Shown here piece by piece: positions 1-64,000 of a stretch of DNA of 64,000 nt; the first letter of the stretch is position 1, and the number at the start of each line of letters is the position of its first letter. This DNA is from Clostridia bacterium (lineage in GTDB: Bacteria > Bacillota > Clostridia > Oscillospirales > CAG-272): the NCBI GenBank assembly GCA_017465885.1, contig JAFTVG010000011.1, forward strand, positions 75,276 through 139,275, given 5' to 3'. The translations under genes were made by a program, and so were the position numbers. The notes under the pieces are model-generated. The model worked only from the letters and a program-made list of their open reading frames with translations. It was not told where the DNA came from and did not search any database.

Positions 1-313
1 CTCGGCAAGTATGCCGCTGGGAGCAACCAGGGAAATGAGCTGTGAGCGCATCTCGCTGAACCTGAGGGCAGGGGATCGGATCATTATGGCAAGTGACGGG
101 GTGGCGTCGGACATTGAAGGATCGGTGTGGCTCAAGGACCTGCTTGCAGGCAGACTGAAAAACGACCCGCAGGGGCTTGCCGAGGACATCCTCGCCTTGT
201 GTAAGCAGGACAGCCATCCCGACGATCGCAGCGTGCTGGTCATTGACCTGCTTGACGCCGACGAGTCCTTAAAACAGCAACCATTCAAAAAGAAAGCCGA
301 CCCTCCCGCTTAA
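1..313 (+). CDS. C-terminal fragment of a PP2C-type (SpoIIE/RsbU-family) serine phosphatase; 5' end lies outside the window
   Basis: The ORF is open to the window edge. The tail ...RIIMASDGV...HPDDRSVLVIDL resembles the last PP2C motifs of SpoIIE-like phosphatases. Confidence 0.55.
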   Translation, partial: SASMPLGATREMSCERISLNLRAGDRIIMASDGVASDIEGSVWLKDLLAGRLKNDPQGLAEDILALCKQDSHPDDRSVLVIDLLDADESLKQQPFKKKADPPA

Positions 314-987
314 AAAAGTAGGGGGATCGGTTTGGTAATAGTCATTTTTTCGGGGGTAACGGCACATTCTAAGGCGCGTATCTCCACCCCCGCCGCTCTT
401 GCCGCCCGCAGCTCCCTTCCAAAATCGGGATCGGTTTGGTCGTTTGGCAAAAAGCCCTTCATGCCCGCCATCTGTATGATGAACAGCACCGAGGCGGAAT
501 AGCCCTCCCTTACGGCGAGGGTCAGCTCTCTTAAATGCTTGGCACCTCTTAAAGTGGGCGCATCGGGAAAGCGGACGATGCCCCCTTCTTCAAGGGTCAC
601 TCCCTTTATCTCGATAAAGCGGCGTGCCTCGCCCTTTTCCACATAAAAATCGAAGCGGGAGGAGCCGAAGGTGGTTTCGGGGCGGATGAGAGCGTCCTTG
701 CCGTAAAGGGCGCGCAGATATTCAAAAGCCGCGGCGTTAGGGGCGTTGCTGTCGATGTTTACAAGCATTTCGCCCTTTTTCACGGCAATGACGTCATATC
801 CCGTTTTGCGGGTATGTCCCTCGGGTGCTTTTTCAAGATAGATCTCCGCCCCGAACGTAAGCAGCTCCTTGCACCTGCCCGTATTTTTCACGTGGCATTT
901 CTCTTCCCTGCCGTCGATCTCCGCATAGGCGATAAAGCGGTTGGGGCGGGACAAAAACCTGCCCTTCACAACGTTCTTGTAGGTCAT
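310..987 (-). CDS. sfsA: Sugar fermentation stimulation protein SfsA (DNA/RNA nuclease SfsA family)
   Basis: 225 aa. The N-terminus KGRFLSRPNRFIAYAEIDGREEKCHVKNTGRCKELL is the typical SfsA signature, and the length is typical. Confidence 0.85.
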   Translation of the reverse strand: MTYKNVVKGRFLSRPNRFIAYAEIDGREEKCHVKNTGRCKELLTFGAEIYLEKAPEGHTRKTGYDVIAVKKGEMLVNIDSNAPNAAAFEYLRALYGKDALIRPETTFGSSRFDFYVEKGEARRFIEIKGVTLEEGGIVRFPDAPTLRGAKHLRELTLAVREGYSASVLFIIQMAGMKGFLPNDQTDPDFGRELRAARAAGVEIRALECAVTPEKMTITKPIPLLF

Positions 988-1050
988 TTTTCCTCCAAAA
1001 AGAAGGGAGTTGCCCTCAAATGCAGGACAACTCCCCGTTTTTTTGCTTTT

Positions 1051-2106
1051 TTACAGCGGCTGCTCGAAGAAGATCACCTGCTTCTTCTCGATGCTCTCAA
1101 ACGCCGCCTCGATCACCATCATATCACGAAGCATCTGCTCGTGGGTGACGATCTGGGTCGCTTTGCCGTCGATGGCATCGCAGAAGTTGCGGTAGAAATC
1201 GTGCACGTCGGATACGGGGCGCTCGATCTCGTAGGTATCGGTGGTCACCTCGTCTCTGGGTGCCATGGTCTTGGTCAGACCTGCCGCGGTCTGCACGGGA
1301 ACCACGTCGCTCTCGTGCCAAGCCTTGCAGTGCACCACCTTGGTCTTCTGCGTCCAGTCGGTGATGAGTGCGGTGCCCGAAAGACCTCTCATATAAAAAC
1401 GAGGCATTGCAAGGAAGTTTAACGTTCCTACCTCCACGTAGCCCTCTGCGCCGTTGTCGAAATAGAGATGGAGCTTGAAGCCGTCGTCCACTTCCTTGTT
1501 GGTGATGTTGTCTGCGGTGCAGTAAAGATGGGTGATCTTATGACCCTTAAAGAGCAGGAGCACCTGGTCCATGGTGTGGATGCCCCAGTCGTAAAGCATA
1601 CCGCCGCCGTATTCCTTCTGACCTCTCCAGTCGCTGGGAATGCCTCTGCTGCCGTGGATCCTCGATTCCACGTTGACGATCTCGCCGATCTCGCCGCTGT
1701 CCACGATCTTCTGCATAGCAAGATAGTCCACGTCCCATCTTCTGTTCTGATGGACGGTGAACAGCTTGCCCGTTTCTTCACTTACCGCGATCATTCTCTT
1801 CAACGACTCAACCCCAATGGTTACGGGCTTTTCGCAGATCACGTGCTTGCCTGCCTTTAACGCCTTGACCACCAGCTCCTCGTGCACGTCGTTGGGCACG
1901 GCGATGGTAACGAAATCCACGGTGGGATCGTTTAAAACAGCCTCGTAGCTGTCATAGGCGTAAATGCCGTTGTCTCTTGCCGCCTGCTGACGGTCTTCCT
2001 TGATATCGTAGGTGCCTGCCAGCTCCACCACGTCGCTCTTGAGTGCGTTTCTGGTGTGCCAACCGCCCATTCCGCCGTAGCCGATCACAACAACTCTCTT
2101 TTTCAT
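1051..2106 (-). CDS. Gfo/Idh/MocA family NAD(P)-dependent oxidoreductase
   Basis: Rossmann motif MKKRVVVIGYGGMGG at the N-terminus, and EKP motif (HVICEKPV). The start at 2106 places the GxGxxG loop at the usual position; an alternative upstream ATG lies at 2130. Confidence 0.85.
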   Translation of the reverse strand: MKKRVVVIGYGGMGGWHTRNALKSDVVELAGTYDIKEDRQQAARDNGIYAYDSYEAVLNDPTVDFVTIAVPNDVHEELVVKALKAGKHVICEKPVTIGVESLKRMIAVSEETGKLFTVHQNRRWDVDYLAMQKIVDSGEIGEIVNVESRIHGSRGIPSDWRGQKEYGGGMLYDWGIHTMDQVLLLFKGHKITHLYCTADNITNKEVDDGFKLHLYFDNGAEGYVEVGTLNFLAMPRFYMRGLSGTALITDWTQKTKVVHCKAWHESDVVPVQTAAGLTKTMAPRDEVTTDTYEIERPVSDVHDFYRNFCDAIDGKATQIVTHEQMLRDMMVIEAAFESIEKKQVIFFEQPL

Positions 2107-2311
2107 CACTATACTGCCTTTCTTTTTCATTAGACATTCCTATACGAAGCCATTATACTACAATTCCTTTCATTTTTCAAGAGCATTTTTGCTTTTTTTC
2201 AAAAGATGGAAAACTTTTGGCAAAAAAGATACGCCGTACACCCGAAGGCGTGCGACGCATCAAGAAAGAGAGGAAACGCTGAATATTCTTTTGCTTTTTC
2301 TTTTTATGCCC

Positions 2312-3406
2312 TTACCTTTGCTCATACTCCTTTTTCTTTTTCAAGAACCGCAACGTCACGATGCCGATCCCCAAGCAAAGCCCCGAAACAAGCAGGTAAA
2401 GGGCGGTATTGTCACCCGTTTGGGGAGGGTTTTCTTCCATAGCGTCAAGCTCGGCTACTCGCGCCTCCAGCGCGGCGATGTTCTTTTTGAATTCACTGTC
2501 TTCTCCCTGCCAATCAAAACCCGTTGTCTCATTGGCATTTTTGAGCATCCGCTTTATACCCGGTGTGTTGATCTTATGCCCCAACATCCACTCGACCAGG
2601 CTTTTTCCAGCGTACTCCTCATATTGATCGTTGTATTGGAGCCGCCACATCTGTTGAATTTTGCCATCCACTACCATACCGTAAGGAAGAACGCACAGCT
2701 CCCTGACCTTGTTTTCATCAGGCAAATACAGGGCGTCAATCAAATAGCTTTGGTCGTAATTGCAGGAAAGAGCCCCCTGCTCCTTCAACGCTTCAAATTC
2801 CTCGTCTGTATACATAGAGAGCTTTTCTCTGATCGTATCCGGATTCTGACGCGACAGCTCGCAAGCTGCACGAAGCTCCTCCTTGGTGATTCCAAACTCC
2901 TCAATACACCCCCGCATATAGGGCAAATGCTGGTCATAAACAGTGCTACTGTAAGAGCCCCATTGATCCTCATATTCATAGTCCGTGATATAAATGCACC
3001 GCTCGTTTAAAATTTGATTCAATTCCTCTGAATAAATGTAATAGACATCTTCTACCGACGGCAAATATTGCAGCTGTCGATCAGCGGGAAGCTCCCACGA
3101 AGGTCCGTTTTCATAGTATTCTGCCTCGCGCCGCTCAAATGTCAAGCTGTCAAAGGCATCGGTATAAAAGAGAACGGTCATATTGTTTCCAAGGATCGGG
3201 CAGTTCGGAATAACCGAATCCACAAGACCGGTAGTTCTGATCTCCCCCTCTGCCTCGTTTTTCCGATCCCACAGCTTTTCGTAATCCATATCTACCCACA
3301 GGTCGTTTTCCTTGGCAGATACCCCGAAAGGCAACAGCAAAAGTGCTATGAGGGTCAGGGCAACAAGGGCGGTCAGTCTTTTCACTGTTTTTTTGGTGGT
3401 TTTCAT
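2312..3406 (-). CDS. Secreted surface protein of unknown family with C-terminal (S/P)PXTG sorting signal (paralog 1)
   Basis: Signal peptide (LLLLPFGVSA). The C-terminus has PPQTGD, then a hydrophobic stretch, then RFLKKKKEYEQR. An RBS (aaggaaagga) lies upstream. It shares long blocks with the adjacent gene (LTVLFYTDAFDSLTFERR; RGCIEEFGITKEEL; DALYLPDE). Confidence 0.7.
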   Translation of the reverse strand: MKTTKKTVKRLTALVALTLIALLLLPFGVSAKENDLWVDMDYEKLWDRKNEAEGEIRTTGLVDSVIPNCPILGNNMTVLFYTDAFDSLTFERREAEYYENGPSWELPADRQLQYLPSVEDVYYIYSEELNQILNERCIYITDYEYEDQWGSYSSTVYDQHLPYMRGCIEEFGITKEELRAACELSRQNPDTIREKLSMYTDEEFEALKEQGALSCNYDQSYLIDALYLPDENKVRELCVLPYGMVVDGKIQQMWRLQYNDQYEEYAGKSLVEWMLGHKINTPGIKRMLKNANETTGFDWQGEDSEFKKNIAALEARVAELDAMEENPPQTGDNTALYLLVSGLCLGIGIVTLRFLKKKKEYEQR

Positions 3407-3433
3407 TTTTATATTCCTTTCCTTATAAACGGC

Positions 3434-4489
3434 TCAAAGGTCGTTTTCGTTCTTTTTAATGCGCCGTACGCTCAAAACAAGCGCCGCCGCAGCTCCAACA
3501 AGGATGAAAAGATAAAGAGCGGTACGATCACCCGTTTGGGGAGGATCGTCGTCGAAGTCGTCAAGGGGCTCGAGCATGGCGTTTTGCAGAGAATAAAGCT
3601 GTGCCCCCGCGCCGTTTTGCAGATATTCAAACTCCTCCGCTGCCAAAAAGGCGTTTTCAAGGAAGCGGGCGAAGCCGGGATTTTGAATATCGCTGGTCAT
3701 CAAATGCGCCGCAATGGCACCGTTGCCGTCGTGCATCAGCTCTGCCAAAGTGACGATCTGCCCGTCCACCAGAGCGGCAAAGGGGTAAAGGCAGAGGGCA
3801 GTCACGTCCGCTTCATCGGGCAGGTAGAGTGCGTCCACGATATAGTCGTTTTCGGGAATGCAGGTGAGCAGGCCTCTGCTCTTCATTTGCTCAAATTCCT
3901 CGTCGGTGAACATCGAAAGCTTTTCTCTGATGGCGTCGGGATCGCTTCTTGAAAGGGCGTACGCCGCCAAAAGCTCCTCCTTGGTGATGCCGAATTCCTC
4001 GATACAACCGCGAAGATAGGGCAGCACCTGCGTGCGCTCGCCGTCTTTGATCTCAATGCAACGTCTGTCAAGAATTTCGGAGAGCTGCTCGCTGAAGATA
4101 TAGGAGGTGCCGCCTCTGTAGCCGTGGTAGACGGTGGGCAGATAGAGCGTTTCTCTCTCGCAGGGAATATGCCAGAAAGCGCCTTGGGGGGCTTGTGCAT
4201 TTTCAAAGATCCTTCTTTCAAAGGTCAGAGAGTCAAAGGCGTCGGTATAAAAAAGGACGGTGAGATCGTTGCCCATAAAGGGGCACAGGGGGATCATCCC
4301 CTCCATCAAGCCGGTGCGCACCATTTCGCCCTCGGCTTCGTATTTCTTTGCCCACAGCTCTTCACTTGACCCCTCCTGCCACAGCTCCTGACCGCTTGCG
4401 GCAATACCTGAGAGAAGAGAGAGCAGTACGGTCAGACAAAGGAGGGCGACCGCACCCTTTTTCATCATATTCTTCACCGAGTTTTTCAT
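3434..4489 (-). CDS. Secreted surface protein of unknown family with C-terminal (S/P)PXTG sorting signal (paralog 2)
   Basis: Signal peptide. The C-terminus has PPQTGD, then a TM stretch, then RRIKKNENDL. RBS ggaaggag. It is a tandem paralog of 2312-3406. Confidence 0.7.
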   Translation of the reverse strand: MKNSVKNMMKKGAVALLCLTVLLSLLSGIAASGQELWQEGSSEELWAKKYEAEGEMVRTGLMEGMIPLCPFMGNDLTVLFYTDAFDSLTFERRIFENAQAPQGAFWHIPCERETLYLPTVYHGYRGGTSYIFSEQLSEILDRRCIEIKDGERTQVLPYLRGCIEEFGITKEELLAAYALSRSDPDAIREKLSMFTDEEFEQMKSRGLLTCIPENDYIVDALYLPDEADVTALCLYPFAALVDGQIVTLAELMHDGNGAIAAHLMTSDIQNPGFARFLENAFLAAEEFEYLQNGAGAQLYSLQNAMLEPLDDFDDDPPQTGDRTALYLFILVGAAAALVLSVRRIKKNENDL

Positions 4490-4519
4490 TTTTTACTCCT
4501 TCCCGAGAACGCTTCGTCC

Positions 4520-5015
4520 ATCTCTTTTTTCTTTCGTTTGGCTCTTCACTATATAAGTACAGTTTTTTTCTTGAAAATCAACGCAAAATATAAAATTTTT
4601 CAAAAAAATTTTTCGTGTACGAAAGGTCTTTTTTCTTGCCTTTCGCCCTTCACCATATAAGTACGGTTTTTTTCTTGAAAATCAACGCAAAATATAAAAT
4701 TTTTCAAAAAATTTTTTCGTGTACGAAAGATTCTTTTCTTTCCTTTCGCCCTTCACCATATAAGTACGTTTTTTTCCTTAAAAATCAACGCAAAATATAA
4801 AATTTTTCAAAAAAATTTTTTCGTGTACGAAAGGTCTTTTTTCTTGCCTTTCGCCCTTCACCATATAAGTACGGTTTTTTTCTTGAAAATCAACGCAAAA
4901 CATAAAATTTTTCAAAATTTTTTCGTGTACGAAAGATTCTTTTCTTTCCTTTCGCCCTTCACCACATAAGCACGGTTTTTTTCTTGAAAATCAACGCAAG
5001 CCACAAATTTTTCAC
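4520..5015. repeat. Tandem direct repeat of about 102-104 bp in 4 full copies plus a diverged proximal copy, located in a divergent intergenic region
   Basis: The palindrome TTTCGT-GT-ACGAAA recurs at 4611, 4715, 4819 and 4921. The block CTTCACCATATAAGTAC...CTTGAAAATCAACGCAAAATATAAAATTTTTC recurs with the same period. Units alternate between two subtypes (GGTCTTTTTTCTTGCC versus ATTCTTTTCTTTCC), which implies a higher-order unit of about 208 bp. Confidence 0.9.
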
Positions 5016-5016
5016 C

Positions 5017-5046
5017 GCAAAAAAGGCAGGGCTCCATCCCTGCCTT
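5017..5046 (-). terminator. Hairpin with a U-tract on the minus strand at the distal edge of the repeat array (possible insulator or terminator)
   Basis: AAGGCAGGG-ctccat-CCCTGCCTT forms a 9-bp stem. On the minus strand it is followed by TTTTTT. No obvious minus-strand gene ends here. Confidence 0.35.
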
Positions 5047-5103
5047 CCCCTTCGGTCAAAGCTGTCCGCTTGGCTCATTTTTCCTGCCGCTTGCGAAAAA
5101 TCA

Positions 5104-5132
5104 TTGATTTTTTTATCGGTTCGTGCTATAGT
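5104..5132 (+). promoter_or_regulatory. Sigma-A-type promoter for the SGNH hydrolase gene
   Basis: TTGATT, 17-nt spacer, TATAGT, located about 40 nt upstream of the RBS and ATG at 5170. Confidence 0.5.
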
Positions 5133-5169
5133 TAAGGATAGAAATGCTTCCCGAAAGGAGGTCGCACAA

Positions 5170-6147
5170 ATGTTTTATAACGTCTCCCGCTCCTCTATCC
5201 GTTTCATCGGCAGGTGGGCACCGCTTCGCTACGGTATGGCGGCAACCGCCCCCGGAGCCTATATTGAGCTTGCCTTTGAAGGCTCTGAGGTCACCCTTTA
5301 TTTTGACGTGCAGGATCTGACTCTGCCCTTCCCCCATCTATGGGTGGAGCTTGACGGGGGTGGTCTTTACGAAACGCCCGTTGACCGCTATCTGCGCGTC
5401 AGAGCAAAAAAAGAGGGCGGTCACTTTTTACGCATCTATTTTAAGGGTGCGCGCGAAACGGCAAACCGCTGGCACCATCCCCTGCAGGGCTACGTCCTCT
5501 TCACCGGCTTTGAGGCGCAAGGCGAGGGCGCACTCCCAAAGGACGGGCGCAAGACGCTGGAGCTGATCGGCGATTCCATCACCGAGGGGGTGCTCATCGA
5601 TCCCCAATACGCCCCCAACTGCGAAAACGATCAATATAACCGTCCCTATCAGGACGACGCCCTTTCCACCTACGGCTTTCTTCTTGCCCAAAGGCTGAAC
5701 CTCATCCCTCTTTTTTGCGGCTACGGTGCTACGGGCGTGACAAAGGGCGGATGCGGCGGCGTGCCAAGCGCGCCGGAAACCTATCCCTATTGCTTTGAAA
5801 ATGCCCATGTTGGCTATGCCCCTGCCGACTTTACCCTCATCAACCACGGCACCAACGACAGACACAACCCCCATCTGTTCAAGGAGGGCTACACGGCTTT
5901 GCTTGATCTGGTGTTTGCCCGAAATGAAAACGCCCGCGTTGCCTGCATCATCCCCTTCTGCGGGGCATTTGCCGAGGAGCTTAAGGAGCTGGTGCCCGTT
6001 TACGCCAAGAAAAGGGGCAAGGAAAACGCTCTTTTGCTGATTGACACCGCGGGGTGGCTGCCTCCCGACCCCCTGCACCCCTTAAGAGAGGGGCACGCCT
6101 TGGCGGCAACGCGGCTTGCGGAGATCCTTTCATCCTTTTTCATTTAA
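5170..6147 (+). CDS. SGNH/GDSL-family hydrolase with an N-terminal beta-sandwich-like domain (carbohydrate esterase-like)
   Basis: RBS gaaaggagg lies 8 nt before the ATG at 5170. SGNH blocks are present: LIGDSITEG (block I), NHGTNDR (block III) and DPLHPLREGH (block V, DxxH). The longer ORF-track start at 4984 runs into the tandem repeats. Confidence 0.75.
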   Translation: MFYNVSRSSIRFIGRWAPLRYGMAATAPGAYIELAFEGSEVTLYFDVQDLTLPFPHLWVELDGGGLYETPVDRYLRVRAKKEGGHFLRIYFKGARETANRWHHPLQGYVLFTGFEAQGEGALPKDGRKTLELIGDSITEGVLIDPQYAPNCENDQYNRPYQDDALSTYGFLLAQRLNLIPLFCGYGATGVTKGGCGGVPSAPETYPYCFENAHVGYAPADFTLINHGTNDRHNPHLFKEGYTALLDLVFARNENARVACIIPFCGAFAEELKELVPVYAKKRGKENALLLIDTAGWLPPDPLHPLREGHALAATRLAEILSSFFI

Positions 6148-6155
6148 CGAAAAAA

Positions 6156-6190
6156 GAAAGCCGAAGCGCTTTTCCCACGCATCGGCTTTC
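6156..6190. terminator. Bidirectional hairpin between convergent genes
   Basis: GAAAGCCGA...TCGGCTTTC stem, flanked by an A-run on the left and a T-rich tract on the right. Confidence 0.5.
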
Positions 6191-6201
6191 CATTCGTTTG
6201 T

Positions 6202-7293
6202 TTAGTTTTCTTCCACCTTGCCCGTCTTTTCGTCCACGAGCTGTGCCATCTGGCTCATCTTTTTGGGCAGGGCAAAAAGGAAGGTGCTTCCCTTGCCTAC
6301 GGCACTTTCCACCTTTACCGTTGCCCCAAGAAGCAGACCGATCTGCTTGACCAAGGCAAGCCCCAAGCCGTTTCCCTCGGTGGTGTGAGAGCGGTCGGTC
6401 TGGTAAAAACGGTCGAAGATGCGCGCCATCTCCTCCTCCGTGAGCCCCGGACCCTCGTCGCCGATCCGCGCAACGATCCACTCCTCATCCTCCTTTAAGG
6501 AGATGGAGAGTCTTCCGCCCTTGGGAGAAAACTTGATGGCGTTTGAGATCAGGTTGACCCAGACGTGGGAAAGAACGCTCTCGTCGGTCTCGTATAAAAG
6601 CTCGTCCATATCGATATCCAAGGAAAGATCCTTTTCCATCCATTGCTTTTCAAATAGCAGCAGGGCGTGGCGGATCTGCTCGTCGATGTAAAACTCGCTT
6701 TGCTCGGTGACGTACTGCTGGTTTTCAAGCTTGGTCAGTAACAGAATATTCGTGGAAAGACCCGATAAGCGCTCGGACTCCTTCACGATGAAGTCGATAT
6801 ACTCCCTTTTCTGCTCCTCGTTTAGGGTATCGTCCAGCTGAAGCTGCTTGGCAAAGCCGCGGATGGACACGATGGGCGTCTTGAATTCGTGGGAAAAATT
6901 GTTGATGAAGTCCTTGCGAAACAGCTCCGTTCCCTCAAGCTCCCCCGCCATCCGGTTGAAGTTTTTATATAGATCGGTATAGTCCCCTTCACCCTGGGGC
7001 ACCTCCACGCGGGCGGAAAAGTCGCCGTTTTCCACCTTTTGCATAGCATCGTTCAAATTCTTCATGGGCTTTAAAATATGCTTGACGAGCAGCGGAAGAA
7101 CGAGCATAGACAAGATCATACTGGCAATTGCGCAGAAGAAAGGGATAATAAGGGGCGATCTTGAAATAAAAAGAGTCAAAGGAAAGCGCAGATGAAAGCT
7201 TACGATCACTAAAAGAGCCACGATGGTGCCCATTGCAAGCTGGGTTGCCAATATGAGCAGGGCGGTCTTAAAAAAGAGTGATTTGTATTTCAT
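6202..7293 (-). CDS. Sensor histidine kinase (HssS-like, two N-terminal TM segments)
   Basis: HisKA H-box FSHEFKTPIVSIRGF. HATPase blocks NLISNAIKF, GDEGPGL and GNGLGLALV. Overlaps the response-regulator gene by 4 bp. Confidence 0.85.
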   Translation of the reverse strand: MKYKSLFFKTALLILATQLAMGTIVALLVIVSFHLRFPLTLFISRSPLIIPFFCAIASMILSMLVLPLLVKHILKPMKNLNDAMQKVENGDFSARVEVPQGEGDYTDLYKNFNRMAGELEGTELFRKDFINNFSHEFKTPIVSIRGFAKQLQLDDTLNEEQKREYIDFIVKESERLSGLSTNILLLTKLENQQYVTEQSEFYIDEQIRHALLLFEKQWMEKDLSLDIDMDELLYETDESVLSHVWVNLISNAIKFSPKGGRLSISLKEDEEWIVARIGDEGPGLTEEEMARIFDRFYQTDRSHTTEGNGLGLALVKQIGLLLGATVKVESAVGKGSTFLFALPKKMSQMAQLVDEKTGKVEEN

Positions 7294-7964
7294 TTCAAAT
7301 ATACCGCCTTGTAGCCAAGACCCCTGACGGTGACGATCTCAAAATCCTCGTTGCCCCTGAAGCGGTCGCGCAGACGGTTGACATGCACGTCCACCGTGCG
7401 CTCGTCGGTGTCGCAGTCCATTGCCCAGATCTCGTCCATTAACTGACGGCGGGTGAAGATCTGCCCCGGATAGGACAAAAGCTTGAAAAGCAGAAGGAAT
7501 TCCTTCTGGGGCGGCTCACTGCGCACCCCCTTTTCGGTGACCGTCATCCCGCTGTAATCAAGAACGGTGGAGCCCACGGAGATCTTTTTTTCGGAGGCAA
7601 TGCGGGAACGGCGCAAAAGAGCGGTGATCCGCCACAGCAGCTCCTCCTCGTCCACGGGCTTGGTCATATAATCATCAGTGCCCGCCAAAAAGCCCTCTTT
7701 TTTATCTCTGTGCGTCTGCTTGGCGGTGACCATCAGTATGGGCAGGGTGCTGTTGCCCTGACGAAGAGTTCGGGCAAACTCGTATCCGTCCATTTCGGGC
7801 ATCATCACGTCAAGGACCACCAGATCCACGTGCTGCTCGTCAAGCAGCTCCAGCCCCTCCACGCCGTTTGCGGCGGTGTGCACGGTATAGCCCGCTCTGC
7901 CAAGGACGGCTTGCATCAGTCTTCTTTGAATGGGATCGTCTTCCACGACCATAATATTGAACAT
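7290..7964 (-). CDS. OmpR-family response regulator (HssR-like)
   Basis: Receiver domain (VVEDD...DLVVLDVMMP...TAKQ...KPV) plus a winged-helix output (VDVHVNRLRDRF...VRGLGYK). GFLAGTDDYMTKP resembles HssR-type regulators. Confidence 0.85.
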   Translation of the reverse strand: MFNIMVVEDDPIQRRLMQAVLGRAGYTVHTAANGVEGLELLDEQHVDLVVLDVMMPEMDGYEFARTLRQGNSTLPILMVTAKQTHRDKKEGFLAGTDDYMTKPVDEEELLWRITALLRRSRIASEKKISVGSTVLDYSGMTVTEKGVRSEPPQKEFLLLFKLLSYPGQIFTRRQLMDEIWAMDCDTDERTVDVHVNRLRDRFRGNEDFEIVTVRGLGYKAVYLK

Positions 7965-8136
7965 ACGCGTCTCCTTTTCATATATCGAGCTTCTCTTTTA
8001 TGCTATCATACTACCTTTTTAATTTTAATTCAATATAAATTTCACAAATATTCACGCCAGCGGTAAAAAAGTTCAAGTGCAGTTCATTTTTGGATGATAT
8101 ACTGCTTTGGTAAAATGGCAAGAAAGGTCTAAAAAC

Positions 8137-11100
8137 ATGCTCAAACTCCAACAAATCACAAAAACCTACGACGTGGGAGGCGACCTGAAGGTACAGGCGC
8201 TGCGCGGTATCGATCTGGAATTCCGCAAGAGCGAATTCGTCTCCATCCTCGGCCCCTCGGGCTGCGGAAAAACCACCCTTTTGAATATCATCGGCGGACT
8301 TGACAGAAACACCACGGGTGATCTGTTCATTTCGGGCAAATCCACCGCCCATTATGGCGATCGAGAGTGGGATAACTACAGAAACCACTCCATCGGCTTC
8401 GTCTTCCAAAGCTATAACCTGATCCCTCATATGGACGTGCTTGCAAACGTGGAGCTTGCCCCCACCATTTCGGGCGTATCCAAGGCAGAGCGGCGCATCC
8501 GCTCTGTGGAGGCGTTAAAGAAGGTGGGCCTGGGCGATCAGCTTCATAAAAAGCCCAATCAGCTCTCGGGCGGTCAGATGCAGAGAGTTGCCATCGCAAG
8601 AGCGCTGGTCAACGATCCCGAGATCCTTTTGGCAGACGAGCCCACCGGCGCTCTTGACACCGTTACAAGCGTACAGATCATGGAGCTTTTGAAGGAGATC
8701 TCCAAGGATCGCCTGATCATTATGGTCACCCATAACCCCGATCTCGCCGAAGAATACTCCTCCCGTATCATCAAATTGAAGGACGGTCTTGTGGTGGACG
8801 ACTCCGATCCCTACGTGGCACCCGTTGCGGCAAAGGAGGAGGCGAGCCCCGCCGTACAGCCCGTAAAGAAGAAAAAGAAAAAGGAAAAGATGGCCTCCAT
8901 GTCCTTCTTCACCGCCCTTTCCCTTTCCACCAAGAACCTGCTGACGAAGAAAGCCAGAACGGCGCTGGTCAGCTTTGCGGGCTCCATAGGCATCATCGGT
9001 ATCGCCCTCATTCTCTCCCTTTCAAACGGCGTACAGATCTTCATCGATCAGGTGCAGGAGGACACTCTGTCTGCCTATCCCTTGAGCATCAATAAATATT
9101 CCTCCGACACCGCCGCCCTCTACGAGGCGATGGTCAAGGTGGAAAACAACACCACCGAATTTGAAGAGGACCGCATCTATCCCGACGATTCACTGGGTAG
9201 TATGATGAGCGCGATGACCCAGATCAAGACAAACAACATCGAAGGCTTTATCGACTACTTTGAAGAGCACAAAGGCGAGCTTAAGGGCAGTCTGAACGCC
9301 TACAAGCTGATCTACGATCTGACCATCCCCGTTTACACCGTCTTCGAGTCGGAGGGCAAAGAGTCGGTCATTCAGACCAACCCCACCTCTATCTTTGACT
9401 ATATGGGTGAGGAGATCAAGACCATGATGTCCTCTATGACCGCTCTGGCAGGTGGAAACACCGGTATGACCTTCTATCAGGAAATGCTTGAAGGGGTGGA
9501 CGGTGAGCTGATCAACCCCGTGGTCAAGGAGCAATACGACCTGGTGGGCGAAAACAGCCGCTGGCCCGAAAACGCCAACGAGGTGGTGCTTGTGGTGGGT
9601 GAAAACAACCGCATCAGCAATATGGCGCTCTACGCTTTGGGCTTCAAGGACCCCAACGAGATCGAAGAGGTGCTGGGCTCGCTGATGGACCCCAACAAGG
9701 AATATGACAACAAGATCGAGGAGGGCTTCTACTATGAACTGGACGACTTCATCGGTCACACCTTTACCTACGTTTTGCCCACCGACTATTTCTATAACGA
9801 TGAAGACAGCGGTCATTACACGGTGAACGGCAAAAAGTATCCCATCTGGAACGACCGCAGAGAGCAGATCGGCTTCAAGGAGAGCGACTTCCTTGAGCAA
9901 TACGGCAAGGATCTGACGGTGGTGGGCATCATCCGTCCCGATCCCGATGCCACCTCCACCTCTATTTCCTCCCCTATCGCCTACACCGCCGCTCTGACCC
10001 GCGACATCATCGCGCAGGTGGAAAAAACCGACCTTGCCATCCAGCAAAAGGCCACCCCCGACTACGACGTGTTCAGCGGCACCACCTTTGAGGAAATGGA
10101 ATTTACCAAGGAAAACATCGACGTCTTCCTTGATATGCTGAAGACAGATCAGAAGCAGAGCCTGATCATGATGATCAATCAGATGATGCAGACCGCCTTC
10201 ACCGAAGAGCGTCTGCCCGCCACCCTGCAGGCTCTGGACGATCAGTCCTTTGCCACCATGGTGAAGATGTACGCTCCCAACTATACCAAGGCAAACGTGG
10301 GCGAGTTCGTGGCAAGTCTTGATGAACAAAGTGCCATGGCACTGATCGGAATGCTGACCCAACAGACCGGTCAGCCCATCACCACGGAAAGCCTGCCTGC
10401 CGTTCTTTCTATGATGGACGACGAGTCCTTTAACGGCATCGTTGCCATGTTTGATAAGTCTGCCCCCAAATATTCCAAGGATCAAATCGACGCCTTCCTT
10501 GAAGCCATCGGGGAGGCAGGCAGAGGGGCAATGCTGGAGCAGTTCAAAAAGAACATCGTGGTCACCGAGGAAAATCTGGCGCAGACCCTTTCGGGCGTGA
10601 CCGACGAGGAGTACGAGCAGCTCACCGCCTACTATCTGCCCGAGGATCAGCGTACCACCTACGAAACCAACCTGACCAAGATCGGCTACCAGGATAAGAG
10701 CCGCGTCAATTCCATCCAGCTCTTCGCCGTGGACTTTAACGGCAAGGACGAGATCAAGGCATTCGTGAACAAGTATAACGAATACGCCGTCAACAAGGCG
10801 ATGGAAGAGGATCCCGGCAAGGATGAGAAAGAATACGACAAGTACAAGGTGGAGATCAGCGATATGATCGGAGCGCTGATGTCGGGCATCAACGTGATCA
10901 TCAACGCCATCTCCTACGTGCTCATCGCCTTCGTTGCCATTTCGCTGGTGGTTTCCTCCATTATGATCGCCATCATCACCTATATCTCGGTGTTGGAGCG
11001 CATCAAGGAGATCGGTATTCTCAGATCGCTGGGTGCTTCCAAGAAAAACGTCCGTCAAGTCTTCAATGCCGAGACGCTGATCGAGGGCTTCATTTCGGGT

Positions 11101-11313
11101 GCCCTTGGCATCATCGTCACCCTGATCGTCTGCCTGATCGCCAACCCCATCATCCACGAGCTGACGAATTTAAACAACATCAACGCCACCCTGCCCGTCC
11201 TCGCCGTGCCGATCCTTATCGGCATCAGCGTGCTTCTCAACGTCATCGCAGGTCTGGTTCCCGCATACCTGGCATCCAAGAAAGACCCCGTGATCGCTCT
11301 GAGAAGCGAATAA
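8137..11313 (+). CDS. Fused ABC transporter ATP-binding protein / FtsX-family (MacB/HrtB-like) permease with a very large extracytoplasmic domain
   Basis: Walker A GPSGCGKTT, signature LSGGQMQRV and Walker B LLADEPTGALD at the N-terminus. One TM lies near aa 290, followed by about 600 aa of extracytoplasmic sequence and a C-terminal FtsX-type TM bundle (ERIKEIGILRSLGASK). ATG at 8137 with RBS gaaagg. Transcribed divergently from the two-component system. Confidence 0.85.
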   Translation: MLKLQQITKTYDVGGDLKVQALRGIDLEFRKSEFVSILGPSGCGKTTLLNIIGGLDRNTTGDLFISGKSTAHYGDREWDNYRNHSIGFVFQSYNLIPHMDVLANVELAPTISGVSKAERRIRSVEALKKVGLGDQLHKKPNQLSGGQMQRVAIARALVNDPEILLADEPTGALDTVTSVQIMELLKEISKDRLIIMVTHNPDLAEEYSSRIIKLKDGLVVDDSDPYVAPVAAKEEASPAVQPVKKKKKKEKMASMSFFTALSLSTKNLLTKKARTALVSFAGSIGIIGIALILSLSNGVQIFIDQVQEDTLSAYPLSINKYSSDTAALYEAMVKVENNTTEFEEDRIYPDDSLGSMMSAMTQIKTNNIEGFIDYFEEHKGELKGSLNAYKLIYDLTIPVYTVFESEGKESVIQTNPTSIFDYMGEEIKTMMSSMTALAGGNTGMTFYQEMLEGVDGELINPVVKEQYDLVGENSRWPENANEVVLVVGENNRISNMALYALGFKDPNEIEEVLGSLMDPNKEYDNKIEEGFYYELDDFIGHTFTYVLPTDYFYNDEDSGHYTVNGKKYPIWNDRREQIGFKESDFLEQYGKDLTVVGIIRPDPDATSTSISSPIAYTAALTRDIIAQVEKTDLAIQQKATPDYDVFSGTTFEEMEFTKENIDVFLDMLKTDQKQSLIMMINQMMQTAFTEERLPATLQALDDQSFATMVKMYAPNYTKANVGEFVASLDEQSAMALIGMLTQQTGQPITTESLPAVLSMMDDESFNGIVAMFDKSAPKYSKDQIDAFLEAIGEAGRGAMLEQFKKNIVVTEENLAQTLSGVTDEEYEQLTAYYLPEDQRTTYETNLTKIGYQDKSRVNSIQLFAVDFNGKDEIKAFVNKYNEYAVNKAMEEDPGKDEKEYDKYKVEISDMIGALMSGINVIINAISYVLIAFVAISLVVSSIMIAIITYISVLERIKEIGILRSLGASKKNVRQVFNAETLIEGFISGALGIIVTLIVCLIANPIIHELTNLNNINATLPVLAVPILIGISVLLNVIAGLVPAYLASKKDPVIALRSE

Positions 11314-11336
11314 GCGGCAACCGTTCTTCAAAAGTT

Positions 11337-11380
11337 GCGGGCTGTTCTCCGGAGGAGGACAGCCCGCTTTCACTTTTTTG
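11337..11380 (+). terminator. Rho-independent terminator after the ABC gene
   Basis: GCGGGCTGT...ACAGCCCGC stem followed by TTTCACTTTTTT. Confidence 0.6.
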
Positions 11381-11436
11381 GTCCTTTAAGTCGGCTTTTG
11401 TCCACGAAAAACGCGAAGCCTTTTGAAAAAAAGAGG

Positions 11437-11465
11437 TTGACATCTCAACAAGTTTGTGCTATAAT
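11437..11465 (+). promoter_or_regulatory. Consensus sigma-A promoter
   Basis: TTGACA, 17-nt spacer, TATAAT, exact. Confidence 0.7.
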
Positions 11466-11471
11466 GTCCAA

Positions 11472-11491
11472 GATGTTGATAAGTCAACATC
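11472..11491 (+). promoter_or_regulatory. Perfect 8-4-8 palindrome at the transcription start region (operator or 5' hairpin)
   Basis: GATGTTGA-taag-TCAACATC lies immediately downstream of the -10. A related GTTGACATC overlaps the -35. Confidence 0.4.
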
Positions 11492-11533
11492 AGAGTTCCA
11501 AAAGAGCGCAAAAAGAGAAAGGACCAATGATTT

Positions 11534-12772
11534 ATGAAAAAGAACACTTTAAAAAAGGCAGTTGCCATCGTCTGTGCCTGCCTTGCGGCTTTGCTTGTTG
11601 CCGCGGCGATCGCAATAGGCGCGCTGTGGGGAAACGAGATCTCCTCGGTTGCCTCCATCAAGCAGATTGCCGATGCAAACGAGCAAAACAAAAGTGCCCC
11701 CGTTTATCTGATGGACGTGAAGGGCGACTACTATTTTGACGACTTCTTGAAGGAGGGCGGTGCCTCAAACGACGGCGCACTGATCGACTTCGTGGTTGAA
11801 AACATCACCAAGGGCATCATTCCCATCACCATCTCCTCGCCCGACATCGGCTGCTCCTCCTTTACAGGCGTCAGCCCCGAAGGAGAGCGGTATTTCGGCA
11901 GAAACTACGATTTTTCCACCTCCACGGCGATGATCGTGAGAACCAATCCGGGAAAGGGCAGATACGCCTCTATCTCCAGCGTGGATCTGCAGTTTTTGGG
12001 CATCAAGGACGGTGTCCCTCTTGACGGGCTTTACGATAAGCTGCTCTGCCTTGCCGCCGCCTACGCGCCCCTTGACGGCATCAACGAGGCAGGGGTGTCC
12101 TGCGGCATCTATATGTCCTATCAGGGCAAGGAGGGCGAGGTCGTCTCCACAAATCAGCAGACCGACAAGCCCGACCTGACCTCCACCACCATGCTTCGGA
12201 TGATCCTTGACTATGCGGGTTCTGTCGACGAGGCAGTAGAGCTGGTGAAGCAGTACGACCTGCACGACAGCGCAAACACCTCCTTTCACTATATGGTGGC
12301 GGATGCCACGGGCAGATCTGCCATCCTTGAATGGGTAAACGCCACCGACTCTGCCGACACCGACGGCAGTAAGCGTACCCTGCGGGTCTACTATAACGAC
12401 GAAGACGCCTCCCTTGGTCAAAAGGAAGGGGAAAACGACTTCCAATATATCACCAATTTCATCGTCACCCCCGACTATTACGAAAACACCGAGGATATGA
12501 CCGGTCTTGACCGCTATGACGGCATCGAAGCCGCCATCAACCCCGACGGATCCAACACCGCAGGCGTGATGGACGAGCAAAAGGCACTCGACCTTCTGAA
12601 GCTGGTGGGGCGCAGAAGATGGGACGCCGAGCACGGCAAGACCGACTCCAACACCATCACCGTTTGGTCTGCCCTTTATAATCTCACCGACAAGACCGTT
12701 TTGTGGGTGAGCAACGAGGGATTTGATGAGGAGGATGCGGTTTTCACCTTTGATTTCTCCTATCTTGACTGA
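11534..12772 (+). CDS. Linear amide C-N hydrolase, choloylglycine hydrolase (Ntn, peptidase C59) family, membrane-anchored or secreted
   Basis: N-terminal signal/anchor. The candidate nucleophile Cys sits in SPDIGCSSFTG, followed by RYFGRNYDF, typical of bile-salt-hydrolase/penicillin-V-acylase-like Ntn hydrolases. Confidence 0.7.
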   Translation: MKKNTLKKAVAIVCACLAALLVAAAIAIGALWGNEISSVASIKQIADANEQNKSAPVYLMDVKGDYYFDDFLKEGGASNDGALIDFVVENITKGIIPITISSPDIGCSSFTGVSPEGERYFGRNYDFSTSTAMIVRTNPGKGRYASISSVDLQFLGIKDGVPLDGLYDKLLCLAAAYAPLDGINEAGVSCGIYMSYQGKEGEVVSTNQQTDKPDLTSTTMLRMILDYAGSVDEAVELVKQYDLHDSANTSFHYMVADATGRSAILEWVNATDSADTDGSKRTLRVYYNDEDASLGQKEGENDFQYITNFIVTPDYYENTEDMTGLDRYDGIEAAINPDGSNTAGVMDEQKALDLLKLVGRRRWDAEHGKTDSNTITVWSALYNLTDKTVLWVSNEGFDEEDAVFTFDFSYLD

Positions 12773-12791
12773 GAAAAGGCGGCGCACTTGA

Positions 12792-14006
12792 ATGTTTATT
12801 CTTAAAAAGCTGGGATGCCGTCTTTTCCAGGCGGTATTCCGCGCCGCACTTCCCTTTTTACCCTACAGAGATCCCGTCATCCTTTCGGACTGTGATGCCC
12901 TTGGGGCAGTCTTACAAAAAGAAGGACTTGACAGGGTGCTGGTGGTGACAGACCGGGGGATCGTATCGCACGGTCTGACCCGCCCCCTTGAAGAAAGCCT
13001 GAGTAGGGCGGGGATCGAATTTTTCATCTACGATCAGACAAAAGCAAACCCCACGGTGCAAAACGTGGAGGACGCCCGTGCCCTTTATTTGAGGGAAGGC
13101 TGTCAGGGTCTTGTCGCCATCGGAGGCGGGTCTGCAATGGACTGTGCCAAGGCGGTGGGCGCACGGATCGCCTATCCCCAAAAAAGTCTTGCACAGCTTG
13201 GCGGCATTCTGCGGGTGCGAAGACCCCTGCCGCTGCTCGTTGCCGTGCCCACCACGGCGGGCACGGGAAGCGAGACCACCTTGGCGGCGGTGATCACCGA
13301 CGAAAAAAGCCATCACAAATACGCGCTGATGAGCTTTCCCCTCATTCCCCGTTACGCTCTGCTTGATCCTGCCCTCACCTGCTCCCTGCCGCACCACCTG
13401 ACGGCGACCACCGGAATGGACGCTCTGACCCACGCGGTGGAGGCATACATCGGCAGATCCACCACCAAAAAGACCCGAAGGATGGCGCTTGAAGCCACCG
13501 CGTTGGTCTTTGAAAACCTGAAAAGGGCGTATGACGAGGGCGGCGATCTTGAAGCAAGAGCAAAGATGCTGAAAGCCGCCTATCTTGCGGGTGGAGTATT
13601 TTCAAGATCCTACGTGGGCTACGTACACGCCATCGCCCATTCGCTGGGCGGACAGTACGGCACGCCCCACGGTCTTGCAAACGCGGTGATCCTGCCCTAT
13701 TTTTTAGAGGCATACGGACAGACCGTCCACAAAAAGCTATACCGTCTTGGCATTGCCGCAGGGGTATGCACCGAAAAAGACAGCCCCAAGGAAGGGGCAA
13801 AAAAATTCATTTCCGCCGTGAAGGCGTTAAACGCCTCCATGGGTATTCCCGAAAAGCTTTCGGGGATCCGAAAAGAAGATATTTCCATTATGGCAAAGCA
13901 CGCCGAACGGGAGGCAAATCCCCTTTATCCCGTACCCATACTGATGACAGAAAACGAGCTTGCGGTGTTTTATGAACAGATCGCAGATTGGAGTAACGAA
14001 TTATGA
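12792..14006 (+). CDS. Iron-containing (group III) alcohol dehydrogenase
   Basis: GGGSAMDCAK and the metal-binding His cluster (HAVEAY...HAIAHSLGGQYGTPHG) are typical of Fe-ADH. Confidence 0.85.
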   Translation: MFILKKLGCRLFQAVFRAALPFLPYRDPVILSDCDALGAVLQKEGLDRVLVVTDRGIVSHGLTRPLEESLSRAGIEFFIYDQTKANPTVQNVEDARALYLREGCQGLVAIGGGSAMDCAKAVGARIAYPQKSLAQLGGILRVRRPLPLLVAVPTTAGTGSETTLAAVITDEKSHHKYALMSFPLIPRYALLDPALTCSLPHHLTATTGMDALTHAVEAYIGRSTTKKTRRMALEATALVFENLKRAYDEGGDLEARAKMLKAAYLAGGVFSRSYVGYVHAIAHSLGGQYGTPHGLANAVILPYFLEAYGQTVHKKLYRLGIAAGVCTEKDSPKEGAKKFISAVKALNASMGIPEKLSGIRKEDISIMAKHAEREANPLYPVPILMTENELAVFYEQIADWSNEL

Positions 14007-15385
14007 CAAGTCAAGAGATCAAAGCCCTTCTTGAAAAGCAACGCGCCTTTTATAAGAGCGGCGCCACCCTTCCCGTGGATTTCCGCAAAAGACAGTTAAA
14101 GAAGCTTTACGCCTCGGTGAAGGCGCATGAGCAGGAGATAAACGATGCCCTAAAAAGCGATCTTGGCAAAAGCGCTTACGAGGGTTTTATGTGCGAAAGC
14201 GGTCTGGTGCTCACCGAGATCGGCTATATGATCTCCCACACCAAGGGCTTTGCCCGCAAAAAAAGAGTGCCCACTCCGCTGGCACAGTTTTATTCCCACA
14301 GCTACAAGATCGCCGTTCCCTACGGCAACGTGCTGATCATGAGCCCCTGGAATTATCCCTTCTTGCTGACCCTTGACCCCCTTGCCGATGCCATTGCCGC
14401 AGGAAACACCGCCATCGTCAAGCCCAGCGCCTATTCCCCCGCCACGGGACGGATCGTTTCCACCATCATCAAAGAATGCTTTCCTCCCGAATACGTGGCG
14501 GTGGTGGAGGGGGGCAGAGAGGAAAACAAGTCTTTACTGGACGAAAAGTTTGACCTCATCTTCTTTACGGGAAGCCAGAGCGTGGGCAAGGAGGTGTTAA
14601 GGCACGCCGCCGAGCATCTGACCCCCGCCGTTCTGGAGCTGGGTGGAAAGAGTCCCTGCATCGTGGACGAAAGTGCCGATCTTGCCCTTGCCGCAAGACG
14701 GATCGTCTTTGGCAAATATCTCAATTGCGGGCAGACCTGCGTTGCCCCCGACTACGTCCTCTGCCACGAATCGGTGAAGGACGCCTTTCTTGCCGAAGTC
14801 AAAAAGCAGATCGAAAAGCAATTCGGCGCCCACCCCTTAAGCAATCCCGATTACGGCAGGATCGTCAACAAAAAGCACTTCGACCGTCTTTGCAAGCTGA
14901 TAGACGAAAAGAAGGTGGTATACGGAGGAGAGCGGGACGAACAGGGCTTGCGCATTGCCCCCACCGTGATGGACGGGGTGACTCCCAAGGACGCCGTGAT
15001 GAAGGAGGAGATCTTCGGACCCCTTATGCCCATTCTGACCTACACCGATTTTGAAAGGCTGATCCAAGAGCAGAAGGATCTGCCCAAGCCCCTTGCCCTC
15101 TATCTCTTCTCCAAAAACAAGAAGCACATCAAAATGGTGGAGGGGCAGCTTTGCTACGGCGGAGGATGCATCAACGACGTGGTCATCCATCTTGCCACCT
15201 CGTCCATGGGCTTTGGAGGGGTAGGAGAAAGCGGTATGGGCTCTTACCACGGCAAGGAGGGCTTTGACGCCTTTTCCCACTACAAGTCCATCGTGGACAA
15301 AAAGTGCTTCATCGACCTGCCCATGCGCTATCAGCCCTACGGCAGAACGCTTTATGAAAAGCTGCTGCATCTTTTTTTGAGGTGA
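14003..15385 (+). CDS. Aldehyde dehydrogenase family protein (ALDH3-like, 460 aa)
   Basis: ELGGKSP, the catalytic Cys context NCGQTCVAPDY, and EEIFGP. Overlaps the ADH stop by 4 bp. Confidence 0.85.
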   Translation: MTSQEIKALLEKQRAFYKSGATLPVDFRKRQLKKLYASVKAHEQEINDALKSDLGKSAYEGFMCESGLVLTEIGYMISHTKGFARKKRVPTPLAQFYSHSYKIAVPYGNVLIMSPWNYPFLLTLDPLADAIAAGNTAIVKPSAYSPATGRIVSTIIKECFPPEYVAVVEGGREENKSLLDEKFDLIFFTGSQSVGKEVLRHAAEHLTPAVLELGGKSPCIVDESADLALAARRIVFGKYLNCGQTCVAPDYVLCHESVKDAFLAEVKKQIEKQFGAHPLSNPDYGRIVNKKHFDRLCKLIDEKKVVYGGERDEQGLRIAPTVMDGVTPKDAVMKEEIFGPLMPILTYTDFERLIQEQKDLPKPLALYLFSKNKKHIKMVEGQLCYGGGCINDVVIHLATSSMGFGGVGESGMGSYHGKEGFDAFSHYKSIVDKKCFIDLPMRYQPYGRTLYEKLLHLFLR

Positions 15386-15423
15386 AAACAAAACGACATT
15401 CCTCCAAAAATGTTACTGCAACT

Positions 15424-15461
15424 AAAAAAACTGCAAGGTCCAAAGACCTTGCAGTTTTTTT
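15424..15461. terminator. Bidirectional rho-independent terminator between convergent operons
   Basis: A-run, CTGCAAGGTC-caaa-GACCTTGCAG, then a T-run. Confidence 0.8.
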
Positions 15462-15463
15462 AT

Positions 15464-15934
15464 TCAGTTCCAGGGCTCCACCTTATAAACGTCAATGTGG
15501 GGGAATTCCTCACCATCCAGCTGATAGTATCCAAGTACCCCTTCCACGATCACCCAGGATTTCTCTTCGGGATAACTGCCATCGCGGGTGACCAGCTCAA
15601 AGTCGGTGTAGCAGCAGTTGGCGTTGTCCGCCACCGTCAGATAGTGATAACCGTCATCGCCCGTGTAGTACTGTCCGCCGAAGCGCACCGTCTTGCCCGC
15701 GAACTCTTCAAAATAGATCTGGATCTCCACCGCCTTATTATACTGCTCGGCGGCGTCAAGAACGGCAAGATCAAGGAAGCTTTCCTCCTCTTCCTCCTCA
15801 AGGCTGAAGGACTGCCACCACTCACTTTCGCTCTGCGAGGGCTTTTGCACCTCAGGGGGCGTTGAGGTCTGTCCGTTACAAGAGCAAAGAGCGAGCATCA
15901 GCGCCGCAAGAACGATCAAAACGATCCTTTTCAT
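15464..15934 (-). CDS. Small lipoprotein of unknown function, last gene of the zinc-uptake operon
   Basis: Lipobox LALCSC, an acidic run EEEEEE, and a CC pair (NANCCYTD). The start overlaps the znuB-like stop by 4 bp, with an RBS inside the upstream gene. Confidence 0.6.
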   Translation of the reverse strand: MKRIVLIVLAALMLALCSCNGQTSTPPEVQKPSQSESEWWQSFSLEEEEEESFLDLAVLDAAEQYNKAVEIQIYFEEFAGKTVRFGGQYYTGDDGYHYLTVADNANCCYTDFELVTRDGSYPEEKSWVIVEGVLGYYQLDGEEFPHIDVYKVEPWN

Positions 15935-16845
15935 TTGTTTTTTTCTCCTTTCGCAAGGGCTTTTTTACCCTTTGCCCGATCGGTGACCGCCTTGATGCCC
16001 ATACAAAGAAGGAGCGTAAGGACGTTGAAGCAAACCACGCAGGGACCGATGGGCAAGGAAGACACCTGGTGTCCGAATTTGAACTGAATAACAGCCGAGA
16101 ACACCAGACCCAGGCAGAAATTCAGCGCAGACAGCAGGGCGGCAACGGTGATCACGCTTTTGAAGCGCTTGCAGATGCGCATTGCCGAAAGCGCGGGGAA
16201 AACGATGAGTGCCGAGATCATGATCGAGCCAATCATCTTCATCCCCACCACGATGGTCACCGCGGTAAGCACGGCGATCAGGATATTGTAAAAAGAGGCG
16301 TTGGTGCCTGCCGATCTTGCAAAGGCAGGATCGAAGGTGATGGCAAAGATCTTGGAAAAGAGCAGGACGAAGATGAGGATCACACCCACGGCGAGGATGA
16401 CGCTCAGCGTCACGTCGGCACTCTTTAAGGCAAGGATCGAGGTGCCGAAGAGCGAGGAACACACGTCGCCCGCGCCCTTGTTTGCCACGCTGTAGATCAC
16501 GTATCCCGCGGCGACCGCCCCCGTGCTGAGCATGGCAATGGCGGCATCACCCTTGATCTTTCCGCTTTCGGAAAGAAGAAGGAGCACCACGGCGGCAACC
16601 ACCACCAAAGGCATGGTGATGAGCATCTGCTTGCCCTCTGACACGCCAAGGGCGGCAGCAATGGCAAGAGCGCAAAAGCCCATATGGGAAAGACCGTCAC
16701 CGATCATAGAATATCTTTTCAGCACCAGCGGCACGCCGAGAATTGCGGCACACACGGCGGTGAGCAGTCCCACCACCAGCGCCTTTACAAGAAGGGGCGC
16801 CAAATTCTCGCTGAACAGCGTTTCAAAGGAAATAACGAGCTGCAT
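15931..16845 (-). CDS. znuB: Metal (zinc/manganese) ABC transporter permease
   Basis: Polytopic membrane protein of about 300 aa with the ZnuB/TroCD-type pattern, sitting between the ATPase gene and the lipoprotein gene. Confidence 0.75.
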   Translation of the reverse strand: MQLVISFETLFSENLAPLLVKALVVGLLTAVCAAILGVPLVLKRYSMIGDGLSHMGFCALAIAAALGVSEGKQMLITMPLVVVAAVVLLLLSESGKIKGDAAIAMLSTGAVAAGYVIYSVANKGAGDVCSSLFGTSILALKSADVTLSVILAVGVILIFVLLFSKIFAITFDPAFARSAGTNASFYNILIAVLTAVTIVVGMKMIGSIMISALIVFPALSAMRICKRFKSVITVAALLSALNFCLGLVFSAVIQFKFGHQVSSLPIGPCVVCFNVLTLLLCMGIKAVTDRAKGKKALAKGEKNK

Positions 16846-16848
16846 TCA

Positions 16849-17556
16849 TCAAACCTCTCTTTCCTTCGCTAAAACGGATTCTCTGTCATATCCCTCTGTT
16901 GCTCCGAAATAAAGCATCCTTCTGCCTAAATGGAGGATGTGGGTGGCGTACTGCATTGCCTTTTCGGGATCGTGGGAGATCATGATCACCGCCATCCCCT
17001 CCTTTTTGTTCAGATCGTCGATCAGCCCGTAAAGCTCCTCGGTGACCACAGGGTCAAGACCGGCGGTGGGCTCATCAAGCAGGATCAGATCCTCTGCGGC
17101 GCAAAGAGCGCGGGCAAGCAGGGCTCTCTGCTTTTGTCCCCCCGAAAGCTCCTTAAAGGAGCGGTCTTTTAAGTGGGTGATCTTCATCAGCTCGATATTT
17201 TTCTCGGCAAGGGCTTTATCTGCCTTGGTGTAAAAGGGCATAAAGCGTCTTTTGCCCTGACAACCCGACAAAACGACCTCCTTCACGCTTGCGGGGAAGT
17301 CCGCCTGCCCGGGCTGCTGCTGGGGCAGATAGCCGATGGCATTCTTTTTTAAGCCGGGGGCTCTTTCGATCTTGCCTGCCATGGGAGAAAGGAAACCTAA
17401 AAGCGACTTCATCATGGTGGACTTGCCCGAGCCGTTCTGACCCAGCACGCAAAGATACTGACCCTTTTCGATGGAAAAATCAAGCCCTTCGATCACAGGC
17501 ATTCCCTCGTAGCCGAGGGTCACGTTTTCAAAACGGATCAAGGTCTGTTCATTCAT
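16849..17556 (-). CDS. znuC: Metal ABC transporter ATP-binding protein
   Basis: Walker A GQNGSGKST, signature LSGGQKQRA, Walker B LILLDEPTAGLD. Confidence 0.8.
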   Translation of the reverse strand: MNEQTLIRFENVTLGYEGMPVIEGLDFSIEKGQYLCVLGQNGSGKSTMMKSLLGFLSPMAGKIERAPGLKKNAIGYLPQQQPGQADFPASVKEVVLSGCQGKRRFMPFYTKADKALAEKNIELMKITHLKDRSFKELSGGQKQRALLARALCAAEDLILLDEPTAGLDPVVTEELYGLIDDLNKKEGMAVIMISHDPEKAMQYATHILHLGRRMLYFGATEGYDRESVLAKEREV

Positions 17557-17565
17557 ATAAGCTCC

Positions 17566-18558
17566 TTATTCTGCCCCGAGGGCGATCTTTAAAACGTTGA
17601 GGTTTTGCTCCATTAGCGAGATATAATCCTGACTCTCAAAGTCCTTTTCGGAAAGGATATGGCAGGAATGGAGCATCATCGCCTGCCCGCCCGTTCTCTT
17701 TGCCAGCGCTTCGGCATAGGAAGGATTGGAGTTTTCCATATAGAGGATGGCAGGCAGTCCCAGCTCGGACGCCTTTTTATAAAGGGCGTCCAGGGTGGTC
17801 AGCGAGGGCTCCACCGCCGAGGAGCATCCGAGAAATGCGGCATCAGCAAGAATGCCGTAGTCATTGCAAAGATAGCGGAAGGGGAAACGGTCGGCAAAGA
17901 TCAGGGTATTAAAAGTCTTTTTTTCCTTTAATTCCTCGAATTTGCCGTCAAGAACCGCCAGCTTTTCTTTATACGCCTTTGCATTTTCCTCGTAAAACGA
18001 GGCGTTTTCGGGGTCGATTTGCACCAGCTCGACAAGAATGCCCTCCACCAGCTCCATTGCTCTTTTGGGAGAGGTCCAGACGTGCTCGTCAAGCTCCTCC
18101 TCGTGATCGTGATCGTGGTCGTGATCGTGGTCATGCTCTTCCTCCTCCATCCCGGGGGTGGCGTCGTTACAAAGGGGCTCGTCGATCATGGAAAGCATGG
18201 TTTTATAAACGGCGTCCGACTTGATCGAGGATTGAAGCTCCGCCATCAACGCCCCGTCGGACTCTCCGCCCACAAACAAAAAGAGATCTGCTTCGTGAAG
18301 CTCGTCAAGCTTTGCAATGGAGATGTCCTTGAGCCCAAAGGAATGGGTCTCGGTACCGGGCATCATCAGCATTTCCGCCCGCACCTTGTCTCCTGCAATG
18401 TTTCTTAAAAAATCGTATTGAGGGAATACGGTGCAGACCACGTAAGGTCTGCCATCCTCCTGCCCTCCCCCAAAGGAGATATTGCAGGCGGTAAAAGCCC
18501 CCAAAAGAAGGGCTAAACAAAGGGCAAAAGCCCCAAAACGGCTGAATGTTCTGATCAT
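17566..18558 (-). CDS. znuA: Metal ABC transporter substrate-binding lipoprotein with a His/Asp-rich loop (ZnuA/AdcA-like)
   Basis: Lipobox GAFTAC, an EEEHDHDHDHDHDHEEE loop, and the cluster-9 SBP pattern. Start chosen at MIRTF (18558) with RBS ggagaggaag; the longer ORF-track start would overlap zur. Confidence 0.75.
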   Translation of the reverse strand: MIRTFSRFGAFALCLALLLGAFTACNISFGGGQEDGRPYVVCTVFPQYDFLRNIAGDKVRAEMLMMPGTETHSFGLKDISIAKLDELHEADLFLFVGGESDGALMAELQSSIKSDAVYKTMLSMIDEPLCNDATPGMEEEEHDHDHDHDHDHEEELDEHVWTSPKRAMELVEGILVELVQIDPENASFYEENAKAYKEKLAVLDGKFEELKEKKTFNTLIFADRFPFRYLCNDYGILADAAFLGCSSAVEPSLTTLDALYKKASELGLPAILYMENSNPSYAEALAKRTGGQAMMLHSCHILSEKDFESQDYISLMEQNLNVLKIALGAE

Positions 18559-18574
18559 CGGTCTTCCTCTCCGC

Positions 18575-19006
18575 TCACGTGCGGTTCTCTCTTTTTTCTT
18601 CATCGGTGCATTTTCCGCAAACGCCGTAAAGAACGCTTGCGCTGTTATCCACCGCAAAACGGTGGTTTTTTTCAATGTGGCGCAAAAGCTCGCTGGAAAG
18701 TCCGCATTCCAAATGGACCAGCGCCCCGCATTTGGTGCATTTCAGATGAAGATGCCCCTTGCAGTCGCTTTCGCTGTGATATTGATAAAGCCATCCTCGT
18801 CCCTGCTGCTTGGGGAAGCGCCTTAAGATCCCGTCCTCGGTCAGCTGCACCACCAAACGGTAGATCGTGCTTTTTCCAAGGGTCGCTCCCTCCTCGTCCT
18901 CCACCGCAAAGATCTCTGCAAGCTGTTCTGCCGAGAACTGCTTTTCGGGATGGCTTTTTAAAAAGGCGGTCAAAAGTTTTTTCTGTTCTGTCTGATATTT
19001 GCTCAT
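18575..19006 (-). CDS. zur: Fur-family transcriptional repressor, probably Zur
   Basis: 143 aa with a winged-helix N-terminus and two CxxC pairs (CTKCG ... CGKC). It is the first gene of the zinc transporter operon. Confidence 0.7.
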   Translation of the reverse strand: MSKYQTEQKKLLTAFLKSHPEKQFSAEQLAEIFAVEDEEGATLGKSTIYRLVVQLTEDGILRRFPKQQGRGWLYQYHSESDCKGHLHLKCTKCGALVHLECGLSSELLRHIEKNHRFAVDNSASVLYGVCGKCTDEEKRENRT

Positions 19007-19041
19007 ATTACCCTATTTTATAAATTGAGAATTACTCTTGA

Positions 19042-19070
19042 ATTATAGCGAAAAAGTTTTATTTTGTCAA
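19042..19070 (-). promoter_or_regulatory. Consensus sigma-A promoter of the zur-znu operon
   Basis: On the minus strand: TTGACA (19070-19065), 17-nt spacer, TATAAT (19047-19042). Confidence 0.7.
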
Positions 19071-19078
19071 GAGCATTT

Positions 19079-19093
19079 TGAAAATAATTCTCA
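19079..19093. promoter_or_regulatory. Fur/Zur-box-like 7-1-7 palindrome just upstream of the -35
   Basis: TGAGAAT-T-ATTTTCA (minus-strand reading) has one mismatch from perfect dyad symmetry and resembles TGATAATnATTATCA. A related half-site copy, TTGAGAATTACTCTTGAA, lies at 19025-19042 overlapping the -10. Confidence 0.45.
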
Positions 19094-19140
19094 AATTGAG
19101 GAGGCATTTTCAACGAAAAAGCCGTGAGGGGGATCATTCC

Positions 19141-20289
19141 TCACGGCTCTGTATATTCAAAAAAGGGCAGGATCATTTCAAAGCAGAGGCAAAGTCCGGG
19201 CAAAAGACTGTCTATCTCCACGTACTCTTCTCTGGTATGCGCCCCCTTGCCCTGACAACAGCCCACGCAAAGAGCGGGAATGCCCATAGAAAGGGGGATA
19301 TTACAGTCAGTGGACCCGGGCACGAAGGATACTTCCCTGCCGTAATGGGCAAGATACGCCGCTTTAGCCCGCTTTTCAAGGGCACCTTGCGCCCCTTCGT
19401 CCACCTTCACCCCGCAGGGGCGTTCCCCTATAGGCGTGACGGTAAGACGGGCGGAGGGCAGGTCAAACGCCTTTACCGTCCGTTCAAAAAAGTCCTTCAT
19501 ATAGGCAAGGCTCTCAGCGCTGTCCGAGCGGAACTCATAAAGCATCTCGGCATCCTGCGCGATGGTGTTTACCGAGGTACCGCCCGTTATCCTGCCCACG
19601 TTGTAGGTGGTTTTGCCTTCCTTTGGCAAGACCACCTTGTCAAGAGCGCAGATCAGCTCTGCCAAATGGGTGATGGCGTTCTTGTTTCCAAAGGCGTTAA
19701 AGGAATGCCCGCCCGCCGTTTTCACCGACACCCGATAGCGCATAGAGCCCACCGCGCGGTTCACGGCATAGCCCTGATCCATACTGTCAAAGGTGACAAG
19801 CTCTCTTACCCGCCCTCCGTAGCGGTCCATCAGGGCTCTACAACCCTTTAAGTTGCCCAGCCCCTCCTCACCGCTGTTGATGACCAGCAAAACCCCGCCG
19901 TCTGCGGGCGAAAGTCCCGTTTGGGCAAGATACTTCATTGCCATCAGCAAAGCAACAACGTTTGCGCTGTTATCCCCAATGCCCGGACAAAAGATCTTCC
20001 CCTCCTCTTGCCGCAAGGGCAAGGGCTGCTCATCGGGAAAAACCACGTCGCTGTGCGCCATAAAAACACGGATGGGTCCTTCCCCCTCACAGTTTATGGG
20101 GAAGACCACGTTGAGCGCTTCGTCGATATATACGCCCTGCGCGCCCTGCGCCTGCAGCCAATCCTTGCAAAAGGAGGCACGCCGCTCCTCTCTTCCCGAA
20201 AAGGCGGGAATTACGGCAAGACGCAAAAGCAGGTCCAGCGCCTCCTGACGATGCTCCCCTACATAGTCTAAAGTCCTTTGCTCAAGCAT
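19141..20289 (-). CDS. M20-family metallopeptidase / deacylase
   Basis: The pattern MAHSDVVFP...GIGDNSANV...NSGEEG is typical of M20/M25/M40 metal ligands. 382 aa. Confidence 0.75.
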   Translation of the reverse strand: MLEQRTLDYVGEHRQEALDLLLRLAVIPAFSGREERRASFCKDWLQAQGAQGVYIDEALNVVFPINCEGEGPIRVFMAHSDVVFPDEQPLPLRQEEGKIFCPGIGDNSANVVALLMAMKYLAQTGLSPADGGVLLVINSGEEGLGNLKGCRALMDRYGGRVRELVTFDSMDQGYAVNRAVGSMRYRVSVKTAGGHSFNAFGNKNAITHLAELICALDKVVLPKEGKTTYNVGRITGGTSVNTIAQDAEMLYEFRSDSAESLAYMKDFFERTVKAFDLPSARLTVTPIGERPCGVKVDEGAQGALEKRAKAAYLAHYGREVSFVPGSTDCNIPLSMGIPALCVGCCQGKGAHTREEYVEIDSLLPGLCLCFEMILPFFEYTEP

Positions 20290-21577
20290 CCTTTTTCTCC
20301 TTTCGCTTCACCGTTATAAGCAGCAGGAAGAGCGCCAATACTGCCGCGGCAACCAGGGCGGCGATGAAAATGCCCTCATTGGGCACGAAGGAGGTCGTGC
20401 CGTCGTTGTTTAAAACAGTCTCAGCGTTTTTTAACACCATTTTGCCGATAAAAGGACCGATTACACCGGGCAAAAGAACCTGGGCAAAGATGCGCACTCC
20501 CTGAAGCATCCCCGATTTTCCCTCGGGCGTCAGCGCTCTGATGCGCGCACCGAAGACCGCCATACCCGCAAGGTAGCCGCACATCATCAAAAGCGAACCA
20601 ATAAAGACAAGTGCCGTGCCTTTGAAGAAAATGAGCAGAATATAGCCTGCCATCAGCCACAAAAGGCTGATCCAAGAGGAAAAGGCAAAGCCCTTCTTGT
20701 CATAGACCCTGCCCCACAAGGCGGTGACCACCGAGGCAAGGATGATGGCGGGCGCCATAATCAGCACGTAGTCGGTCATCTTCAGCGACACCTCGTAATA
20801 GAGGATGAGATAGGGCATAAAGATCTGAATGGAGATATTGAACAGCACGAAGGCGCAAAGGCTGAAGTAAAGAGAGGCGTTGCTCTTGACGGTGGAGGGC
20901 AGGAAGCCGTAAAAGACCGTTTTGAAGTATCCTTCCTTCACCGGAGCGATCTTGGGCTCCTTGATAAGGAAAAAGCCAAGCACACCCACCAACAGCACCA
21001 CACCGCCGATGATGAAAAAGACTGCCGTCCAGCTTCCTTCTTTATCAAGATCAAAAGCCATAAAGCCGCCGAAGACCGCCAATATGGCAACCAAAGGCAT
21101 CATAGCGTTGATCCCCTCCGCCGCACCGCGGTTTGAAGGATCGGTGCTGTCGGTCAGCCACGCGTTGAAGGCGGCATCGTTGGCGGTAGAGCCGAAAAAG
21201 GTCATCAGGCAGTCAAGAACGATGGTCAGCGACACCCCCACCGCGGCGGCGGAAAGAGTCTGCGGAATGACCGCCGAGATCAGATCCTTTTTTAAAAGGG
21301 CAAAGGCAAGGATGGAAATGCCCCAAAGGATATAGACCATACACATAAAGAGCTTTCTTTTCCCCACCTTGTCCGAAAGCGCGCCCATAAAAACGGTGGT
21401 CACCGTTGCCGCCACCGCACTTGCGCCCACCATCAGCGAAATATCGCCTGCCGAGGCATTAAACATCTTATACATAAAGACGTTTAAATACATATTCTCC
21501 ACCACCCAGGCGATCTGTCCGATCAGGCTGAAGATGGTGAGTGCCGTCCAAAACTTTGGGGATAGCCTTTTTTTCAT
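20282..21577 (-). CDS. MFS transporter
   Basis: About 12 predicted TM helices. The loop motif GALSDKVGKRK is typical of MFS motif A. Confidence 0.75.
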   Translation of the reverse strand: MKKRLSPKFWTALTIFSLIGQIAWVVENMYLNVFMYKMFNASAGDISLMVGASAVAATVTTVFMGALSDKVGKRKLFMCMVYILWGISILAFALLKKDLISAVIPQTLSAAAVGVSLTIVLDCLMTFFGSTANDAAFNAWLTDSTDPSNRGAAEGINAMMPLVAILAVFGGFMAFDLDKEGSWTAVFFIIGGVVLLVGVLGFFLIKEPKIAPVKEGYFKTVFYGFLPSTVKSNASLYFSLCAFVLFNISIQIFMPYLILYYEVSLKMTDYVLIMAPAIILASVVTALWGRVYDKKGFAFSSWISLLWLMAGYILLIFFKGTALVFIGSLLMMCGYLAGMAVFGARIRALTPEGKSGMLQGVRIFAQVLLPGVIGPFIGKMVLKNAETVLNNDGTTSFVPNEGIFIAALVAAAVLALFLLLITVKRKEKKDA

Positions 21578-21658
21578 AGCAAAATCCTTTCTTTATATGA
21601 GTTTACCGTTTACAGTATAACACAAAAAGGCGCGGTTGTAAAGCAACAGTTTTAAGCA

Positions 21659-21687
21659 TTGACAAACCAAGCTCTATATGCTATACT
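21659..21687 (+). promoter_or_regulatory. Sigma-A promoter
   Basis: TTGACA, 17-nt spacer, TATACT, followed by a leader of about 75 nt containing the hairpin AGAGGA-tctc-TCCTCT. Confidence 0.6.
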
Positions 21688-21764
21688 AAAAAAGAGGATC
21701 TCTCCTCTTTACGGATCAAGCCGCAGGGGCAAGCCCCAAATTCATTCGGAAGATCCAAAAAGCA

Positions 21765-22352
21765 ATGAGCATTCCCACTTTAAAAGAGCATATCAACGAC
21801 TATTTATCGGGCAGGATTTCAAGAGAGGAGCTGGATCAAAAGCTTGACACCCTGCATCATCAGGTGATCCTGCGTCTGAAGGACGATCTCTATTTTGAGG
21901 ATCTCTTTCTTTCCGCCCTGCTGCCCCATCTGACTGCCCTTCCCGAGCAGGCATATAGCGATGAAGAGCTGCGCCTTCTTTTAAAGGCACTTGAGGATGG
22001 ACAGCCCTTTTGCCTGCCCTGCTTCATCACCCTTTCGCCCCGTCACCTAAACGACCACGATCTGAATGTGCTTTGCCTTGGAGAAGATTACCTGAAAAAA
22101 GGAGAGCTGCACGAAAGCCCTCTTTTTGAAAACAAGCGCTATGAATTTGAGATCCCCAAAACGCTGCCCTCTCTGATGGCAAAGGATCTTTTGTACCTTT
22201 TATGGATGGCAAAAAAGCCCGAATGGGTGCTTTCTAAAACAGGTCTTGACCGCAGGGAGCTGAAAGAAAAGATCCAAAGCCTCGTTCTCCTGCTATCGGG
22301 AATGAGGACGGCATACCTGAGAGTGGGCGTAGACTGCGCCGCGGTGCTTTGA
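21765..22352 (+). CDS. Hypothetical cytoplasmic protein (195 aa)
   Basis: Clean ORF with its own promoter. No recognisable motif. Confidence 0.5.
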   Translation: MSIPTLKEHINDYLSGRISREELDQKLDTLHHQVILRLKDDLYFEDLFLSALLPHLTALPEQAYSDEELRLLLKALEDGQPFCLPCFITLSPRHLNDHDLNVLCLGEDYLKKGELHESPLFENKRYEFEIPKTLPSLMAKDLLYLLWMAKKPEWVLSKTGLDRRELKEKIQSLVLLLSGMRTAYLRVGVDCAAVL

Positions 22353-22532
22353 CTGCCGCGTTTCGCTCATTTTTTTAATACCCGGATAGACCGCATTCAG
22401 CGTGCTGTAACAGCAACCGAAGCGGTCTTTTGATTTATTGCAAAAAACAAAAAATTTTTGACATTCCTGCAACCGTTGTCAAAAAAAGTTGCTTGTATGG
22501 TTGAAGGCCTTTAAAGACAGAAAGGAGTGCGT

Positions 22533-23093
22533 ATGGATGACAGCATGATCGTGGACCAGTATTTGTCACGAAACGAAGAAGCCATTAAAAGCACTGCGGC
22601 TAAATATGGAAAAGCACTCAATACGCTGGCATTTTCTTTTTTGGAAGATCACGCCACGGCGGATGAATGTGAAAACGACACCTATTTTGCCGCTTGGAAT
22701 GCCATTCCGCCCCACGAACCAAGAAACTATCTCTTCCCCTTTTTACGCAAGATCACAAGACAGCTCTGCTTGAACCGCATCAAAGAAGGCAAGCGGCAAA
22801 AGCGCCGGGCGGAGATCGTTCAAATGAGCGAAGAGATGGCAAACTGTCTGCCCTCTGCTCAAAGCGTGGAAAGCGAGCTTGACGCGCAAGCGCTGGGCAA
22901 AGCCATCAGCAGTTTTTTAAAATCGATTTCGAAGGATCGCAGAGAGGTGTTCGTTCGCCGATACTGGTATCTTGAATCGATAAAAAGCATCGCCGATCAC
23001 TGCGGCATCAGCGAGAGCAACACCAAAAGCATTCTTTTCAGAACCAGAACCGAACTAAAACTTTATCTTGAAAAGGAGGGCTATACGATATGA
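22533..23093 (+). CDS. ECF-type RNA polymerase sigma factor
   Basis: About 186 aa. Has a region-2-like segment (DTYFAAWNAIP) and a region-4 HTH (SIKSIADHCGISESNTKSILFRTRTELKLYL). RBS aaaggag. Overlaps the next gene by 4 bp. Confidence 0.8.
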   Translation: MDDSMIVDQYLSRNEEAIKSTAAKYGKALNTLAFSFLEDHATADECENDTYFAAWNAIPPHEPRNYLFPFLRKITRQLCLNRIKEGKRQKRRAEIVQMSEEMANCLPSAQSVESELDAQALGKAISSFLKSISKDRREVFVRRYWYLESIKSIADHCGISESNTKSILFRTRTELKLYLEKEGYTI

Positions 23094-24229
23094 ATCAACG
23101 AGATCCATTAGAACTGATCGGGTATCTTGACGATTCGTTAATTGACGAAATCACCCCCTGCCCTACCCCCCAAAAACGCCCTTTGCGCTTTCGCTATCTT
23201 GCCGTTGCCGCGCTGATTGCCGCGTTGCTCACTGCCCTGACCGCCTTCGTATTCGCGTTCATCAAGCATCCCCCCACGGCGACAGACCCTTTGCCACCCT
23301 CGGAAAGCTTGATTTTACCCGAGGACGATCTGCTTTACGTCACGATAGACATCAACCCCTCGGTGGAGTTTACCGTAAAAGGACAGACAGTCATTGCCTT
23401 TAAGGCGTACAATGATGACGGCGCCGCGATCCTGAAGGACGAGGAATACTGCGGCAAGCATCTTTCCTCGGTGATTCCTGCCTTTATGGAAAAGCTGATG
23501 GAGGAGGGGTATTTAAAGCCCGGAGATGATCTGTCCGTCCTGCTGATCTCTGCAAGAGGAAGCACCGACTCGGCAATCGAAGCCTTGCTTGATACCGTAG
23601 TGGACATTGCGGAAAAAACGCTTTCGGAAGAGCAAATTCAAGCCTGCCTATTGGCAGAACCCATTTTAGATGCGCAAAAGGCAGAGGAAATGGCTGACCT
23701 TTACGGCGTTTCTCCCGGAAAGATCCAGTATTTGATGAATATTTTCGAGTACGACATGGATCTGGTCCCCGCGGATGCCGCCGAATTCACCCTTGTGGAG
23801 CTGTTCCGCATTGATATGAAGCGCCGTCTTTACCCGCCCAAATATCAAGTAGGTGAATATGACGAGTACGGTGAGTTGGTGCTGTACGTATCCATCTACG
23901 AGGAACCAAATCACCAATACGTCCCCTTTGAGGCACTGTCCAAGGAAGAGCAGGCAGAGCTGAAGAGAAATTATTCTCAAGAAGACCTTGACATTATGTT
24001 TGCCCCCCGCGTCTGGACGACGATGCCAAACGTGGTGGGACTTCCCAAAGAAGAGGCAGTTGATCTGTTGCACAGCCGCAACATTGCGGTGCGTATCACC
24101 TACGTTCACAGCCTCGATCATCTGGTAAGCGGCGACGATTTTAAACGGGGCGACTGCGTCAAACAGGAATTCAAGCCGGGACGACGGCACAATTCCGATG
24201 CCATCGTCACCATCTGGGTCTATCAATAG
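23090..24229 (+). CDS. Putative single-pass anti-sigma factor with a C-terminal extracytoplasmic PASTA-like domain
   Basis: Translationally coupled to the ECF sigma gene. Short cytoplasmic N-terminus, one TM (YLAVAALIAALLTALTAFVFAFI), and a last ~70 aa (MPNVVGLPKEEAVDLLHSRNIAVRITYVHS...GDCVKQEFKPGRRHNSDAIVTIWV) that follows the PASTA pattern. Confidence 0.6.
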   Translation: MNQRDPLELIGYLDDSLIDEITPCPTPQKRPLRFRYLAVAALIAALLTALTAFVFAFIKHPPTATDPLPPSESLILPEDDLLYVTIDINPSVEFTVKGQTVIAFKAYNDDGAAILKDEEYCGKHLSSVIPAFMEKLMEEGYLKPGDDLSVLLISARGSTDSAIEALLDTVVDIAEKTLSEEQIQACLLAEPILDAQKAEEMADLYGVSPGKIQYLMNIFEYDMDLVPADAAEFTLVELFRIDMKRRLYPPKYQVGEYDEYGELVLYVSIYEEPNHQYVPFEALSKEEQAELKRNYSQEDLDIMFAPRVWTTMPNVVGLPKEEAVDLLHSRNIAVRITYVHSLDHLVSGDDFKRGDCVKQEFKPGRRHNSDAIVTIWVYQ

Positions 24230-24258
24230 TACCCAACACAAAGAAAGGAACGTCATTT

Positions 24259-25560
24259 ATGAAACGAACGATAAAATTACTGTCTATGTTGCTTTTCGTT
24301 GCAATAGTGCTTTGCACTCTTGGCGGATGCACGGACGATTCCCTGCCAAGTACCGGGGAAAGCTCCCCCACGCTTCCCTCCTCCAAGGAGCCCCCGGCCA
24401 CCAAGCCCGCAGAGCAGCCCTCTGCCGATCCTTCCTCAACGCTTCCCGTTGATCCCCCCTTTTTGAAGGAGTTCGTTACCGAGGACGACCTGATCGGAGC
24501 AGTTTACTGCCAGACTTTCGGCGATTTGAAAGAGCATTTTAAAATGGAAGGTCAAAAGGGAAAAGAGGATATGACCTACGAATGGAAGCACGAAAGCGGC
24601 GGCACGCTTGTAGTGACCCTTGATTTTCCCATGTCCTTTCACATCACCCTCAGCGACTACGTCATCAAATCTATGAAGCTCCTGCCCAATGACTCTATTT
24701 CGTCCGTAAAGATCGGCGTTAAGATCCGTCCCGGTGCACATGCAGAAGAGGTTGCAACCGACATTATAAACGGGCTCTCCGTTTCGGGAGATCTGGTCAA
24801 GGACGTGATGTACAACTACGATTTCTCTCAAATGGGCTATTGGTTTTATTCGCTGATCCCCGAAAGCGATGAGGGTCTTCCCGAATTCTCGGGATGCGGT
24901 CTTGAAGGCTATCTTCCCTGCGGATGGTATTTCGTCAATGAATTCGACACCGAAAGCGAAGAAGCCTCAAGGGCTGCCATAGCAGAGCTTCTCTGCGCTC
25001 AGCTTTCCCGCTTTAACGAAACGGTTTTGGAAAGCACGTTAAAAGAGCATCAGGACTATATGGCAAAGCATTACCCCGGCGTCCCCTGTGCAAAGACCTT
25101 TACCCAGCTGTTGACCATGGCGTCGCTCATTCAGGCAGACGGTATCGGTCGCCCTGAATTTTACCCCACCATTGCCGCAACCTACTTTAACCGCTTGGGC
25201 GCTGACTCCTATGAAAACATCCAGGGCAGGCTTTGCAGTCCCGCTTCGCTTTATTTTGAGGTTTACAAAATTACGGGGCTTCACGGCAGAGTGGAAGGGC
25301 TGAACATTGGCGAATACGATCATTATGATTTTGACTTCAACACCTTCAAGCAGGCGGGCATCCCCTCTTCCCCCGTATGCTCTCCCTCGCCCGAGGCACT
25401 TGCCGCGGCAGTAACACCCAAAAAGGATTGTGCGTATTATTACTATGCGCCCGTTTCCCGGGATCAAAGCACCACACCCATGGCGTTGTATTTTGCGCAA
25501 ACGGCTGAAGAATTCATTGCCGATTGCAAAAAAACGGGATGGCGCGTCCTGCCCGATTAA
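24259..25560 (+). CDS. Lipoprotein with a C-terminal YceG/MltG-like domain (catalytic motif altered)
   Basis: Lipobox TLGGC. The C-terminal half aligns by eye to MltG: MASLIQADGIGRPE..YFNRL / FNTFKQAGIPSSPVCSPSPEALAAAVTP / YYYY. The E. coli EKE motif corresponds to QAD here (25132-25140). Confidence 0.55.
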   Translation: MKRTIKLLSMLLFVAIVLCTLGGCTDDSLPSTGESSPTLPSSKEPPATKPAEQPSADPSSTLPVDPPFLKEFVTEDDLIGAVYCQTFGDLKEHFKMEGQKGKEDMTYEWKHESGGTLVVTLDFPMSFHITLSDYVIKSMKLLPNDSISSVKIGVKIRPGAHAEEVATDIINGLSVSGDLVKDVMYNYDFSQMGYWFYSLIPESDEGLPEFSGCGLEGYLPCGWYFVNEFDTESEEASRAAIAELLCAQLSRFNETVLESTLKEHQDYMAKHYPGVPCAKTFTQLLTMASLIQADGIGRPEFYPTIAATYFNRLGADSYENIQGRLCSPASLYFEVYKITGLHGRVEGLNIGEYDHYDFDFNTFKQAGIPSSPVCSPSPEALAAAVTPKKDCAYYYYAPVSRDQSTTPMALYFAQTAEEFIADCKKTGWRVLPD

Positions 25561-25599
25561 AAAAGATCTTAAACCACCGTAAAAGAAAGGAAATCGAAA

Positions 25600-25800
25600 G
25601 TGAATAGCTTTGGAAAAAATCTGAAAGACTGCCGAGAGCAGTCGGGATACACCCAAAAAAGACTGGGGAATGCCCTGGCGCTCACTCCGCAGGCTATTTC
25701 CAAATGGGAAACGGGCGTTTCCCTCCCCGATTTGATCACTCTTGCAAAGATTTCTCACATTCTGAACGTCAGCGCAGATGCGTTGCTGAATGGCTGCTGA
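25600..25800 (+). CDS. Small XRE-family HTH protein (66 aa)
   Basis: GTG start with RBS aaaggaaa. HTH_3 pattern GYTQKRLGNALALTPQAISKWETG. Confidence 0.7.
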   Translation: MNSFGKNLKDCREQSGYTQKRLGNALALTPQAISKWETGVSLPDLITLAKISHILNVSADALLNGC

Positions 25801-25890
25801 CACGGATGATCACAAAGAGGTGCTTCCCGCAGGTGCGGCGGAAAGCACCTCTTTTTTGTTTTTTTAACATATTTCTTTTTTGAAATGTTC

Positions 25891-25919
25891 TTGACAACAG
25901 CCCCTTACCGTGCTATACT
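25891..25919 (+). promoter_or_regulatory. Sigma-A promoter driving the riboswitch-folT unit
   Basis: TTGACA, 17-nt spacer, TATACT. Confidence 0.7.
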
Positions 25920-25941
25920 GAAAACACAAAATAAAACCAAA

Positions 25942-26037
25942 ACAGAGTAAGCTTTTTTGCGTAAAGTGCCGTGGGGACGGGGAGTTGCCCGACGGACGAA
26001 GGCTATGCCGCGGTAAAAAGGCTGCATCCCGCTGTTG
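25942..26037 (+). ncRNA. THF (tetrahydrofolate) riboswitch
   Basis: ACAGAGUAAG..GCGUAAAGUG..ACGAAGGC..GCCGCGGU..GCAUCCCGCUGU matches, block by block, the conserved THF-riboswitch core as I recall it (AGAGUAG..GCGUUAAGUG..ACGAAGC..GCGCGGUG..GCAUCCGCUC). It lies upstream of a folate-type ECF S component. ACCTCC (26057-26062) can pair with the SD GGAGGT (26090-26095). Confidence 0.8.
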
Positions 26038-26101
26038 CATAAGGACTTTTATAAAAACCTCCCTATGCAGCCACAGGAACGCTGTATAAGGAGGTCTTTT
26101 T

Positions 26102-26719
26102 ATGAAAAAAAACAATCAAAACACCCCTATCACCCGTTCTTCAAGAGAAAAAACAAGATACGCCTTGAAGCTTCTGTCTGCCTGCGCGCTGATGACCGCC
26201 CTTTCGGTGGTGCTTGACGGCTTTCTTGCCATCCCCGTGGGGGGCGGGATCAAGTTCACCTTCGGCTTCCTGCCCCCTGCCATCATCGGTATGCTCTACG
26301 GGCCTCTGCCCTCGGCGCTGGTCTTCGGGATTGCCGATCTGATCGCCGTTTTCACGGGGCTGTCCTTCGGTCCCTTCCATCCCGGATTTACCTTTTGCAA
26401 CATCCTGATGGGACTCTGCTTCGGGCTGCTCCTGCATCCCGATCCCCTGCCCTTTTTTAAGAAGAAGCTTCTCCCCTCCCATCCGCGGCTTCGCCTGACG
26501 ATCGGTGTGATCGTCCCCTCGCTTTTCAACAATTTGGTCTGCGGACTGCTTCTAAACACCTGGTGGGTGAGTATGATCTATGGCTCCAAGACCTATTTCG
26601 GCTGGTTTTTATACCGCCTGCCCCAATATGCAGTGATGATCCCCGTTTACGTCATCCTGCTCTTTACCCTTGCAAAGATTGCCCCCACCCTTCGAAGGAT
26701 GGGCTTTGGCAAGGCTTGA
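26102..26719 (+). CDS. folT: Folate-family ECF transporter S component
   Basis: 205-aa membrane protein with about 6 TM helices and an S-component-like pattern, directly controlled by a THF riboswitch. Confidence 0.7.
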   Translation: MKKNNQNTPITRSSREKTRYALKLLSACALMTALSVVLDGFLAIPVGGGIKFTFGFLPPAIIGMLYGPLPSALVFGIADLIAVFTGLSFGPFHPGFTFCNILMGLCFGLLLHPDPLPFFKKKLLPSHPRLRLTIGVIVPSLFNNLVCGLLLNTWWVSMIYGSKTYFGWFLYRLPQYAVMIPVYVILLFTLAKIAPTLRRMGFGKA

Positions 26720-26784
26720 ACAAAAAGAAAACCGCTTCGCTCTCCAAAGGAAAGCGAAACGGTTTTTGTTTTTGGCGGGAGTGA

Positions 26785-27288
26785 TTATCTTGCTCTTTTC
26801 TTCTTTTTCTTTTTACCGCCAAGTGCCACGATCAGCGAAAGCAGACCGTCAATAACAAGGAAGACACCCACCAGGATCATCACCCATGCCAGCGCCGCGC
26901 CGCTGTTGAAGAGCAGCACCAGCGCCGCCGCAATGCAGATGATGGGCTCGATAAAGCCGATGACCACCACAAAGCCGTTCTTTTTCTTCTTTTTCTCGAA
27001 AATGCGGCGGATCAGCTCCACGATGCCGTAAATGCCCAGGACGATCGCCAGAACGAAGAGTGCGATGTCCACCAGCGTCCATCCGATGACCAGCACCGCC
27101 ACGCCGATGATGCCCTCGATGACTGCCGTGATCACCTTGAAGCGGATCAGGTCAAGAACTGCCAGCACGATCAGCCCGATGCCCAGCACCGTCATACAAA
27201 TGGACAGTACCTCGGTCTTATAAATGATGAACAGCACGCCCAGCGCGATGGTCAGCAAAGCCGAGAGCAATTTGGTTACTCTTTTCAT
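26785..27288 (-). CDS. Small polytopic membrane protein (DUF308/HdeD-like repeats)
   Basis: Repeated GxxxIxxG TM hairpins and a Lys-rich tail. RBS aaagga precedes the second ATG (27288). Confidence 0.5.
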   Translation of the reverse strand: MKRVTKLLSALLTIALGVLFIIYKTEVLSICMTVLGIGLIVLAVLDLIRFKVITAVIEGIIGVAVLVIGWTLVDIALFVLAIVLGIYGIVELIRRIFEKKKKKNGFVVVIGFIEPIICIAAALVLLFNSGAALAWVMILVGVFLVIDGLLSLIVALGGKKKKKKRAR

Positions 27289-27356
27289 AAAAATTCCTTT
27301 CATTTTGATCGGGATGCGGAAAACCGCATCCCGATCCTTTTATTCTATTCCCTGCC

Positions 27357-28748
27357 TTAGTGCTTGTTGAATGCACAGAAGGACTTGTAGGTCATATATA
27401 AGTCTGCCTTGGAGATGCACTCGTAGGGTGCGTGCATAGACAGCACAGGGACGCCCAGGTCTACCACGTCGATGTTCTTGCTGGAGATGTAGATGGCAAC
27501 CGTTCCGCCGCCGCCCTGGTCCACCTTACCAAGCTCGCCGGTCTGCCACAGAACCTCTTCCTCATCGAAGATGTCTGCAACGAAGCCCACGAACTCTGCC
27601 GAAGCATCGTTGGTGCCGCCCTTACCGCCGGAGCCGGTATACTTGGTCAGAACCACGCCGCCGTTGATGGTGCAGGCGTTCTTGGAATCGTGCACCTCGG
27701 GGAAGTTGGGGTCAAACGCCGCGTTCACGTCGGCAGACAGACATTTGCTGTTGTTCTTTACCACGTTGAAGTTGGCACCCAGATTCTTGGACATCTCGTC
27801 GATCAGATCAAGGAAGATGCCGCTCTGCATACCGGTGTTGCCGCCCGAGCCCACCTCTTCCTTGTCGGCAAGGATGGCAAGCACGGTGTGCACGCTTCCC
27901 TCGGTATCCAGCAGGGCGCGCAGTGCGGGGTGGGAGCACACTCTGTCGTCGTGGCCGTATGCGCCGATGAGCGAACGGTCAAAGCCGATCTCTCTTGCAT
28001 TGAAGGCAGGCACGATGGACAGCTCTGCAGAAAGGAAGTCCTTTTCCACGATGCCGTACTTTTCATTCAAGATCTGCATCATATGCAGCTTTACGCCGCC
28101 CTCCGCGCTGTTGTCGTAGGGGGTAGAGCCGATGATGATGTTCAGCTTCTCGCCGGGGATGGCTTCTCTTAAGGTTCTTGCCATCTGGTCCTTTGCCAGG
28201 TGAGGAAGCAGGTCGGAGATATAGAATACGGGGTCGGTATCCTTGTCACCGATGCACACGTCCACCGTTTCGCCGCCCTTCTTGACCACCACGCCGTGGA
28301 GTGCCAAAGGCATTGCCAGCCACTGATACTTCTTGATGCCGCCGTAATAGTGGGTCTTGAAGTAGCCGATGCCGCCGTCCTCGTAAAGAGGATTGGGCTT
28401 TAAGTCGATGCGGGGAGAGTCGATGTGAGAAGCAGAGATACGAATACCCTTCTCCAGATCCTCCGAGCCGATACGGAAGGCATAAAGAGCCTTACCGCGG
28501 TTGTTGAGATAATACTTGCCGCCCTTTTCGATCTTGTCACCCAGATGATACTCAGCATATCCTGCCTTTTTAAGCATCTCGATGCCGGTCTTCACCGCTT
28601 CTCTCTCGGTCTTGGCGTTGTCAAGGAACCACATATACTCTTTTGCGTATTCCTCCATTGCCGCCTTGTCCTCGTCGGTCATTACCTCGTAAGCGTTCTT
28701 CTTTTTCATGAAGAGCTCTTCCTTCAGGGTCTTTGCATCCTTTTCCAT
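27357..28748 (-). CDS. M18-family aminopeptidase (aminopeptidase 1 / aspartyl aminopeptidase-like)
   Basis: 463 aa. SASHIDSPRIDLKPNP, GHDDRVC and SMHAPYE motifs are typical of M18. Confidence 0.8.
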   Translation of the reverse strand: MEKDAKTLKEELFMKKKNAYEVMTDEDKAAMEEYAKEYMWFLDNAKTEREAVKTGIEMLKKAGYAEYHLGDKIEKGGKYYLNNRGKALYAFRIGSEDLEKGIRISASHIDSPRIDLKPNPLYEDGGIGYFKTHYYGGIKKYQWLAMPLALHGVVVKKGGETVDVCIGDKDTDPVFYISDLLPHLAKDQMARTLREAIPGEKLNIIIGSTPYDNSAEGGVKLHMMQILNEKYGIVEKDFLSAELSIVPAFNAREIGFDRSLIGAYGHDDRVCSHPALRALLDTEGSVHTVLAILADKEEVGSGGNTGMQSGIFLDLIDEMSKNLGANFNVVKNNSKCLSADVNAAFDPNFPEVHDSKNACTINGGVVLTKYTGSGGKGGTNDASAEFVGFVADIFDEEEVLWQTGELGKVDQGGGGTVAIYISSKNIDVVDLGVPVLSMHAPYECISKADLYMTYKSFCAFNKH

Positions 28749-28787
28749 GACGTTATACCTTCCTTCTTTAAAAAATTTATAGTGAAT

Positions 28788-29423
28788 TTATTGCGTAACT
28801 GAATTTTGGGGTGTCTGCTGCTCTAACACCCGATCATAAAGAGCATAGGCGTTTCTGATCCGCTCAAGATAGATCCGACTGCTCTCTTTAGGCACGTTTT
28901 CAACCGTTATTCCGTCCACCGAGCAGGCAGGATCCTTTAACCACTGCCGCACCTTGCCGATGCCTGCGTGATAGGCAAGGTGGGCGGTGTCCCAGCTACC
29001 CGTCAGATCGTAAAGCTCTCTTAAATACTCTGTGCAAAAATCAATGTTCACCCCGGGGTCCTTCAGATCCTCGGGATCGTAAGGCACGCCCCGCTTGGCG
29101 CATTGCTCCTTGTAGGTGGAGGGAAGCATCTGCATCAATCCAACCGCCCCCGCCTCTGAGATCACGGCAGGCCGAAAGCTGCTCTCGGTTAAGATCACCG
29201 CGTAAATACGCGCCGCAGACACGCCGTGCTTTTGGCTTGCTGCCAACACCTCTTCCTCGTAAGCCAGAGTGACCTGCGATCCCTGCTCCTCGGTCCTCAG
29301 CCCCTCCATCCGATCCACAGCCAGATATCCAAGTGCGCCCAGCGCCGCAAGCAACGCCACGCAAAGGATCAGCGCCGTCAGATAAAGGGGGGCTTCCCCT
29401 CTTTTTTGCCGCTTCATCAGCAC
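28788..29423 (-). CDS. Lytic transglycosylase (SLT domain), membrane-anchored
   Basis: N-terminal TM anchor, catalytic Glu context ILTESSFRP, and AVGLMQMLPSTY. Confidence 0.8.
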   Translation of the reverse strand: MLMKRQKRGEAPLYLTALILCVALLAALGALGYLAVDRMEGLRTEEQGSQVTLAYEEEVLAASQKHGVSAARIYAVILTESSFRPAVISEAGAVGLMQMLPSTYKEQCAKRGVPYDPEDLKDPGVNIDFCTEYLRELYDLTGSWDTAHLAYHAGIGKVRQWLKDPACSVDGITVENVPKESSRIYLERIRNAYALYDRVLEQQTPQNSVTQ

Positions 29424-30013
29424 ACCCCGTGGTCCCGCAGGACGCGTTCAAGCGCCCGTTCGGGGTCGTTTCCCCCGCCGTTTTCGATCACGGCGTGGCA
29501 TCTCTTTTCATACTCCTCTACGGACATCTGCTTTGACATTCGCAAAAGGGCATCTTCCTTTGAAATGCCGTCTCTTTTCATAATGCGGGAAAGCCGCTCC
29601 TCCTTCGGCGCACTCACGCAAAGGATGAGCCGGTAATCTCCCTCAAAGCCTGCTTCAAAAAGCTGAGGAGCATCCACCGCCGCCGCTTTTGCTCCCGCCT
29701 GCTCCTGCTCTTCAAGAAAGGCAAGGCAGCGGGCGCGCACAAGAGGATAGACGATCCTCTGTACCCTTTTCATCATCTCTTCATTTCCAAAAACGATGGG
29801 GGCAAGGACACCTCGGTCCACTCCGCCGCCGGGATGGCAGACGTTCGTTCCAAGCTCCTTACTTAAGCGCACGGCAAGGTCGTTTGAGGCATACAGACGG
29901 TGCACCACGGCATCGCAGTCAAGGGAAACGATCCCTCTTTTTTCAAGCAAAGAACAGACGTAGCCCTTTCCGCTTCCGCTTGGTCCTGTGATTGCAATAC
30001 GGATCATACGCAC
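29417..30013 (-). CDS. coaE: Dephospho-CoA kinase
   Basis: 198 aa. P-loop IAITGPSGSGKG and the typical CoaE length and layout. Confidence 0.8.
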   Translation of the reverse strand: MRMIRIAITGPSGSGKGYVCSLLEKRGIVSLDCDAVVHRLYASNDLAVRLSKELGTNVCHPGGGVDRGVLAPIVFGNEEMMKRVQRIVYPLVRARCLAFLEEQEQAGAKAAAVDAPQLFEAGFEGDYRLILCVSAPKEERLSRIMKRDGISKEDALLRMSKQMSVEEYEKRCHAVIENGGGNDPERALERVLRDHGVC

Positions 30014-30277
30014 TCCTTTCCTCTCCTTATACTTTAATACCTGAAAGCGATTTTGTCAACCGTTTTTTAAAAAATCTCTGCCAAAAGCAAAGATTTTTAA
30101 AAAACGCCCCGCTCCGCTCTCCCATTGTATGCCCCAAAATCTCAGCACAAAACGCGTTTTTGACCCTTTTGCCCCTCTTTTTTGAAAATTTCAAAAAAAA
30201 TTTCAGGATATGACTGTACAAAAGACAATTTTTGTGCTATACTGTCAGTAAGTAAACAAGGAAAGGTGGGTATCACA

Positions 30278-30523
30278 GTGGAAGAACGCAACGAAAGCAA
30301 AAACAAGGTCGTCAAAACGATCGTCATCATTCTGGTGATCTTAGGTCTTATCTCCGCCGTGGTAGTGGTTTTAGGTTACCTTTACAAGAAGTTCAAGAAA
30401 GCCGTAGCAGCCTTCAACGAGGATCTGGCAGGTGAAGAACTAAACGAGCAGGACCTGACCGATATGCGCGGCAAGAACGTAGAAGAGCACGCCGCAGGCT
30501 GTCGGATCAACTGCGCTGACTGA
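30278..30523 (+). CDS. Small single-pass membrane protein (about 81 aa)
   Basis: GTG start preceded by aaggaaaggtgg. One TM (IVIILVILGLISAVVVVLGYL). Extended -10 promoter (TGcTATACT) at 30235-30243. Function unknown. Confidence 0.4.
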   Translation: MEERNESKNKVVKTIVIILVILGLISAVVVVLGYLYKKFKKAVAAFNEDLAGEELNEQDLTDMRGKNVEEHAAGCRINCAD

Positions 30524-30605
30524 CCGTAAAAAAACAGGTGGTCTTTGCCGTAAGGGAAAGATCACCTTCGTTTTTTATCCCTAAAGCAAGCAATAAGGAT
30601 TTCCT

Positions 30606-31163
30606 ATGACACGCAAAAAAGACTCTATCAAAAACCTCTGTCTTTCTGCCCTGCTGACCGCCGTCCTCATTCTTTGCTCCATGCTGAGCATTCCGCTTGG
30701 AGCGGGACGGGTGACCCTGCAGCTTTTGGCTGTCCTGCTTCTCGGCGGACTGCTTCCCCCTCTTTACACCCTGCTCTCCCTTGGCGCCTACCTGCTTTTG
30801 GGGGCACTGGGTCTTCCCGTATTTGCAGGCTTTACGGGCGGCTTCGGGGTGCTTTTCGGCGCAACGGGCGGCTTTTTGCTGGGATTTTTGCCGGCAGGAC
30901 TGCTTTTCGGCCTGCTTTATAAACGAAAAAAGACCTTTCAAAACGCACTCTTGTCGGGCATTCTTCCTCTGCTGGTCTGCTATCTTTTCGGATGTCTGCA
31001 GTACCTTCATTATCTTCCAAAGGAGGGCGGAGGTGTTGCACTCCTGCTCTTCATCCTGCCCTGCCTGCTGCCCGACGCCTTAAAGCTCCTTCTTGCCGCC
31101 ATCCTTTTGCCCCCTCTTTCAAGGGCGCTTGAAAAGGGGACGGTTACTGCAGGCGCAGAGTGA
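30606..31163 (+). CDS. bioY: Biotin transporter BioY (ECF S component)
   Basis: 185-aa membrane protein with the BioY-like pattern, adjacent to birA. Confidence 0.8.
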   Translation: MTRKKDSIKNLCLSALLTAVLILCSMLSIPLGAGRVTLQLLAVLLLGGLLPPLYTLLSLGAYLLLGALGLPVFAGFTGGFGVLFGATGGFLLGFLPAGLLFGLLYKRKKTFQNALLSGILPLLVCYLFGCLQYLHYLPKEGGGVALLLFILPCLLPDALKLLLAAILLPPLSRALEKGTVTAGAE

Positions 31164-31911
31164 TCTCTCCTCCGTGAAAGACAAGTCTTTCACCATCGGC
31201 ATTTAAAACGATGCCGCCGTCGCCGTCAAAGCCCAAAACGGTTCCGAAAAAGCACTCCTCTCCCTTGAGAAGCTTTACCCTTTTTCCAAGAACCACCGAG
31301 CGGGCGGTGTATTCTTCCATAAAAGAGCGGTCGGCAGGATCGCAAACGTAGGCTTCAAGGGCACGGTAGATCTCCAGTGCCATTGCCTGACGGTCGATGC
31401 GCACGCCAAGACTGCCCGCAATGCCCGCAAGCTCGGGGGGGAACTCCTCGGTATGCAGATTGATGCCCACGCCCACGATCAGCTTGCTTTGAACATCCAA
31501 AGCGCCGACAGACTCCACCAAGATCCCGCACACCTTTTTTTCTTCATAATACAGATCGTTGACCCATTTGATGCCCACCTTTTTTCCACAGTGCTTTTCG
31601 ATGACGCGGGCACACACCACTGCAGCGGCAGGGGTCAGCGCCAAAAAGGAATGAAGGGGCTCATGGGTGGTGTAAAGGCAGGAAAAGTACAGTCCGGTAT
31701 CCTCCGGCGAATAAAAGCTTCTGCCCAGCCGTCCTCTGCCTGCGCTCTGCCCTTCCGCGATGAACAGCCCGCGTGTGACTCCCTGCGCAGCCGCCTGCTT
31801 TGCCCGCAGGTTGGTGGAATCGGTCAGACCGTAGCGATAAACGGCAATGCCGTCCTCCTCCCGATGCACCGTGGGCAAGCACGACCTCTTTGTTTCTTCT
31901 CTTTCGGGCAT
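31144..31911 (-). CDS. birA: Biotin--[acetyl-CoA-carboxylase] ligase, class I (no N-terminal HTH)
   Basis: GRGRLGRSF biotin-binding loop, KWVNDL, and a C-terminal SH3-like tail. Only 255 aa, so it lacks a repressor domain. Confidence 0.8.
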   Translation of the reverse strand: MPEREETKRSCLPTVHREEDGIAVYRYGLTDSTNLRAKQAAAQGVTRGLFIAEGQSAGRGRLGRSFYSPEDTGLYFSCLYTTHEPLHSFLALTPAAAVVCARVIEKHCGKKVGIKWVNDLYYEEKKVCGILVESVGALDVQSKLIVGVGINLHTEEFPPELAGIAGSLGVRIDRQAMALEIYRALEAYVCDPADRSFMEEYTARSVVLGKRVKLLKGEECFFGTVLGFDGDGGIVLNADGERLVFHGGEITLRLQ

Positions 31912-32018
31912 ATCGTTTTCCCCCTTTCGATCTTTTTTACAGTATACCTCTTTTTCATCATAAAATCAAGTGCTTTTTGCTCTCTTGAAAAGACAGGAGG
32001 GCACACGGAAAGGAACAC

Positions 32019-32748
32019 CATGAGCCAAGCCCCCTTCCAGATCGAGCTTGCCGACATCAGCATCGGGCTTACCGACCGCTACGGACTGCTCAAGAGCCAC
32101 TGCAAAGAATATCTTACAAGCAAGCCCCCCCTCTTTACCGTCAGCGTCAGTGACGAGGAGATCCGACGCACCATGTCCTTGGGCGATGAGCAAATGCAAA
32201 ACGATCCCGCCCTATCGGAGCTGGTCTGCGTTTACAGAGCCATCTGCAAGACCCTTCCCCGATACGGCGTCTTTCTCTTTCACTGTGCCGCCATCGAATT
32301 TGAAGGCAAGGCGTATTTGTTCTCCGCCCCCAGCGGCACGGGCAAATCCACCCACATCAGGCTTTGGAGAGAGTGCTTTGGAAACCGCATTTCCATCATC
32401 AACGGCGACAAGCCCCTTTTGCGCCCCGAAAAGGACGGAAGCATCACCGTTTTCTCCTCCCCCTGGGCAGGCAAAGAGGGCTGGCAAAGAAAATGCGCCT
32501 ATCCTCTGGGCGGGCTGTGCTTTTTAAGACAGGGGGAACGAAACGAGATCTGTGCCCTTGACAGCGGACAGAGCGGTCGGCTGATCCTGAAGCAGATCCT
32601 CTTCCCCTCCGATGCGGATGCCTTGAAAAGCACCCTGACCTTTGCCGACACCCTGGCGGCGAGCGTGCCCGTCTTCTCCCTTGCCTGCACCATTTCAAAA
32701 GAGGCGGCACTGATGAGCTTTTCCGCTATGACGGGAGAGCAGGTCTGA
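32019..32748 (+). CDS. Uncharacterised P-loop protein, HPr-kinase-C-terminal-domain-like
   Basis: Start at MSQAPF (32019). The upstream part of the ORF-track entry is antisense to birA. FSAPSGTGKSTH P-loop in an HprK-related context. Confidence 0.45.
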
Positions 32749-32833
32749 AGACAGCCGCTCCTTTAAACAAGAGCGGCTTTTGAAGGAAAGAAAAAAATCT
32801 TTAAAAAAATCGAAAAAAATTTCAAAATACCCC

Positions 32834-32862
32834 TTGACAAATCGCCAACAATTTGGTATACT
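32834..32862 (+). promoter_or_regulatory. Sigma-A promoter of tRNA-Thr
   Basis: TTGACA, 17-nt spacer, TATACT. Confidence 0.7.
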
Positions 32863-32879
32863 CCTTCTTGCGTCAAGGC

Positions 32880-32956
32880 GCTGGTATGGCTCAGTTGGTA
32901 GAGCACATCCTTGGTAAGGATGAGGTCATCAGTTCGAATCTGATTACCAGCTCCAG
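32880..32956 (+). tRNA. tRNA-Thr (anticodon GGU), CCA encoded
   Basis: Cloverleaf folded by hand: acceptor GCTGGTA/TACCAGC, D stem GCTC/GAGC, anticodon stem CATCC/GGATG with loop TTGGTAA, T stem ATCAG/CTGAT. Confidence 0.9.
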
Positions 32957-32959
32957 CAC

Positions 32960-32989
32960 CCGCAGATCGAAAGGTCTGCGGGTTTTTTA
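32960..32989 (+). terminator. Rho-independent terminator after tRNA-Thr
   Basis: CCCGCAGA...TCTGCGGG stem followed by TTTTTT. Confidence 0.8.
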
Positions 32990-33083
32990 TTTGCTATTTG
33001 TTTACATATAGTATTTGACAAGCCCACCGACTTTGTGGTATACTTATACCATAAATTCGATATGCGATCACGGAGAGACCGTT

Positions 33084-34754
33084 ATGCTTTTAAAAAAGAC
33101 CCTTTGCATTCTTCTCTGCCTGCTGACGGCGGCAGGCATTCTTGCGTCCTGCTCCAAGGGCCAAACCACCATCCCCGCCCTGCCATCCGCCCCCTCGGGT
33201 GAAACGGGCGAGAGCGGAAGCACCGATCTGCCCCCCGCAGGATGTCTTCACACCAATACCAAAAGGATCGCCGACAAGGATGCCACCTGCACGGCGGACG
33301 GCTACGAGGACAAGCTGAAATGCAAGGACTGCGGCGAGGTGCTGGACGCCAGCGGAACCGTCCTTTACGCCAAGGGACATCAATACAAAAACCGCTCCTG
33401 CGTCTACTGCGATAAGCCCGAGCCCGACGTTGCCACCGAGGGTGTTTTCCCGGGTACGAGTACCTATTGGAAGCTTTATACCGACGGTGAACTGGAGATC
33501 GGCGGCGAGGGAGCCACCCCCGATTTTGACGAAGCAGACGACAGTTATTTTTATAAATACAACAAAGCAGTCACCTCCATCGTGGTATCACGGGGGGTAA
33601 CGCGCATCGGTGACAACCTTTGCAGAGTGCTCAAGGAGGCGGAGAGCATCAGCATCTCCTCCACCGTCACCGAGATCGGCGACCACGCCTTTGACGGATG
33701 GGAGCTGGAGGAGCTGAACCTGCCCCTCCGACTGGAAAAGCTGGGCGACGAAAATTTCACCTCCAACAAGCTCTTTTTCTTGGAGCTGCCCAATACCCTG
33801 ACGTACGTGGGCGCAGGATGCTTTGAATCTACACAGCTCATTACCCTGAGAGTGCCCTCCTCGGTGACCACCTTTAAAACGGTGAAGGGACAGTTCTCCA
33901 ATCTGGAAAACCTCGCCTTTACGGGAAGCATGGAGCAGCTTATGCATCTGGATCTGGGCAGACACCTGAAGGTAGACGGAAAATGCGCGCTGGTAAACGT
34001 GCTTTGCAACTTTACGGATGCGGCAAACAGTCTGCCCTACTGCACCAAACGAGGACAAAAGGAGGGGGATTTCACCTATATCGTCTATACCGACAAAACG
34101 GCTCGGATCTCCAAATACAGCGGTACGGCAGAGGATTTGGTCATCCCCGAAAAGATCGGCGGATATACCGTAACCGGCATACACAACACCTGCTTTGAGG
34201 AAAGCGGGGCGCTGGTGAAAGTGACCCTGCCAAAGACACTGAAGACCATCGGCAGAGAGGCCTTCGTTGACAGCTCCATTTCCGAGCTGGTCATCCTCTC
34301 CCCCGAGGTGCGGGTAGCAGACTTTGCCTTTAAGGGCTGTGCTTCGCTGAGCAAGTTGACCTTTGAGGGCGTCTTTACCGACATAGGACACGGCGCGTTC
34401 TCGGCAACGCATATTTCAAACATCAACCTCTCTCCCAAAATGGACGCTCTGCGCGAGTCGGCGTTGGCTCAGACAGAGGTCAAGATCCGAGATTTTACGC
34501 AATTTGACTATATCGGCGACAGCGCACTTGCATACACCTCCCTTGGAAGTGACATCGACCTGACGGGCGTCAAGGAGATCGGCTTCGGTGCCTTTTACCG
34601 CGCGGGAGTGTTGGGCGCAAACGTGACCAACGTGGGCAAGATCGGGGCATATGCCTTCCACCTCAACGGAAACCTGGATAATGACAACGTGATCGGTATT
34701 GCAACCGTTAAAAGCATCGATCCTGCAGCATTCGAATTCAAAACAGCCCCATAA
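33084..34754 (+). CDS. Lipoprotein with BspA-type leucine-rich repeats
   Basis: RBS ggagag plus ATG at 33084. Lipobox ILASC. Repeated units of about 23 aa of the form ...I..I.D.AF..C..L..I.LP. Confidence 0.75.
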   Translation: MLLKKTLCILLCLLTAAGILASCSKGQTTIPALPSAPSGETGESGSTDLPPAGCLHTNTKRIADKDATCTADGYEDKLKCKDCGEVLDASGTVLYAKGHQYKNRSCVYCDKPEPDVATEGVFPGTSTYWKLYTDGELEIGGEGATPDFDEADDSYFYKYNKAVTSIVVSRGVTRIGDNLCRVLKEAESISISSTVTEIGDHAFDGWELEELNLPLRLEKLGDENFTSNKLFFLELPNTLTYVGAGCFESTQLITLRVPSSVTTFKTVKGQFSNLENLAFTGSMEQLMHLDLGRHLKVDGKCALVNVLCNFTDAANSLPYCTKRGQKEGDFTYIVYTDKTARISKYSGTAEDLVIPEKIGGYTVTGIHNTCFEESGALVKVTLPKTLKTIGREAFVDSSISELVILSPEVRVADFAFKGCASLSKLTFEGVFTDIGHGAFSATHISNINLSPKMDALRESALAQTEVKIRDFTQFDYIGDSALAYTSLGSDIDLTGVKEIGFGAFYRAGVLGANVTNVGKIGAYAFHLNGNLDNDNVIGIATVKSIDPAAFEFKTAP

Positions 34755-34764
34755 ACGGAAAGAA

Positions 34765-34805
34765 AACGGCGTTTCTGCCTGAGAAAGGCGGGAACGCCGT
34801 TTTTA
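34765..34805 (+). terminator. Rho-independent terminator
   Basis: AACGGCGTT...AACGCCGTT stem followed by TTTTT. Confidence 0.6.
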
Positions 34806-34957
34806 CAAGAACGGGAAAACAGGCCAAACAGATGGCGAAATAACGCAGGATGACCGCAAAAACAGTACAAAGCACCCCATTCCTAAAAAAGCGTCAAAAA
34901 CGCTCGGAAAAGCGGGCGCTTTTTTGTATTTTTTTTAGAAAAATTCGAAAAAAAGTG

Positions 34958-34986
34958 TTGACAAAACGGGGATTGTGTGGTAGAAT
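34958..34986 (+). promoter_or_regulatory. Sigma-A promoter of the tRNA-Met/tRNA-Glu pair
   Basis: TTGACA, 17-nt spacer, TAGAAT, with TG at -15/-14. Confidence 0.7.
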
Positions 34987-35040
34987 ACACAAGCGCCCAA
35001 GGAACGCTTGCGAAAATCGCTCGATCCGAAGGAGCAACGT

Positions 35041-35117
35041 GGCGGAATAGCTCAGCTGGCTAGAGCAATCGGTTCATACCCGGTAGGTCGTGGGTTCAAG
35101 TCCAACTTCCGCTACCA
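35041..35117 (+). tRNA. tRNA-Met (anticodon CAU, elongator-like), CCA encoded
   Basis: Acceptor GGCGGAA/TTCCGCT (G1-U72). Anticodon arm ATCGG-TTCATAC-CCGGT resembles Firmicute elongator tRNA-Met. The T stem has one G-A mismatch. Confidence 0.8.
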
Positions 35118-35119
35118 TT

Positions 35120-35194
35120 GGCCCGTTGGTCAAGAGGTTAAGACACCGCCCTTTCACGGCAGTAACATGGGTTCGATTCCCGTACGGGTCACCA
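35120..35194 (+). tRNA. tRNA-Glu (anticodon UUC), CCA encoded
   Basis: Close to the Bacillus tRNA-Glu sequence as I recall it (GGCCCGUUGGUCAAG.GGUUAAGACACCGCCCUUUCACGGC.GUAAC). There is one C-A mismatch in the anticodon stem. Confidence 0.85.
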
Positions 35195-35199
35195 AAAAA

Positions 35200-35238
35200 G
35201 ATAACATCCGAACTTTTAAGTTCGGATGTTATCTTTTT
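35200..35238 (+). terminator. Rho-independent terminator after tRNA-Glu
   Basis: 14-bp stem GATAACATCCGAAC/GTTCGGATGTTATC followed by TTTTT. Confidence 0.85.
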
Positions 35239-35240
35239 AT

Positions 35241-35403
35241 CCAAGCCGCAGGCTTGGTATGGAATCACGCGTCAGCGTGTATGGAATCGCCTCAGGCGCA
35301 TGGCATCACCGAAGGTGCATTTTCTGCGGCTTGATTACATACGCGACTGCGTCGCAATTCCATTCCGCAACGAGTTGCGGATTCCATACACGCCTACGGC
35401 GTG
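35241..35403 (+). other. Array 1 of seven mini-hairpins interleaved with inverted 8-9-mer words, immediately 5' of a four-helix-bundle gene
   Basis: Hairpins lie at 35241-57, 35266-79, 35288-98, 35307-17, 35343-55, 35365-80 and 35390-402. The words TATGGAAT (35258, 35280) are mirrored by AATTCCATT (35356) and ATTCCATAC (35381), which could form nested long-range stems. Confidence 0.8.
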
Positions 35404-35427
35404 ATTTGGATGCGAAAGGAGAATGAT

Positions 35428-35781
35428 ATGGCAAAGAATTTATTGCTTGAATATTCCGAAAAATTGGCTTGCGAAATTGCAGCGCTTTGCAACGAGCACA
35501 AAATAGACTCCAATACAGCATATCAAATCAAAAAATCATCATCAAGTGTTTTCGCCAACATTTCCGAAGCTCAATATCCTCAAAGTCTTGCCGATATGCT
35601 ATCTAAGTTTGAGATTGCACGCAAGGAATGTATCGAAACAGAAAGCTGGCTCAAATTGATTTTTTCGTCAGAATGCATTGACGAAGAAACCTTTAAGAAA
35701 TACCGCAATCTCTGTGGAAGAATTCGCAGGATGTTAACATCTTCTTGCATTACAATTGAAAACAAATTAAAGCAAGGTTGA
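35428..35781 (+). CDS. Four-helix-bundle protein (23S rRNA intervening-sequence protein / Avd-like family)
   Basis: 117 aa. RBS aaaggag. The family pattern ...SSSSVFANISEAQ...F..KFEIARKECIETESWLKLI... is present. Terminator CAAGGTT-gaaa-AACCTTG plus a T-run lies at 35771-35797. Confidence 0.75.
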   Translation: MAKNLLLEYSEKLACEIAALCNEHKIDSNTAYQIKKSSSSVFANISEAQYPQSLADMLSKFEIARKECIETESWLKLIFSSECIDEETFKKYRNLCGRIRRMLTSSCITIENKLKQG

Positions 35782-35799
35782 AAAACCTTGCTTTTTTAG

Positions 35800-35935
35800 T
35801 GGGTTCGGGCTTCTGCCCGATTCTGTCCCAGCGTGAGCGCAGGGACGGTGCGAGGTGGGCGCCGCCATTTGGCGGTGGACATCCACGCGCATGCTTGCCC
35901 TAGACGCAAGCGTCTGGGATTTCTATTTTTAATAG
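35800..35935 (+). other. GC-rich cluster of short hairpins in an AT-rich context (possible small structured RNA or element remnant)
   Basis: TCGGGC-ttct-GCCCGA, GTCCC...GGGAC, GCCGCC-attt-GGCGGT, GTGGA-ca-TCCAC and CCCTAGACGC..GCGTCTGGG, followed by a T-rich tract. Confidence 0.35.
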
Positions 35936-36005
35936 ATTTTTCACTCTTGAATAAACATCATCGGAGGTGCTAAGTTGAATCAATAACAACTAATCCGTTT
36001 CGGTA

Positions 36006-36017
36006 TTATTCCCATTC
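36006..36017. repeat. Degenerate att-core copy (TTATTCCCATTC)
   Basis: 11 of 12 nt identical to the guaA stop-region repeat. It lies exactly 113 bp from the first arm-type heptamer, the same spacing as in the intact element. Confidence 0.55.
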
Positions 36018-36118
36018 TTTTTTGGAAATCTTCTTTGGCTTACTTATATCCTAAATAATATCCCAACCGGCGGTTTTGAGCCCGTTTTTCCACTCATTAT
36101 TTTATTTTTCAAAATTTT

Positions 36119-36137
36119 TGTTGCAGAAAATGTTGCA
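36119..36137. promoter_or_regulatory. Paired arm-type repeats of element A, left end (TGTTGCA x2)
   Basis: TGTTGCAgaaaaTGTTGCA. Confidence 0.45.
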
Positions 36138-36173
36138 AAATCGCTTGTGGGATAGTGCCGAGTGGCTTAAGAG

Positions 36174-37475
36174 TTACGGCCTCACCATTCGAACCGTGTG
36201 CTCTGTTTGTTTTGTTTTTACCAACCCAAGTTTATCGCAAATATGAAGTAGTTCCTTGTTTAATACAGGAACATCAATATAAGTTTGTTTTCCGGCTATT
36301 GATAGCACGTACTCAAGAAGACGAGTACCAAATCCATTACGCTGATACTTCCCCTCAATGTATAGATTATCTATATGTCCGTTATGTACCGTAACGATTC
36401 CGATTTCTCTTCCAAAAGATATGCTATACAGTTTTCCACCGCTTGAAATGACTTTGTTGATTTTTTCTGCAATGATTTTTTCTTCCGTGATGTATCTTGC
36501 CTCGTTTTCTTCTCTGGACAAACTGTAATCAAACCTTCCGTATCGATTTACATATCGGCAGATATGCTCAACTTGTTCAGTAGTGCCCGAAAACTCTCCA
36601 ATTATAATTTGGGTTCCCATAGCAGCCACAATCTGCGAGTCGGGATTTGACCATGGTTTGTTGATTCCCCAAAAGATTGAATTATTGGAGTTCGTATCCA
36701 AACCTGAGAGCAGGTCTTTGCGATTACATATTACTTTATAATTTCTACGCTTGAAATAAAACATATTGCTCTCACAAGTAAAGATAGAACTTATCCTTTG
36801 TCCTTGATGTATCAATGCGTCTTTCAACGACAGCAAATCTACATCATTCGGAACGGTGTCATAAATACCGTCAAATAAACGGAAACAAGCCCAATAATCC
36901 TTAACTTCCGGTACTATGCTTGATGTCCAACTTGCATAACAATTCACCAATTGCATCAACACATATTTTCCGTCAAAATTATGAAAATCTTCTTCAGAAA
37001 TCGGTTTTGATTTTTGTTCTGTATATGGTTTTCCTACTGTCTGCAACTGAACAGCAATGATATCTCCGTCATCAAAAATTCGTTCTGTGTGCACATTCGG
37101 CTTAATTTTCTTCTTTGGTAGTTGCGGTGATAGTAGTTTTTCTTTGAACTCGGCAAGTTTCTTTTTTCTGGAATCCAAAGTCTTTTGACCGGCTTCTTGC
37201 CACAACGCCAAACCAAAACCGCTATCAATCATTTCAAGTGCTTTGTTCCTTACAGAATCAGTTAAAATCCCTTTCTTCCACATAAAATCAGCGAGCGAAT
37301 AAATATAGTTGCACCATTCTTCTTCGTCTGATTCATCAAACATTTCTGACCTGATATAGTTATCAATCCGTTGCAACGCTTCTTCTACATCAAACTTATA
37401 GAAGGCGGCGGTATATTCAATATATAAATCTTTTGCAGTATCATTTCCTGTGATACTGGTATTCCAAGTTCCCAT
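36174..37475 (-). CDS. Fusion protein: DUF4259-like N-terminus plus an unknown middle region plus a C-terminal GNAT acetyltransferase fold
   Basis: Strong RBS aggaggt. The N-terminus MGTWNTSITGNDTAKD resembles the DUF4259 start (MGTWGxGxFDNDxAxD). The C-terminus IDNLYIEGKYQRNGFGTRLLEYV matches the GNAT motif A (Q/RxxGxG). Confidence 0.55.
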   Translation of the reverse strand: MGTWNTSITGNDTAKDLYIEYTAAFYKFDVEEALQRIDNYIRSEMFDESDEEEWCNYIYSLADFMWKKGILTDSVRNKALEMIDSGFGLALWQEAGQKTLDSRKKKLAEFKEKLLSPQLPKKKIKPNVHTERIFDDGDIIAVQLQTVGKPYTEQKSKPISEEDFHNFDGKYVLMQLVNCYASWTSSIVPEVKDYWACFRLFDGIYDTVPNDVDLLSLKDALIHQGQRISSIFTCESNMFYFKRRNYKVICNRKDLLSGLDTNSNNSIFWGINKPWSNPDSQIVAAMGTQIIIGEFSGTTEQVEHICRYVNRYGRFDYSLSREENEARYITEEKIIAEKINKVISSGGKLYSISFGREIGIVTVHNGHIDNLYIEGKYQRNGFGTRLLEYVLSIAGKQTYIDVPVLNKELLHICDKLGLVKTKQTEHTVRMVRP

Positions 37476-37539
37476 ACGTTACCTCCTATTTACTTAAAAG
37501 CCACTTGCAACCATTCCTCTTCACGCTTTTTATATTGAG

Positions 37540-37557
37540 TGTTGCAAAAGTGTTGCA
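37540..37557. promoter_or_regulatory. Paired arm-type repeats of element A, right end (TGTTGCA x2, 11-bp spacing)
   Basis: TGTTGCAaaagTGTTGCA. Confidence 0.45.
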
Positions 37558-37569
37558 GCGCGTTTTTCG

Positions 37570-37986
37570 TCAATTGCAGAAATGCCCGAAAGCCCTTTGT
37601 TTCCAAGGGTTTTCGGGCACTTGTACGCCGGTTAATTGTTTTGATTTTATAGTTGTAACAGTCGAAACTAACATTCTGCGAAGCTCAATACACGCACTTT
37701 GCATTTTATTAAACTCATTTTCACTAATCGAATTAGTTTCATAAAGAAGCTCAAGCCAGTATTCGCTCTCGTTACATTCTTTTAGTGCTATCTCAAACTT
37801 TGAAATAAAATCCTTTGTACCTTGCGCGTACTGCGCCTCGTGGACGTTTGCGCCAACCGACGTGCCACTTTTAAGCAACTAATTGATTAAAACGCCTTCT
37901 ATTCTGCTTTCTCTTAACCGTCTGCAAAGAAAAACTATTTCTTTGGCAAATGCTTTTGATTTATCTCTCAAGATACTGTCTGCCAT
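37570..37986 (-). pseudogene. Four-helix-bundle protein gene interrupted by an in-frame TAG and extended at its 3' end into the element-A terminus
   Basis: ATG at 37986 with RBS aaaggagaaa. It reads MADSILRDKSKAFAKEIVFLCRRLRESRIEGVLIN-TAG(37881-37879)-LLKSGTSVGANVHEAQ..., where family members usually have Gln. The C-terminus runs about 20 aa past the family end, through the 37584-37618 hairpin. Confidence 0.65.
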
Positions 37987-38002
37987 AGTTTTTCTCCTTT
38001 TT

Positions 38003-38156
38003 AGTTATGAGTTTAAAGTTATGAGAGTGCTTCGCACTCGTTATGATATGATTGCCTCGTTCTTTCAACTGCACCGAAGGTGCATCATAACTTGACGAAG
38101 CCAACCATAACTCATAACTTGCCCAAAGGGCAATCATAGTTCATTTTGCTTCGCAA
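38003..38156 (-). other. Array 2 of mini-hairpins interleaved with inverted words, immediately 5' of the second four-helix-bundle gene
   Basis: Hairpins lie at 38026-38, 38071-83, 38120-32 and 38146-56. The words AGTTATGAG (38003, 38017) and CGTTATGAT (38039) are mirrored by ATCATAACT (38084) and CTCATAACT (38111). It shares CACCGAAGGTGCAT with array 1. Confidence 0.8.
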
Positions 38157-38158
38157 AA

Positions 38159-38170
38159 TTATTCCCACTC
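38159..38170. repeat. att core, distal copy (TTATTCCCACTC)
   Basis: Identical 12-mer to 47151-47162, which is the stop codon plus the last three codons of guaA. Confidence 0.7.
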
Positions 38171-38271
38171 AAGATTGATTATTTTATCAATGGTTTTTAT
38201 GGGGCTATTTAGTCTATTTATTCTCATTTTTTGCGCCTAAAATCTCACAAAAATTTGGCTCTCAAAAATAT

Positions 38272-38289
38272 TGGTACGATTTTGGTACG
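38272..38289. promoter_or_regulatory. Paired arm-type repeats of element B, left end (TGGTACG x2, 11-bp spacing)
   Basis: TGGTACGattttGGTACGc, 113 bp from the att core. Confidence 0.55.
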
Positions 38290-38435
38290 CCATAAAAAAG
38301 CTGTTTTTCGTGTGTTTCACGGGGTAGTTTATATTTTCAACCTGCTATCCGAACAACATCAAAAAACGGCGTTTTTTTGCCCTTTTTGAGAGGGATAATT
38401 GCGAGGTTTCCATACTCTGTCCGAGTAATCATTTT

Positions 38436-39353
38436 TTATTGCTCTAACAAGTATATTTTACCCTCTGCTCTTAAAACGGAAATATCATAATAACGATATA
38501 TCGCTTCGATCATTTCTCCGTCTTTCTCTGCTTCACCAATGCCGGAACTCCATACACGCAGAAAACTATATTCTTTTGTTTCGGAGTTATACTGACCTAA
38601 AAAATCATAGGTGGTAGTTTCCTTAACGCTTTCTTCACCGTCCGCATATATCAAATCCGTATAGGCATATTGCTTTTGGCTTGTATCAACTTGAATACCG
38701 TAATTGTTATACTTACCCGACAATTCAAAGGCAACGCTTTGCTCTTTTTCTATGTCAATGAGAGAATAGTATTCTTCTTTAAGAGAGATACCCCACCAAA
38801 CAGCAAGATCATCAATTTCCCCAAAGGCATTCTCTTTCCAATAGGGGTACTCTATCACATCAAAATAATCGTTCCAATTATCAAGCGTTATAGTAATTTC
38901 TTTGGAATTGGTATGTGTTGTCTGCGTATCGTCTGTGTTTACGCCGCCATTATCAACATATTCTTTGTCTTTGGCAACAAAATCAGCGGGTCTGTAGTAT
39001 ATCTCTGTATCATACTTTAAGACGGTCTTTCCGTTTTCGTCTGCAATTTCCAAAACACCGCTTACGCCGTTTTTATCAAGCGTAAAAATGAATTGATTTA
39101 GATCGGCAATATATTCCCATTTTGCGCTTTCACCCTTATAGATACAAGTGCCGTCCTCTTGCAAAGTGATTGTTGCAACTTGATATGTTATCTCATTATC
39201 AAAACGAGATTTAAGGGAGTTTGCTTTCCATTCTCCCATATAATCCGAAATAGATTGTTTATCGTTGTTATTCTCTTTTTGATTATCATTATTACAAGCG
39301 GAAAATGAAAACAACATTACAACCGCTAATAACAGTACAAATAATTTTTTCAT
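38436..39353 (-). CDS. Lipoprotein of unknown function (305 aa), element cargo
   Basis: Lipobox FSFSAC and RBS aggagc. Confidence 0.6.
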   Translation of the reverse strand: MKKLFVLLLAVVMLFSFSACNNDNQKENNNDKQSISDYMGEWKANSLKSRFDNEITYQVATITLQEDGTCIYKGESAKWEYIADLNQFIFTLDKNGVSGVLEIADENGKTVLKYDTEIYYRPADFVAKDKEYVDNGGVNTDDTQTTHTNSKEITITLDNWNDYFDVIEYPYWKENAFGEIDDLAVWWGISLKEEYYSLIDIEKEQSVAFELSGKYNNYGIQVDTSQKQYAYTDLIYADGEESVKETTTYDFLGQYNSETKEYSFLRVWSSGIGEAEKDGEMIEAIYRYYDISVLRAEGKIYLLEQ

Positions 39354-39538
39354 TTGTGCCGCTCCTACTGACGATTTATTTTAAGTAATTATAACATAAA
39401 ATTGTGAATAAAGCAACTGACAGAAACAATTATACCTACAATCAGCAACTTTTTTCGTTTTTTCACGAAAAGCAACGAAATAAATCACCAATGTTTCTAT
39501 GGGAAACATCACTCTTGGTAAAATTATATAAAGAGGTG

Positions 39539-39841
39539 ATGTTTATGATTGTATGCTTGTCTGTGCGCTTGAAAGAATTGCGCATAAATAAAAATCTAAC
39601 ACAAGCGCAAGTTGCTCAATATGTGGGTGTTACCCGTGCCGTTATAAGTGCATACGAAACGGATATACGGCAACCGTCTTATGATATACTGATACGCCTT
39701 GCGCTGTTATACGGCGTTACAACCGACTATCTATTATGTATTGATAGTAAACGGTATTTGGATATATCGGGTCTATCGGAGCGGGAAGCCGCCGCAGTAT
39801 GCGAAATGGTTAATGTATTTATGGAAAACAAAAAGAAATGA
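39539..39841 (+). CDS. XRE-family HTH transcriptional regulator
   Basis: RBS aaagaggtg. HTH_3 pattern LTQAQVAQYVGVTRAVISAYETD. The palindrome ATGTTTC-tatgg-GAAACAT lies upstream (39490-39508). Confidence 0.7.
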   Translation: MFMIVCLSVRLKELRINKNLTQAQVAQYVGVTRAVISAYETDIRQPSYDILIRLALLYGVTTDYLLCIDSKRYLDISGLSEREAAAVCEMVNVFMENKKK

Positions 39842-39852
39842 GGTACATATCT

Positions 39853-40542
39853 ATGAAAAAAAGAATATTATCACTCTTAATGGCTGTATGCCTTATGACA
39901 ACGCTTGTCAGCGTTTGCTCCGTGTCCGCTTCTGCTGCGGAAGGTGATGTTTATGTTTATGCCTACAACGCAAGAGCAAAAGCCGGAGAAACGGTTGAAA
40001 TCCCCTTTTATATCAATTCTGAGGAAGAATTTGCTTGCTTGACCTTTACTCCCGATTTTGATTTTACCGCTTTAGAGTTGGTTAATGTTGAGTGTGGCAT
40101 ACCGGGCGGTAGCTTTATATACAACGAAAATCCCACCAACCCTAAATTTATTTGGTATCACCCTCAAAATATGGCTGTCGGACAAGAACCCGTTTTCACT
40201 TTAACCTTTGTTGTTAAAGAGGGAGCAAGAGAGGGCAAATATCCCGTTACGCTCCTTTTTAACGAAAACGATATTTGCGATGAAAACGGCTCCCGTATTC
40301 CCCTGCAAGTGGAGGCGGGGGAAATCACAATATTTCGCTATCTTCTCGCCGATGTCAATAACGATCTTTCTGTTGATAGTGCTGATGTTGTTAAGCTTGC
40401 TCGTTATTTGGTTTATTTGGAAACGGAGATCAACACATACGGAGCAGATGTAAACAAGGATAGCAATGTTGATGGCAGGGACTTAATCAAACTTGCACGC
40501 CATATGGCAGGGGCAGAAATGATCGAGGGCGCAGGATATTAA
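39853..40542 (+). CDS. Secreted cohesin-dockerin protein (small adaptor scaffoldin-like)
   Basis: Signal peptide. A cohesin-like beta-sandwich pattern (AKAGETVEIPFYINS...FTLTFVVKEGAREGKYPVTLLF...GEITI) is followed by two dockerin Ca-binding repeats (DVNNDLSVDSADVVKLARYL / DVNKDSNVDGRDLIKLARHM). Confidence 0.7.
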   Translation: MKKRILSLLMAVCLMTTLVSVCSVSASAAEGDVYVYAYNARAKAGETVEIPFYINSEEEFACLTFTPDFDFTALELVNVECGIPGGSFIYNENPTNPKFIWYHPQNMAVGQEPVFTLTFVVKEGAREGKYPVTLLFNENDICDENGSRIPLQVEAGEITIFRYLLADVNNDLSVDSADVVKLARYLVYLETEINTYGADVNKDSNVDGRDLIKLARHMAGAEMIEGAGY

Positions 40543-40627
40543 CCGACTTTTCAAGCATACAATCAAATACATAATAGCAATAGACCGTCAGCAATGGCGG
40601 TCTATTTGCTTTGTTGAATAATAATAT

Positions 40628-41317
40628 TCAAAACTGCCCTTGCTCCAAAACAAGCTCTTGCTTGTACTTATAAAAACTGTTTCGGGATATTCCGGCAAGG
40701 CGTTGACATTCGGCGTTGTTTAGAGATCCGCCAAAATCAATTAAATGTATGCGGATAATCTCTTTTGCCGCTATGCTCTTTTTGGTGGTGAGCTTTGCGC
40801 CCTTTTGTTGTCCTATCTGCTTTCCGTTCAGCCGAGCGGTTATAATGCCCTCTTTGGTGCGTTGGTGTAGGTCTGTTACCTCTTTTTCCGCTTGCTCAAA
40901 TGCTATCCTTATTTGCTCTTTGGCTAATTCCATTAGATATTTATTGATACCCTCTAAAATATAATCCACAGCCGTCCCCGTGAGCTTTACAGAGCTTGCT
41001 ACCGCCTTTTTATAGGTCTGTGTATTGATTTGCGGCTCTTTAAGGAAAACAAGCTCTACGCCCCTATTGTAAAGCTCTTGATATACCGCAAAGCCGTCAG
41101 CGGCGTTACGGGACATTCTTGACACAGAGTCAAAAACTATCATATCCCCCTCAACTACGATTTTTAGCAATTTATCAAAATTAGGGCGGGATAGTTTCGT
41201 ACCCGTAAACTCGTCTTGTAAAATGATCGCTTTAGGGTACGCCGTTTTTATATTTCGTATCTGTCTGTCAATGCTTTGTTTAGGCGTGGAAATTCGTGCA
41301 TATCCGTATATTGTCAT
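40628..41317 (-). CDS. Small serine recombinase (resolvase/invertase family)
   Basis: MTIYGYARISTPKQSIDRQ contains the catalytic Ser motif, and there is a C-terminal HTH. 229 aa. Confidence 0.85.
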   Translation of the reverse strand: MTIYGYARISTPKQSIDRQIRNIKTAYPKAIILQDEFTGTKLSRPNFDKLLKIVVEGDMIVFDSVSRMSRNAADGFAVYQELYNRGVELVFLKEPQINTQTYKKAVASSVKLTGTAVDYILEGINKYLMELAKEQIRIAFEQAEKEVTDLHQRTKEGIITARLNGKQIGQQKGAKLTTKKSIAAKEIIRIHLIDFGGSLNNAECQRLAGISRNSFYKYKQELVLEQGQF

Positions 41318-41361
41318 TGGTTATATTCCTTTCTGTGTTCAAATTTAACGACCGTCTGATT

Positions 41362-41441
41362 TGGTACGCTGTGATAAGGCAAAAACGCCTTGCGCCGTCT
41401 GCGCTTTTGGTACAATCGTGAAATAGGTCAGTTTTGGTACT
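41362..41441. promoter_or_regulatory. Three TTTGGTAC(G/A/T) repeats upstream of the serine recombinase gene (res-like or extra arm sites)
   Basis: TGGTACG at 41362, TGGTACA at 41408 and TGGTACT at 41435. This is the same heptamer family as at both element ends. Confidence 0.45.
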
Positions 41442-41485
41442 GTGTGAGAGGGGCAGGGACTAACCCTGCCGCCCCTCGTTGACTT

Positions 41486-41602
41486 TTATATAATCCGCTT
41501 GTATGCAAGAATAAAGAATATCACCCCTGCAACTATCGGCAAAACTGCGGACAATATCAAAAGTAAGAAAATCACAATGCAAGTTTCTGTATCGTTCAGC
41601 AT
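41486..41602 (-). CDS. 38-aa hydrophobic peptide, translationally coupled to the SprT-like gene (not in the ORF track)
   Basis: The ATG lies 6 nt after the SprT-like stop, and RBS agagggg lies inside the upstream gene's end. Sequence MLNDTETCIVIFLLLILSAVLPIVAGVIFFILAYKRII has one TM plus a basic tail. Confidence 0.4.
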   Translation of the reverse strand: MLNDTETCIVIFLLLILSAVLPIVAGVIFFILAYKRII

Positions 41603-41608
41603 TGCACA

Positions 41609-42259
41609 TCACCCCTCTATCATTTTCACGGCGCAATCACCGCATACAATGTTTACTGTGCGCGTTGCTCTAACTATCGTATGACAGCAAGGGCAGATAT
41701 AACGGCGGCTATTGCCTTTTGCGGTTGTGGTGATTTGAATACCACCGCTTGCGGAATGTGCGCCAACACCAACAGACATATATCCTATATCATTTCGGCA
41801 CATTTCTATTTCCCGTAGCTCGTTATGGTTTAACAGCCATTCAAGCAGGGTATCGTCCGGCTCTGTATGCGACCACCCGTATTTTTCTGTTTTGGTGCAT
41901 ATCAACCCGTGATCTCTACAAGCGGTTGCAAATGCTTTGTTGTGATATGTTCCGTTCCTTGATGTGTCTTGAATGTTCAGTATGGTATCATTGTACATAT
42001 GTACCATTTCGTGAAGCAATGAAGCGGTGATAGCTTCAAGCGGTCTGTTTAGTGTTCCGCTTGCTATATTGATTTCACGCTTTTGTGTATCTCCGGCACT
42101 CCAAGCATCCCACGGCGTATAGTGTGCGTATGATCGGCTTGACGGCGTTACAGTTATAACGGGCGTGTCAAGTGCATTGTTGAACATATCGGCGTTTAAT
42201 GCCCTAAACATTTTCTCTAATTGGTTGACAAGTCTTGACATATTGGTTACTTGTTTCAT
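41609..42259 (-). CDS. SprT-like zinc metalloprotease domain protein with a C-terminal zinc ribbon
   Basis: HEMVH (HExxH) in the context SLLHEMVHMYN. The C-terminus has CPCCH...CGDC. Confidence 0.7.
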   Translation of the reverse strand: MKQVTNMSRLVNQLEKMFRALNADMFNNALDTPVITVTPSSRSYAHYTPWDAWSAGDTQKREINIASGTLNRPLEAITASLLHEMVHMYNDTILNIQDTSRNGTYHNKAFATACRDHGLICTKTEKYGWSHTEPDDTLLEWLLNHNELREIEMCRNDIGYMSVGVGAHSASGGIQITTTAKGNSRRYICPCCHTIVRATRTVNIVCGDCAVKMIEG

Positions 42260-42401
42260 AGTTATTTACTCCCTTTCAATTATATTGATATTGATTTTAA
42301 GGGAGCGGGCGTGTATAATATTATTGTCCCGCTCCCCTGCGGTTGTGGGTCAAGTGTCTTGTATGATTGCTTTGGTCGGCGGTTTATACAAGGCACTTTC
42401 T

Positions 42402-42677
42402 TTATGCAATACTAAAGCGGCGGCTTGCCGTCTGTTTGGTGTACTGCTTGTACATATCGGCGTGTTCTTTCTTAAATGATGTAGTATCAAATCTGTTACT
42501 TAACACAGAAGTCCAACGGCAAATAAAACGCCCTGCTTCTAATTCTTCCGTGTCCCTTGCAAGCATTTCGGCTTTGATTTCGTCCCTTAATGCTTCGGCT
42601 TCTGCTCTGGCTTCTTCTGCAAGTGTTTCCCACTCTTGCAACTTTGCGATCTTGCTTTCCATTTCGTGTGTTGACAT
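42402..42677 (-). CDS. Small coiled-coil hypothetical protein (91 aa)
   Basis: RBS aagggga. Charged helical N-terminus. Function unknown. Confidence 0.5.
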   Translation of the reverse strand: MSTHEMESKIAKLQEWETLAEEARAEAEALRDEIKAEMLARDTEELEAGRFICRWTSVLSNRFDTTSFKKEHADMYKQYTKQTASRRFSIA

Positions 42678-42744
42678 TGTTATTGTCCCCTTTGTTAATA
42701 TATTCGGCGTGGGCGTTTGCCCTTGCCGTGATTATAGTATAGCA

Positions 42745-42822
42745 CATTGCGCAATGGTCGTCAATAGGCACATTGCACAATGTTCTTTTTGACGATTTGT
42801 TTATTTTGTACATTGCACAATG
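42745..42822. promoter_or_regulatory. Three CATTGCnCAATG operator palindromes overlapping divergent promoters
   Basis: CATTGCGCAATG at 42745, CATTGCACAATG at 42771 and at 42811. The plus promoter is TTGCAC (42813), 17-nt spacer, TGcTATAAT (42833-42841). The minus promoter is TTGACG, 17-nt spacer, TATACT, with operator 1 in its spacer. Confidence 0.6.
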
Positions 42823-42867
42823 TTCCAAAGTGTGCTATAATGATGTATATAATTAGGGGGTGCTATT

Positions 42868-43107
42868 ATGGCTTATAAAGACAGATCAACCGCAATCAAA
42901 TACAATAACGAATACAACAAGCAAGCGTATGACCGTATTAACTTGACCGTCCCCAAAGGAAAAAAGGAAAGCATACAGACGGCGGCGCAGGCGAACGGCG
43001 AAAGCGTGAACGCATTTATTAACAGATTGATTGATACCGAGCTTGAACGCATAGAGCAAGGCGAGGGTATTTCCCATATTTCACGCCGGACGGACGATAA
43101 AAAATAA
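42868..43107 (+). CDS. Ribbon-helix-helix (CopG/Arc-like) DNA-binding protein
   Basis: 79 aa. RINLTVPKGKKESIQTAAQANGESVNAFINRLI fits a beta-strand plus two helices RHH pattern. Candidate repressor for the adjacent operators. Confidence 0.55.
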   Translation: MAYKDRSTAIKYNNEYNKQAYDRINLTVPKGKKESIQTAAQANGESVNAFINRLIDTELERIEQGEGISHISRRTDDKK

Positions 43108-43255
43108 GCAAGTTGTTTGATCTTTCTCACACCGGCATTTTTGAAAATTAACATTCAAAACGAAACGGCATAAAAAAAGAGCGGCTTGCGCCGCTCCTAA
43201 AAACACATATCTATATAGCAAAACGGACGATTGATTTCGTCCGTTATTTTTTTGC

Positions 43256-43543
43256 TTATATTAGATATTCCTCTGTATCTGTACCAACCGTTTCAAGCAT
43301 AATCTTACCTCCGAGCCGAAAGGCGTGAGCAAATATTTCACACTCTATAACGCCGTTCATTTCATTTAGGCAATCCTCGTATTTTTCAAGTATTTCCTTT
43401 TGCTTGTCGGTCATTGTGGCGGTGAGTTCATCACGATTACGCCCCATAAGATCAAGCAAGTGTTTAATCCGCTTGTTGCCGTCCGTGCATTGTTCTTGTG
43501 GGTGTACATTGCCGTACCATAATTCTTCAAGTATTCCTCTCAT
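43256..43543 (-). CDS. Small conserved hypothetical protein (95 aa), of a kind common on clostridial mobile elements
   Basis: RBS aaaaggg. The start ILEELWYGNVHPQEQ recalls a recurrent MGE-borne family. Function unknown. Confidence 0.5.
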   Translation of the reverse strand: MRGILEELWYGNVHPQEQCTDGNKRIKHLLDLMGRNRDELTATMTDKQKEILEKYEDCLNEMNGVIECEIFAHAFRLGGKIMLETVGTDTEEYLI

Positions 43544-43585
43544 AATATGCGCCCTTTTCTGTTTTTCTTTACTCCATTATACCAC

Positions 43586-43763
43586 GCCGAAAATGCGTTG
43601 CACACTTCAATTTTTGATTTAGGCGCACTATGAAAATACGGAGATTGGCGTAATTTCAAGGGTGCTGTAAGCAACGCTTAATAGTGTATATAGAAAGTAC
43701 GCATTTTTCGGCACTTCGATTTAGACACATACCGAAAGGGCGTATTTTTCGCACTTTTATAGG
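43586..43763. repeat. Iteron-like direct and inverted repeats upstream of the putative replication/DNA-binding genes
   Basis: ACGCATTTTTCGGCACTTCGATTTAGACACA (43699-43729) has a partial direct copy GCGTATTTTTCGCACTT (43740-43756), an inverted partial copy GCCGAAAATGCGT (43586-43598), and the related CACTTCAATTTTTGATTTAGGCGCA (43603-43627). Confidence 0.4.
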
Positions 43764-43828
43764 GGTATGTCAATTTTTTCTTATGGTGTATAAGAAAACG
43801 CTATCACGAAAGAAAGGAGAACAAGAGT

Positions 43829-44023
43829 ATGGATTTACTTATGACCTACACAAACAGTATTCATATCACCGAAACGGACAAGGGCATTGAAATAGTGATT
43901 GACAAGCCGTCCGAGATTTACGATTGGCTACAAGAGATCAAAGCGTATTATGAAACCGATCTGTTTTCTGTTCTATATGACTTAATCAGAACGGAACGAG
44001 AGAACGAGCGGGACGAGCTTTGA
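43829..44023 (+). CDS. Small hypothetical protein (64 aa)
   Basis: RBS gaaaggaga. Acidic C-terminus. Confidence 0.45.
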   Translation: MDLLMTYTNSIHITETDKGIEIVIDKPSEIYDWLQEIKAYYETDLFSVLYDLIRTERENERDEL

Positions 44024-44131
44024 TTTATCCATTTATGAAAGGAGCGTGATAAACGCAAAAACGCCCATAACGGCAGGGACAAACGCCGTTGAATTAAAGG
44101 GAAACAATCAAATAGAAAAGGCAAATAAGCA

Positions 44132-44728
44132 ATGGGTAATATTTATATATACCACACATCACCAAACCAAAGAAGCGTTATAACGCATAAAACGCTGTCC
44201 GATAAAGAACACCCATACGGGATATGTAATATAGCGGCTACGCTAACCGCCGCAAAAGAGCTAACCGACAGAGCATATAAACTGTATATCCGAATGTCAT
44301 TACACCAAGACGGGCATACCTACGCTTTAAGTCCCGTTGAGATTAACAATAGTATTGGTATGACAGATAAGCGTTACAGAGAAGCGGTAAAAGAATTGAT
44401 TGATAAAGGTTATTTGGTGCAACACAAAGACCATAAAAGCGTGTATATCTTTTACGAAGCTCCGGCTATTGACAATGTTTCAGTATTGCCAAAAGAGATA
44501 GGCTATCTACCCCAAACGGAAAGTACAACCGTCCATAATGACTATATAGAACAGCCGATATGGGAAGTCAAACCGTCTGTTTCGGGGGGAGAAATAATAG
44601 ATAATATTACATCTCAAATACATAATAATACTGATACTACATTGCCGGATTTAAGTTTTATAACCAACAAAGGAAAAAGCAATAATGACTTGTTTCCAAG
44701 TCTGCAAAATGAAGATTTACCATTTTAA
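44132..44728 (+). CDS. Putative winged-helix DNA-binding / replication-initiator-like protein
   Basis: The segment SPVEINNSIGMTDKRYREAVKELIDKGYL looks like a wHTH. It lies downstream of the iteron-like repeats. The assignment is weak. Confidence 0.35.
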   Translation: MGNIYIYHTSPNQRSVITHKTLSDKEHPYGICNIAATLTAAKELTDRAYKLYIRMSLHQDGHTYALSPVEINNSIGMTDKRYREAVKELIDKGYLVQHKDHKSVYIFYEAPAIDNVSVLPKEIGYLPQTESTTVHNDYIEQPIWEVKPSVSGGEIIDNITSQIHNNTDTTLPDLSFITNKGKSNNDLFPSLQNEDLPF

Positions 44729-44840
44729 CACCGTTGCGGAACTATGAGATAATTCCGCTGTTTTTGGTAAATGAATTGTGGGGTGAGCGTTTTAGCTTGC
44801 CCCATTTTGATATTTACAGAATAGAAAGGAACACCACTTT

Positions 44841-45599
44841 ATGAGCATAACAGAATTAGTCCGCAATTACGCTATAAGCGTTAATGATAACGATATGTAC
44901 ATTACGGTATTGCGAAGCGGCAAAACATACTACACCAACTATGACAAAGGTTTTTATGAACTGATGAAAAGCGGCATTTTCACGGGAGCGGGAACAAACG
45001 GCAATAGCAAAGGTGATTATTTGAAATTCACTTGTACCCATACCGATTTTGACCCGTATTTTCATCACATTGTTTTTTGCTATTACTATCGAGGATTGCG
45101 CAAGGACAACTACATTGATGTTTTACGCCAATTCAGCAACGAATTATCAAAAAGCAAATTGAATGTAGATCATCTGCAAGACGGGATTTACAACAACAGA
45201 AAATGGAATTTATCTCTTATGCCTAAAGCTGATAATATGCAAAAAAGGCACTTTGACAAGCGTTTTAAGAATATCTTTGACATAGTGTCTGCTTATGACG
45301 GAGAGGGATATAGAGTACAGCTTACATACCTAAACAAAGGCATACGAGCGGTAAGGTATTATTGTGATACGCCTAATGACTTGAACGCATTATATCGTTA
45401 CCTAAAGGCGCATAAATGGGAACTGCGCAAGGCAAAAGCGGGTGTGCAGCTATCCGATAGTTTTTATTCTTCCTCTGGTGATTTTGAAAATTATTATTCA
45501 AACACATTTCCGCAACTTGTACCCAATGAGGAAATACACGGTATGCAACGGCATTTAGTGAAAATGCGGAAAAATGCGTTTTCTCAATACAGAGGATAA
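44841..45599 (+). CDS. HNH-like nuclease domain protein
   Basis: LNVDHLQDGIYNNRKWNLSLMPKADNMQK fits the H-N-(H/N) pattern of HNH_3/AP2-associated endonucleases. Confidence 0.5.
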   Translation: MSITELVRNYAISVNDNDMYITVLRSGKTYYTNYDKGFYELMKSGIFTGAGTNGNSKGDYLKFTCTHTDFDPYFHHIVFCYYYRGLRKDNYIDVLRQFSNELSKSKLNVDHLQDGIYNNRKWNLSLMPKADNMQKRHFDKRFKNIFDIVSAYDGEGYRVQLTYLNKGIRAVRYYCDTPNDLNALYRYLKAHKWELRKAKAGVQLSDSFYSSSGDFENYYSNTFPQLVPNEEIHGMQRHLVKMRKNAFSQYRG

Positions 45600-45701
45600 A
45601 ATAACTGTTTTATAAACAAAATACATCGTCATTTTGGCTTTTACAGCCGTTTACGGCTCAAATCCTTGTTGTTAGCAGGAGAATGACCCAAAGGAGCAAA
45701 A

Positions 45702-45890
45702 ATGACTAATAGACCCAATAACGAAGAATTATTTTACACCGTTGACGATATTATAAACATACTCAATGTTTCAAGATCAACGGCATATAGAGAAATCAAA
45801 AAATTAAACGAAGAGCTGAAAAAGCAAGGTTATATCACCATTTGCGGTAAAGTGCCTATAAAGTTTTTTCGGGAGCGGTGGTACTGTTGA
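45702..45890 (+). CDS. Excisionase-like HTH protein (Xis/MerR-type small DNA-binding protein)
   Basis: 62 aa. LFYTVDDIINILNVSRSTAYREIKKL. Lies immediately upstream of the integrase. Confidence 0.65.
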   Translation: MTNRPNNEELFYTVDDIINILNVSRSTAYREIKKLNEELKKQGYITICGKVPIKFFRERWYC

Positions 45891-45965
45891 CAAAGATTTT
45901 GAAGTGTGCAAACGCCACGCGAAATGGTAAAATTATTATATATGGATTAAAGGAATTGAAACACT

Positions 45966-47051
45966 ATGGCAGTACAAAAATACACCGCTAAAAACGGAAA
46001 ACAACTATGGTATTTTTCAGTTAGATACACCGATTGGACGGGTGAGCGGAAACGGAAAAAGCAAGAGGGATTTAAGACCCAAAGAGAAGCAAAAGAAGCA
46101 GAATCCGACTTTTTGAATAGCAAAAGGACGGATATTGACATTACTTTTGAAAATCTTGTAAAGGCGTATGTAGAGAACAGAAACGCCCGAATAGAGCAAA
46201 CTACTTTAGCAACCAAAGGGCATATGATACGGACAAAGATATTGCCCTACTTTGCTAAAATGCCTTTAAGCAAGATTGATACCGCTACCGTTATGAATTG
46301 GCAAACGGAGCTTATGAACTACCGCAACCCAAAGACAAATAAGCCGTATTCGCAAACATACCTACGGCAGATACACAATCAGTTATCAACGATCTTTAAC
46401 TTTGCAATTCGATATTACGGATTATCAAGAAATCCCGCCCAACTGTGCGGCAGTATGGGTAAACAGAACGCTGAAAAATTTGATTTTTGGACTTATGACG
46501 AATTTCAAAAGTTTATCCAAGCCGCAAAGGACGATATAAACGCTTATACAATATACAATCTGTTCTTTTATAGCGGTATGCGTATGGGTGAATTACTTGC
46601 CCTTACGCTGAATGATTTTGACTTTGATAAATGTACCGTATCAATCAACAAAAGTCTTGCCGTCATTGACGGTGAGCAGACAACAAAGAAAACCAAAACG
46701 GAAAAGAGTAAACGCATTGTTGCGTTGCCCGTTCCGATAATGGAAATGATAAAAGAATATGCAGGGCATTTGTACGAATACAACCCTGCAAACAGATTAT
46801 TTATATCAAGCAAAACATCACTACATAGAGATATGCGCAAGTATTGCGAGATCTCCGGCGTGCGCAAAATTAAAGTACACGAACTGCGCCACAGCCACGC
46901 AAGCCATTTAATTGAGTTAGGCGTTTCTCCGCTTTCGATAAGTGAGCGGTTAGGACACGAAGATATAAAAACAACGCTTAACACATATTCGCATTTGTAC
47001 CCAAACAAGCAAAGTGAGATAGCGGAAATCCTTACGGAATATGTGCTATGA
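45966..47051 (+). CDS. Tyrosine site-specific integrase with an N-terminal arm-binding (AP2-like) domain
   Basis: The N-terminus KNGKQLWYFSVRYTDWTGERKRKKQEGFKTQREAKEAE is typical of Tn916/phage Int arm-binding domains. The C-terminus has R...HELRHSHASHL...GHEDIKTTLNTYSH, containing the catalytic R-H-R-H/Y residues. Confidence 0.9.
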   Translation: MAVQKYTAKNGKQLWYFSVRYTDWTGERKRKKQEGFKTQREAKEAESDFLNSKRTDIDITFENLVKAYVENRNARIEQTTLATKGHMIRTKILPYFAKMPLSKIDTATVMNWQTELMNYRNPKTNKPYSQTYLRQIHNQLSTIFNFAIRYYGLSRNPAQLCGSMGKQNAEKFDFWTYDEFQKFIQAAKDDINAYTIYNLFFYSGMRMGELLALTLNDFDFDKCTVSINKSLAVIDGEQTTKKTKTEKSKRIVALPVPIMEMIKEYAGHLYEYNPANRLFISSKTSLHRDMRKYCEISGVRKIKVHELRHSHASHLIELGVSPLSISERLGHEDIKTTLNTYSHLYPNKQSEIAEILTEYVL

Positions 47052-47072
47052 TAGCGGGGTGATAGCGAATAA

Positions 47073-47090
47073 TGGTACGAATGTGGTACG
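47073..47090. promoter_or_regulatory. Paired arm-type repeats of element B, right end (TGGTACG x2, 11-bp spacing)
   Basis: TGGTACGaatgTGGTACG, about 60 bp from the att core. Confidence 0.55.
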
Positions 47091-47150
47091 CTGACAAAAC
47101 AAAAACGCCCGAAAACCCTGTATTTTCAAGGCTTTCGGGCATTATTTATT

Positions 47151-47162
47151 TTATTCCCACTC
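47151..47162. repeat. att core, guaA-proximal copy (TTATTCCCACTC)
   Basis: The reverse complement encodes E-W-E-stop of guaA. Identical to 38159-38170. Confidence 0.7.
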
Positions 47163-48158
47163 GATGGTTCCGGTGGGCTTGGGCGTGAGGTCATAGAGGA
47201 CGCGGTTGATACCCTCTACTTCGGAGGTGATGCGCGCGGTGATCTTGTGGAGGATCTCGTAGGGGATCTCCTCAATGCTGGCAGTCATCGCGTCCTTGGT
47301 ATTGACGGCACGGATGATGGCAGGCCAACCCTCATAGCGGCCGTCGTCCTTTACGCCCACCGACTTGATGTCGGGAATGATCACGAAATACTGCCACACC
47401 TTGCCTGCAAGTCCGCAATGATCAAACTCCTCACGCAGGATGGCGTCTGCCTCACGCAGCGCGTGAAGTCTGTCTCTGGTGATGGCTCCAAGGCAACGCA
47501 CGCCCAGACCCGGTCCGGGGAAGGGCTGACGGTATACCATCGCGTGGGGCAGTCCGAGTGCCTCGCCGACCACTCTGACCTCGTCCTTGTAAAGGAGCTT
47601 GATGGGCTCTACCAAGTCAAACTGCAGATCCTCGGGAAGTCCGCCCACGTTGTGGTGAGACTTGACTGCCTTCTTACCCTCTGCCTGCTTGATGCTTTCC
47701 AAAATGTCAGGATAGATGGTGCCCTGCGCCAAGAAGGAGATACCCTCCTGCTTGCGCGCCTCGTCCGCGAAGACCTCGATGAATTCCTTACCGATGATCT
47801 TTCTCTTGGACTCGGGATCGGATACGCCCGCAAGAAGATCAAGGAAGCGGTCGGTTGCGTCAACGTACACAAGGTTTGCATCCAGCTCCTTGCCGAAGAT
47901 CTCGATAACGTTCTCAGACTCGTTCTTGCGCATCAGACCGTGGTTTACGTGCACGCAGACCAACTGCTTGCCGATCGCCTTGATGAGCAGCGCGGCAACC
48001 ACAGAGCTGTCTACCCCGCCCGACAGCGCCAAAAGCACCTTTTTGTCGCCTACCTGCGCTCTGACCTTTGCCACCTCTTCTTCGATGAAGGCGTTTGCCT
48101 GCTCAAACGTGGTGATACGCTCAAAGCTTTCGGGACGAACGTTCTTTTCCATTTCCAT
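47151..48158 (-). CDS. guaA: GMP synthase ATP-pyrophosphatase plus dimerisation domains only (no glutamine amidotransferase domain)
   Basis: RBS ggagga plus ATG at 48158. PP-loop LALSGGVDSSV near residue 45. The C-terminus KPTGTIEWE is the canonical GuaA end. 335 aa, compared with about 510-525 aa for fused bacterial GuaA as I recall it. Confidence 0.85.
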   Translation of the reverse strand: MEMEKNVRPESFERITTFEQANAFIEEEVAKVRAQVGDKKVLLALSGGVDSSVVAALLIKAIGKQLVCVHVNHGLMRKNESENVIEIFGKELDANLVYVDATDRFLDLLAGVSDPESKRKIIGKEFIEVFADEARKQEGISFLAQGTIYPDILESIKQAEGKKAVKSHHNVGGLPEDLQFDLVEPIKLLYKDEVRVVGEALGLPHAMVYRQPFPGPGLGVRCLGAITRDRLHALREADAILREEFDHCGLAGKVWQYFVIIPDIKSVGVKDDGRYEGWPAIIRAVNTKDAMTASIEEIPYEILHKITARITSEVEGINRVLYDLTPKPTGTIEWE

Positions 48159-48239
48159 ACCTTTGATCCTCCATATCTTCTTTTCATTTCGGGAGCGTAC
48201 TCCCTTACTCTTATCAAATTTTGCTCTTTTATGGAAAAT

Positions 48240-48268
48240 ATCATAGCACAAATCGAAAAAACAGTCAA
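48240..48268 (-). promoter_or_regulatory. Sigma-A promoter of guaA
   Basis: Minus strand: TTGACT (48268-48263), 17-nt spacer, TATGAT (48245-48240). Confidence 0.6.
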
Positions 48269-48434
48269 GAGCACTTTGCGAATTTTTTTGATTTTTTTCG
48301 CACACCGCCCTCTTTTTTTCTACCCGATCGTTCTTTTTTCCCCTGCCCAAAAATTACAATAAATAATCCTTTCTCCTTTATCCCACACTAAAAGCGTGCC
48401 GACCACGCTCGGACTATCAAACAAGGAGAAAATC

Positions 48435-48872
48435 GTGAGACCTACCGACCAGACCGAACGGTTATACCGTGAAATATACAAAAATGCCGCTATGGGGCTG
48501 GGCACTACCGCCCATCTTTTAAAAACCAACCGAAGCCGCAATATGTCGGATGCTTTGCGTATGCAAAACGCCGAATACAGCGCCATCTGCAAAAACGCCA
48601 AAAGCCGTATGCTGGAGCGGGGCAAGACGGTGAAGGGGCTGTCCCCTATGGAAAAAATGCGCACCGACGGCATGGTATCGCTGAATCTGATGATCAACGA
48701 CAGCGACAGCCACGTAGCACAGATGATGATGACGGGCAGTACCATGGGGATGATCAACGCCGAAAAGGAGTTAAGAAAAAACCCCTCTGCCGACCCCTAT
48801 GCCAAGGCGCTGATGCGCCATCTTTCCGACTTTGAAAAGAACACCCTTGACAAAATGAAAGGCTTTTTATAA
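48435..48872 (+). CDS. Hypothetical helical protein (about 145 aa)
   Basis: GTG at 48435 preceded by aaggaga. No recognisable motif. Confidence 0.45.
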   Translation: MRPTDQTERLYREIYKNAAMGLGTTAHLLKTNRSRNMSDALRMQNAEYSAICKNAKSRMLERGKTVKGLSPMEKMRTDGMVSLNLMINDSDSHVAQMMMTGSTMGMINAEKELRKNPSADPYAKALMRHLSDFEKNTLDKMKGFL

Positions 48873-48883
48873 GCGCGCTCTTC

Positions 48884-48912
48884 TTGACAAAGCTCTTCTT
48901 TTGCGGTATAAT
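48884..48912 (+). promoter_or_regulatory. Consensus sigma-A promoter
   Basis: TTGACA, 17-nt spacer, TATAAT, exact. It shows that the ORF-track start at 48884 is not coding. Confidence 0.7.
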
Positions 48913-48952
48913 CGGGGAAGGAAACCAATTTAAGAAAGGACGGTATCGTTTT

Positions 48953-49270
48953 TTGAAAAAAATTCTTTTTACCGTATGTACTCTGCTGACCGCTTCTGCT
49001 CTTCCCTGCCTTGCCTTTGCAGAGGATGCTTCACCCTCTCTTTCCGCCGATGCCATCATGGAGATCGTCTGGTACGTGATCCTGGTCCTTTTGTTTGGCG
49101 GCGGACTGATCGCCATTTCAAAATGGAGCAAAAAGATCAACGAGCGGGATGAGCAGCTAAAGCAAGAGCTTTCGCAGCTTAGTGAGGACGACCAAGAGAG
49201 AGACCACGATCCCGAAGAGCAATCGGACGAGCACGATGAAAAGCAAGAAGAGGACGAGCAAAACGGCTGA
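48953..49270 (+). CDS. Small secreted or membrane protein with a highly acidic C-terminal tail
   Basis: Possible TTG start. Signal peptide LLTASALPCLAFA, one TM, then a DEQ-rich tail. Confidence 0.4.
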   Translation: MKKILFTVCTLLTASALPCLAFAEDASPSLSADAIMEIVWYVILVLLFGGGLIAISKWSKKINERDEQLKQELSQLSEDDQERDHDPEEQSDEHDEKQEEDEQNG

Positions 49271-49281
49271 TCCTCTTTTAT

Positions 49282-49322
49282 AAAAATCCCTCCTGCGGAG
49301 GTCTCCGCAGGAGGGATTTTTC
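49282..49322. terminator. Bidirectional rho-independent terminator
   Basis: AAAAATCCCTCCTGCGGAG-gt-CTCCGCAGGAGGGATTTTT. Confidence 0.85.
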
Positions 49323-49348
49323 TGTTTATCGGTTTTTTATCCGGTCAA

Positions 49349-52300
49349 TCAGTTCATTTTTGCATAAACCTTTTTGCCTGCAAAAGCCACTGCCGCAAGG
49401 CAGAGAACCGAAAGCAGAACGAAGAGCATCGTCTGTTCACCGGTCACGGGAGGCTCTACAGGAGGATCTACGGGAGGATCTACGGGAGGATCTACAGGAG
49501 GATCTACAGGAGGATCCACGGGCTCGCTCCAATCGTCGGTCAGCTCTTCGAAGAGTGCCGTGTAGGTCACGCCGGCGGTCACTGCGGGCAGAGCGGTGCC
49601 TGCCTCGTAAAGAGTGGTGCCATCGGACCAGCCGAGGAAGACGTAGAAGGTCTCGCTGTTTTCACCGTATACGGGATTCTTGTAGGGATCTGCAACTACG
49701 GGAATATCACCCTCTGCAAACTTTTTCTCGGTTGCCACACCGTCTACCACGAAGATCAAAGTCTGGATGGTGGGGTCGGTGTAGGCGTGAACCTCTGCAA
49801 AGTGCAGAGCCCAGTTGGAGGAGTTGTAGGTACCGTAGATACGGAAGTAACGGTACTCGCCGATATCGTTGCCGCAAGCAAAGCGATAAGAGCCGTTACT
49901 GGGATCCTCGGTATGCTGTTCGCCGATGTAGTCCCACTTGGACAGGGGCAGAGTAGGATCGTTGGTTGCATAAACATCGAACTGATAATATCTGCTGCCC
50001 TGATAGAAGCCAACGTCGAAAGCAGAAACGATTACCTTTTCGCCGAAGTCTACCTGAACGTAGTCTTCGTTTTCCTTGGCTGCATAGCCGGGAGTTGCGG
50101 TTACTTCGTCATAAATGGGCTCAGCGTTTACTCTGAACTTGTTCACGTCCGAAGTGCCCATATATGCCAGATTGCCTTCCTCGTCATAAAGCATCACGGT
50201 TACAACGTAGGAGGAATCGTACTGAGGGATAAACTGATTCTCACCCTCTGCTTCGCAAACGTTGAAGCGCCACAGTCCGAGAGGCTCGTACTGGGAGGAG
50301 GGCTGCATATCGGACAGCTTCATTGCCGAAGAAACGTATGCACCGTTTTCGCGGTTTCTTTCACCGTCGGTGAAGAGCAGACGAACGGTATAAGCGGACA
50401 GATCCAGCTTGTTGCCTGCCTCGTCCTTTAAGATGGTGAGTAGCTCGGTCACGTTGTTTCTGTTTTCAAAGCCCTGAATGTCGCCGTAAACGTAAGGCGT
50501 TACAGACAGATCTGCCACGCTGCGCTCAGCCACGGTTGCGGCTGCCAGAGCGGCATTGTCCTCTGCGACCACGCTCATCAGCTCACTTGCGGTCACGCCG
50601 TTGAGAACCAGCTTCACGTTGGTGCAGCCGTCAAGAACCTTTGCGCCAACACTCTCGATACCGCCGAAAACGGTCACGGTCACGCCGTTGGCACCGCAGG
50701 CAAGAGCGCCCTCGCCCAGCGTGCTCACGCCCTCGCCGATGAAGATCTTTTCTACCTTGTCAAGGCCCTTGAATGCATCCTTACCGATGCTGTCTACAGA
50801 ATTGGGGAATACGAAGATCTCGGTGATCTCGTCTGCAAAGCGGGTCCAGGGATAGGTCTCTTCTTCAACGTCGCCCGTTCCGCCGATGATCAGCTTGCCG
50901 GCCTCAAGAGTCCATCTGTAGCCGTCAAACTGGTCGTACCAGTGCAGGTCGCCCACGTAGGTCTCATAATCGTTGTCGGTCATTTCCTTAGTGATGTCGG
51001 TGCCGTCGCCCATAGTCACCTTCATGGACAGCTCCTTGAGCACCTTGGGTGCGGGGAAGGTCTCGATCTCAGCAAAGTGAGCGCCCCAGTTTGCAGAGTT
51101 GTAGGTGCAGATGAAGCGCACGTAACGGTAGGAAGCGTAGTTTCCGTCATCATCGGGCTGTACCTTTACCTCGTAAGCGCCGCTGCTGGTCACGTCATCG
51201 GACTTTTCACCGATGAGCGTCCACTTGGACAGAGGCAGAGTGTTGTCGTTGGAAGCAAAGACAAGATACTTATAGTATCTGGAAGCGATGCACATGGTGA
51301 TCTTGAAGGATCCGATGGGCAGAGACTCGCCCAGATCCTGCTCAATGTAGTTGTGCTGGCAAGCAAGGGAGGGAGTTGCCGTTCTCTCTTCAAAGATGGG
51401 CTCCTCGTTTACCTTGAACTTGTTCACGTCAGATTTGCCGGTATAAGCCAGAACGCCGTTCTCATCATAGAGCATCACGGTGATCACGTAAGAGGAATCG
51501 TACTGAGGAATGAACTGATTTTCACCCTCAGCCTGGCAGACGTTGAAGCGCCACAGTCCCAAGCCATCATCCTTGGAGGAGGGCTGCATATCGGACAGCT
51601 TCATTGCCGCAGAGAACCAGCCGCCGTTTTCACGGATTCTTTCGCCGTCGGTGAAGAGCAAGCGAACGGAGTACTTCTCTAAATCAACGTTATTGCCTTC
51701 TGCGTCCTTGATGATGGTCAGCAGCTCGGTCACATTGTTTCTGTTTTCAAAGCCCTGAATGTCGCCGTTCACGTAAGGAGTAACGGTCAGGCTCTTCACG
51801 GTGTTTTCGGTAAAGGCAGCACCTGCTAAAACGGCATTGTCTGCATTTACCACGCCCAGGACCGCGTCCTTGGTGGCGTTGTTGAGAACGACCTTTACGT
51901 TGGTGCAGCCGTCAAGAACCTTTGCGCCAACGGAGGTCAGGGTCGCGGGAGCGGTAACGGTGATACCGTCTGCGCCGCAAGCCAGCGCGCCTTCGCCAAG
52001 GGTGGTCACACCCTCGCCGATGTAGATCTTTTCAACCTTGGTAAGGCCCTTGAAGGCGTCCTTGCCGATGGTGGTTACGGTGTTGGGGAATACGAAGATC
52101 TCGGTGATCTCGTTTGCAAAGGGAGTCCAGGGATAGCTGTCTCCCTCAACGGCACCCTTACCGCTGATAAGCAGCTTGCCTGCGCGCAGCGCCCATTCGT
52201 AGCCGTCTTCAAAGGCGTCGTACCAGGTAATGTCGCCGTATGCCGCAGTATAGGAACCCGTGTCGCCGTCGGTCACGGTGGCGGTGATGTCTTCTCCGTA

Positions 52301-52426
52301 AGGATCGGTAAAGGTGGTGCCTTCGTAAGCGACCGCGTCGTCAGCCGCAGAGCCAAGTGCCATTGCGGGAACGAGAGAAAGAACCATTACCAATGCCAAC
52401 AGAAAAGCTACTACTCTATTTTTCAT
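49349..52426 (-). CDS. Large surface protein with duplicated [LRR plus F5/8-type-C (discoidin)-like] module, a PPVD repeat stalk and a (S/P)PXTG-type sorting signal
   Basis: Signal peptide. Two homologous halves of about 427 aa. Discoidin-like ends (YRYVRFICTYNSANWGAHFAEIETF / YRYFRIYGTYNSSNWALHFAEVHAY). (PVDP)n is followed by PPVTGE, a TM stretch and KKVYAKMN. Confidence 0.75.
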   Translation of the reverse strand: MKNRVVAFLLALVMVLSLVPAMALGSAADDAVAYEGTTFTDPYGEDITATVTDGDTGSYTAAYGDITWYDAFEDGYEWALRAGKLLISGKGAVEGDSYPWTPFANEITEIFVFPNTVTTIGKDAFKGLTKVEKIYIGEGVTTLGEGALACGADGITVTAPATLTSVGAKVLDGCTNVKVVLNNATKDAVLGVVNADNAVLAGAAFTENTVKSLTVTPYVNGDIQGFENRNNVTELLTIIKDAEGNNVDLEKYSVRLLFTDGERIRENGGWFSAAMKLSDMQPSSKDDGLGLWRFNVCQAEGENQFIPQYDSSYVITVMLYDENGVLAYTGKSDVNKFKVNEEPIFEERTATPSLACQHNYIEQDLGESLPIGSFKITMCIASRYYKYLVFASNDNTLPLSKWTLIGEKSDDVTSSGAYEVKVQPDDDGNYASYRYVRFICTYNSANWGAHFAEIETFPAPKVLKELSMKVTMGDGTDITKEMTDNDYETYVGDLHWYDQFDGYRWTLEAGKLIIGGTGDVEEETYPWTRFADEITEIFVFPNSVDSIGKDAFKGLDKVEKIFIGEGVSTLGEGALACGANGVTVTVFGGIESVGAKVLDGCTNVKLVLNGVTASELMSVVAEDNAALAAATVAERSVADLSVTPYVYGDIQGFENRNNVTELLTILKDEAGNKLDLSAYTVRLLFTDGERNRENGAYVSSAMKLSDMQPSSQYEPLGLWRFNVCEAEGENQFIPQYDSSYVVTVMLYDEEGNLAYMGTSDVNKFRVNAEPIYDEVTATPGYAAKENEDYVQVDFGEKVIVSAFDVGFYQGSRYYQFDVYATNDPTLPLSKWDYIGEQHTEDPSNGSYRFACGNDIGEYRYFRIYGTYNSSNWALHFAEVHAYTDPTIQTLIFVVDGVATEKKFAEGDIPVVADPYKNPVYGENSETFYVFLGWSDGTTLYEAGTALPAVTAGVTYTALFEELTDDWSEPVDPPVDPPVDPPVDPPVDPPVEPPVTGEQTMLFVLLSVLCLAAVAFAGKKVYAKMN

Positions 52427-52478
52427 AATGCTTCTCCTTAGTTTTCAATTAGTGGGAAAGGATGTTCGGGGAAATGCA

Positions 52479-54188
52479 TCAAACCAGATCCTGCCAGTAA
52501 AGAGCAGAGGATTCGGTGTAGTCTACTGCGATCTGCTTATAGCCAACCAGATCTTCGCCGTCATAGACCAGAACGATCATATCGTAAACGTTGGTCTTGC
52601 CGTTATCGGTGGTCAGATCGTCCATACCTGCATCGTATACGGGCAGACGGTAAAGCACGTTGCTGTTGCCCTTCAGATCGTATACCTTGTACGCCTTGGT
52701 GGATACGCACTTGTAATCGCCCTCCACGTCGGCATCCTTATACCAGATCTCAAAGGTGTAATCCTTGGATGCGGGCAGCTCGGTGTCGGAGAACTGATAA
52801 GAAAGCAGGAATTTGTTGTTGGTCACATTGAAAGCGGAGGGCGCGTATTCCTTGCCGTCCTTGATATAGGAGGTCTGATAGAAGGCACCCTTGGTCAGGT
52901 TGTTGTAAACGCCATCCTCGGCACTTGCGTCAACCTGCGTCAGCCACTGAAGCCATTCCTGAGGCAGAGCCTTCTTGATGGGCTCAGCATCGGGGCTTAC
53001 TCTGTAAAGATCAAAGCCCTTGAAGGAGAACTTTTCAAATTCATAGGTCTCGCCCTCGTAGGTAACGGGCTCGCTTGCCATCAGACCGGTCTGCTCGTTG
53101 AAATAGAAGATGTTGCCCATCAGCGACTGCCAGCCGGTGAGTGCCTCACCATCCTGATAATAACGGATGCCGCCGTCCTCTTCCTTGAAGCCGCAGTCGG
53201 TCTTGATCTGCAGGTCAGCCCACAGCATATAGTGGTCGGAGTGTACGGGAGAGGTTACTCTGCCGGTCTCCATCTGAGTCACGGTATTGGCGGTGGAAAT
53301 GATGTTGTCGATCGCACCGTCTTCTTCGTTGGTCACGTAGTAGTTACCGAAAACGTTTGCGAAGTTGCAGTAGGGGAAGTGAGGTCCGATCTCCTCGGGA
53401 TCCTGGCTGTTCAGGTCGCCAACGAGGATCGCGATCTGCTTGGACTGCATCTCCTTGGCAAGAATGGGGAACTGCTTGTCACGTGCGCTCTTCTCGGGCC
53501 AGGTGAGGTGGGTGTTATAGAAATCAACCTGTACGCCGTTAACGTCGATCACTGCGTGACCGTATGCACGCTGTTCACCGCCGCCGGGCAGTAAAATGGT
53601 CTCGAAGCTGACGATGGGGTACTTGGAAAGAATACCGTGGCCGTATGCACCGCCGTCGAAGGTGAAACACTTGGAGTAGCCGTAGTATTCATAGCCGGTC
53701 TCCTCGGACAAGAGCTTCATCGTATCCTGCTTCTTGTTACGGTTGGTGTTTTGGTCAACCTCTTGCACACCAACGATGTCCAGCTCCATATCCAGGATGT
53801 CCTTGGCAAGGATCTTGAAGTTATGACCCACGCCCGAGCCGTTCTGGATGTTGTAGGTAGCAACTCTGATGTCAATAGGCTCCGACTTTGCTCCGGGAAC
53901 GCTGGCAGGAACGCTCAGGGTCGCGCCGCCAAGCACGCCCAGCATCACGGTGGCATCGGCGAGCGAAACCAGACCGTCGTCGTTCAAGTCGTAGTCCTCG
54001 GGAACCTCGTCGGTGGGCTTTTCCAGCGCATTCAGCAGAACCGATGCATCGGAAATGTTCACGACTCCGTCTCCTGACAGATCGTAATCCGCCTCTTCAT
54101 CTGCCCACGAGCCGAGCACGAAGAGTGAGCCCGAAAGCATGGTCAGCACAAAAAGGAAGGACAATGCGGAAAGTATTCTTTTTTTCAT
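52479..54188 (-). CDS. Secreted dockerin - endonuclease/exonuclease/phosphatase (EEP) domain - cell-wall-binding-repeat protein
   Basis: RBS aaaggag plus ATG at 54188. Dockerin repeats DLSGDGVVNISDASVLLNAL / DLNDDGLVSLADATVMLGVL. EEP motifs VATYNIQNG, VGVQEV, SDHYMLWADL. A CW_binding-like repeat GWQSLMGNIFYFNEQTGLM. Confidence 0.75.
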   Translation of the reverse strand: MKKRILSALSFLFVLTMLSGSLFVLGSWADEEADYDLSGDGVVNISDASVLLNALEKPTDEVPEDYDLNDDGLVSLADATVMLGVLGGATLSVPASVPGAKSEPIDIRVATYNIQNGSGVGHNFKILAKDILDMELDIVGVQEVDQNTNRNKKQDTMKLLSEETGYEYYGYSKCFTFDGGAYGHGILSKYPIVSFETILLPGGGEQRAYGHAVIDVNGVQVDFYNTHLTWPEKSARDKQFPILAKEMQSKQIAILVGDLNSQDPEEIGPHFPYCNFANVFGNYYVTNEEDGAIDNIISTANTVTQMETGRVTSPVHSDHYMLWADLQIKTDCGFKEEDGGIRYYQDGEALTGWQSLMGNIFYFNEQTGLMASEPVTYEGETYEFEKFSFKGFDLYRVSPDAEPIKKALPQEWLQWLTQVDASAEDGVYNNLTKGAFYQTSYIKDGKEYAPSAFNVTNNKFLLSYQFSDTELPASKDYTFEIWYKDADVEGDYKCVSTKAYKVYDLKGNSNVLYRLPVYDAGMDDLTTDNGKTNVYDMIVLVYDGEDLVGYKQIAVDYTESSALYWQDLV

Positions 54189-54413
54189 GTTGATACTCCT
54201 TTTTTGTATTTCTCGCAGATACAGCGATACAAGTGTATTGTACACAATTCATTCACACAATACAAGACAAATTTGATGAATTTTAACTCTTATAAGACAA
54301 AAATTGCTCTTTTGTTTTTTGCTCATTTTCCAAGGATTTTTCCAACTTTCAAAAAAACAAGCCAACTTCCCAAATGCAACAGTCAAACGCACACACTTTG
54401 TGCGTTTTTAAAG

Positions 54414-54448
54414 CAAAAGTCCGCAGTTTTTTAATCTGCGGACTTTTG
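54414..54448 (-). terminator. Terminator of the PhoPR-like operon (bidirectional hairpin)
   Basis: AGTCCGCAG-ttttttaat-CTGCGGACT, flanked by A and T runs. Confidence 0.6.
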
Positions 54449-54484
54449 AGACAAAAATTTTGGGACGCACTTCAAGCAAGAGGT

Positions 54485-56155
54485 TCAGTCTGCCTGCTCC
54501 TTCTTGCTTTCGGGCAGTAAAACTGTTACCGTCGTGCCCTTGCCCACGGCACTTTCAAGGGTGATCTCTCCGCCGTGGAGCATCACGGCGTGCTTCACGA
54601 TGGAAAGCCCCAGACCGGTGCCGCCCACAGCCTTGGAGCGGCTCTTGTCCACTCTGTAAAAGCGCTCGAAGATGCGGCTCTGCTCCCCTTGCTCGATGCC
54701 GATGCCGTTGTCCTTCACCAAAAGGGCTACCTGCCCTTCCCGTCTCTGCACAAGGATCTTCACCCATCCGCCCGGACGGTTATAAATGATGGCGTTGTCG
54801 CAAAGGTTGAAAAGCATTTCTTGAAGGGTGGCGGGAATACCCGAGGTGACAGCCTCCTCCCCCTCCACCGTCAGGGTGATCTGCTGTTTTTCCGCCTTTC
54901 TTGACAAGGCCTCCTGCACCGAGCAAGCCAGCTGCATCAGATCCACCTCGGAAAAGCCCTCGCGGATCTGCCCTTCGTCAAGGCGTGACAGCTTGATGAT
55001 GTCCTCAATAAGAGCAAGCAGTCTTGCCGCCTCGGTGCGGATCCCGCGGCAGATCTCGCCGTGATCCTCCGGTCGGGCAATGCCCTCTGCGATGATCTCC
55101 GAGGAGCCCATAATGGTGGTCAGCGGTGTCTTTAATTCGTGGGAGACGTTGGCTGTGAACTCTCTTCGCATCTGCTCGGCGCTCTCCCTCTCGGTCACGT
55201 CTGCGGCAAGCAAAACGGCAGCAAAGGATCTCTCTCCCGTGATGGGATAGGCGGTGACCTGATAGATCCTTCCCTTCTTCTCCAACCGAGCCACGCCGCC
55301 CTGACCCGCGAAGGTCCGCTCAAGCAGCTCCTTGACCGTCTGCTCCTTGCAGATCCGCAGATAGGACAGGTCTGTCAGATCGTAGCGGTCAAACAGCCTT
55401 CCCGCGGCGCGGTTTGCCGACAGCACCGTTTTTTCAAAGGAAAAGACCACGAACGCCTCCTCCATATTGTCGGTGATCAGGGCAAACTCCTGCTGTTTTT
55501 CCTTGAGCTGACCCATCTGCTCCTCGATGCGCTTGTTCTGACGGTCAAGACGCATCAACAGGGGATCGAATTCGTCGTAGGTGTCGTTTTCAAGGGGGCG
55601 ATCCAGATTCAAGCCGGCAAAGGGCGCCATAATGGATGCCGTCAAATGCTTTGCCACCAATGCCGCCAGCGCCACGCAAAGGATCAGAACCAACGCGATC
55701 ACCGTGGCACTTTCATTGATCATATCGATCAAGCTTCGTTCGGTGACGGCAATCCGAAGGATATTTCCATCCTCCGCAATTGCGGCAACGTAGCAGGAAT
55801 TGACTCCCACCGTTGCAGAGGGGCGCACCGCACTGCCAAAGCCTCCTTCAAGGGCTTCCAACACCTCTTCGCGGTCAATATGGTTTTCCATATCGGTGGC
55901 ATTTGCCACGCTGTCGTAAAGAACCGTACCGTCCCGATAGATCAGCGTTATGCGCTCGCTCTTTGACGTCACCTGATGTAAATAGTCCAGCCTGCCGATG
56001 TCATAGCCCTTCACCAGATAGTCCAGCTCACTGCGCAGGGCAGAAAGGCGAGCCTCCTCCTGCTGACCGTAAAGGGCAAAGAGCACTCCCGCGGCAGACA
56101 ACAGGATCAACACCACCGAGGTCAGGCAAATGGCTTTGAAAATGGTACTTTTCAT
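54485..56155 (-). CDS. Sensor histidine kinase (PhoR/WalK-like, with an extracytoplasmic loop and a PAS-like region)
   Basis: H-box VSHELKTPLTTIMG. N, G1 and G2 boxes (CDNAIIYN, DNGIGI, GGTGLGLSIV). Confidence 0.85.
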   Translation of the reverse strand: MKSTIFKAICLTSVVLILLSAAGVLFALYGQQEEARLSALRSELDYLVKGYDIGRLDYLHQVTSKSERITLIYRDGTVLYDSVANATDMENHIDREEVLEALEGGFGSAVRPSATVGVNSCYVAAIAEDGNILRIAVTERSLIDMINESATVIALVLILCVALAALVAKHLTASIMAPFAGLNLDRPLENDTYDEFDPLLMRLDRQNKRIEEQMGQLKEKQQEFALITDNMEEAFVVFSFEKTVLSANRAAGRLFDRYDLTDLSYLRICKEQTVKELLERTFAGQGGVARLEKKGRIYQVTAYPITGERSFAAVLLAADVTERESAEQMRREFTANVSHELKTPLTTIMGSSEIIAEGIARPEDHGEICRGIRTEAARLLALIEDIIKLSRLDEGQIREGFSEVDLMQLACSVQEALSRKAEKQQITLTVEGEEAVTSGIPATLQEMLFNLCDNAIIYNRPGGWVKILVQRREGQVALLVKDNGIGIEQGEQSRIFERFYRVDKSRSKAVGGTGLGLSIVKHAVMLHGGEITLESAVGKGTTVTVLLPESKKEQAD

Positions 56156-56832
56156 ACCGTCTCTCCGATTCGATAGCCAACACCTCTGACCGTTTCGATC
56201 AGATTGCCCTCCTGACCCAGCTTTGCCCGCAGGGTACGGACGTGCACGTCGGCGGTACGGGTCTCGCCGTCGAAATTGTAGCCCCAGACCTTTTCAAGAA
56301 TGATATCGCGGGTGAGCACCTTGTTTTTGTTTTCCATCAACAGCTTTAAAAGCTGGTATTCCTTCAAGGTGAGATCCACTCTTTTTTCAAGAACAAAGAC
56401 CTCGTGCGCCTCGTCGTCAAGCAGGATCCCGCCGATGCGGATCTTGGAGGATGCCGCCACAGAGCCTGCACCGCTGCGCCGCAACACCGCTCTGATACGG
56501 GAGAGCAGCTCCATCATCCCAAAGGGCTTGGTCACGTAATCGTCTGCCCCTTGGTCAAGCCCCACCACCTTGTCGTATTCGCCGTTTTTGGCGGTGAGAA
56601 TGATTACGGGAATGCCCGCCGTTTGCCCGTCGGCTCTCAAGTGCTTTAAAATGGAGATGCCGTCCTCCCCCGGGAGCATCAGATCCAGCAGGATCAGCTC
56701 GGGCTTCTCTTCCTTCAGCGCGGCAAAAAGCCCTGCGCCGTCCTCAAAGCCCACCGCTTCAAAGCCGCTGTTGTTGAGCGTATATACGACCAGTTGACGG
56801 ATGCCTCCATCGTCTTCCACATAGTAAATCAT
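56152..56832 (-). CDS. OmpR-family response regulator (PhoP-like)
   Basis: Receiver domain (YVEDD...LILLDLMLP...TAK) plus wHTH (VHVRTLRAKL...VRGVGYR). 4-bp overlap with the kinase gene. Confidence 0.85.
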   Translation of the reverse strand: MIYYVEDDGGIRQLVVYTLNNSGFEAVGFEDGAGLFAALKEEKPELILLDLMLPGEDGISILKHLRADGQTAGIPVIILTAKNGEYDKVVGLDQGADDYVTKPFGMMELLSRIRAVLRRSGAGSVAASSKIRIGGILLDDEAHEVFVLEKRVDLTLKEYQLLKLLMENKNKVLTRDIILEKVWGYNFDGETRTADVHVRTLRAKLGQEGNLIETVRGVGYRIGETV

Positions 56833-57025
56833 TCTTTCCTCCGTAAGATCCTTGGATAAAAGCGTTCTTGTTTTCTACCGTTCAGTATACACCTTTTTTT
56901 CAAAAATTGCAACGGGCAAGAGAAACTTTGGCGGGATCAAAATAAAAAAAGCACGCCCGCCCTCTTTTGACCTTTTTTGCAAAGGCCTCGTGTTAAACTG
57001 TTCTCGTGATGAAAGGCAGAGGCTT

Positions 57026-57775
57026 ATGGAACTGTACGCAGATCTTTTTTTGCTCGTCAACTTTTTTTGCGACCTGCTTGTGCTTTGGGTGTGTGCAAGG
57101 CTTCTTTACCGCAGGGTAAAAAAGCGCCGGCTTTTTTTCTCGGCAGCCATCGGTGCTCTTTACGCCCTAACGTGGATGCTTCTTTACCCCGCACCCCTTC
57201 TTCTTTTTTTCCTTTCTTTTCTCTGCTCCCTTTTGATGGTGCTTGCCGCCTTCGGCTTTCACGGTTGGAGCGTCTTTTTCAAAGCCCTTGGATCTTTTTA
57301 TCTGACCTGTCTTTTGCTTGGCGGGGCGGCGAGCGGCGTTTATGCCGCCATCGGCAGAGTTCTGCCTCCCCTTTACGCCCTGCTCACCCTCACCCTCTGT
57401 CTTGGTTCCGGCACCCTCTTTTGCCTTTTCTTCGGAAGACTGCTTATAAAGGAAAGGCGGAAAGAAAGCGCTATGCTGACTTTCGTGGCGGACGGGAAAT
57501 GCTATCGTGTAAAAGGGCTTGTGGATAGCGGCAATCTCCTCCTTGATCCCCTCTCCCTTTTTCCCGCCGTTCTTCTCGATCCCTCCCTTTTTGATCTTCC
57601 TCCCCCCTGCGATCGCACCCTCCTCATCAAGACTGCCGCAGGCGAAGAGCTCTTGCCCTCCTTTTTACCCGAAAAAGCCACGGTCGACGGCATTGAGCGG
57701 TGCATTTGCATCGTGCTCTGCCCGCCGCCCCACGGATCCTTCGGGGGCTTTCCCGCTCTGCTTCCTCTTTTTTAA
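57026..57775 (+). CDS. spoIIGA: Sigma-E processing peptidase SpoIIGA
   Basis: Starts [20 protein letters not shown] with five TM helices. Aspartic protease motif GLVDSGNLL. Lies immediately upstream of sigE. Confidence 0.8.
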
Positions 57776-57861
57776 ACGCTTTGCAAGAATTGCTTTTACA
57801 TAAAAAAACAGCCGTCAAGACGGCTGATCATCCTATTTTCAAGAAAGGACGCCCTTTTTCT

Positions 57862-58572
57862 ATGAACACCGTGAAACGTCTTTACACCAAGCTCGTCTGC
57901 TTTCTCTATACCACCGTGGACGAAAACGAGCTTTTTTACATAAACGGCTCGGACACCCTGCCCACGCCTCTGGGAAAGGAGGATGAGCAGGCACTCATCT
58001 ACCGTCTGGGCAAGGATCTGTCGGTCAGAGACACCTTGGTGGAGCACAATCTGCGGTTGGTGGTCTACATCGCCAAAAAGTTTGAAAACACAGGCATCAA
58101 CATTGAGGATCTCATCTCCATCGGCACCATCGGACTGATCAAAGCCATCAACACCTTCCGTGCAGATAAGAGCATCAAGCTGGCAACCTACGCCTCCCGT
58201 TGCATTGAAAACGAGATCCTGATGTTTATCCGCAAAACGGCGGGCATGAAGCAGGAGGTCTCCTTCGACGAGCCGTTAAACGTGGACAGAGACGGCAACG
58301 AGCTTCTTTTATCCGACGTGCTGGGAAGCGAGGAGGATACCGTCTTTGCCTCCATCGAATTCGAGGAGGACCGCAAAACGGTACATAAGGCATTAGAGGA
58401 GCTGGAGCCGAGGGAACGGGTCATCATCGAGCTGCGTTACGGTCTTTGCGGCGGCAAAGAGCATACCCAAAAGGAGGTGGCAGATATGCTGGGCATCTCC
58501 CAATCCTACATCTCCCGCCTTGAAAAAAAGATCATCGAGCGGTTAAAGGACCGCATCGGGGCGTTGATCTGA
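57862..58572 (+). CDS. sigE: Sporulation sigma factor SigE (pro-sigma-E)
   Basis: Pro-sequence plus [21 protein letters not shown] (compare B. subtilis YYIGGSEALPPPLSKDEEQ). Sigma-70 regions 2-4 are present, and the gene follows spoIIGA. Confidence 0.85.
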
Positions 58573-58615
58573 AAAAGCGCCCTTTGTTTTTACAAACATA
58601 GAGTACAAAAAATCG

Positions 58616-58650
58616 AAAAAGCAGACTGCCATATTGACAGTCTGCTTTTT
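58616..58650. terminator. Bidirectional rho-independent terminator
   Basis: AAAAAGCAGACTGCC-atat-TGACAGTCTGCTTTTT. Confidence 0.8.
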
Positions 58651-58671
58651 CGGTTTTTTGTATCAAAACAT

Positions 58672-61600
58672 CTATACCTTGCCAGAAAGAAGCGTTAACA
58701 GCCCCGTCACATCGGAAATAGTAACCTCTTCGGTATCATCAAGCTTCATCGCAGGGTAAAGCACTACGCCATCCACGATAGCTTGCTTTTGCTCCTCTTC
58801 GCTCATTGCCAAAAACGTAAGCATTTGCGTCACATCAGAGATAGTCACTTGTCCGTTAGCATCCACATCTCCAAGAAGCATCACAGTAATGATGGTATCT
58901 GCGGTCACATGATGAACCGTGTAGGAATCTGTTTGATCTGCTGAGTTTTCCTTTTGAAGAATCTCGTAACTCACGCCCTTGTCATAGCTCACCGTTACAA
59001 TATAGGGTTTTTCACAGGTAACTTCAAAGATATTGATTCCTATTACCCATCCTCCCTCCGGCGCAACGATCACAGCTCCCGACAAGCCTGCACCAACGCT
59101 ATTTAAAGTAATTGCAACACTCTCTCCCGAACCGTCTGAAGGGCTGTCGCCCGAATCGCCGGAGCCGCTTTCGGTATTACCGCTTGAAGCTCCTCCCGAT
59201 TCACTTCCAGAAGAACCATCGCCGGTGTTTCCGCCCTCGTCGTCTGTTTCGCCGCCGGAAGAGCCGCCTTGGCTCTCATTATTACCATCATTTCCTCCCG
59301 ATTCAGTAGAATCATCGCCTTCCTCTTCTCCCGAAGAATCACCTGAACCGCCGCCTGCGCCATCCTCGGGTTTTTCCATTTCTTGCGCTACCCAAGTCAA
59401 CATCCCACCGTAGTTTTGAAGCATTGAAGAAGTCCAAGCCGAGTTATTTGAGGGATAGTAGCAGGTGGCTTCGACATCGCTGAATGCCGATGTCCCAATA
59501 ATCGGCGCATTCCAATTAAAAACAACATTTTTAATTTTAGTGCACATATCAAAGGCGTATCCACCAATTTCATCAATACCGGCACCAATTGTTAAACTTT
59601 TTAACTTGCACTGATAAAAAGCATATTCCCCAATGCTTTTTACACCATCAGGAATCACAATACTACTAAGGCATTCACACCAGCTAAAGCATTGATCACC
59701 GATATGTTCAAGAGTACTAGGCAAAACAATACTTTGAAAATTGCGGCACGGGTAATATCCGCTGTAAATTGTATAAGAGCCACACCCCGAGAACGCCTTG
59801 TTGCCAATACTAACTAACCCTTCAGGCAAAACCAAACTAGATAATGCAGCACAGCTTGCAAACGCCGAATTACCAATTGTAGTAATCATTGCAGGCAGAT
59901 CCACTTTTTCAAGTCTGTAACAAGACATAAATAAACTGTCTGGAATATAGGTCAAGCTATCTGGTAAAACCACATCGGTCAAATACGCACTTTCACAAAA
60001 TGCACCTTTGCCTACCTCAAACACCCCCTCCGGAACTGTAACAGACGTTAATTGTGATTTGGAAAAAGCAACTTCTCCGATCTCTGTAAGTCCCTTCGAA
60101 AGTTCTATAACGGAAAAAGCGGTTTGATAAAAAGCTTTTGAACCAATCCTCGAAATCGTGTCGGGCATAGAAACACTACTCAATACCGTACAGCTATAGA
60201 ACGCACCGTCTCCAATAGAAGTTACCCCGTTTTCAATAACAACGCTTCTAACAGATGTGCGTTGCTCGTACCATGGAGCATATATCAACTCATCGACCAC
60301 ATAATCGTACATGGTACCGGTTCCCGAAATTGTCAGCATCCCATCCTCGCTCAGCGACCAAGTTAACTTATCTCCACACTTATTTCCAATCTCCTCTTCT
60401 CCTTCATAGGTCCAAATGAGATCTCCGCCAAAGTCAGCAGTGGTGAATTCCAAAGTATATGTGCCGTTTTCCGCAGGATAGTAACAGGTAGCAACTACTC
60501 CTACAAACGCCTGCGCATCAATAGCAGGAACATCCCCCGTAAAATCCACTCGCGATAAACCACTGCAACCACCAAAAGCGCTTGCTTCGATCTGTGTTAC
60601 AGAAGCTGGAATCGTGATCTCTTCAAACGCAGTACATCCAGAAAAAACACCCGTGCTAAGCACCTGCAAATTATCGGAAAGCTTTATCTCCCGAACGCTT
60701 GTACAGTTTTGGAATGCATATTGATCTACCAATACAGTACTGTTTGGAAGTCGAATTTGAGAAAGCGCCGTACCACTGTACGCATAACTTCCAATCGTCT
60801 CTACACTGCTTGGAATGCGGACATCGGACCAAGCTGAAAGATTGTAAAATGCATACGAACCGATCGTTTTTACACTATCGGGCACTGTCATTTCCGTAAG
60901 AGCTGAAAGCCCATAAAAAGCATTTTTTCCAATCGTCTGCACCCCCGAAGGAAGATCCACACGCTGTAGCTCAGAACATCCATAAAACAGTCGGTCGGAA
61001 ATCGTTAGAAGTCGGTCTGAAAGACTTGATGATTCTAAAGCATCACATCCTTCAAAAGCGCCTGCTCCTAACTCCGTCACACTATCCGGAAGGGATACTT
61101 CCGAAAGAGCATCACACTCTGCAAAAGCGTTCATTCCAACTTGTGTCACAGTAGAAGGAATTGTTATGCTTTTTAAGTTTTTGCAGTACGCAAAAGCAGA
61201 ATTTCCGATAGATGTAATATGATCGGGAATCACGTACTGTTCAAAATTACATCCATAAAACAAAGCATCATTCAGCGTGGTCACAGCTTGCGGAATAGTA
61301 ACCGGCTCCAAGGAAGTACAACCGGAAAACACCGCCGCATCAATTGATGAAACACTTTCCGGAATATCTAGTTCTTTCAAATTTGAACAGTCACTGAATG
61401 CACCTGCTGAAATACTTTGCAAACTTGAGGGCAACTGAACTTGGTTTAAATTTTCACAAGCAGCAAAAGAATATTTACCAATAGTTAAAACCCCCTCCGA
61501 AATTGTCAAATCAGTAATGAGCGAATAATCATAAAATGCAAACTCACCAATACGACTTACATCCTCCGGAATAATTAATTCACCTTCAACAGCTTTTCCT

Positions 61601-62175
61601 CCCGCATACAGAGTCACAGCATAGTCTATCCACATACCGTTTTCATAGACCGATCTGGTAGATGCCGGATTTTCTCCATAATAGAAATCTATTCCGCACC
61701 ATGCCGTTAGACTATCCACATACACGCTTCGCAGAGCATCGCAACCAAAAAACGCCCATTGATCCACAGTCTTTAGCCCCGTTCCAACTGTAACCGAAGA
61801 TAAATTTCTGCACTCCATAAACGCTTGATACCCAATAGAAGAAACGTCATCTCCCAAAATCACTTCAACCAAATTGTCGCAATCATAAAAGGAACACTTA
61901 CTCACGCTTGTTACGCCGTCTTCAAAGATGACTTTTTTTATATATGGCCTACGCTCAGCCCAAGGCATCGTCGCGCCTGTGCTAGAGTATGTATATTCCT
62001 CCATTTCCCCTGTGCCTGAAACAGTAAGCGTTCCCTCGTCATCCAATGTCCACATTAAGTTTTCACCGCAAGTGCCACTGGCTATGATTTGAGACGCCAA
62101 TGCCGTTACGGGAAACATCCCCAACAGCAATGCAAAACAAAGAATCCACGCTACTGTTCTCATAGAAACTCTCAT
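58672..62175 (-). CDS. Very large secreted BspA-type leucine-rich-repeat protein with a Gly/Ser/Asp/Glu-rich linker and a C-terminal dockerin
   Basis: RBS aaaggtgg plus ATG at 62175. Signal peptide. Dozens of LRR_5-like units (I..I...AF..C..L..V.IP). A GGSGDSSGEE... linker. C-terminal dockerin repeats DVDANGQVTISDVTQMLTFL / LDDTEEVTISDVTGLLTLL. Confidence 0.8.
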   Translation of the reverse strand: MRVSMRTVAWILCFALLLGMFPVTALASQIIASGTCGENLMWTLDDEGTLTVSGTGEMEEYTYSSTGATMPWAERRPYIKKVIFEDGVTSVSKCSFYDCDNLVEVILGDDVSSIGYQAFMECRNLSSVTVGTGLKTVDQWAFFGCDALRSVYVDSLTAWCGIDFYYGENPASTRSVYENGMWIDYAVTLYAGGKAVEGELIIPEDVSRIGEFAFYDYSLITDLTISEGVLTIGKYSFAACENLNQVQLPSSLQSISAGAFSDCSNLKELDIPESVSSIDAAVFSGCTSLEPVTIPQAVTTLNDALFYGCNFEQYVIPDHITSIGNSAFAYCKNLKSITIPSTVTQVGMNAFAECDALSEVSLPDSVTELGAGAFEGCDALESSSLSDRLLTISDRLFYGCSELQRVDLPSGVQTIGKNAFYGLSALTEMTVPDSVKTIGSYAFYNLSAWSDVRIPSSVETIGSYAYSGTALSQIRLPNSTVLVDQYAFQNCTSVREIKLSDNLQVLSTGVFSGCTAFEEITIPASVTQIEASAFGGCSGLSRVDFTGDVPAIDAQAFVGVVATCYYPAENGTYTLEFTTADFGGDLIWTYEGEEEIGNKCGDKLTWSLSEDGMLTISGTGTMYDYVVDELIYAPWYEQRTSVRSVVIENGVTSIGDGAFYSCTVLSSVSMPDTISRIGSKAFYQTAFSVIELSKGLTEIGEVAFSKSQLTSVTVPEGVFEVGKGAFCESAYLTDVVLPDSLTYIPDSLFMSCYRLEKVDLPAMITTIGNSAFASCAALSSLVLPEGLVSIGNKAFSGCGSYTIYSGYYPCRNFQSIVLPSTLEHIGDQCFSWCECLSSIVIPDGVKSIGEYAFYQCKLKSLTIGAGIDEIGGYAFDMCTKIKNVVFNWNAPIIGTSAFSDVEATCYYPSNNSAWTSSMLQNYGGMLTWVAQEMEKPEDGAGGGSGDSSGEEEGDDSTESGGNDGNNESQGGSSGGETDDEGGNTGDGSSGSESGGASSGNTESGSGDSGDSPSDGSGESVAITLNSVGAGLSGAVIVAPEGGWVIGINIFEVTCEKPYIVTVSYDKGVSYEILQKENSADQTDSYTVHHVTADTIITVMLLGDVDANGQVTISDVTQMLTFLAMSEEEQKQAIVDGVVLYPAMKLDDTEEVTISDVTGLLTLLSGKV

Positions 62176-62240
62176 TGTAAATACCACCTTTACTATAAAT
62201 TTTTGTGTAGGGCAATTCTACCTTCCACAAAAAGTATTTA

Positions 62241-62708
62241 TTAAAGCTGTCCCGAAACGGCAAGATAGACCATAAAGCCCACGATGGCAAGGGCGGTGAC
62301 CACCGTGCCCACGCAGGCAAGGATGAGCGTTTTTTTCCGATCTTCCTTGATCTTTTCAAGCTCCTCGATCTGTCTTTGGCGCTTGATCTCGGCACGCTGC
62401 TCGTCGCTGAGGCTCTCGTCAAGATCCTCCTGCTCAAGCTCCTCCACGTCCTCGATATCCTCGATATTCTCTACGAATTCGTAGTCCTCGGGAAGCTCGC
62501 CCTCCTCGTCCTGCTCGTCTTGCAGGTCGGACTCCCCCTCCGTGATCGAAAGCTCTTCGCCGCTTTCAGCCAGTTCCTTGCGGCGCTTCAGCTCCTCCAC
62601 CATCATAAAGGCGGCGTAATCCGAAATGCTGTCCCGCTCCTCGGTGAGCACTCGTTTAATGTCCTCCTCACTCATGGACATAATGACCATTCTGCTGTAG
62701 CTTGCCAT
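62241..62708 (-). CDS. Acidic protein with a C-terminal membrane anchor (155 aa)
   Basis: RBS gggaggaag. An E/D-rich middle region and a terminal TM (LILACVGTVVTALAIVGFMVYLAV). Confidence 0.5.
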   Translation of the reverse strand: MASYSRMVIMSMSEEDIKRVLTEERDSISDYAAFMMVEELKRRKELAESGEELSITEGESDLQDEQDEEGELPEDYEFVENIEDIEDVEELEQEDLDESLSDEQRAEIKRQRQIEELEKIKEDRKKTLILACVGTVVTALAIVGFMVYLAVSGQL

Positions 62709-62734
62709 ACTTCCTCCCTTGTGCCCCGCACACC

Positions 62735-63976
62735 TTATTTCTGCTCAAAGAAGCGGATCTCTCCGATATTTTCAGCGTACGCAAAGCCGCTAAAGCCACT
62801 CTTTTCCAGGTTTGAAAGGAGCTTGCCCACCTTTTTGGGCTTCAGATACAGAGCGCAATCGTACTCCTCTCTCAGCCCTTCCGCCGCCTCGTAGGCATCG
62901 GCAAAGGAGCCCTCGTAGATGATCGCCAGCTTCTTTTTGCCGCCGAGAGAAACGCTCATACCCTGCTCTTGCAAAATTCCGAAGATGCGCTCAAAGCCGA
63001 TGGAGAAGCCCACGGCAGGCACCTGCTCGCCGATAAACTTGCCCACCAGATTGTCGTATCTGCCGCCGCCCGCGATGGCACCGGGGTAACCGGGCAATGC
63101 CACCTCGAAAACGGTACCGGTATAGTAGCCCTGTCCGCGGATCAGGGTCAGGTCAAAGACCACGTTATATCTGTCCTTTGCAAGGTACAGACTGTTTTCA
63201 AGGATGCCCTGCAGTCTTACGCCCGCCTCACACTCTTCACCGATAAAGTCAAGGGCTCTTTTAAGGGTCACCTGCTCCTCAAAGAGGGTCAGCAGCTTGG
63301 CAGCAGAGTCTTCGTTGCATCCCTTTTCAAGAAGCTCCTTTTTCACGCCCTCTGCCCCGATCTTATCAAGCTTGTCAAGGCTGATGCAGACGCTGTCAAA
63401 TTTCTCTTCCTCAAAGCCGCAAACGGTGAGCACTGCGCGCAACACCCTTCTGTCGTTGACCTTTACGGTAAAGCCCTCAAAGCCCACCTTTAAAAGGGCT
63501 TTGGCGGTGGTGGCGATCAGCTCGATCTCGCAGTCGCTTCCGCTGTCGCCCAGCACGTCGATGTCGCACTGCACGAATTCGCGAAGTCTGCCCTTCTGGG
63601 GTCTTTCGGCTCTGTAGACCCTGTCTGTCTGGATGCACTTGAAGGGGGTGGGCAGATGGGCGCGGTTTGCCGCATAGTAACGGCAAAGAGGCAGGGTCAG
63701 GTCGTAGCGCAGACCCATATCCGCCAGATTCTTGTAGTCGCCCTTTTCCAGCGCGCTTTCAAGCTTTTCCCCTCTCTTCATCACCTTGAAGATCAGGTTT
63801 AAGTTTTCGCCTCCCTCGCTCTTGTCAAGGTTTTCGATATCCTCTAAAATGGGAGTGGTGATGCGGTTGTAGCCTGCGGCTCTGTACACCGACAGGATGG
63901 TCTCCTGCAAACGGTCACGTAAAGCCGTTTGCTCGGGCAAATAATCGTTTGTGCCCTTAACGGGATTGATCTTCAT
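62735..63976 (-). CDS. hisS: Histidine--tRNA ligase
   Basis: The N-terminus KGTNDYLPEQ and class II motif 2 (RVYRAERPQKGRLREFVQCDIDVLG) are typical of HisS. 413 aa. Confidence 0.85.
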   Translation of the reverse strand: MKINPVKGTNDYLPEQTALRDRLQETILSVYRAAGYNRITTPILEDIENLDKSEGGENLNLIFKVMKRGEKLESALEKGDYKNLADMGLRYDLTLPLCRYYAANRAHLPTPFKCIQTDRVYRAERPQKGRLREFVQCDIDVLGDSGSDCEIELIATTAKALLKVGFEGFTVKVNDRRVLRAVLTVCGFEEEKFDSVCISLDKLDKIGAEGVKKELLEKGCNEDSAAKLLTLFEEQVTLKRALDFIGEECEAGVRLQGILENSLYLAKDRYNVVFDLTLIRGQGYYTGTVFEVALPGYPGAIAGGGRYDNLVGKFIGEQVPAVGFSIGFERIFGILQEQGMSVSLGGKKKLAIIYEGSFADAYEAAEGLREEYDCALYLKPKKVGKLLSNLEKSGFSGFAYAENIGEIRFFEQK

Positions 63977-64000
63977 ATTTCTTCTTCCTTTCTGTCATAA

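Follow-up and report, generated by a model that had tools for sequence, protein, structure and literature searches.

In an uncultured lineage of ruminant-gut Clostridia, a two-gene operon for cell-wall-anchored surface proteins has its promoter region copied, head to tail, into an array of five units, and strains of the species differ in the number of these units. The array lies in the window, by which we mean the whole stretch of 64 kb of DNA that was analysed. Comparison with orthologous loci indicates that the repeated unit is the operon's own promoter region together with a leader of ~30 nt, and we consider it rather likely that the locus is a promoter tandem repeat – a minisatellite of the operon's promoter region – whose copy number sets the expression of the surface proteins.

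In the 64-kb window Tandem Repeats Finder detects one array of long period (4523-4999, period 104, 4.6 copies, 91% matches, score 784). A repeat search resolves this into five copies with spacings of 104, 103, 105 and 101 bp; unit boundaries and flanking features are listed in Table 1. The units share the orientation of the downstream gene (minus strand), and the repeated part stops 33 nt before the ATG of that gene (4489). The G+C content of the array is 28-30%, compared to ~55% for the genome. The 27-mer CTTGAAAATCAACGCAAAATATAAAAT is found four times at up to one mismatch (expected number of occurrences, 0), a fifth, distal copy being cut short; across the 64-kb window neither this 27-mer, nor a 25-mer, nor the palindrome described below has a copy beyond the array. 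An AAA periodogram, which would reveal phasing of A-tracts or curvature, has no peak at 10-10.5 bp. Together these data agree with the original prediction of a five-copy tandem array of about 104 bp that carries a repeated conserved block and, the entire 104-bp period being repeated, has no unique spacers. The same prediction had the 680-bp intergenic region consisting almost entirely of array, which is correct for 525 bases (4490-5014) and incorrect for the remaining 155, where a hairpin and the promoter of a divergent GDSL gene are situated.

Table 1. Features of the array and its surroundings, by position in the window.
Feature	Position	Strand	Description
Second operon gene	2312..3406	-	364-aa paralog of the first product (43% identity); Pfam Gram_pos_anchor; starts 27 nt after the first gene
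First operon gene	3434..4489	-	351-aa protein; signal peptide, C-terminal PPQTGD sorting signal, transmembrane segment, basic tail
Whole array	4490..5014	-	Five head-to-tail units, U5 (distal) to U1 (proximal); from Tandem Repeats Finder, unit boundaries and alignment
U1 (proximal)	4490..4602	-	Repeated part 4523-4602; TTGATT 4576-4581; best -10-like hexamer TATAGT 4548-4553
U1 unique leader	4490..4522	-	Ribosome-binding site AAGGAG 4496-4501
U2	4603..4706	-	104 nt; A-type linker; TTGATT 4680-4685; TATGGT 4652-4657
U3	4707..4809	-	103 nt; B-type linker; spacer variant TTTTTAAGG; TTGATT 4783-4788; TATGGT 4755-4760
U4	4810..4914	-	105 nt; A-type linker; TTGATT 4888-4893; TATGGT 4860-4865
U5 (distal)	4915..5014	-	100 nt; B-type linker; TTGATT 4989-4994; -10-like hexamer degraded to TGTGGT 4961-4966
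Palindrome, U2/U1 linker	4611..4624		TTTCGT-GT-ACGAAA; identical copies at 4715-4728, 4819-4832 and 4921-4934
Intrinsic-terminator-like hairpin	5019..5044	-	GGCAGGG-ATGGAG-CCCTGCC followed by T6, just upstream of U5; from folding
Canonical extended -10 promoter of GDSL-lipase gene	5104..5132	+	TTGATT-17-TGcTATAGT; outside the array
Divergent GDSL-lipase gene	5170..6147	+	Pfam Lipase_GDSL_2

Several familiar classes of repeat were considered and set aside. A CRISPR array was rejected because it is the whole 104-bp period that recurs, with U2-U5 87-98% identical and no unique spacers between them; a dispersed repeat of the REP, BOX or MITE type because the 27-mer, the 25-mer and the palindrome have no copies elsewhere in the 64-kb window; and a simple-sequence-repeat contingency locus, with its unit of 1-9 bp, because the unit here measures 100-105 bp. 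A plasmid iteron or centromere array does not accord with the neighbors, which are a GDSL lipase, a two-component system, an ABC/FtsX transporter, a GFO oxidoreductase and SfsA. The surroundings, with tRNA genes, a riboswitch and housekeeping genes, are chromosomal, and a BLAST comparison of the array to plasmid and phage collections gave no match. The array was likewise rejected as coding sequence: a plus-strand ORF of 61 aa (4615-4800) is merely the repeat read through, and small ORFs beginning at the ATG in TATATGG have frames that differ between the two linker types and no ribosome-binding site. Candidate plus-strand promoters within the units (TTGAAA-N12/14-TATAAA/TAAAAT) have spacers that are too short, and none was called by the promoter scan. 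A comparison of the whole window to Rfam at the gathering threshold gave no match within the array, and one of 4350-5250 at E<=10 yielded nothing above noise there.

Read on the minus strand, the unit has the layout TGAAAAATTTTATATTTTGCG-TTGATT-TTCAAGAAAAAAAC-CGTAC-TTA-TATGGT-GAAGGGCGAAAGG, after which comes the linker. The parts, in order, are an AT-rich upstream (UP-like) tract, a -35-like TTGATT, an A7-rich spacer, (C/T)GTA, a -10-like TAT(A/G)GT and a leader of ~30 nt. U1 shares its first ~80 nt with the other units and then passes into its unique leader. As expected from the original prediction, this unit, the one nearest the gene, is the most diverged: its identity to the others is 72-79% over the full length, a consequence of the last ~33 nt being unique leader and ribosome-binding site. 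Substitutions among the units are otherwise few, the distal cores included; two fall in the -10-like region of U5 (CCGTGCTTATGTGG). The linkers alternate in the order B, A, B, A, with GGAAAGAAAAGAATC versus GGCAAGAAAAAAGACC as marks of the subtypes; the A linker reads CAAGAAAAAAGACC and the B linker AAAGAAAAGAATC, each then continuing with TTTCGTACACGAAA and an A/T run. It had been proposed that this alternation reflects duplication of a 208-bp dimer. The alternation itself is plain, and U4 and U2 are 98% identical; since U5 and U3 share only 89% identity, the notion of a duplicated dimer is just roughly right.

The nature of the unit becomes apparent from orthologous loci. A single copy of the core is present upstream of the gene in L007/L010 (44% protein identity), L014 (59%), L015 (54%) and L009 (83%), usually after the terminator of the upstream gene. 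In L007, L009, L014 and L015 the most proximal core begins 77-93 nt upstream of the ATG, behind an AT tract of the TTTTTTGAAAAA type. Every unit's core aligns without gaps to the single-copy block of these four loci, for which the sequences are TTGACTTTCTCTAAAAAAATTCGTCAGATAGGGTGAAG (L007), GTGACGAATCGAAAAAAAAACGTACATATATAGTGAAAGG (L009), TTGACTTTCAAAGAAAAAAACTGTCATTAAGGGTGTAAG (L014) and TTGACTTTTGAAGAAAAAAACTGTCTTATAGGGTGTAAG (L015); the consensus across units and orthologs is TTGAYT..A7..YGT(A/C)..TA(T/G)(A/G)GTG(A/T)AAG. That such a core stands singly upstream of the orthologs identifies the repeat unit, on grounds of homology, as the operon's own promoter region plus leader, and lends weight to the earlier suggestion that what has been multiplied is a promoter. 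In a collection of genome contigs only two MAGs were matched, from water-deer rectum and roe-deer cecum, both with single-copy promoters. Among JGI metagenome contigs an exact-pattern scan for the promoter core found 0 matches, and a scan with the protein profile found one truncated locus (L016) that lacks upstream DNA. Control by the adjacent BceRS-like two-component system was also considered and rejected, this system not being linked to the gene in L007, L009, L014 or L015.

In closer, sister lineages the core is present twice. L004 and L005 (96% and 90% protein identity, respectively) and L011/L012 (95%) each carry two diverged copies ~100 bp apart, both of them intact, separated by linkers that are unrelated; the linker with the palindrome occurs in L011/L012 and not in L004/L005. 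The existence of two-copy sister lineages with differing linkers indicates that promoter duplication at this locus is old and recurrent. The five-unit array of the window arose more recently, by amplification of the proximal type, and copy number across the lineages forms the series 1, 2 and 2-3-5.

Loci from the same species were found in independent assemblies by look-up of the neighboring proteins. With flanks that are 98-99.9% identical, these assemblies contain 2, 3 or 5 units. The same five-unit array recurs in a different sample (L027, ERZ28019339; 99.79% identity over 8153 nt, 16 SNPs). Three units are present in ERZ28018951 (L020/L028), which has 3 SNPs in 3633 flank bases, and in ERZ28654305 (L018/L025), which was produced by a different assembler, has 0 SNPs across those 3633 bases and contains a scaffold gap in the third unit; two units are present in NCBI MAG GCA_054285025.1 (L024, flank 98.3%). 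Strains of the species differ in copy number by whole units. The original prediction had raised the prospect of copy-number variation to be sought among strains and metagenomes, and had allowed that the number might prove invariant or that independent assemblies might collapse the repeat to one unit. The three allele sizes show that copy number varies, and collapse is contradicted both by the second five-unit assembly and by k=31 break points in Logan contigs from two sequencing runs (see below).

The alleles also bear traces of how they arose. The three-unit allele is exactly 208 bp shorter than the five-unit allele, the difference being a clean deletion that joins U4 to U2. Its middle unit combines the 5' marker of U4 (TTTTATGTTTT) with the 3' marker of U2 (A5T7), and its sequence is that expected of the product of a crossover between U4 and U2 within the 84-bp stretch that they share. 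The two-unit allele (L024) has a mosaic distal unit, in which parts of U5 and U3 are combined with an A linker.

All of these sequences derive from short-read metagenome assemblies, and N-gaps lie inside the array in two scaffolds (L006/L019/L026 and L018/L025); an assembler might conceivably have expanded or collapsed the repeat. We find this barely credible. An identical five-unit array was assembled from a second sample, in a strain 16 SNPs apart; the longest exact repeat in the array (84 nt) is shorter than the assembly k of 141; and the three-unit allele requires 56 junction 141-mers that are missing from the five-unit allele. In addition, a de Bruijn simulation at k=31 predicts that unitigs of the five-unit allele should end at 4591 and 4935, which is exactly where the Logan contigs of SRR12529362 and SRR12529335 (L002, L003, L021, L022) end, while the three-unit allele predicts no break at this k. 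On the basis of the second assembly, the contig ends at k=31 and a repeat length below the assembly k, an artefact is largely refuted. Short-read contigs tend to break at arrays of this kind; the Logan contigs and the two gapped scaffolds are examples. Such loci are consequently often lost from MAGs and systematically under-reported in them.

The palindrome that had been noted in the distal units (TTTCGTGTACGAAA) is exact in the 64-kb window only at 4611, 4715, 4819 and 4921; allowing up to two mismatches, there are 11 matches on both strands, compared to 0.66 expected. It is placed in the linker between promoters and is invariant in all four linkers of the window. It is found in every allele of the same species and in L011/L012, and was not found upstream of the single-copy orthologs L007, L009, L014 and L015 or in the linker of L004/L005; among the loci fetched it is restricted to this locus. 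Its absence from the single-copy orthologs and from the L004/L005 linker means that it is not part of the ancestral promoter. The right half (ACGAA..AATTTTTT) continues the ancestral upstream AT tract (in L004, AAACGAAGAATTTTTT), from which it follows that the palindrome may have formed at the duplication junction. Situated at or near this junction, it may be a by-product of duplication.

A function as operator is nonetheless possible. The 14-bp palindrome would then be the site of a dimeric regulator, and its repetition every ~104 bp, about 10 helical turns and thus on the same face, would multiply the binding of a repressor or activator and confer cooperative control on the operon. The invariance of the palindrome in the four linkers – although 4-5 positions immediately before it distinguish the A from the B type – and its retention in every same-species allele and in L011/L012 are in keeping with such a role; in L031 one copy has become, through a single change, a perfect 7+7 palindrome (TTTCGTGCACGAAA). 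Against these observations must be set the loci from which the palindrome is missing (L007, L009, L014, L015 and the linker of L004/L005), the derivation of its right half from the ancestral AT tract and the lack of any other copy in the 64-kb window. Moreover, no candidate regulator travels with the gene, and the adjacent two-component system is unlinked in other lineages. On balance we regard an operator array as improbable. Conceivable in principle is also a combination, in which a palindromic operator born at the junction changes in number together with the promoters, yielding a recombination-driven rheostat with a putative regulator that cooperatively gates the promoters. We regard this, too, as improbable; if true, the promoters so gated would vary in number and would serve cell-wall-anchored proteins of gut Clostridia.

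The linkers invite one further interpretation, namely that the array is a set of tandem genes for short RNAs, each distal unit giving rise to an RNA of ~45-50 nt that begins downstream of TATGGT and runs to the palindrome and a U-run, as in LhrC1-5. On the minus strand the linker consists of an A-run, TTTCGTACACGAAA and T6-7, a layout that resembles a terminator. However, the palindrome folds weakly (-5.8 kcal/mol with A/U tails, the stem being 5 A/U-rich pairs), and the terminator scan flagged no linker and called no terminator within the array. Neither strand of the unit has significant RNA structure (z = -1.4 and -1.5), Rfam yields no match to it, and the linker is not conserved in L004/L005. 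Short-RNA genes are, on this evidence, a highly improbable explanation.

A promoter scan flags U1 alone, with the sigma-70-like consensus TTTTCA-18-TATAGT (4577-4548). The -10-like hexamer is TATGGT in U2-U4 and TGTGGT in U5, which is without the key A at hexamer position 2. TTGAYT and TAnnGT are the best-conserved blocks and stand 22 nt apart in every lineage despite internal indels; this gap differs from standard sigma-70 spacing, and the elements are -35-like and -10-like by sequence. The core did not fit the SigK, SigE, SigB, SigI or ECF consensus sequences. The small genes upstream of the single-copy orthologs, considered as possible ECF or alternative sigma factors, had no Pfam match, and no gene for a sigma factor was seen beside these orthologs.

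One reading of these data is that U1 is the sole working promoter of a neutral, unstable minisatellite, in which unequal recombination left distal copies that are now decaying and do not influence expression. That U1 alone passes the promoter scan and possesses the best -10 hexamer (TATAGT), that the -10-like region of U5 has two substitutions, and that copy number drifts among near-identical strains with no visible linked change are all what this reading would lead one to expect. Yet the single-copy orthologs, which have TAGGGT or AAGGGT, are no nearer the consensus than the TATGGT of U2-U4; both cores have been retained in two-copy lineages across a replaced linker; and the strong terminator just upstream of U5 would suit an insulator of a working block of promoters. 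We hold a neutral minisatellite to be unlikely.

The reading we prefer is that the promoter minisatellite probably adjusts the level at which the surface proteins are produced. Each unit of ~104 bp would initiate transcription and would be joined to the next by a short linker containing the 14-bp palindrome. Recombination between units, whether by unequal crossing-over or by replication slippage over as many as 84 identical bases, lets strains gain and lose them, and two-, three- and five-unit alleles coexist in the species. Transcripts from distal units would for the most part pass the weak linker hairpins and continue into the operon, as is to be expected of hairpins of -5.8 kcal/mol in an array with no terminator call. 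Copy number would set the number of initiation sites and the length of the leader, and the outcome would be a heritable but reversible level of expression of two sortase-anchored surface proteins. We infer, then, that the distal units fire and that copy number alters expression; any such effect could run in either direction, as added AT-rich DNA could equally lower expression by way of promoter occlusion or silencing.

The principle behind this arrangement is already established. In Mycobacterium tuberculosis, promoter tandem repeats of 58 bp at lpdA (VNTR3690) and of 57 bp at dop (1-3 copies) vary among strains by whole units, and bacteria engineered to carry a second copy of the lpdA promoter produce more biofilm biomass, which was attributed to higher lpdA expression (PMC12817950). 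As in M. tuberculosis, the unit described here is of minisatellite size, copies the promoter of the downstream gene and lies directly upstream of it (PMC12817950); exact gain or loss of whole units is seen among close strains, and a role in setting the level of expression is proposed in both cases. The differences are that the unit, at 104 bp, has roughly double the length and is strongly AT-rich in a Firmicute of 55% G+C, that there are two alternating linker subtypes and a junction palindrome, and that the target is a sortase-anchored surface-protein operon of an uncultured gut anaerobe, known here from sequence alone. With head-to-tail repeats upstream of the gene, promoter elements in each unit (recognized by homology only) and copy number that varies by whole units, the array qualifies, as far as its sequence goes, as a promoter tandem repeat of the type established in M. 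tuberculosis. Set beside that precedent, it is the polymorphism and the recombinant junctions that are unusually well documented, and from metagenomes alone.

Phase variation by simple sequence repeats offers a second comparison, examples being the 7-bp repeats of hmw1A/hmw2A in Haemophilus influenzae and the 8-bp VNTR of clbR-clbB in Escherichia coli (PMC7364221), together with a study of 5'-UTRs in H. influenzae (PMC12721329). There, too, variable direct repeats lie upstream of a surface or virulence gene, and the change in expression is heritable and reversible. Unlike the units of the array, however, those repeats are 1-8 bp long, contain no promoter and act through spacing or leader structure, and their rates of slippage are far above what would be expected for units of 104 bp.

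Two further systems bear comparison. The sopC centromere of F consists of 43-bp direct repeats, each with an inverted repeat. The array resembles it in its head-to-tail units, its fixed period and the short palindrome in each unit; it differs in having no partition or replication genes nearby, a chromosomal context and a unit homologous to a gene promoter. In Listeria, LhrC1-4 form a tandem family of small RNAs with units of ~100 bp and their own promoters, next to a two-component system. Tandem units of ~100 bp adjoining a two-component system, each with its own promoter, a putative one in the array, are common to both loci, whereas the array is without a credible terminator, a stable RNA structure or a match in Rfam.

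For pathogens there is ample documentation that surface proteins are tuned in a heritable but reversible way; for the uncultured anaerobes that predominate in gut ecosystems there is, to our knowledge, hardly any. The locus presents a minisatellite with a long promoter unit whose two-, three- and five-copy alleles are visible in public metagenome assemblies, and whose recombinant junctions reveal the mode of change. If copy number does set expression, then the two sortase substrates would be good candidates for strain-level variation in attachment to host or particles.

The operon is, as was originally proposed, one of surface proteins: each of the two encoded proteins combines a signal peptide with a PPQTGD sorting signal at the C terminus. 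The family to which they belong is tiny and without a Pfam domain, its members making up 18 clusters in a collection of 5.8 billion proteins, all from Clostridia MAGs or gut metagenomes; a fold search gave no PDB match at E<1. The terminator-like hairpin on the minus strand caps the distal end of the array, again in line with expectation, and the 56-nt stretch that contains it (5005-5060) has a folding energy of -28 kcal/mol. On the strength of this predicted fold the hairpin would shield the array from minus-strand read-through; in L007 and L009, too, the promoter comes after a co-directional terminator hairpin. At the 3' end of the operon a hairpin and T-run at ~2222-2258, read by eye as a terminator, are followed by the TTGAAA-17-TATAAT promoter of the next gene. 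The promoters used by the neighboring genes are canonical.

The promoter core shared by the array units and the regions upstream of the orthologous genes keeps its spacing across lineages. TTGAYT and TAnnGT are separated by exactly 22 nt in every lineage (window 4548-4581 and the equivalent positions of all orthologous loci), notwithstanding compensating indels in between, and the intervening A7 tract and YGT(A/C) block are both conserved. This spacing does not fit that of standard sigma-70 promoters; neighbouring genes, in contrast, carry canonical TTGAxx-17-TATAxT promoters.

Possible traces of rearrangement are found around the promoter copies. In L004 and L005, orthologous loci with two copies, part of the linker separating them (L004 4855-4915) closely resembles the gene start (AAAAAATGAAAAAACT vs AAAAAATGAAAAACT). 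GGGAG lies 10 nt upstream of this start-like sequence, which opens an 11-codon mini-ORF (MKKMKKLQNSR*). The start-like sequence may be the relic of a duplication that took in the start codon. A same-locus contig from another strain (L031, ERZ27256821; flanks 97.8% identical) has two array units followed by 213 nt of unrelated DNA (L031 3521-3733), within which is an inverted repeat (CCCTTAAAATTTC / GAAATTTTAAGGG). Neither the window nor any other fetched locus contains a match to this segment, which may represent an insertion or rearrangement at the array. The equivalent of the hairpin upstream of the array is, in the single-copy loci L007 and L009, the terminator of a co-directional upstream gene; the window hairpin may be a relic retained as an insulator.

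Features of the window, by coordinate
Feature	Position	Strand	Remarks
Sortase-substrate paralog	2312-3406	-	PPQTGD sorting signal
Sortase-substrate paralog	3434-4489	-	PPQTGD sorting signal
Strong terminator hairpin	5019-5044	-	Same orientation as surface operon; gene upstream of hairpin divergent
HAMP histidine kinase	6202-7293	-	
OmpR-type response regulator	7290-7964	-	
Fused ABC_tran+FtsX protein	8107-11313	+	1068 aa
THF (tetrahydrofolate) riboswitch	25941-26036	+	88 bits, E = 4e-19
tRNA genes (three)	32880-32952, 35041-35114, 35120-35191		
BspA-type leucine-rich-repeat protein, first	33015-34754	+	
BspA-type leucine-rich-repeat protein, second	49349-52426	-	NedA-like galactose-binding domain
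BspA-type leucine-rich-repeat protein, third	58672-62187	-	

The family of these surface proteins is very small, with 18 clusters among 5.8 billion proteins. Its consensus sorting signal is PPKTGD; both window paralogs have PPQTGD. No Pfam domain was found in the body of the protein, and its AlphaFold model (pLDDT 78, pTM 0.70) returned no fold match in the PDB (best E = 1.5). Paralog number differs by lineage: the window has two, as do L014 and L015, and L005 and L009 have one each.

The response regulator and histidine kinase genes are divergent from the ABC_tran+FtsX gene, an arrangement (window 6202-11313) that resembles a BceRS/BceAB peptide-antibiotic sensing module. In other lineages this module is unlinked to the surface-protein gene.

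In the second BspA-type gene, a 12-nt unit (GGAGGATCTACA) is repeated in tandem and in frame (5.7 copies, window 49445-49522); this gene is possibly another locus for a surface protein of variable length.

Follow-up and report, generated by a model that had tools for sequence, protein, structure and literature searches.

The window analyzed in this work is a stretch of 64,000 nt from a Clostridia bacterium (assembly GCA_017465885.1, contig JAFTVG010000011.1, positions 75,276–139,275 of the forward strand), and all features described below lie on its + strand. Inspection of the open reading frames in 22533–25800 found an operon with genes for an ECF sigma factor, a single-pass membrane protein, a lipoprotein, and a small XRE protein, in this order. 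This layout, including the 4-bp coupling of the sigma and membrane-protein genes, is as described in an earlier note on this DNA. The first gene (22533..23093) encodes an ECF-type sigma-70 family sigma factor of 186 aa, with Pfam matches to Sigma70_r2, r4_2, and Sigma70_ECF. The protein also matches TIGR02937 at 6.5e-17, and its best family matches are ECF models. It is of the group 4 type, having regions 2 and 4 only and being co-transcribed with a membrane regulator. The closest solved relatives are CnrH (E = 8e-5) and SigL, with no SigI among the best of them. An alternative GTG start at 22527 was rejected because this codon lies inside the ribosome-binding site GAAAGGAG; the homologs begin with MDDS or MEDS.

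The second gene (23090..24229) encodes a single-pass anti-sigma factor of 379 aa, and its start overlaps the sigma stop codon in an ATGA. The sigma gene lies directly 5' of an anti-sigma homolog in the related loci L002–L006, L009–L010, and L014, and this adjacency is kept in all relatives with enough flanking sequence. The ECF-type profile matches, the overlap, and the conserved adjacency bear out the pairing of sigma and anti-sigma factor.

An ECF-specific promoter had been anticipated upstream of 22533, and a conserved ECF-type promoter-like element (TGCAACC, 15 nt, TGCTTGTATGGTTGAAG) is present there at 22468..22506. The motif occurs only once within the 64-kb window. The same arrangement, TGyAACC-N15/16-yGCTwTATAnGGTGAAG, is also found 5' of the sigma genes in L004, L005, and L006. 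Among the operons that share it, the sigma proteins are 47–52% identical and the anti-sigma proteins 24–38% identical. Judged by its sequence, the element is likely an autoregulatory promoter. At the other end, a terminator-like stem-loop followed by a T-run (25831..25860) likely marks the end of the operon. The last gene before it (25600..25800) encodes a small XRE-family helix-turn-helix protein of 66 aa (HTH_3 at 4e-14), which is co-oriented with the operon and probably co-transcribed. L009 and L010 have such a gene, whereas in L001 and L007 none follows the lipoprotein gene. It is therefore a gene of this cluster, as reported earlier, but not a conserved member of the module, and may be regarded as a lineage-specific passenger.

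The anti-sigma factor consists of a cytoplasmic N-terminus (residues 1–35), a transmembrane segment (36–58), a SEAL domain, a conserved middle segment, and a PASTA domain. Residues 36–58 are its only hydrophobic stretch, in agreement with the single-pass topology proposed before. Because the K/R residues are on the N-terminal side of this stretch, the C-terminal part is placed outside the cell. Models of class I zinc-binding and non-zinc-binding anti-sigma domains gave no match to residues 1–35. RsgI_N (PF12791) likewise had no Pfam match in the protein at E ≤ 1; this domain is carried by more distant SEAL proteins that were retrieved with the family profile.

Residues 83–213 (23336..23728) form an RsgI-type SEAL, or periplasmic (RsgI_M), domain (PF23750, 71.4 bits). 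In Foldseek searches, the AF2 model of the ectodomain matched B. subtilis RsgI (8t9n) with an E-value of 4.5e-8 and a TM-score of 0.75, and the SEAL matches to 8t9n and 8hdj ranged from 4.5e-8 to 1e-6 (TM 0.75). The model also resembles RsgI2, RsgI1, RsgI6, and RsgI9 of C. thermocellum. The SEAL domain contains a DINPS motif, with the Asn-Pro pair between beta1 and beta2. Alignment to cleaved RsgI chains predicts Asn89-Pro90 (23354..23359) to be the autoproteolytic scissile bond, and the cleaved RsgI9 and RsgI1 chains in the PDB (8u9o_B and 8hep_B) start exactly at the residue aligned with P90. In the family, D87, N89, P90, S91, and N108 never vary and D110 almost never does; the equivalents of these six positions are the residues named for RsgI2 autoproteolysis (PMC10328401). 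Clades A and B keep the Asn-Pro motif throughout. In the clade C anti-sigma factor, the motif is lost and the RsgI_M match is gone, such that autocleavage is not universal in the family. By analogy, the SEAL domain with Asn89-Pro90 points to RsgI-like signaling, i.e., constitutive self-cleavage, release of the ectodomain, and intramembrane proteolysis. The earlier note had recognized a genuine PASTA domain and regarded the protein as a ligand-gated anti-sigma factor, but this view overlooked the RsgI-type SEAL domain. With this domain identified, self-cleavage and ectodomain release become the mechanism to be read from the protein.

The single PASTA domain is at the C-terminus (residues 311–378; 24020..24223), in agreement with its earlier placement at about 24015–24226. 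The match to PF03793 (28.8 bits against a gathering score of 23.2; E = 1.2e-6) covers positions 2–63 of the 64 in the profile. The AF2 model has the alpha-helix and three-stranded sheet of the PASTA fold (pLDDT 70–92 in this part) and aligns to PASTA-3 of PknB (3ouv) with a TM-score of 0.82 and an rmsd of 1.7 Å over 73 columns. Further Foldseek matches, among them 5e10, 7o61, and 2z2l, have probabilities of about 1.0, and the resemblance includes the PASTA domains of PknB, S. aureus PBP1, and PBP2x. In the relatives, the PASTA matches at the homologous position are all sub-threshold (13–23 bits). Beyond the PASTA domain, the L005 relative has an extra Big_14 Ig-like domain and the P0008 relative has an extension of about 190 residues.

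Kinases and S. aureus PBP1 bind peptidoglycan through their PASTA domains. In this family, clades A and B share a high density of invariant positions in the PASTA region, a pattern that speaks for a specific conserved ligand. Conservation in the ectodomain peaks at residues 246–285 (RLYPPKYQVGEYDEYGELVLYV...YVPFEALSK; 23825..23944), a dense run of invariant residues across the same two clades. It is also the sole low-confidence part of the AF2 ectodomain model (pLDDT 30–35) and had no match in a Pfam search. This segment could be the real sensor. A related alternative is that the PASTA domain is a structural or protein-binding cap rather than a peptidoglycan sensor, and that another signal (for instance unfolding stress, a surface protein, or a polymer of host or dietary origin) arrives through residues 246–285 or the extra C-terminal domains. 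Such additions after PASTA, as in L005 and P0008, recall the polysaccharide-sensing RsgIs. Moreover, some PASTA domains do not bind muropeptides, and binding has no reliable sequence signature; the Arg/Glu rule once proposed for ligand binding failed for S. aureus PBP1. However, the PASTA domains studied experimentally are all on proteins of cell-wall synthesis or wall sensing, and the neighboring YceG-fold gene likewise suggests peptidoglycan. This alternative is considered improbable.

The third gene (24259..25560) encodes a lipoprotein of 433 aa with a signal peptide and the lipobox LGGC (Cys24); it has no N-terminal transmembrane anchor. The signal peptide is followed by a Pro/Ser-rich linker, an N-terminal domain predicted with low confidence (about residues 66–150), and a divergent YceG/MltG domain (residues 151–423). 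Within the N-terminal domain, a beta-alpha-alpha arrangement in the model (strand 86–91, helices 97–108 and 112–121) is a LysM-like candidate. The Pfam match begins at profile position 70, in keeping with such a unit. That the C-terminal half is YceG/MltG-like, as noted earlier, is confirmed by PF02618 (70.7 bits against a cut-off of 32.4), by an AF2 model mostly above pLDDT 90 in this part, and by Foldseek matches to 4iiw, 8yq7, 2r1f, and 8yoa (E = 1e-9 to 3e-7 over about 265–295 columns). The domain is extremely divergent, as only 288 of 1.84 billion representatives are retrieved at E ≤ 1e-3.

The active site is altered at two positions. Alignments to Lmo1499 and E. coli MltG place D294 of the Q292-A293-D294 motif (25132..25140) at the position of E. 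coli E218, the catalytic Glu of MltG (E242 in B. subtilis). E218 is the second Glu of IIEKE, an assignment confirmed by D245 then falling in QTDPT, as in Taguchi et al. The 149 aligned relatives have Glu at position 294 in 144 cases, Asp in four, and Ser in one, whereas position 292 is Glu in 82 and Gln in 66, and QAE occurs 20 times. The QAD motif lies exactly where the earlier note placed it; its contrast with EKE holds for the unusual D294, but Q292 and A293 are ordinary variants. A catalytic Glu at a shifted position does not rescue the site: the register of the TMAS(L/I)I helix is fixed, and E300 is the second, non-catalytic conserved Glu. The second change is in C326-S327-P328-A329-S330 (25234..25248), which replaces the (Q/E)-(S/T)-D-(P/A)-T motif containing Asp245 of E. 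coli. This position is Asp in 95% of YceG proteins and Asn in the muramidase-type MpgA, and in the alignment CSPAS offers neither. LCSP is invariant across the clade with the Asp variant, including P0015.

Both the change of E218 to Asp and the loss of D245 are conserved between lipoprotein lineages that are 31–36% identical. Since the catalytic Glu is Asp and the second active-site Asp is missing, the lipoprotein is read here as most likely a glycan-strand binder with little or no cleavage. Alternatively, the signaling module may be as proposed below, with the lipoprotein actively cleaving glycan, Asp294 serving as the acid, and this enzyme being the main effector of the regulon. The products or substrates of such a variant site may differ from the usual ones, and its role would be wall remodeling or strand release. 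D294 is invariant together with its neighbors G295 and G297 and with the N361-T362 and G-x-P-x-x-P motifs even where identity is 31%, whereas an inactive site should accumulate changes. In addition, the D245N change in E. coli MltG gives muramidase products and so alters the outcome of the reaction without abolishing it, and the nearest canonical relatives, P0016 and P0019, have Asn at this position. By sequence conservation, then, Asp294 may indicate a working variant enzyme instead of a binder. Several features are less easily reconciled with activity: both carboxylates changed together, to Asp and Pro; the window clade has FNTF in place of YNTY; the C-terminal strands of the fold (about 45 residues of the YceG domain) are missing from the clade C protein; and the divergence of the whole domain is extreme. 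In lysozyme-type enzymes, a Glu-to-Asp change at the acid catalyst usually costs most of the activity. Taking both sides together, an active lipoprotein is a possibility of secondary weight.

The lipoprotein gene lies directly 3' of the PASTA anti-sigma gene in clades A and C. In clade B, the third clade, it is not adjacent to the anti-sigma gene, and the anti-sigma factors there retain the SEAL domain, the conserved segment, and the PASTA domain almost unchanged. These patterns bear on whether the lipoprotein is an obligatory co-receptor that picks up glycan strands and makes contact with the PASTA domain or residues 246–285, thereby releasing or retaining the ectodomain. The two proteins are tethered at the outer face of the same membrane, the tight adjacency of their genes is kept over deep divergence, and the lipoprotein appears catalytically compromised, all of which would fit a co-receptor. 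An analogous case would be RsiV, in which the binding of lysozyme triggers sigma-V activation. However, the clade B anti-sigma factors manage without an adjacent lipoprotein gene, and with linkage in only two of the three clades, an obligatory role in sensing is unlikely.

The preferred reading, which we hold with about even confidence, is that these genes form a four-gene, probably autoregulated envelope signaling operon that mixes parts of two known systems, with a PASTA/SEAL anti-sigma factor and a non-cleaving lipoprotein. The ECF sigma factor would be tethered at the membrane by the short cytoplasmic N-terminal segment of the anti-sigma factor. The SEAL domain, for which the motif and the fold are present here and the chemistry comes from homologs only, would cut itself between Asn89 and Pro90, with the pieces held together by a shared beta-sheet. 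At the end of the ectodomain, the single PASTA domain would replace the disordered region or carbohydrate-binding module of the RsgIs. Its ligand would most likely be peptidoglycan material: lipid II, nascent strands not yet cross-linked, or the wall itself. The PASTA contact may change upon damage to the wall, altered synthesis, or a different wall-to-membrane distance, and this would pull on or free the ectodomain, leaving the membrane stub open to a RasP/RseP-type site-2 protease and freeing the sigma factor. Once free, the sigma factor would drive expression of its own operon at the TGyAACC-N15/16-yGCT element. The lipoprotein, a membrane-tethered YceG/MltG paralog, would have an accessory or feedback role at the interface of membrane and wall once induced. 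Overall, the operon probably links cell-wall status to transcription. In a bolder version, the three conserved genes are a direct mechanical sensor of peptidoglycan assembly, in which the catalytically disabled, membrane-tethered MltG paralog and the PASTA domain grip nascent strands. Incorporation of these strands into the wall, or its failure, would put force on the pre-cleaved SEAL domain, tearing off the ectodomain to release the sigma factor. This version is very doubtful; if true, it would be a defined-ligand counterpart of wall-defect sensing by B. subtilis RsgI, and a pseudo-lytic-transglycosylase would have been taken over for signaling as a co-receptor.

An RsgI-type self-cleaving domain, a PASTA domain, an ECF sigma factor, and an MltG-like lipoprotein are each known, but their joining as found here is new and rare. 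The anti-sigma family is tiny and known only from assemblies of uncultured gut and rumen Clostridia. None of the papers searched describes a PASTA anti-sigma factor, and none of the RsgI papers among them mentions PASTA. In bacteria, signaling by self-cleavage and mechanical release is best exemplified by the RsgI-type anti-sigma factors. B. subtilis RsgI has a disordered region as its sensor, which obscures how it reads wall defects. Given the well-studied links of PASTA to peptidoglycan, a natural SEAL and PASTA variant offers a cleaner system for testing direct peptidoglycan reading by SEAL signaling. The locus also indicates that a SEAL domain need not be paired with SigI, as here one is predicted to serve an ordinary ECF sigma factor through a different, very short cytoplasmic segment, and that PASTA domains are not confined to kinases and PBPs. 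Finally, the MltG/YceG family is now central to models of glycan-strand termination, and a co-inherited YceG paralog lacking both usual active-site carboxylates is a candidate pseudoenzyme or variant enzyme.

Compared with SigI/RsgI systems (B. subtilis RsgI; C. thermocellum RsgI1–9), the anti-sigma factor is alike in being a single-pass protein with a juxtamembrane SEAL domain, a C-terminal extracellular sensory module, and an Asn-Pro autocleavage motif flanked by Asp, Ser, Asn, and Asp, and site-2 proteolysis is expected downstream. B. subtilis RsgI also reports cell-wall defects. However, the partner here is a 186-aa ECF-type sigma factor instead of SigI, the cytoplasmic part has only about 35 residues and no RsgI_N, the long disordered region is missing, and a PASTA domain takes the place of the CBM, PA14, or glycoside-hydrolase-like modules of RsgIs. 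With the PASTA kinases (PknB, PrkC, and StkP) and class B PBPs (PBP2x and S. aureus PBP1), it shares an extracellular PASTA on a single-pass protein and a presumed link to peptidoglycan or its precursors. Those proteins have two to four PASTA domains rather than one, and their output is phosphorylation or transpeptidation, whereas proteolytic sigma release is proposed here. CnrH/CnrY-type ECF pairs, with class II short anti-sigma domains, provide only a lead: CnrH is the closest solved sigma factor, at weak similarity (E = 8e-5), and its partner CnrY likewise has a very short cytoplasmic segment, but the N-terminus of the anti-sigma factor has no sequence match to any model. Lastly, the lipoprotein resembles MltG/YceG proteins (E. 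coli MltG, B. subtilis MltG, and S. pneumoniae MpgA) in the YceG fold, the TMASLI helix, and the NRL, NT(Y/F), and G-(L/I)-P-x-x-P motifs. It differs from them in having a lipid-modified Cys as anchor in place of an N-terminal transmembrane helix, an extra N-terminal domain, Asp for the catalytic Glu, Pro/Ser for Asp245, FNTF for YNTY, and a gene located within a sigma/anti-sigma operon.

The four genes of the operon lie within 22533-25800 and all run in the same direction. The sigma gene (22533-23093, +), whose start was chosen from homologs beginning MDDS or MEDS, overlaps the gene for the membrane anti-sigma protein (23090-24229, +) through an ATGA sequence. A GTG start at 22527 was rejected for the sigma gene, as it falls within the GAAAGGAG ribosome-binding site. 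The lipoprotein gene (24259-25560, +) follows the anti-sigma gene after 29 nt with its own ribosome-binding site, and the gene for a 66-aa HTH (XRE) protein (25600-25800, +) lies a further 39 nt on. Beyond the HTH gene, a stem-loop is followed by a T-run (25831-25860, +). All coordinates in the earlier note were right, including those of the QAD motif of the lipoprotein (25132-25140). A promoter-like element, TGyAACC-N15/16-yGCTwTATAnGGTGAAG, is kept 5' of the sigma genes in the window and at three other loci (L004, L005, and L006), and resembles an ECF promoter under autoregulation. The earlier note had also proposed mapping the regulon; no copy of this promoter type beyond the likely autoregulatory one was found in the 64-kb window or the retrieved loci. 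Upstream, a 195-aa ORF without family match (21765-22352, +) adjoins the sigma promoter; it has the same position in L009 and L010, which belong to clade A, the window group, and is not found there in clades B and C.

The sigma factor matches Sigma70_r2 and r4_2, as well as the ECF-type family TIGR02937 (6.5e-17), and its nearest solved relatives are CnrH and SigL. SigI is not among them, and a SigI-type sigma factor can be ruled out on both grounds. The 379-aa anti-sigma protein has an N-terminus of 35 residues followed by a single hydrophobic helix (residues 36-58) with a Lys/Arg flank on the N-terminal side, in agreement with the single-pass topology proposed before. Two Pfam domains score above threshold, namely RsgI_M (residues 83-213; 71.4 bits) and PASTA (residues 311-378; 28.8 bits against a cut-off of 23.2). 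In an AF2 model spanning residues 76-379 (mean pLDDT 76), the N-terminal part resembles B. subtilis RsgI (8t9n; E 4.5e-8, TM 0.75) and also matches C. thermocellum RsgI1, RsgI2, RsgI6, and RsgI9. The C-terminal part resembles PknB PASTA-3 (3ouv; TM 0.82, rmsd 1.7 Å) and also matches other PknB PASTA domains, S. aureus PBP1, and PBP2x. Thus, the C-terminal PASTA domain claimed in the earlier note holds in both profile and fold. A rival reading is that this PASTA domain does not bind peptidoglycan; a sequence rule for recognizing peptidoglycan-binding PASTA domains was considered and found unreliable. Between the two domains, residues 246-285 (23825-23944; RLYPPKYQVGEYDEYGELVLYV...YVPFEALSK; YQVGEYDEYGE...) rank with the best-conserved stretches of the ectodomain across clades. 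This segment matches no family and is the sole ectodomain part left unplaced by AF2 (pLDDT about 30). Possible roles are the binding of a partner or the bearing of force.

The juxtamembrane RsgI "periplasmic" or SEAL domain had been overlooked in the earlier note. As shown in 2023, this domain undergoes self-cleavage at the bond joining conserved Asn and Pro residues, and the cleaved fragments remain paired until the ectodomain is pulled off; a site-2 protease acts only afterwards (PMC10328401, PMC10556640). The predicted cleavage motif of the anti-sigma protein is D87-I-N89-P90-S91, and for cleaved RsgI9 and RsgI1 the deposited structures have chains that start exactly at the residue aligned to P90. 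D87, N89, P90, S91, and N108 are invariant in the anti-sigma family and D110 is nearly so; these are the counterparts of those singled out for RsgI2.

The anti-sigma family has very few known members. A word-indexed search of 5.8 billion clusters, conducted with a single sequence and a family profile, returned only nine clusters that combine SEAL and PASTA (P0001-P0009). Among genomes sampled as one per GTDB species, three loci were found, in a Faecousia sp., a Lachnospiraceae bacterium, and a Clostridia bacterium of water-deer rectum. JGI metagenomes provided two further loci with the anti-sigma query and none with the lipoprotein query. Based on identity, these homologs fall into three clades, namely A, which is the window group, B, with P0006-9, L004, L005, and L014, and C, with L006, L007, and L008. 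An ECF sigma gene is immediately 5' of the anti-sigma gene at every locus with enough flanking sequence. The gene immediately 3' encodes a YceG lipoprotein with Asp in place of the catalytic Glu in clades A (L001 and L009-L012) and C (L006-L008); it does not follow the anti-sigma gene in clade B. The XRE gene, which the earlier note had counted as part of the cluster, was found in the window lineage only and was dropped as a member of the conserved module. Two clade B proteins carry additions after PASTA, a Big_14 Ig-like domain in L005 (6001-7557) and an extension of about 190 residues in P0008. Also in clade B, a small membrane protein rich in Cys (CxxC...CxxC) is the product of the next gene 3' of the anti-sigma gene (L003 1882-2364; L014 1982-3085), followed in L014 by a 205-aa ORF with CxxxCxxC, which might be a radical-SAM activase. 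These clade B genes may be alternative regulon members. In the clade C anti-sigma protein of L006 (1410-2597), PASTA and the middle segment are retained. The Asn-Pro site (now LNVEKNVELEV), the Asp/Ser/Asn/Asp residues around it, and the RsgI_M match are gone. This protein could be one of the SEAL relatives without autocleavage that Brogan et al. postulated.

For the lipoprotein (433 aa), the signal peptide ends in LGGC, with the Cys kept in all homologs. Residues 151-423 match YceG (70.7 bits), and the YceG part of the structural model, mostly at pLDDT >90, matches MltG/YceG structures only, which upholds the proposed MltG-like identity. Residues 66-150 have no family match and a low-confidence model; the N-terminal domain of the clade C homolog has only a faint BamE-like match. 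Given the sequence and fold identities of the sigma factor, membrane protein, and lipoprotein, the observation as a whole is confirmed and is no chance match. In a full HMMER search of 1.84 billion representative proteins, the lipoprotein had only 288 matches at E<=1e-3 and only six at 1e-10, indicating a very divergent YceG protein.

When aligned by HMMER with Lmo1499 and E. coli MltG, the lipoprotein has LIQAD opposite IIEKE. The catalytic residue of E. coli MltG, E218, is the second E of IIEKE, since D245 then falls in QTDPT as in Taguchi et al.; D294 is therefore opposite E218. Of the best 150 matches, 149 could be aligned at the motif. At position 292, 82 of these carry E and 66 carry Q; position 293 is variable; at position 294, 144 carry E, four carry D, and one carries S. 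QAE, QKE, and QRE are frequent among ordinary relatives, such that the motif is not wholly altered as first thought; Q292 and A293 are ordinary and the Glu-to-Asp change at 294 is the real anomaly. A catalytic Glu shifted to another position, which the earlier note had weighed against its own reading, was rejected because TMAS(L/I)I sets the helix register and E300 lies opposite the second, non-catalytic Glu (E. coli E224). The four Asp294 cases are three close orthologs and P0015, a 386-aa lipoprotein that is only 31% identical and has the N-terminal domain in common with the window lipoprotein. E. coli Asp245, within (Q/E)(S/T)D(P/A)T, is Asp in 95% of YceG proteins and Asn in muramidase-type MpgA (Taguchi et al.). 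This motif is C-S-P-A-S in the window lipoprotein and C-S-P-S-A in P0015, and the two active-site substitutions are co-inherited. In addition, YNTY is changed to FNTF in the window clade, and in P0015 the YceG domain stops ~45 residues short at its C-terminal end. No second, canonical YceG gene was found in the window. An active Asp-dependent enzyme is a rival reading. From these residues, the lipoprotein is probably a glycan-binding YceG paralog, weakly active or inactive, with an accessory or feedback role upon induction. It may alternatively be an obligatory co-receptor, as its gene is adjacent in clades A and C; its absence in clade B makes an obligatory role in sensing unlikely.

In the proposed mechanism, the ECF sigma factor would be held by the short N-terminus of the anti-sigma protein, the SEAL domain would be constitutively self-cleaved, and the PASTA domain would contact peptidoglycan or its precursors. 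Tension on this contact, or its loss, would release the ectodomain, and a RasP/RseP-type protease would then free the sigma factor for transcription of the operon.

Several other features of the window were observed. Downstream of the operon, at a distance of 3 kb, a gene beside coaE codes for a 211-aa protein with an SLT domain (family 1 lytic transglycosylase; 28788-29423, -), and no ECF-type promoter motif was seen near this gene. The region 36000-47051 has a low G+C content (0.37-0.43 vs. about 0.52 elsewhere), includes ORFs without Pfam family match (36174-37475, - and 38436-39353, -), and is closed by a tyrosine integrase gene (45966-47051, +) with Phage_integrase, SAM-like, and Arm-binding domains. 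This block probably represents a mobile element that has integrated. The window also encodes, at 33015-34754, 49349-52426, and 58672-62187, three large surface proteins with BspA-type leucine-rich repeats (LRR_5), one with a galactose-binding-like domain; such proteins are typical of host-associated Clostridia.

All parts of this system, namely the ECF sigma factor, SEAL domain, PASTA, and YceG, are known. No account of RsgI together with a PASTA domain was found in the searchable literature, and no PASTA-anti-sigma fusion is apparent from the titles and abstracts of papers mentioning PASTA, anti-sigma, and ECF. Co-mention of "PASTA" with anti-sigma or ECF in one paper was traced to the name of an aggregation-prediction server. 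Brogan et al. (2023) refer to seven types of domain that SEAL anti-sigma factors carry as additions. Their table of these types aside, the combination appears to be undescribed in the searchable literature; it would be less new if PASTA is already among the seven. The whole picture, as predicted here, is drawn from a few metagenomic sequences. The system would offer a workable setting for asking whether mechanotransduction of the SEAL type can sense peptidoglycan via a defined binding domain, and the lipoprotein is a candidate pseudo-MltG. Compared with SigI/RsgI, the window sigma factor is ECF-type rather than SigI, and the window anti-sigma protein lacks the RsgI_N domain that is present in more distant SEAL proteins retrieved by the family profile. 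For these two reasons, the window genes do not represent a SigI/RsgI pair.

Follow-up and report, generated by a model that had tools for sequence, protein, structure and literature searches.

An uncultured gut Clostridia bacterium carries approx. 11 kb of AT-rich DNA between a tRNA-Glu gene and the 3' end of a GMP-synthase-like gene, and the question raised by this locus is how that DNA came to lie there. An earlier note on the sequence had proposed tandem accretion, i.e., successive site-specific integrations into a regenerated guaA attachment site. Our analyses of the window (i.e., the whole 64-kb stretch of DNA analyzed) and of related loci (L numbers) indicate that the AT-rich stretch consists of small mobile elements stacked serially in the last codons of the GMP-synthase-like gene and that the stack is a real yet ordinary genomic island. 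We assign a probability of roughly 0.85 to the reading that positions 35999-47162 hold several units arrayed in tandem at a single attachment site, the end of a guaA paralog.

The G+C content is 0.33 to 0.44 over approx. 35.25-47.1 kb as compared to 0.50 to 0.58 on either side, in agreement with the AT-richer region placed earlier at approx. 35.24-47.15 kb; by segment, it is 0.378 for element A, 0.380 for 4HB cassette 2, 0.396 for element B and 0.53 for the flanks. A scan of the 64-kb window found the repeats that the note had listed, i.e., TTATTCCCACTC at 38159-38170 and 47151-47162 and a one-mismatch copy (TTATTCCCATTC) at 36006-36017, and no further matches to the 12-mer. Its occurrence is not a matter of chance frequency (three matches seen in the window vs. 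0.32 expected; three or more matches in 0 of 100 shuffles). While metagenome contigs may in principle be chimeric, identical junctions were seen again in independent samples and assemblies.

The copy at 47151-47162 (attR core of element B) is the reverse complement of the last three codons and the stop codon (E-W-E-stop) of the minus-strand target gene at 47151-48158 (Pfam GMP_synt_C and NAD_synthase). The guaA 3' end reported there was thus correctly read as E-W-E-stop, but the gene is not a full-length guaA. The 335-aa GMP-synthase paralog contains the ATP-pyrophosphatase and C-terminal (dimerisation) domains only, a domain search found no glutamine amidotransferase domain in it, and it shares 54% identity with the C-terminal portion of a full-length GuaA from L099. 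The gene is likewise called at 335 aa on sister contigs, and its NCBIfam guaA_Cterm score (444 bits) is above the NCBIfam cut-off.

The left anchor of the region, outside the guaA stack, is the tRNA-Glu gene (35120-35194, plus strand), which follows a tRNA-Met gene (35041-35117; both ARAGORN and Rfam); no second copy of the tRNA-Glu 3' end was found within the window. The terminator of the tRNA genes, a hairpin with a perfect 21-bp stem and a T run after it (35195-35238; inverted repeat I3, 100% complementary), has a homologous hairpin in the same position in L141 and L147. Next is 4HB cassette 1 (35239-35800, plus strand; Pfam and TIGR02436 matches), which comprises a hairpin-array leader (35239-35427; linkers TATGGAATC and GATTCCATA), a PF05635 gene (35428-35781; PDB 2rld match of the protein, E 6e-13) and a terminator. 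In L141/L142 and L147, tRNA-Met and tRNA-Glu are directly followed by cassettes homologous to this one. The left 0.8 kb (cassette 1 and spacer) therefore appears, from these comparisons, to be a tRNA-Glu-linked unit kept in other species, and we rejected cassette 1 as a product of accretion at guaA. The spacer itself (35801-35998), which is hairpin-rich, G+C-rich (0.52) and outside the leftmost att copy, is presumably the original DNA downstream of the guaA attachment site; searches of the rest of the window and of the related loci revealed no homologue of it.

Element B (38171-47150, plus strand; 8980 bp; Pfam, PHROGs and NCBIfam) lies nearest guaA, between the attR core and the attL core at 38159-38170, the latter placed by contig ends and the window scan. 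As had been noticed, a tyrosine integrase gene (45966-47051) ends approx. 100 bp from the guaA-proximal 12-mer and is accompanied by a gene for a 62-aa Xis-like protein resembling the ICEBs1 excisionase (45702-45890), both on the plus strand. From left to right, the other genes encode a lipoprotein (38436-39353, minus strand), an XRE HTH protein (39545-39841), a cohesin-dockerin protein (39853-40542), a serine recombinase (40628-41317, minus), an SprT-like protein (41609-42259, minus), a 91-aa protein (42402-42677, minus), an RHH protein (42868-43107), DUF6809 (43256-43543, minus), a 64-aa protein, a weakly DnaD-like 198-aa protein (44132-44728) and a 252-aa protein (44841-45599). No relaxase, conjugation, replication-initiator or virion genes were found at significant scores in the Pfam, PHROGs and NCBIfam searches. 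GGTACG-N5-GGTACG occurs in the window only at the two arms of B (P arm, 38273-38289; P' arm, 47074-47090; 0.07 expected); these tandem repeats, located at -77 and +114 bp relative to the core, are putative arm-type binding sites of the integrase. A terminator (47107-47140) completes the element.

Alignment of the flanks to related genomes, as the earlier note had suggested, placed the boundaries exactly at the repeats. Three contigs of the same species from three samples (L007, L008 and L009; 97.7-99.0% identical to the window across shared DNA) lack 37625-47150 and have the guaA stop joined to window position 37624, so that B is missing and guaA meets the P' arm of element A directly; the region is thus not a conserved core without a boundary at the 12-mers. 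In addition, L013, L018 and L019 stop exactly at 38170, while L014 runs on into a different element. We also carried out an integrase-first search in which each species was represented by a single genome. In 12 loci the integrase identity was at least 68% and the downstream DNA could be read, and every one of these abuts a guaA 3' end carrying the 12-mer, which bears out the expectation that relatives of the integrase target guaA. The order in each is int, GGTACG repeats, terminator, TTATTCCCACTC and guaA, with hosts among Acutalibacteraceae, Lachnospiraceae, Bulleidia and Ruminococcus MAGs whose GuaA proteins are just 51-88% identical. The GGTACG repeats are kept after the integrase stop in all relatives.

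Given its phage-type integrase (best phage matches phi3626, phiMMP02 and phiCD505), the PHROGs matches of several small proteins and the fact that transfer or virion genes were not recognised, B could be read as an inert prophage remnant and the island as a fossil; one strain (L006) also has an integrase called at 317 aa instead of 361 aa. We consider this quite improbable. The compact gene set and the size of B are seen again in at least five different host species (L102, L104, L105, L107 and L108), where int and xis are intact and the arm repeats conserved; B is polymorphic inside the species; and no relatives were found in IMG/VR. Moreover, L104 is 95% identical to B in DNA over 8.1 kb, whereas its host GuaA is only 80% identical, which indicates recent horizontal transfer. 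On these sequence comparisons, B is an intact, recently transferred integrative element of approx. 9 kb. It may still be competent for excision; on the other side, a search of IMG/VR found no attP junction of an excised circle.

Element A (36018-37624, minus strand), furthest from guaA, was delimited by a 19-bp repeat, its arms and its relatives. Its distal att (att', 35999-36017) includes the one-mismatch core copy within the repeat TTCGGTATTATTCCCATTC; in sister strain L008, the element is bounded by a direct repeat of 19 bp, within which the 36006 copy lies and which recurs at the guaA junction. Internally, A has a P arm with GTTGCA-N6-GTTGCA (36120-36137), a minus-strand cargo gene for a 433-aa protein with a C-terminal GNAT domain (36174-37475; at least 599 homologues), a P' arm with GTTGCA-N5-GTTGCA (37541-37557) and a terminator hairpin (37584-37618). 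The GTTGCA repeats are located at -97 and +114 relative to the core, and the conserved end arms mirror the att layout of B. A is a 1.6-kb non-autonomous relative that shares this att layout, carries a single cargo gene and no recombinase, and would presumably be mobilised in trans by a cognate integrase; an integrase with GTTGCA arm repeats was not found among approx. 150 loci.

No fully empty site, with guaA joined to position 35998 and the DNA to its left, was found in the same species, and the case for insertion of A hence rests on the repeats and the relatives. One might therefore regard the 36006 copy, a mere 12 bases with a mismatch, as a chance match and the 433-aa gene as an ordinary chromosomal neighbour, with B as the only insertion, particularly as a distant species (L121) has 433-aa homologues beside guaA with the same 161-bp spacing, possibly a conserved gene order. 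This we judge highly improbable, as the repeat reaches 19 bp in L008 and as A-type end arms (130 bp and 163 bp; 91% and 85% identity) enclose a different, unrelated cargo gene in L026, where the element is bounded by AGTGGGAATAATA with a core copy at the homologous position. P arms homologous to that of A end in a core copy at the matching position in both L026 and L119, and in L119 the element lies between two core copies with no guaA nearby; in L121, it is part of a larger core-bounded island. Furthermore, the hexamer pairs of A parallel those of B and phi3626, including the +114 position, and the G+C content of A is below that of the flanks (0.378 vs. 0.53). A-type elements form a family found in several species, with conserved arms and single exchangeable cargo genes.

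Between A and B lies 4HB cassette 2 (37625-38158, minus strand), composed of a hairpin-array leader (37987-38158; linkers GTTATGA and TCATAAC), in the hairpins of which covariation was counted, and a PF05635 gene with its start codon at 37986. The gene has an in-frame TAG (37879-37881) and has lost its own stop codon, the frame extending to 37570; it is intact in L014. Both four-helix-bundle cassettes described earlier are thus present. Cassette 2 is missing in L007, L008 and L009. Homologous cassettes directly follow guaA in L037 and in L031, L035, L039, L051, L125 and L133, in which latter six they begin at the guaA stop codon. The cassette forms a unit of its own, always beginning at this stop codon, with precise presence or absence in two different sequence contexts; it is not integrase-type, and its gain or loss is independent of A and B. 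Its junction with A reads TTAACCGGCGT where TACCGAATGGCTA would be expected and is not a clean att product, and one step of the stack is therefore unexplained by integrase chemistry; the 4HB cassettes are the sole unexplained part of the region. Of the layout proposed in the note, the succession of element A, att, element B and att/guaA holds, while cassette 1 belongs to the tRNA-Glu side and cassette 2 is not an integrase-type unit.

The irregular 4HB2-A junction, along with the exchange of modules in B among relatives (e.g., 43668-45612 is replaced in L102), would also suit a fragile intergenic spot altered by homologous recombination or by illegitimate insertions and deletions instead of by site-specific integration. 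We find this scarcely credible, since every A and B boundary falls on the same 12-19 bp sequence with base-exact contig breaks, the integrase family is site-specific across hosts with non-homologous flanks, and the core is identical to an annotated phage attP (phi3626).

An alternative order, 4HB2, then A, then B, would mean that cassette 2 was there from the start, directly downstream of guaA and in the same transcript, with A entering beyond the cassette at a pseudo-site and cassette-less strains representing loss. The placement of cassettes directly after guaA in the seven loci above agrees with this, and guaA and cassette align continuously (75% identity between L031 and L051), as vertical co-inheritance predicts; in addition, the stem of the first leader hairpin includes the guaA stop codon and shows compensatory changes, which would imply co-transcription. 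We nevertheless consider this order unlikely. The cassette 3' end has only AATAA in common with the att core, too short for the overlap region of a tyrosine recombinase, and the A-type P' arm meets the cassette TAA at the same offset as it meets the guaA TAA in cassette-less L008, L026, L119 and L121. L133 has the same cassette-P' arm junction with a 4HB protein that is 88% identical while GuaA is 71% identical, suggesting that the cassette travels inside an element, and L030 and L031 differ by a precise insertion or deletion before a common native terminator.

The history that we favor is stacking in the order A, 4HB2 and B. The last three codons and the stop codon of the guaA paralog serve as the attachment site, and each arriving element brings its own 12-base copy and its own terminator, so that guaA remains whole and a fresh site awaits the next element; newer elements displace older ones away from guaA. 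A would have arrived first; cassette 2 would have come in at the guaA stop codon as well, by a route that does not look integrase-like; and B, which encodes an ICEBs1-like excisionase and a tyrosine integrase of the phi3626 type that has an arm-binding domain, would be the latest arrival, in the place where a sister strain has a different element. The accretion at a regenerated guaA site suggested earlier is supported by the exact boundaries, the integrase relatives and the phi3626 attP, and each check carried out among those that the note had suggested turned out in its favor.

The 4HB genes resemble those of 23S rRNA intervening-sequence proteins and DGR Avd, as both match PF05635 and TIGR02436 above curated cut-offs and have PDB 2rld as a relative. 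As in rRNA intervening sequences, they sit within strongly structured nucleic acid, here leaders with variable-stem hairpins joined through constant 7-9-nt linkers, for which Rfam has no matching family. Unlike those sequences, they lie outside any rRNA gene, and unlike Avd, they have neither a reverse transcriptase nor a template repeat nearby. The two subtypes each keep to the end of one particular host gene, namely the stop codon of guaA or the terminator of tRNA-Glu.

An island at guaA is a known kind of arrangement. Consistent with the description of guaA 3' ends as a hotspot, an integrase homologue lies within 3.5 kb in 19 of the 45 relatives whose sequence extends 1.5 kb or more downstream of guaA, and 72 junctions fall into 46 sequence classes; cleanly bounded elements occur in L068 and L080 and tandem arrays in L062 and L114/L107. 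Among the closest parallels is Clostridium perfringens phage phi3626, which, according to a paper citing Zimmer 2002, integrates into guaA (PMC3442830). The integrases of phi3626 and B share 45% identity over 96% of the query. The annotated attP of the phage, which lies approx. 75 bp after the integrase stop, much as in B, consists of exactly the same 12-mer TTATTCCCACTC; AGTACG repeats flank this core at -76 and +115, as compared to GGTACG at -77 and +114 in B. Conversely, phi3626 is a siphovirus of 33.5 kb that has virion and lysis genes, neither of which was recognised in the 9 kb of B, and B occupies an ATP-pyrophosphatase-only guaA paralog in a different host.

The phage-inducible chromosomal islands SaPIbov1 and SaPIbov2 are small, integrase-bearing and devoid of virion genes, and are located at the 3' end of Staphylococcus guaA (gmps). 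A satellite lifestyle of this type would account for both the phage-type integrase and the missing transfer genes of B, although primase/replicase, terminase small subunit and capsid-remodelling genes were not recognised in it.

Excision and integration at guaA have been shown experimentally for GIsul2, with the core GAGTGGGA at the guaA 3' end (PMC9376610). GIsul2 and related Proteobacteria islands use the same conserved E-W-E codons, the GIsul2 core falls within the 12-mer on the other strand, and several att sites likewise occur in a single array (PMC9376610). As judged from its description, GIsul2 differs from B in phylum, integrase lineage, size (15 kb) and content (resistance and transfer-related genes).

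Streptococcal IMEs also target guaA, and accretion is common (PMC5357655). Those with Tyr_3 integrases resemble B in being small (approx. 10 kb) and in having a tyrosine integrase and a guaA 3' end target; the defining feature of IMEs, a relaxase or oriT, was not recognised in B. Through attL/attR recombination, streptococcal guaA elements and CIMEs come to lie in tandem with other elements, whether related, unrelated or decayed (PMC5357655). Element A, att-flanked and without recombination or transfer genes, corresponds to the definition of a CIME (ICESt1 family), yet A belongs to a family with conserved arms and is not a one-off deletion derivative.

The 12-mer TTATTCCCACTC, the att core at the 3' end of guaA, is present at 38159 and 47151, with a one-mismatch copy (TTATTCCCATTC) at 36006, as an earlier note on this DNA had claimed. 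All three copies are in direct orientation, i.e., in the array that tandem accretion would produce. The repeat is not frequent by chance (0.32 expected matches; no shuffled sequence reached three), and no further match was found in the window. The AT-richer island claimed in the same note was also recovered, as G+C content was 0.33-0.44 between approx. 35.25 and 47.1 kb compared to 0.50-0.58 outside. By segment, G+C content was 0.378 for element A (36018-37624, minus strand), 0.380 for the 4HB2 cassette (37625-38158, minus strand), 0.396 for element B (38171-47150, plus strand) and 0.53 for the flanks.

Same-species metagenome contigs, retrieved by exact-protein look-ups and 98-100% identical to the window, show the boundaries at the repeats that this proposal calls for. 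In contigs L007, L008 and L009, which come from three samples, 13 nt (TAGCCATTCGGTA when read in window orientation) separate the guaA stop codon from sequence that corresponds to window position 37624 and runs downwards; the whole of 37625-47150 is thus absent there. In L008, a 19-bp sequence (TTCGGTATTATTCCCATTC) occurs both at the guaA junction and at the position of window 35999-36017, bracketing the 1.6-kb element A. Three further contigs (L013, L018 and L019) end exactly at 38170, and L014 runs past 38170 into unrelated sequence, of which the 42 nt past the core matched no other sequence compared in this analysis. These junctions indicate that the three repeat copies are real junctions and that the units between them vary independently among strains, as expected under accretion; the combinations observed were A without B (L008), A and 4HB2 with a different element (L014), and A, 4HB2 and B (window). 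A fully empty site, i.e., guaA joined to 35998 leftwards, was not found among the same-species contigs, and every one of them that reaches far enough left carries A. 4HB2 is absent from L007-L009 and present in the window lineage. Most likely, A arrived first, the 4HB2 cassette second and B last; the alternative order, with 4HB2 in place before A, appears unlikely.

The tyrosine integrase (45966-47051) and the 62-aa Xis-like protein (45702-45890) do adjoin the guaA-proximal core copy, which lies 99 bp beyond the integrase stop. The integrase has a catalytic domain (PF00589, E = 5e-26) as well as SAM-like and arm-binding domains (PF14659, PF14657). The expectation that its relatives target guaA was borne out in a scan of one genome per species, in which all 12 loci with integrases at least 68% identical and with readable downstream DNA abut guaA. 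These 12 loci share the order integrase stop, GGTACG-N5-GGTACG, terminator hairpin, TTATTCCCACTC and guaA body, and the GuaA proteins of their hosts (record titles: Acutalibacteraceae, Lachnospiraceae, Bulleidia and Ruminococcus) are just 51-88% identical to that of the window. Remoter integrases (42-50% identical; Christensenella, Anaerotignum) are not adjacent to guaA. Overall, the sister-contig junctions, the guaA specificity of the integrase family and the identity of the core with the attP of phi3626, a Clostridium phage reported to use guaA, support successive site-specific integration at guaA, and we put the probability of this tandem-accretion interpretation at about 0.85.

The target itself (47151-48158, minus strand) is of the GMP synthase type but, to correct the earlier note, is not full-length guaA. 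Its product, of 335 aa, has the ATP-pyrophosphatase domain and the C-terminal domain of GMP synthase and no others, i.e., it is an ATP-pyrophosphatase-only paralog, 54% identical to the corresponding part of full-length GuaA; the window contains no full-length guaA. The core encodes the E-W-E-stop of this target, so that reading frame and stop codon are restored on integration. The 335-aa paralog is conserved across many gut Clostridia, and in three relatives (L089, L099 and L100) full-length guaA ends approx. 1 kb upstream, immediately before the paralog. In the related locus L125, 61 codons from the 3' end of guaA occur a second time (2519-2701; 88% identical at the protein level), between an acyltransferase-carrying insert and a 4HB cassette, indicating that some elements at the guaA site carry a long copy of the target end and not just 12 bp.

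The guaA 3' end is a hotspot in related species. In a guaA-first metagenome scan that yielded 80 loci (GuaA 75-89% identical to the window's paralog), sequence divergence starts immediately past the guaA stop codon, and 72 junctions represented 46 sequence classes. Integrase homologues were located within 3.5 kb in 19 of the 45 loci that had at least 1.5 kb of downstream sequence. Two loci (L068 and L080) have elements between two core copies with the native flank resuming afterwards, and tandem arrays of two or three elements were seen in L062 and in a contig sampled as L114 and L107. None of the 80 related guaA loci has tRNA-Glu downstream, and gene order on the tRNA side is therefore not conserved.

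Element A, farthest from guaA, consists of two conserved arms around one cargo gene, whose 433-aa product has a GNAT domain at its C terminus; att sites are present at both ends, and genes for a recombinase or for transfer are absent. The arms of A recur at 91% (130 bp) and 85% (163 bp) identity in L026, a contig of another species, where they surround an unrelated 500-aa gene in a unit bounded by AGTGGGAATAATA. Both arms are also conserved in L119, where A lies between two core copies with no guaA nearby, and L121 has a 4.5-kb island between core copies that begins with the P' arm and the 433-aa gene and includes an integrase fragment. At least 599 homologues of the 433-aa protein were counted, many of them on very short contigs. 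The conserved arms, core copies and single cargo gene point to A as a non-autonomous, att-flanked mini-element of the CIME (cis-mobilizable element) type, and its arms around different genes indicate that it belongs to a family with an exchangeable cargo gene. No integrase with GTTGCA repeats, which would be a candidate partner of A, was found among the loci fetched; in these loci, GTTGCA pairs occur in A-type arms only.

Element B, nearest guaA, encodes its own integrase and excisionase, as an integrative mobilizable element (IME) would, with the match of the Xis-like protein to the ICEBs1 excisionase model (E = 1.8e-14) lying below the curated cut-off. Its further genes encode a DUF6809 protein, an RHH protein, a 91-aa protein, a SprT-like protein, a serine recombinase, an XRE regulator, a cohesin-dockerin protein and a lipoprotein, together with a 198-aa protein (a weak DnaD-like/HTH_36 hit) and a 252-aa protein, for which a relaxed Pfam scan gave a faint HNH_3 match (E = 0.2) and nothing else. 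AlphaFold single-sequence models of the latter two had mean pLDDT values of 38 (198 aa) and 35 (252 aa). No relaxase, conjugation or packaging genes were recognised in B with Pfam, PHROGs and NCBIfam, in which the 252-aa and 198-aa proteins carry no family assignment. A temperate prophage was rejected, as B is 9 kb long, none of its 15 ORFs was recognised as a virion, packaging or lysis gene, and it has no relatives in IMG/VR. A phage satellite (PICI-like) would combine an integrase, a replication module and genes that redirect the packaging of a helper; of these, B has the integrase, while the 198-aa protein gave a weak DnaD-like/HTH_36 hit only and no packaging genes were recognised. Given this gene content and the lack of IMG/VR relatives, B reads as a small integrative element, which may be mobilizable or satellite-like.

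A B-type element with 95% DNA identity over 8.1 kb is carried by L104, whose host GuaA is 80% identical to that of the window, which indicates recent transfer. Strain polymorphism and near-identical copies in different hosts are indirect indications that the integrase of B mediates integration and excision. The predicted attP junction of excised B is ...GGGCATTATTTATT-TTATTCCCACTC-AAGATTGATTATTTT..., and the predicted restored attB is ...GCTTCGCAAAA-TTATTCCCACTC-GATGGTTCC...; IMG/VR contained neither an exact match to this attP junction nor relatives of the integrase. In one sister strain (L006, 11248-12201), the B integrase is called at 317 aa, not 361 aa, with DNA 99.6% identical, which may reflect a frameshift or an alternative start.

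Several further sequences were observed within B. A 21-bp near-palindrome (TTTTGAAAATTATTATTCAAA) has three copies (40613-40633, 43139-43159 and 45482-45502; 0.02 expected), the first of which lies directly at the stop codon of the gene for the serine recombinase; these may be recombination or operator sites delimiting modules. A 16-nt palindromic motif (ACATTGCACAATGTTC) has three copies at 42744-42825, between the divergently oriented 91-aa and RHH genes, and this intergenic region is probably the operator region of B's regulatory switch. The secreted cargo protein with cohesin and dockerin (39853-40542, plus strand) has relatives 70-99% identical in L104, L105 and L107, so that a mobile element moves a cellulosome-type scaffolding part between species.

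The two PF05635 four-helix-bundle genes that the earlier note placed in the island were confirmed, with scores of 67.3 and 69.5 bits (curated cut-off 33.8) and a TIGR02436 score of 71.3 (cut-off 24). Homologues of 4HB2 are present in L031, L035, L037, L039, L051, L125/L126 and L133, each starting precisely at a core copy or at the stop codon of guaA, and comparison of L030 with L031 revealed precise presence or absence of the cassette before a shared native terminator. In L133, where GuaA is 71% and the 4HB protein 88% identical, the window's junction between cassette and A-type P' arm is present; these data indicate that 4HB2 can sit inside A-type elements and travel with them. There is no core copy at the 3' end of 4HB2 and no associated recombinase. 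Three other explanations of 4HB2 were discarded: a multi-copy repeat, since its position at a hypervariable junction better explains the many short contigs; the left end of B, which is contradicted by the core at 38159 and by contig L014; and a MITE-type element, as the putative terminal inverted repeats amount to a weak TTTTG similarity. The window 4HB2 gene has an in-frame TAG (37879-37881, minus strand) where relatives have CAG (Gln), whereas the gene of sister contig L014 is intact; compared to L133, the window copy also lacks its own stop codon, and the frame runs on through the terminator of A.

The 5' leaders of both 4HB genes (37987-38158, minus strand; 35239-35427, plus strand) are arrays of GC hairpins whose stems vary and whose loops resemble UUCG or GNRA; between the hairpins lie constant linkers, which are GTTATGA/TCATAAC for 4HB2 and TATGGAATC/GATTCCATA for 4HB1. 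Covariation is strong; for the 4HB2 leader, among seven sequences from which the structure had itself been derived, 97% of cells pair and 8 of 12 pairs show compensatory changes, values that none of 500 shuffles equalled. The first 4HB2 leader hairpin takes in the guaA stop codon, with compensatory changes. An Rfam scan of 34.5-48.5 kb (E up to 1) returned two tRNAs and noise only, and no family for the 4HB leaders.

The proposed layout of 4HB1, A, 4HB2, B and guaA holds for the accreted units A and B; 4HB1 (35239-35800, plus strand), on the other hand, falls on the tRNA side and outside the guaA stack. It has the same architecture as 4HB2 with other linkers, and it directly follows tRNA-Met and tRNA-Glu (ending at 35194) and a terminator in other species too, a constant position that assigns it to the tRNA side. 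Downstream of the 4HB1-type gene in L141 (3420-3560), five consecutive units of the 12-mer TGATGATATACA are each followed by a different short hairpin, and immediately past this array L141 and L142 cease to match. In L147 (approx. 2470-2790), 18 nt of the tRNA-Glu 3' end recur approx. 290 bp downstream of the tRNA. An insert rich in G+C and in hairpins lies between the two copies, immediately ahead of the 4HB1-type cassette, which suggests that the tRNA-Glu 3' end also serves as a target for insertion in this species. No second copy of the tRNA-Glu 3' end is present in the window.

One tentative reading, which we consider possible rather than probable, is that PF05635 cassettes are a distinct, recombinase-less and site-specific kind, which lands exactly at the end of a given conserved gene, is precisely gained or lost, and can ride in integrative elements. 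Such a cassette would comprise a small gene after a hairpin array with variable stems and constant 7-9-nt linkers, and would land at the guaA stop codon (4HB2 type) or the tRNA-Glu terminator (4HB1 type). If true, such behaviour would be relevant to a long-standing question, namely the means by which the related rRNA intervening sequences have spread, and cassette behaviour could be the one item here of possibly wider importance.

With tandem accretion at guaA as our preferred interpretation, the island exemplifies a known process cleanly and with well-defined boundaries, in a lineage of gut Clostridia that is uncultured. The phi3626-type integrase and the 12-bp guaA core are shared with a compact non-phage element, which has recently moved across bacterial families, and this integrase/core system also includes small non-autonomous derivatives, in which the arms are conserved and the one cargo gene can be exchanged. 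For annotation, the guaA 3' end of Clostridia represents a defined att site with arm repeats predictable at approx. -77 and +114, and the array at guaA explains the assembly breaks here. The cargo (cohesin-dockerin protein, lipoprotein and GNAT-fusion protein) is of local ecological interest only.

Among known systems, phi3626, listed as a guaA integrator (PMC3442830), has an integrase 45.1% identical to that of the window (96% query coverage, E = 2e-80; the second-best row in a search of 50,697 phage records), and the phage's 12-bp attP, taken from the GenBank annotation (NC_003524), reads TTATTCCCACTC, i.e., is identical to the window repeat. Hexamer pairs are placed similarly relative to the core, with AGTACG-N5-AGTAC[G/T] at -76/+115 in phi3626, GGTACG at -77/+114 in B and GTTGCA at -97/+114 in A; in the window, GGTACG-N5-GGTACG occurs in two places only, the arms of B (0.07 expected). 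We take these pairs to be putative arm-type sites at which the integrase binds, which agrees with its arm-binding domain. Excision and integration have been demonstrated for GIsul2, a proteobacterial island whose site at the 3' end of guaA is GAGTGGGA (PMC9376610), and streptococcal IMEs target guaA, often in tandem with other or decayed elements (PMC5357655). The system described here is thus one of phi3626-type guaA integrative elements in tandem accretion, an already known kind, and its residual novelty lies in the gain and loss of the 4HB cassettes.
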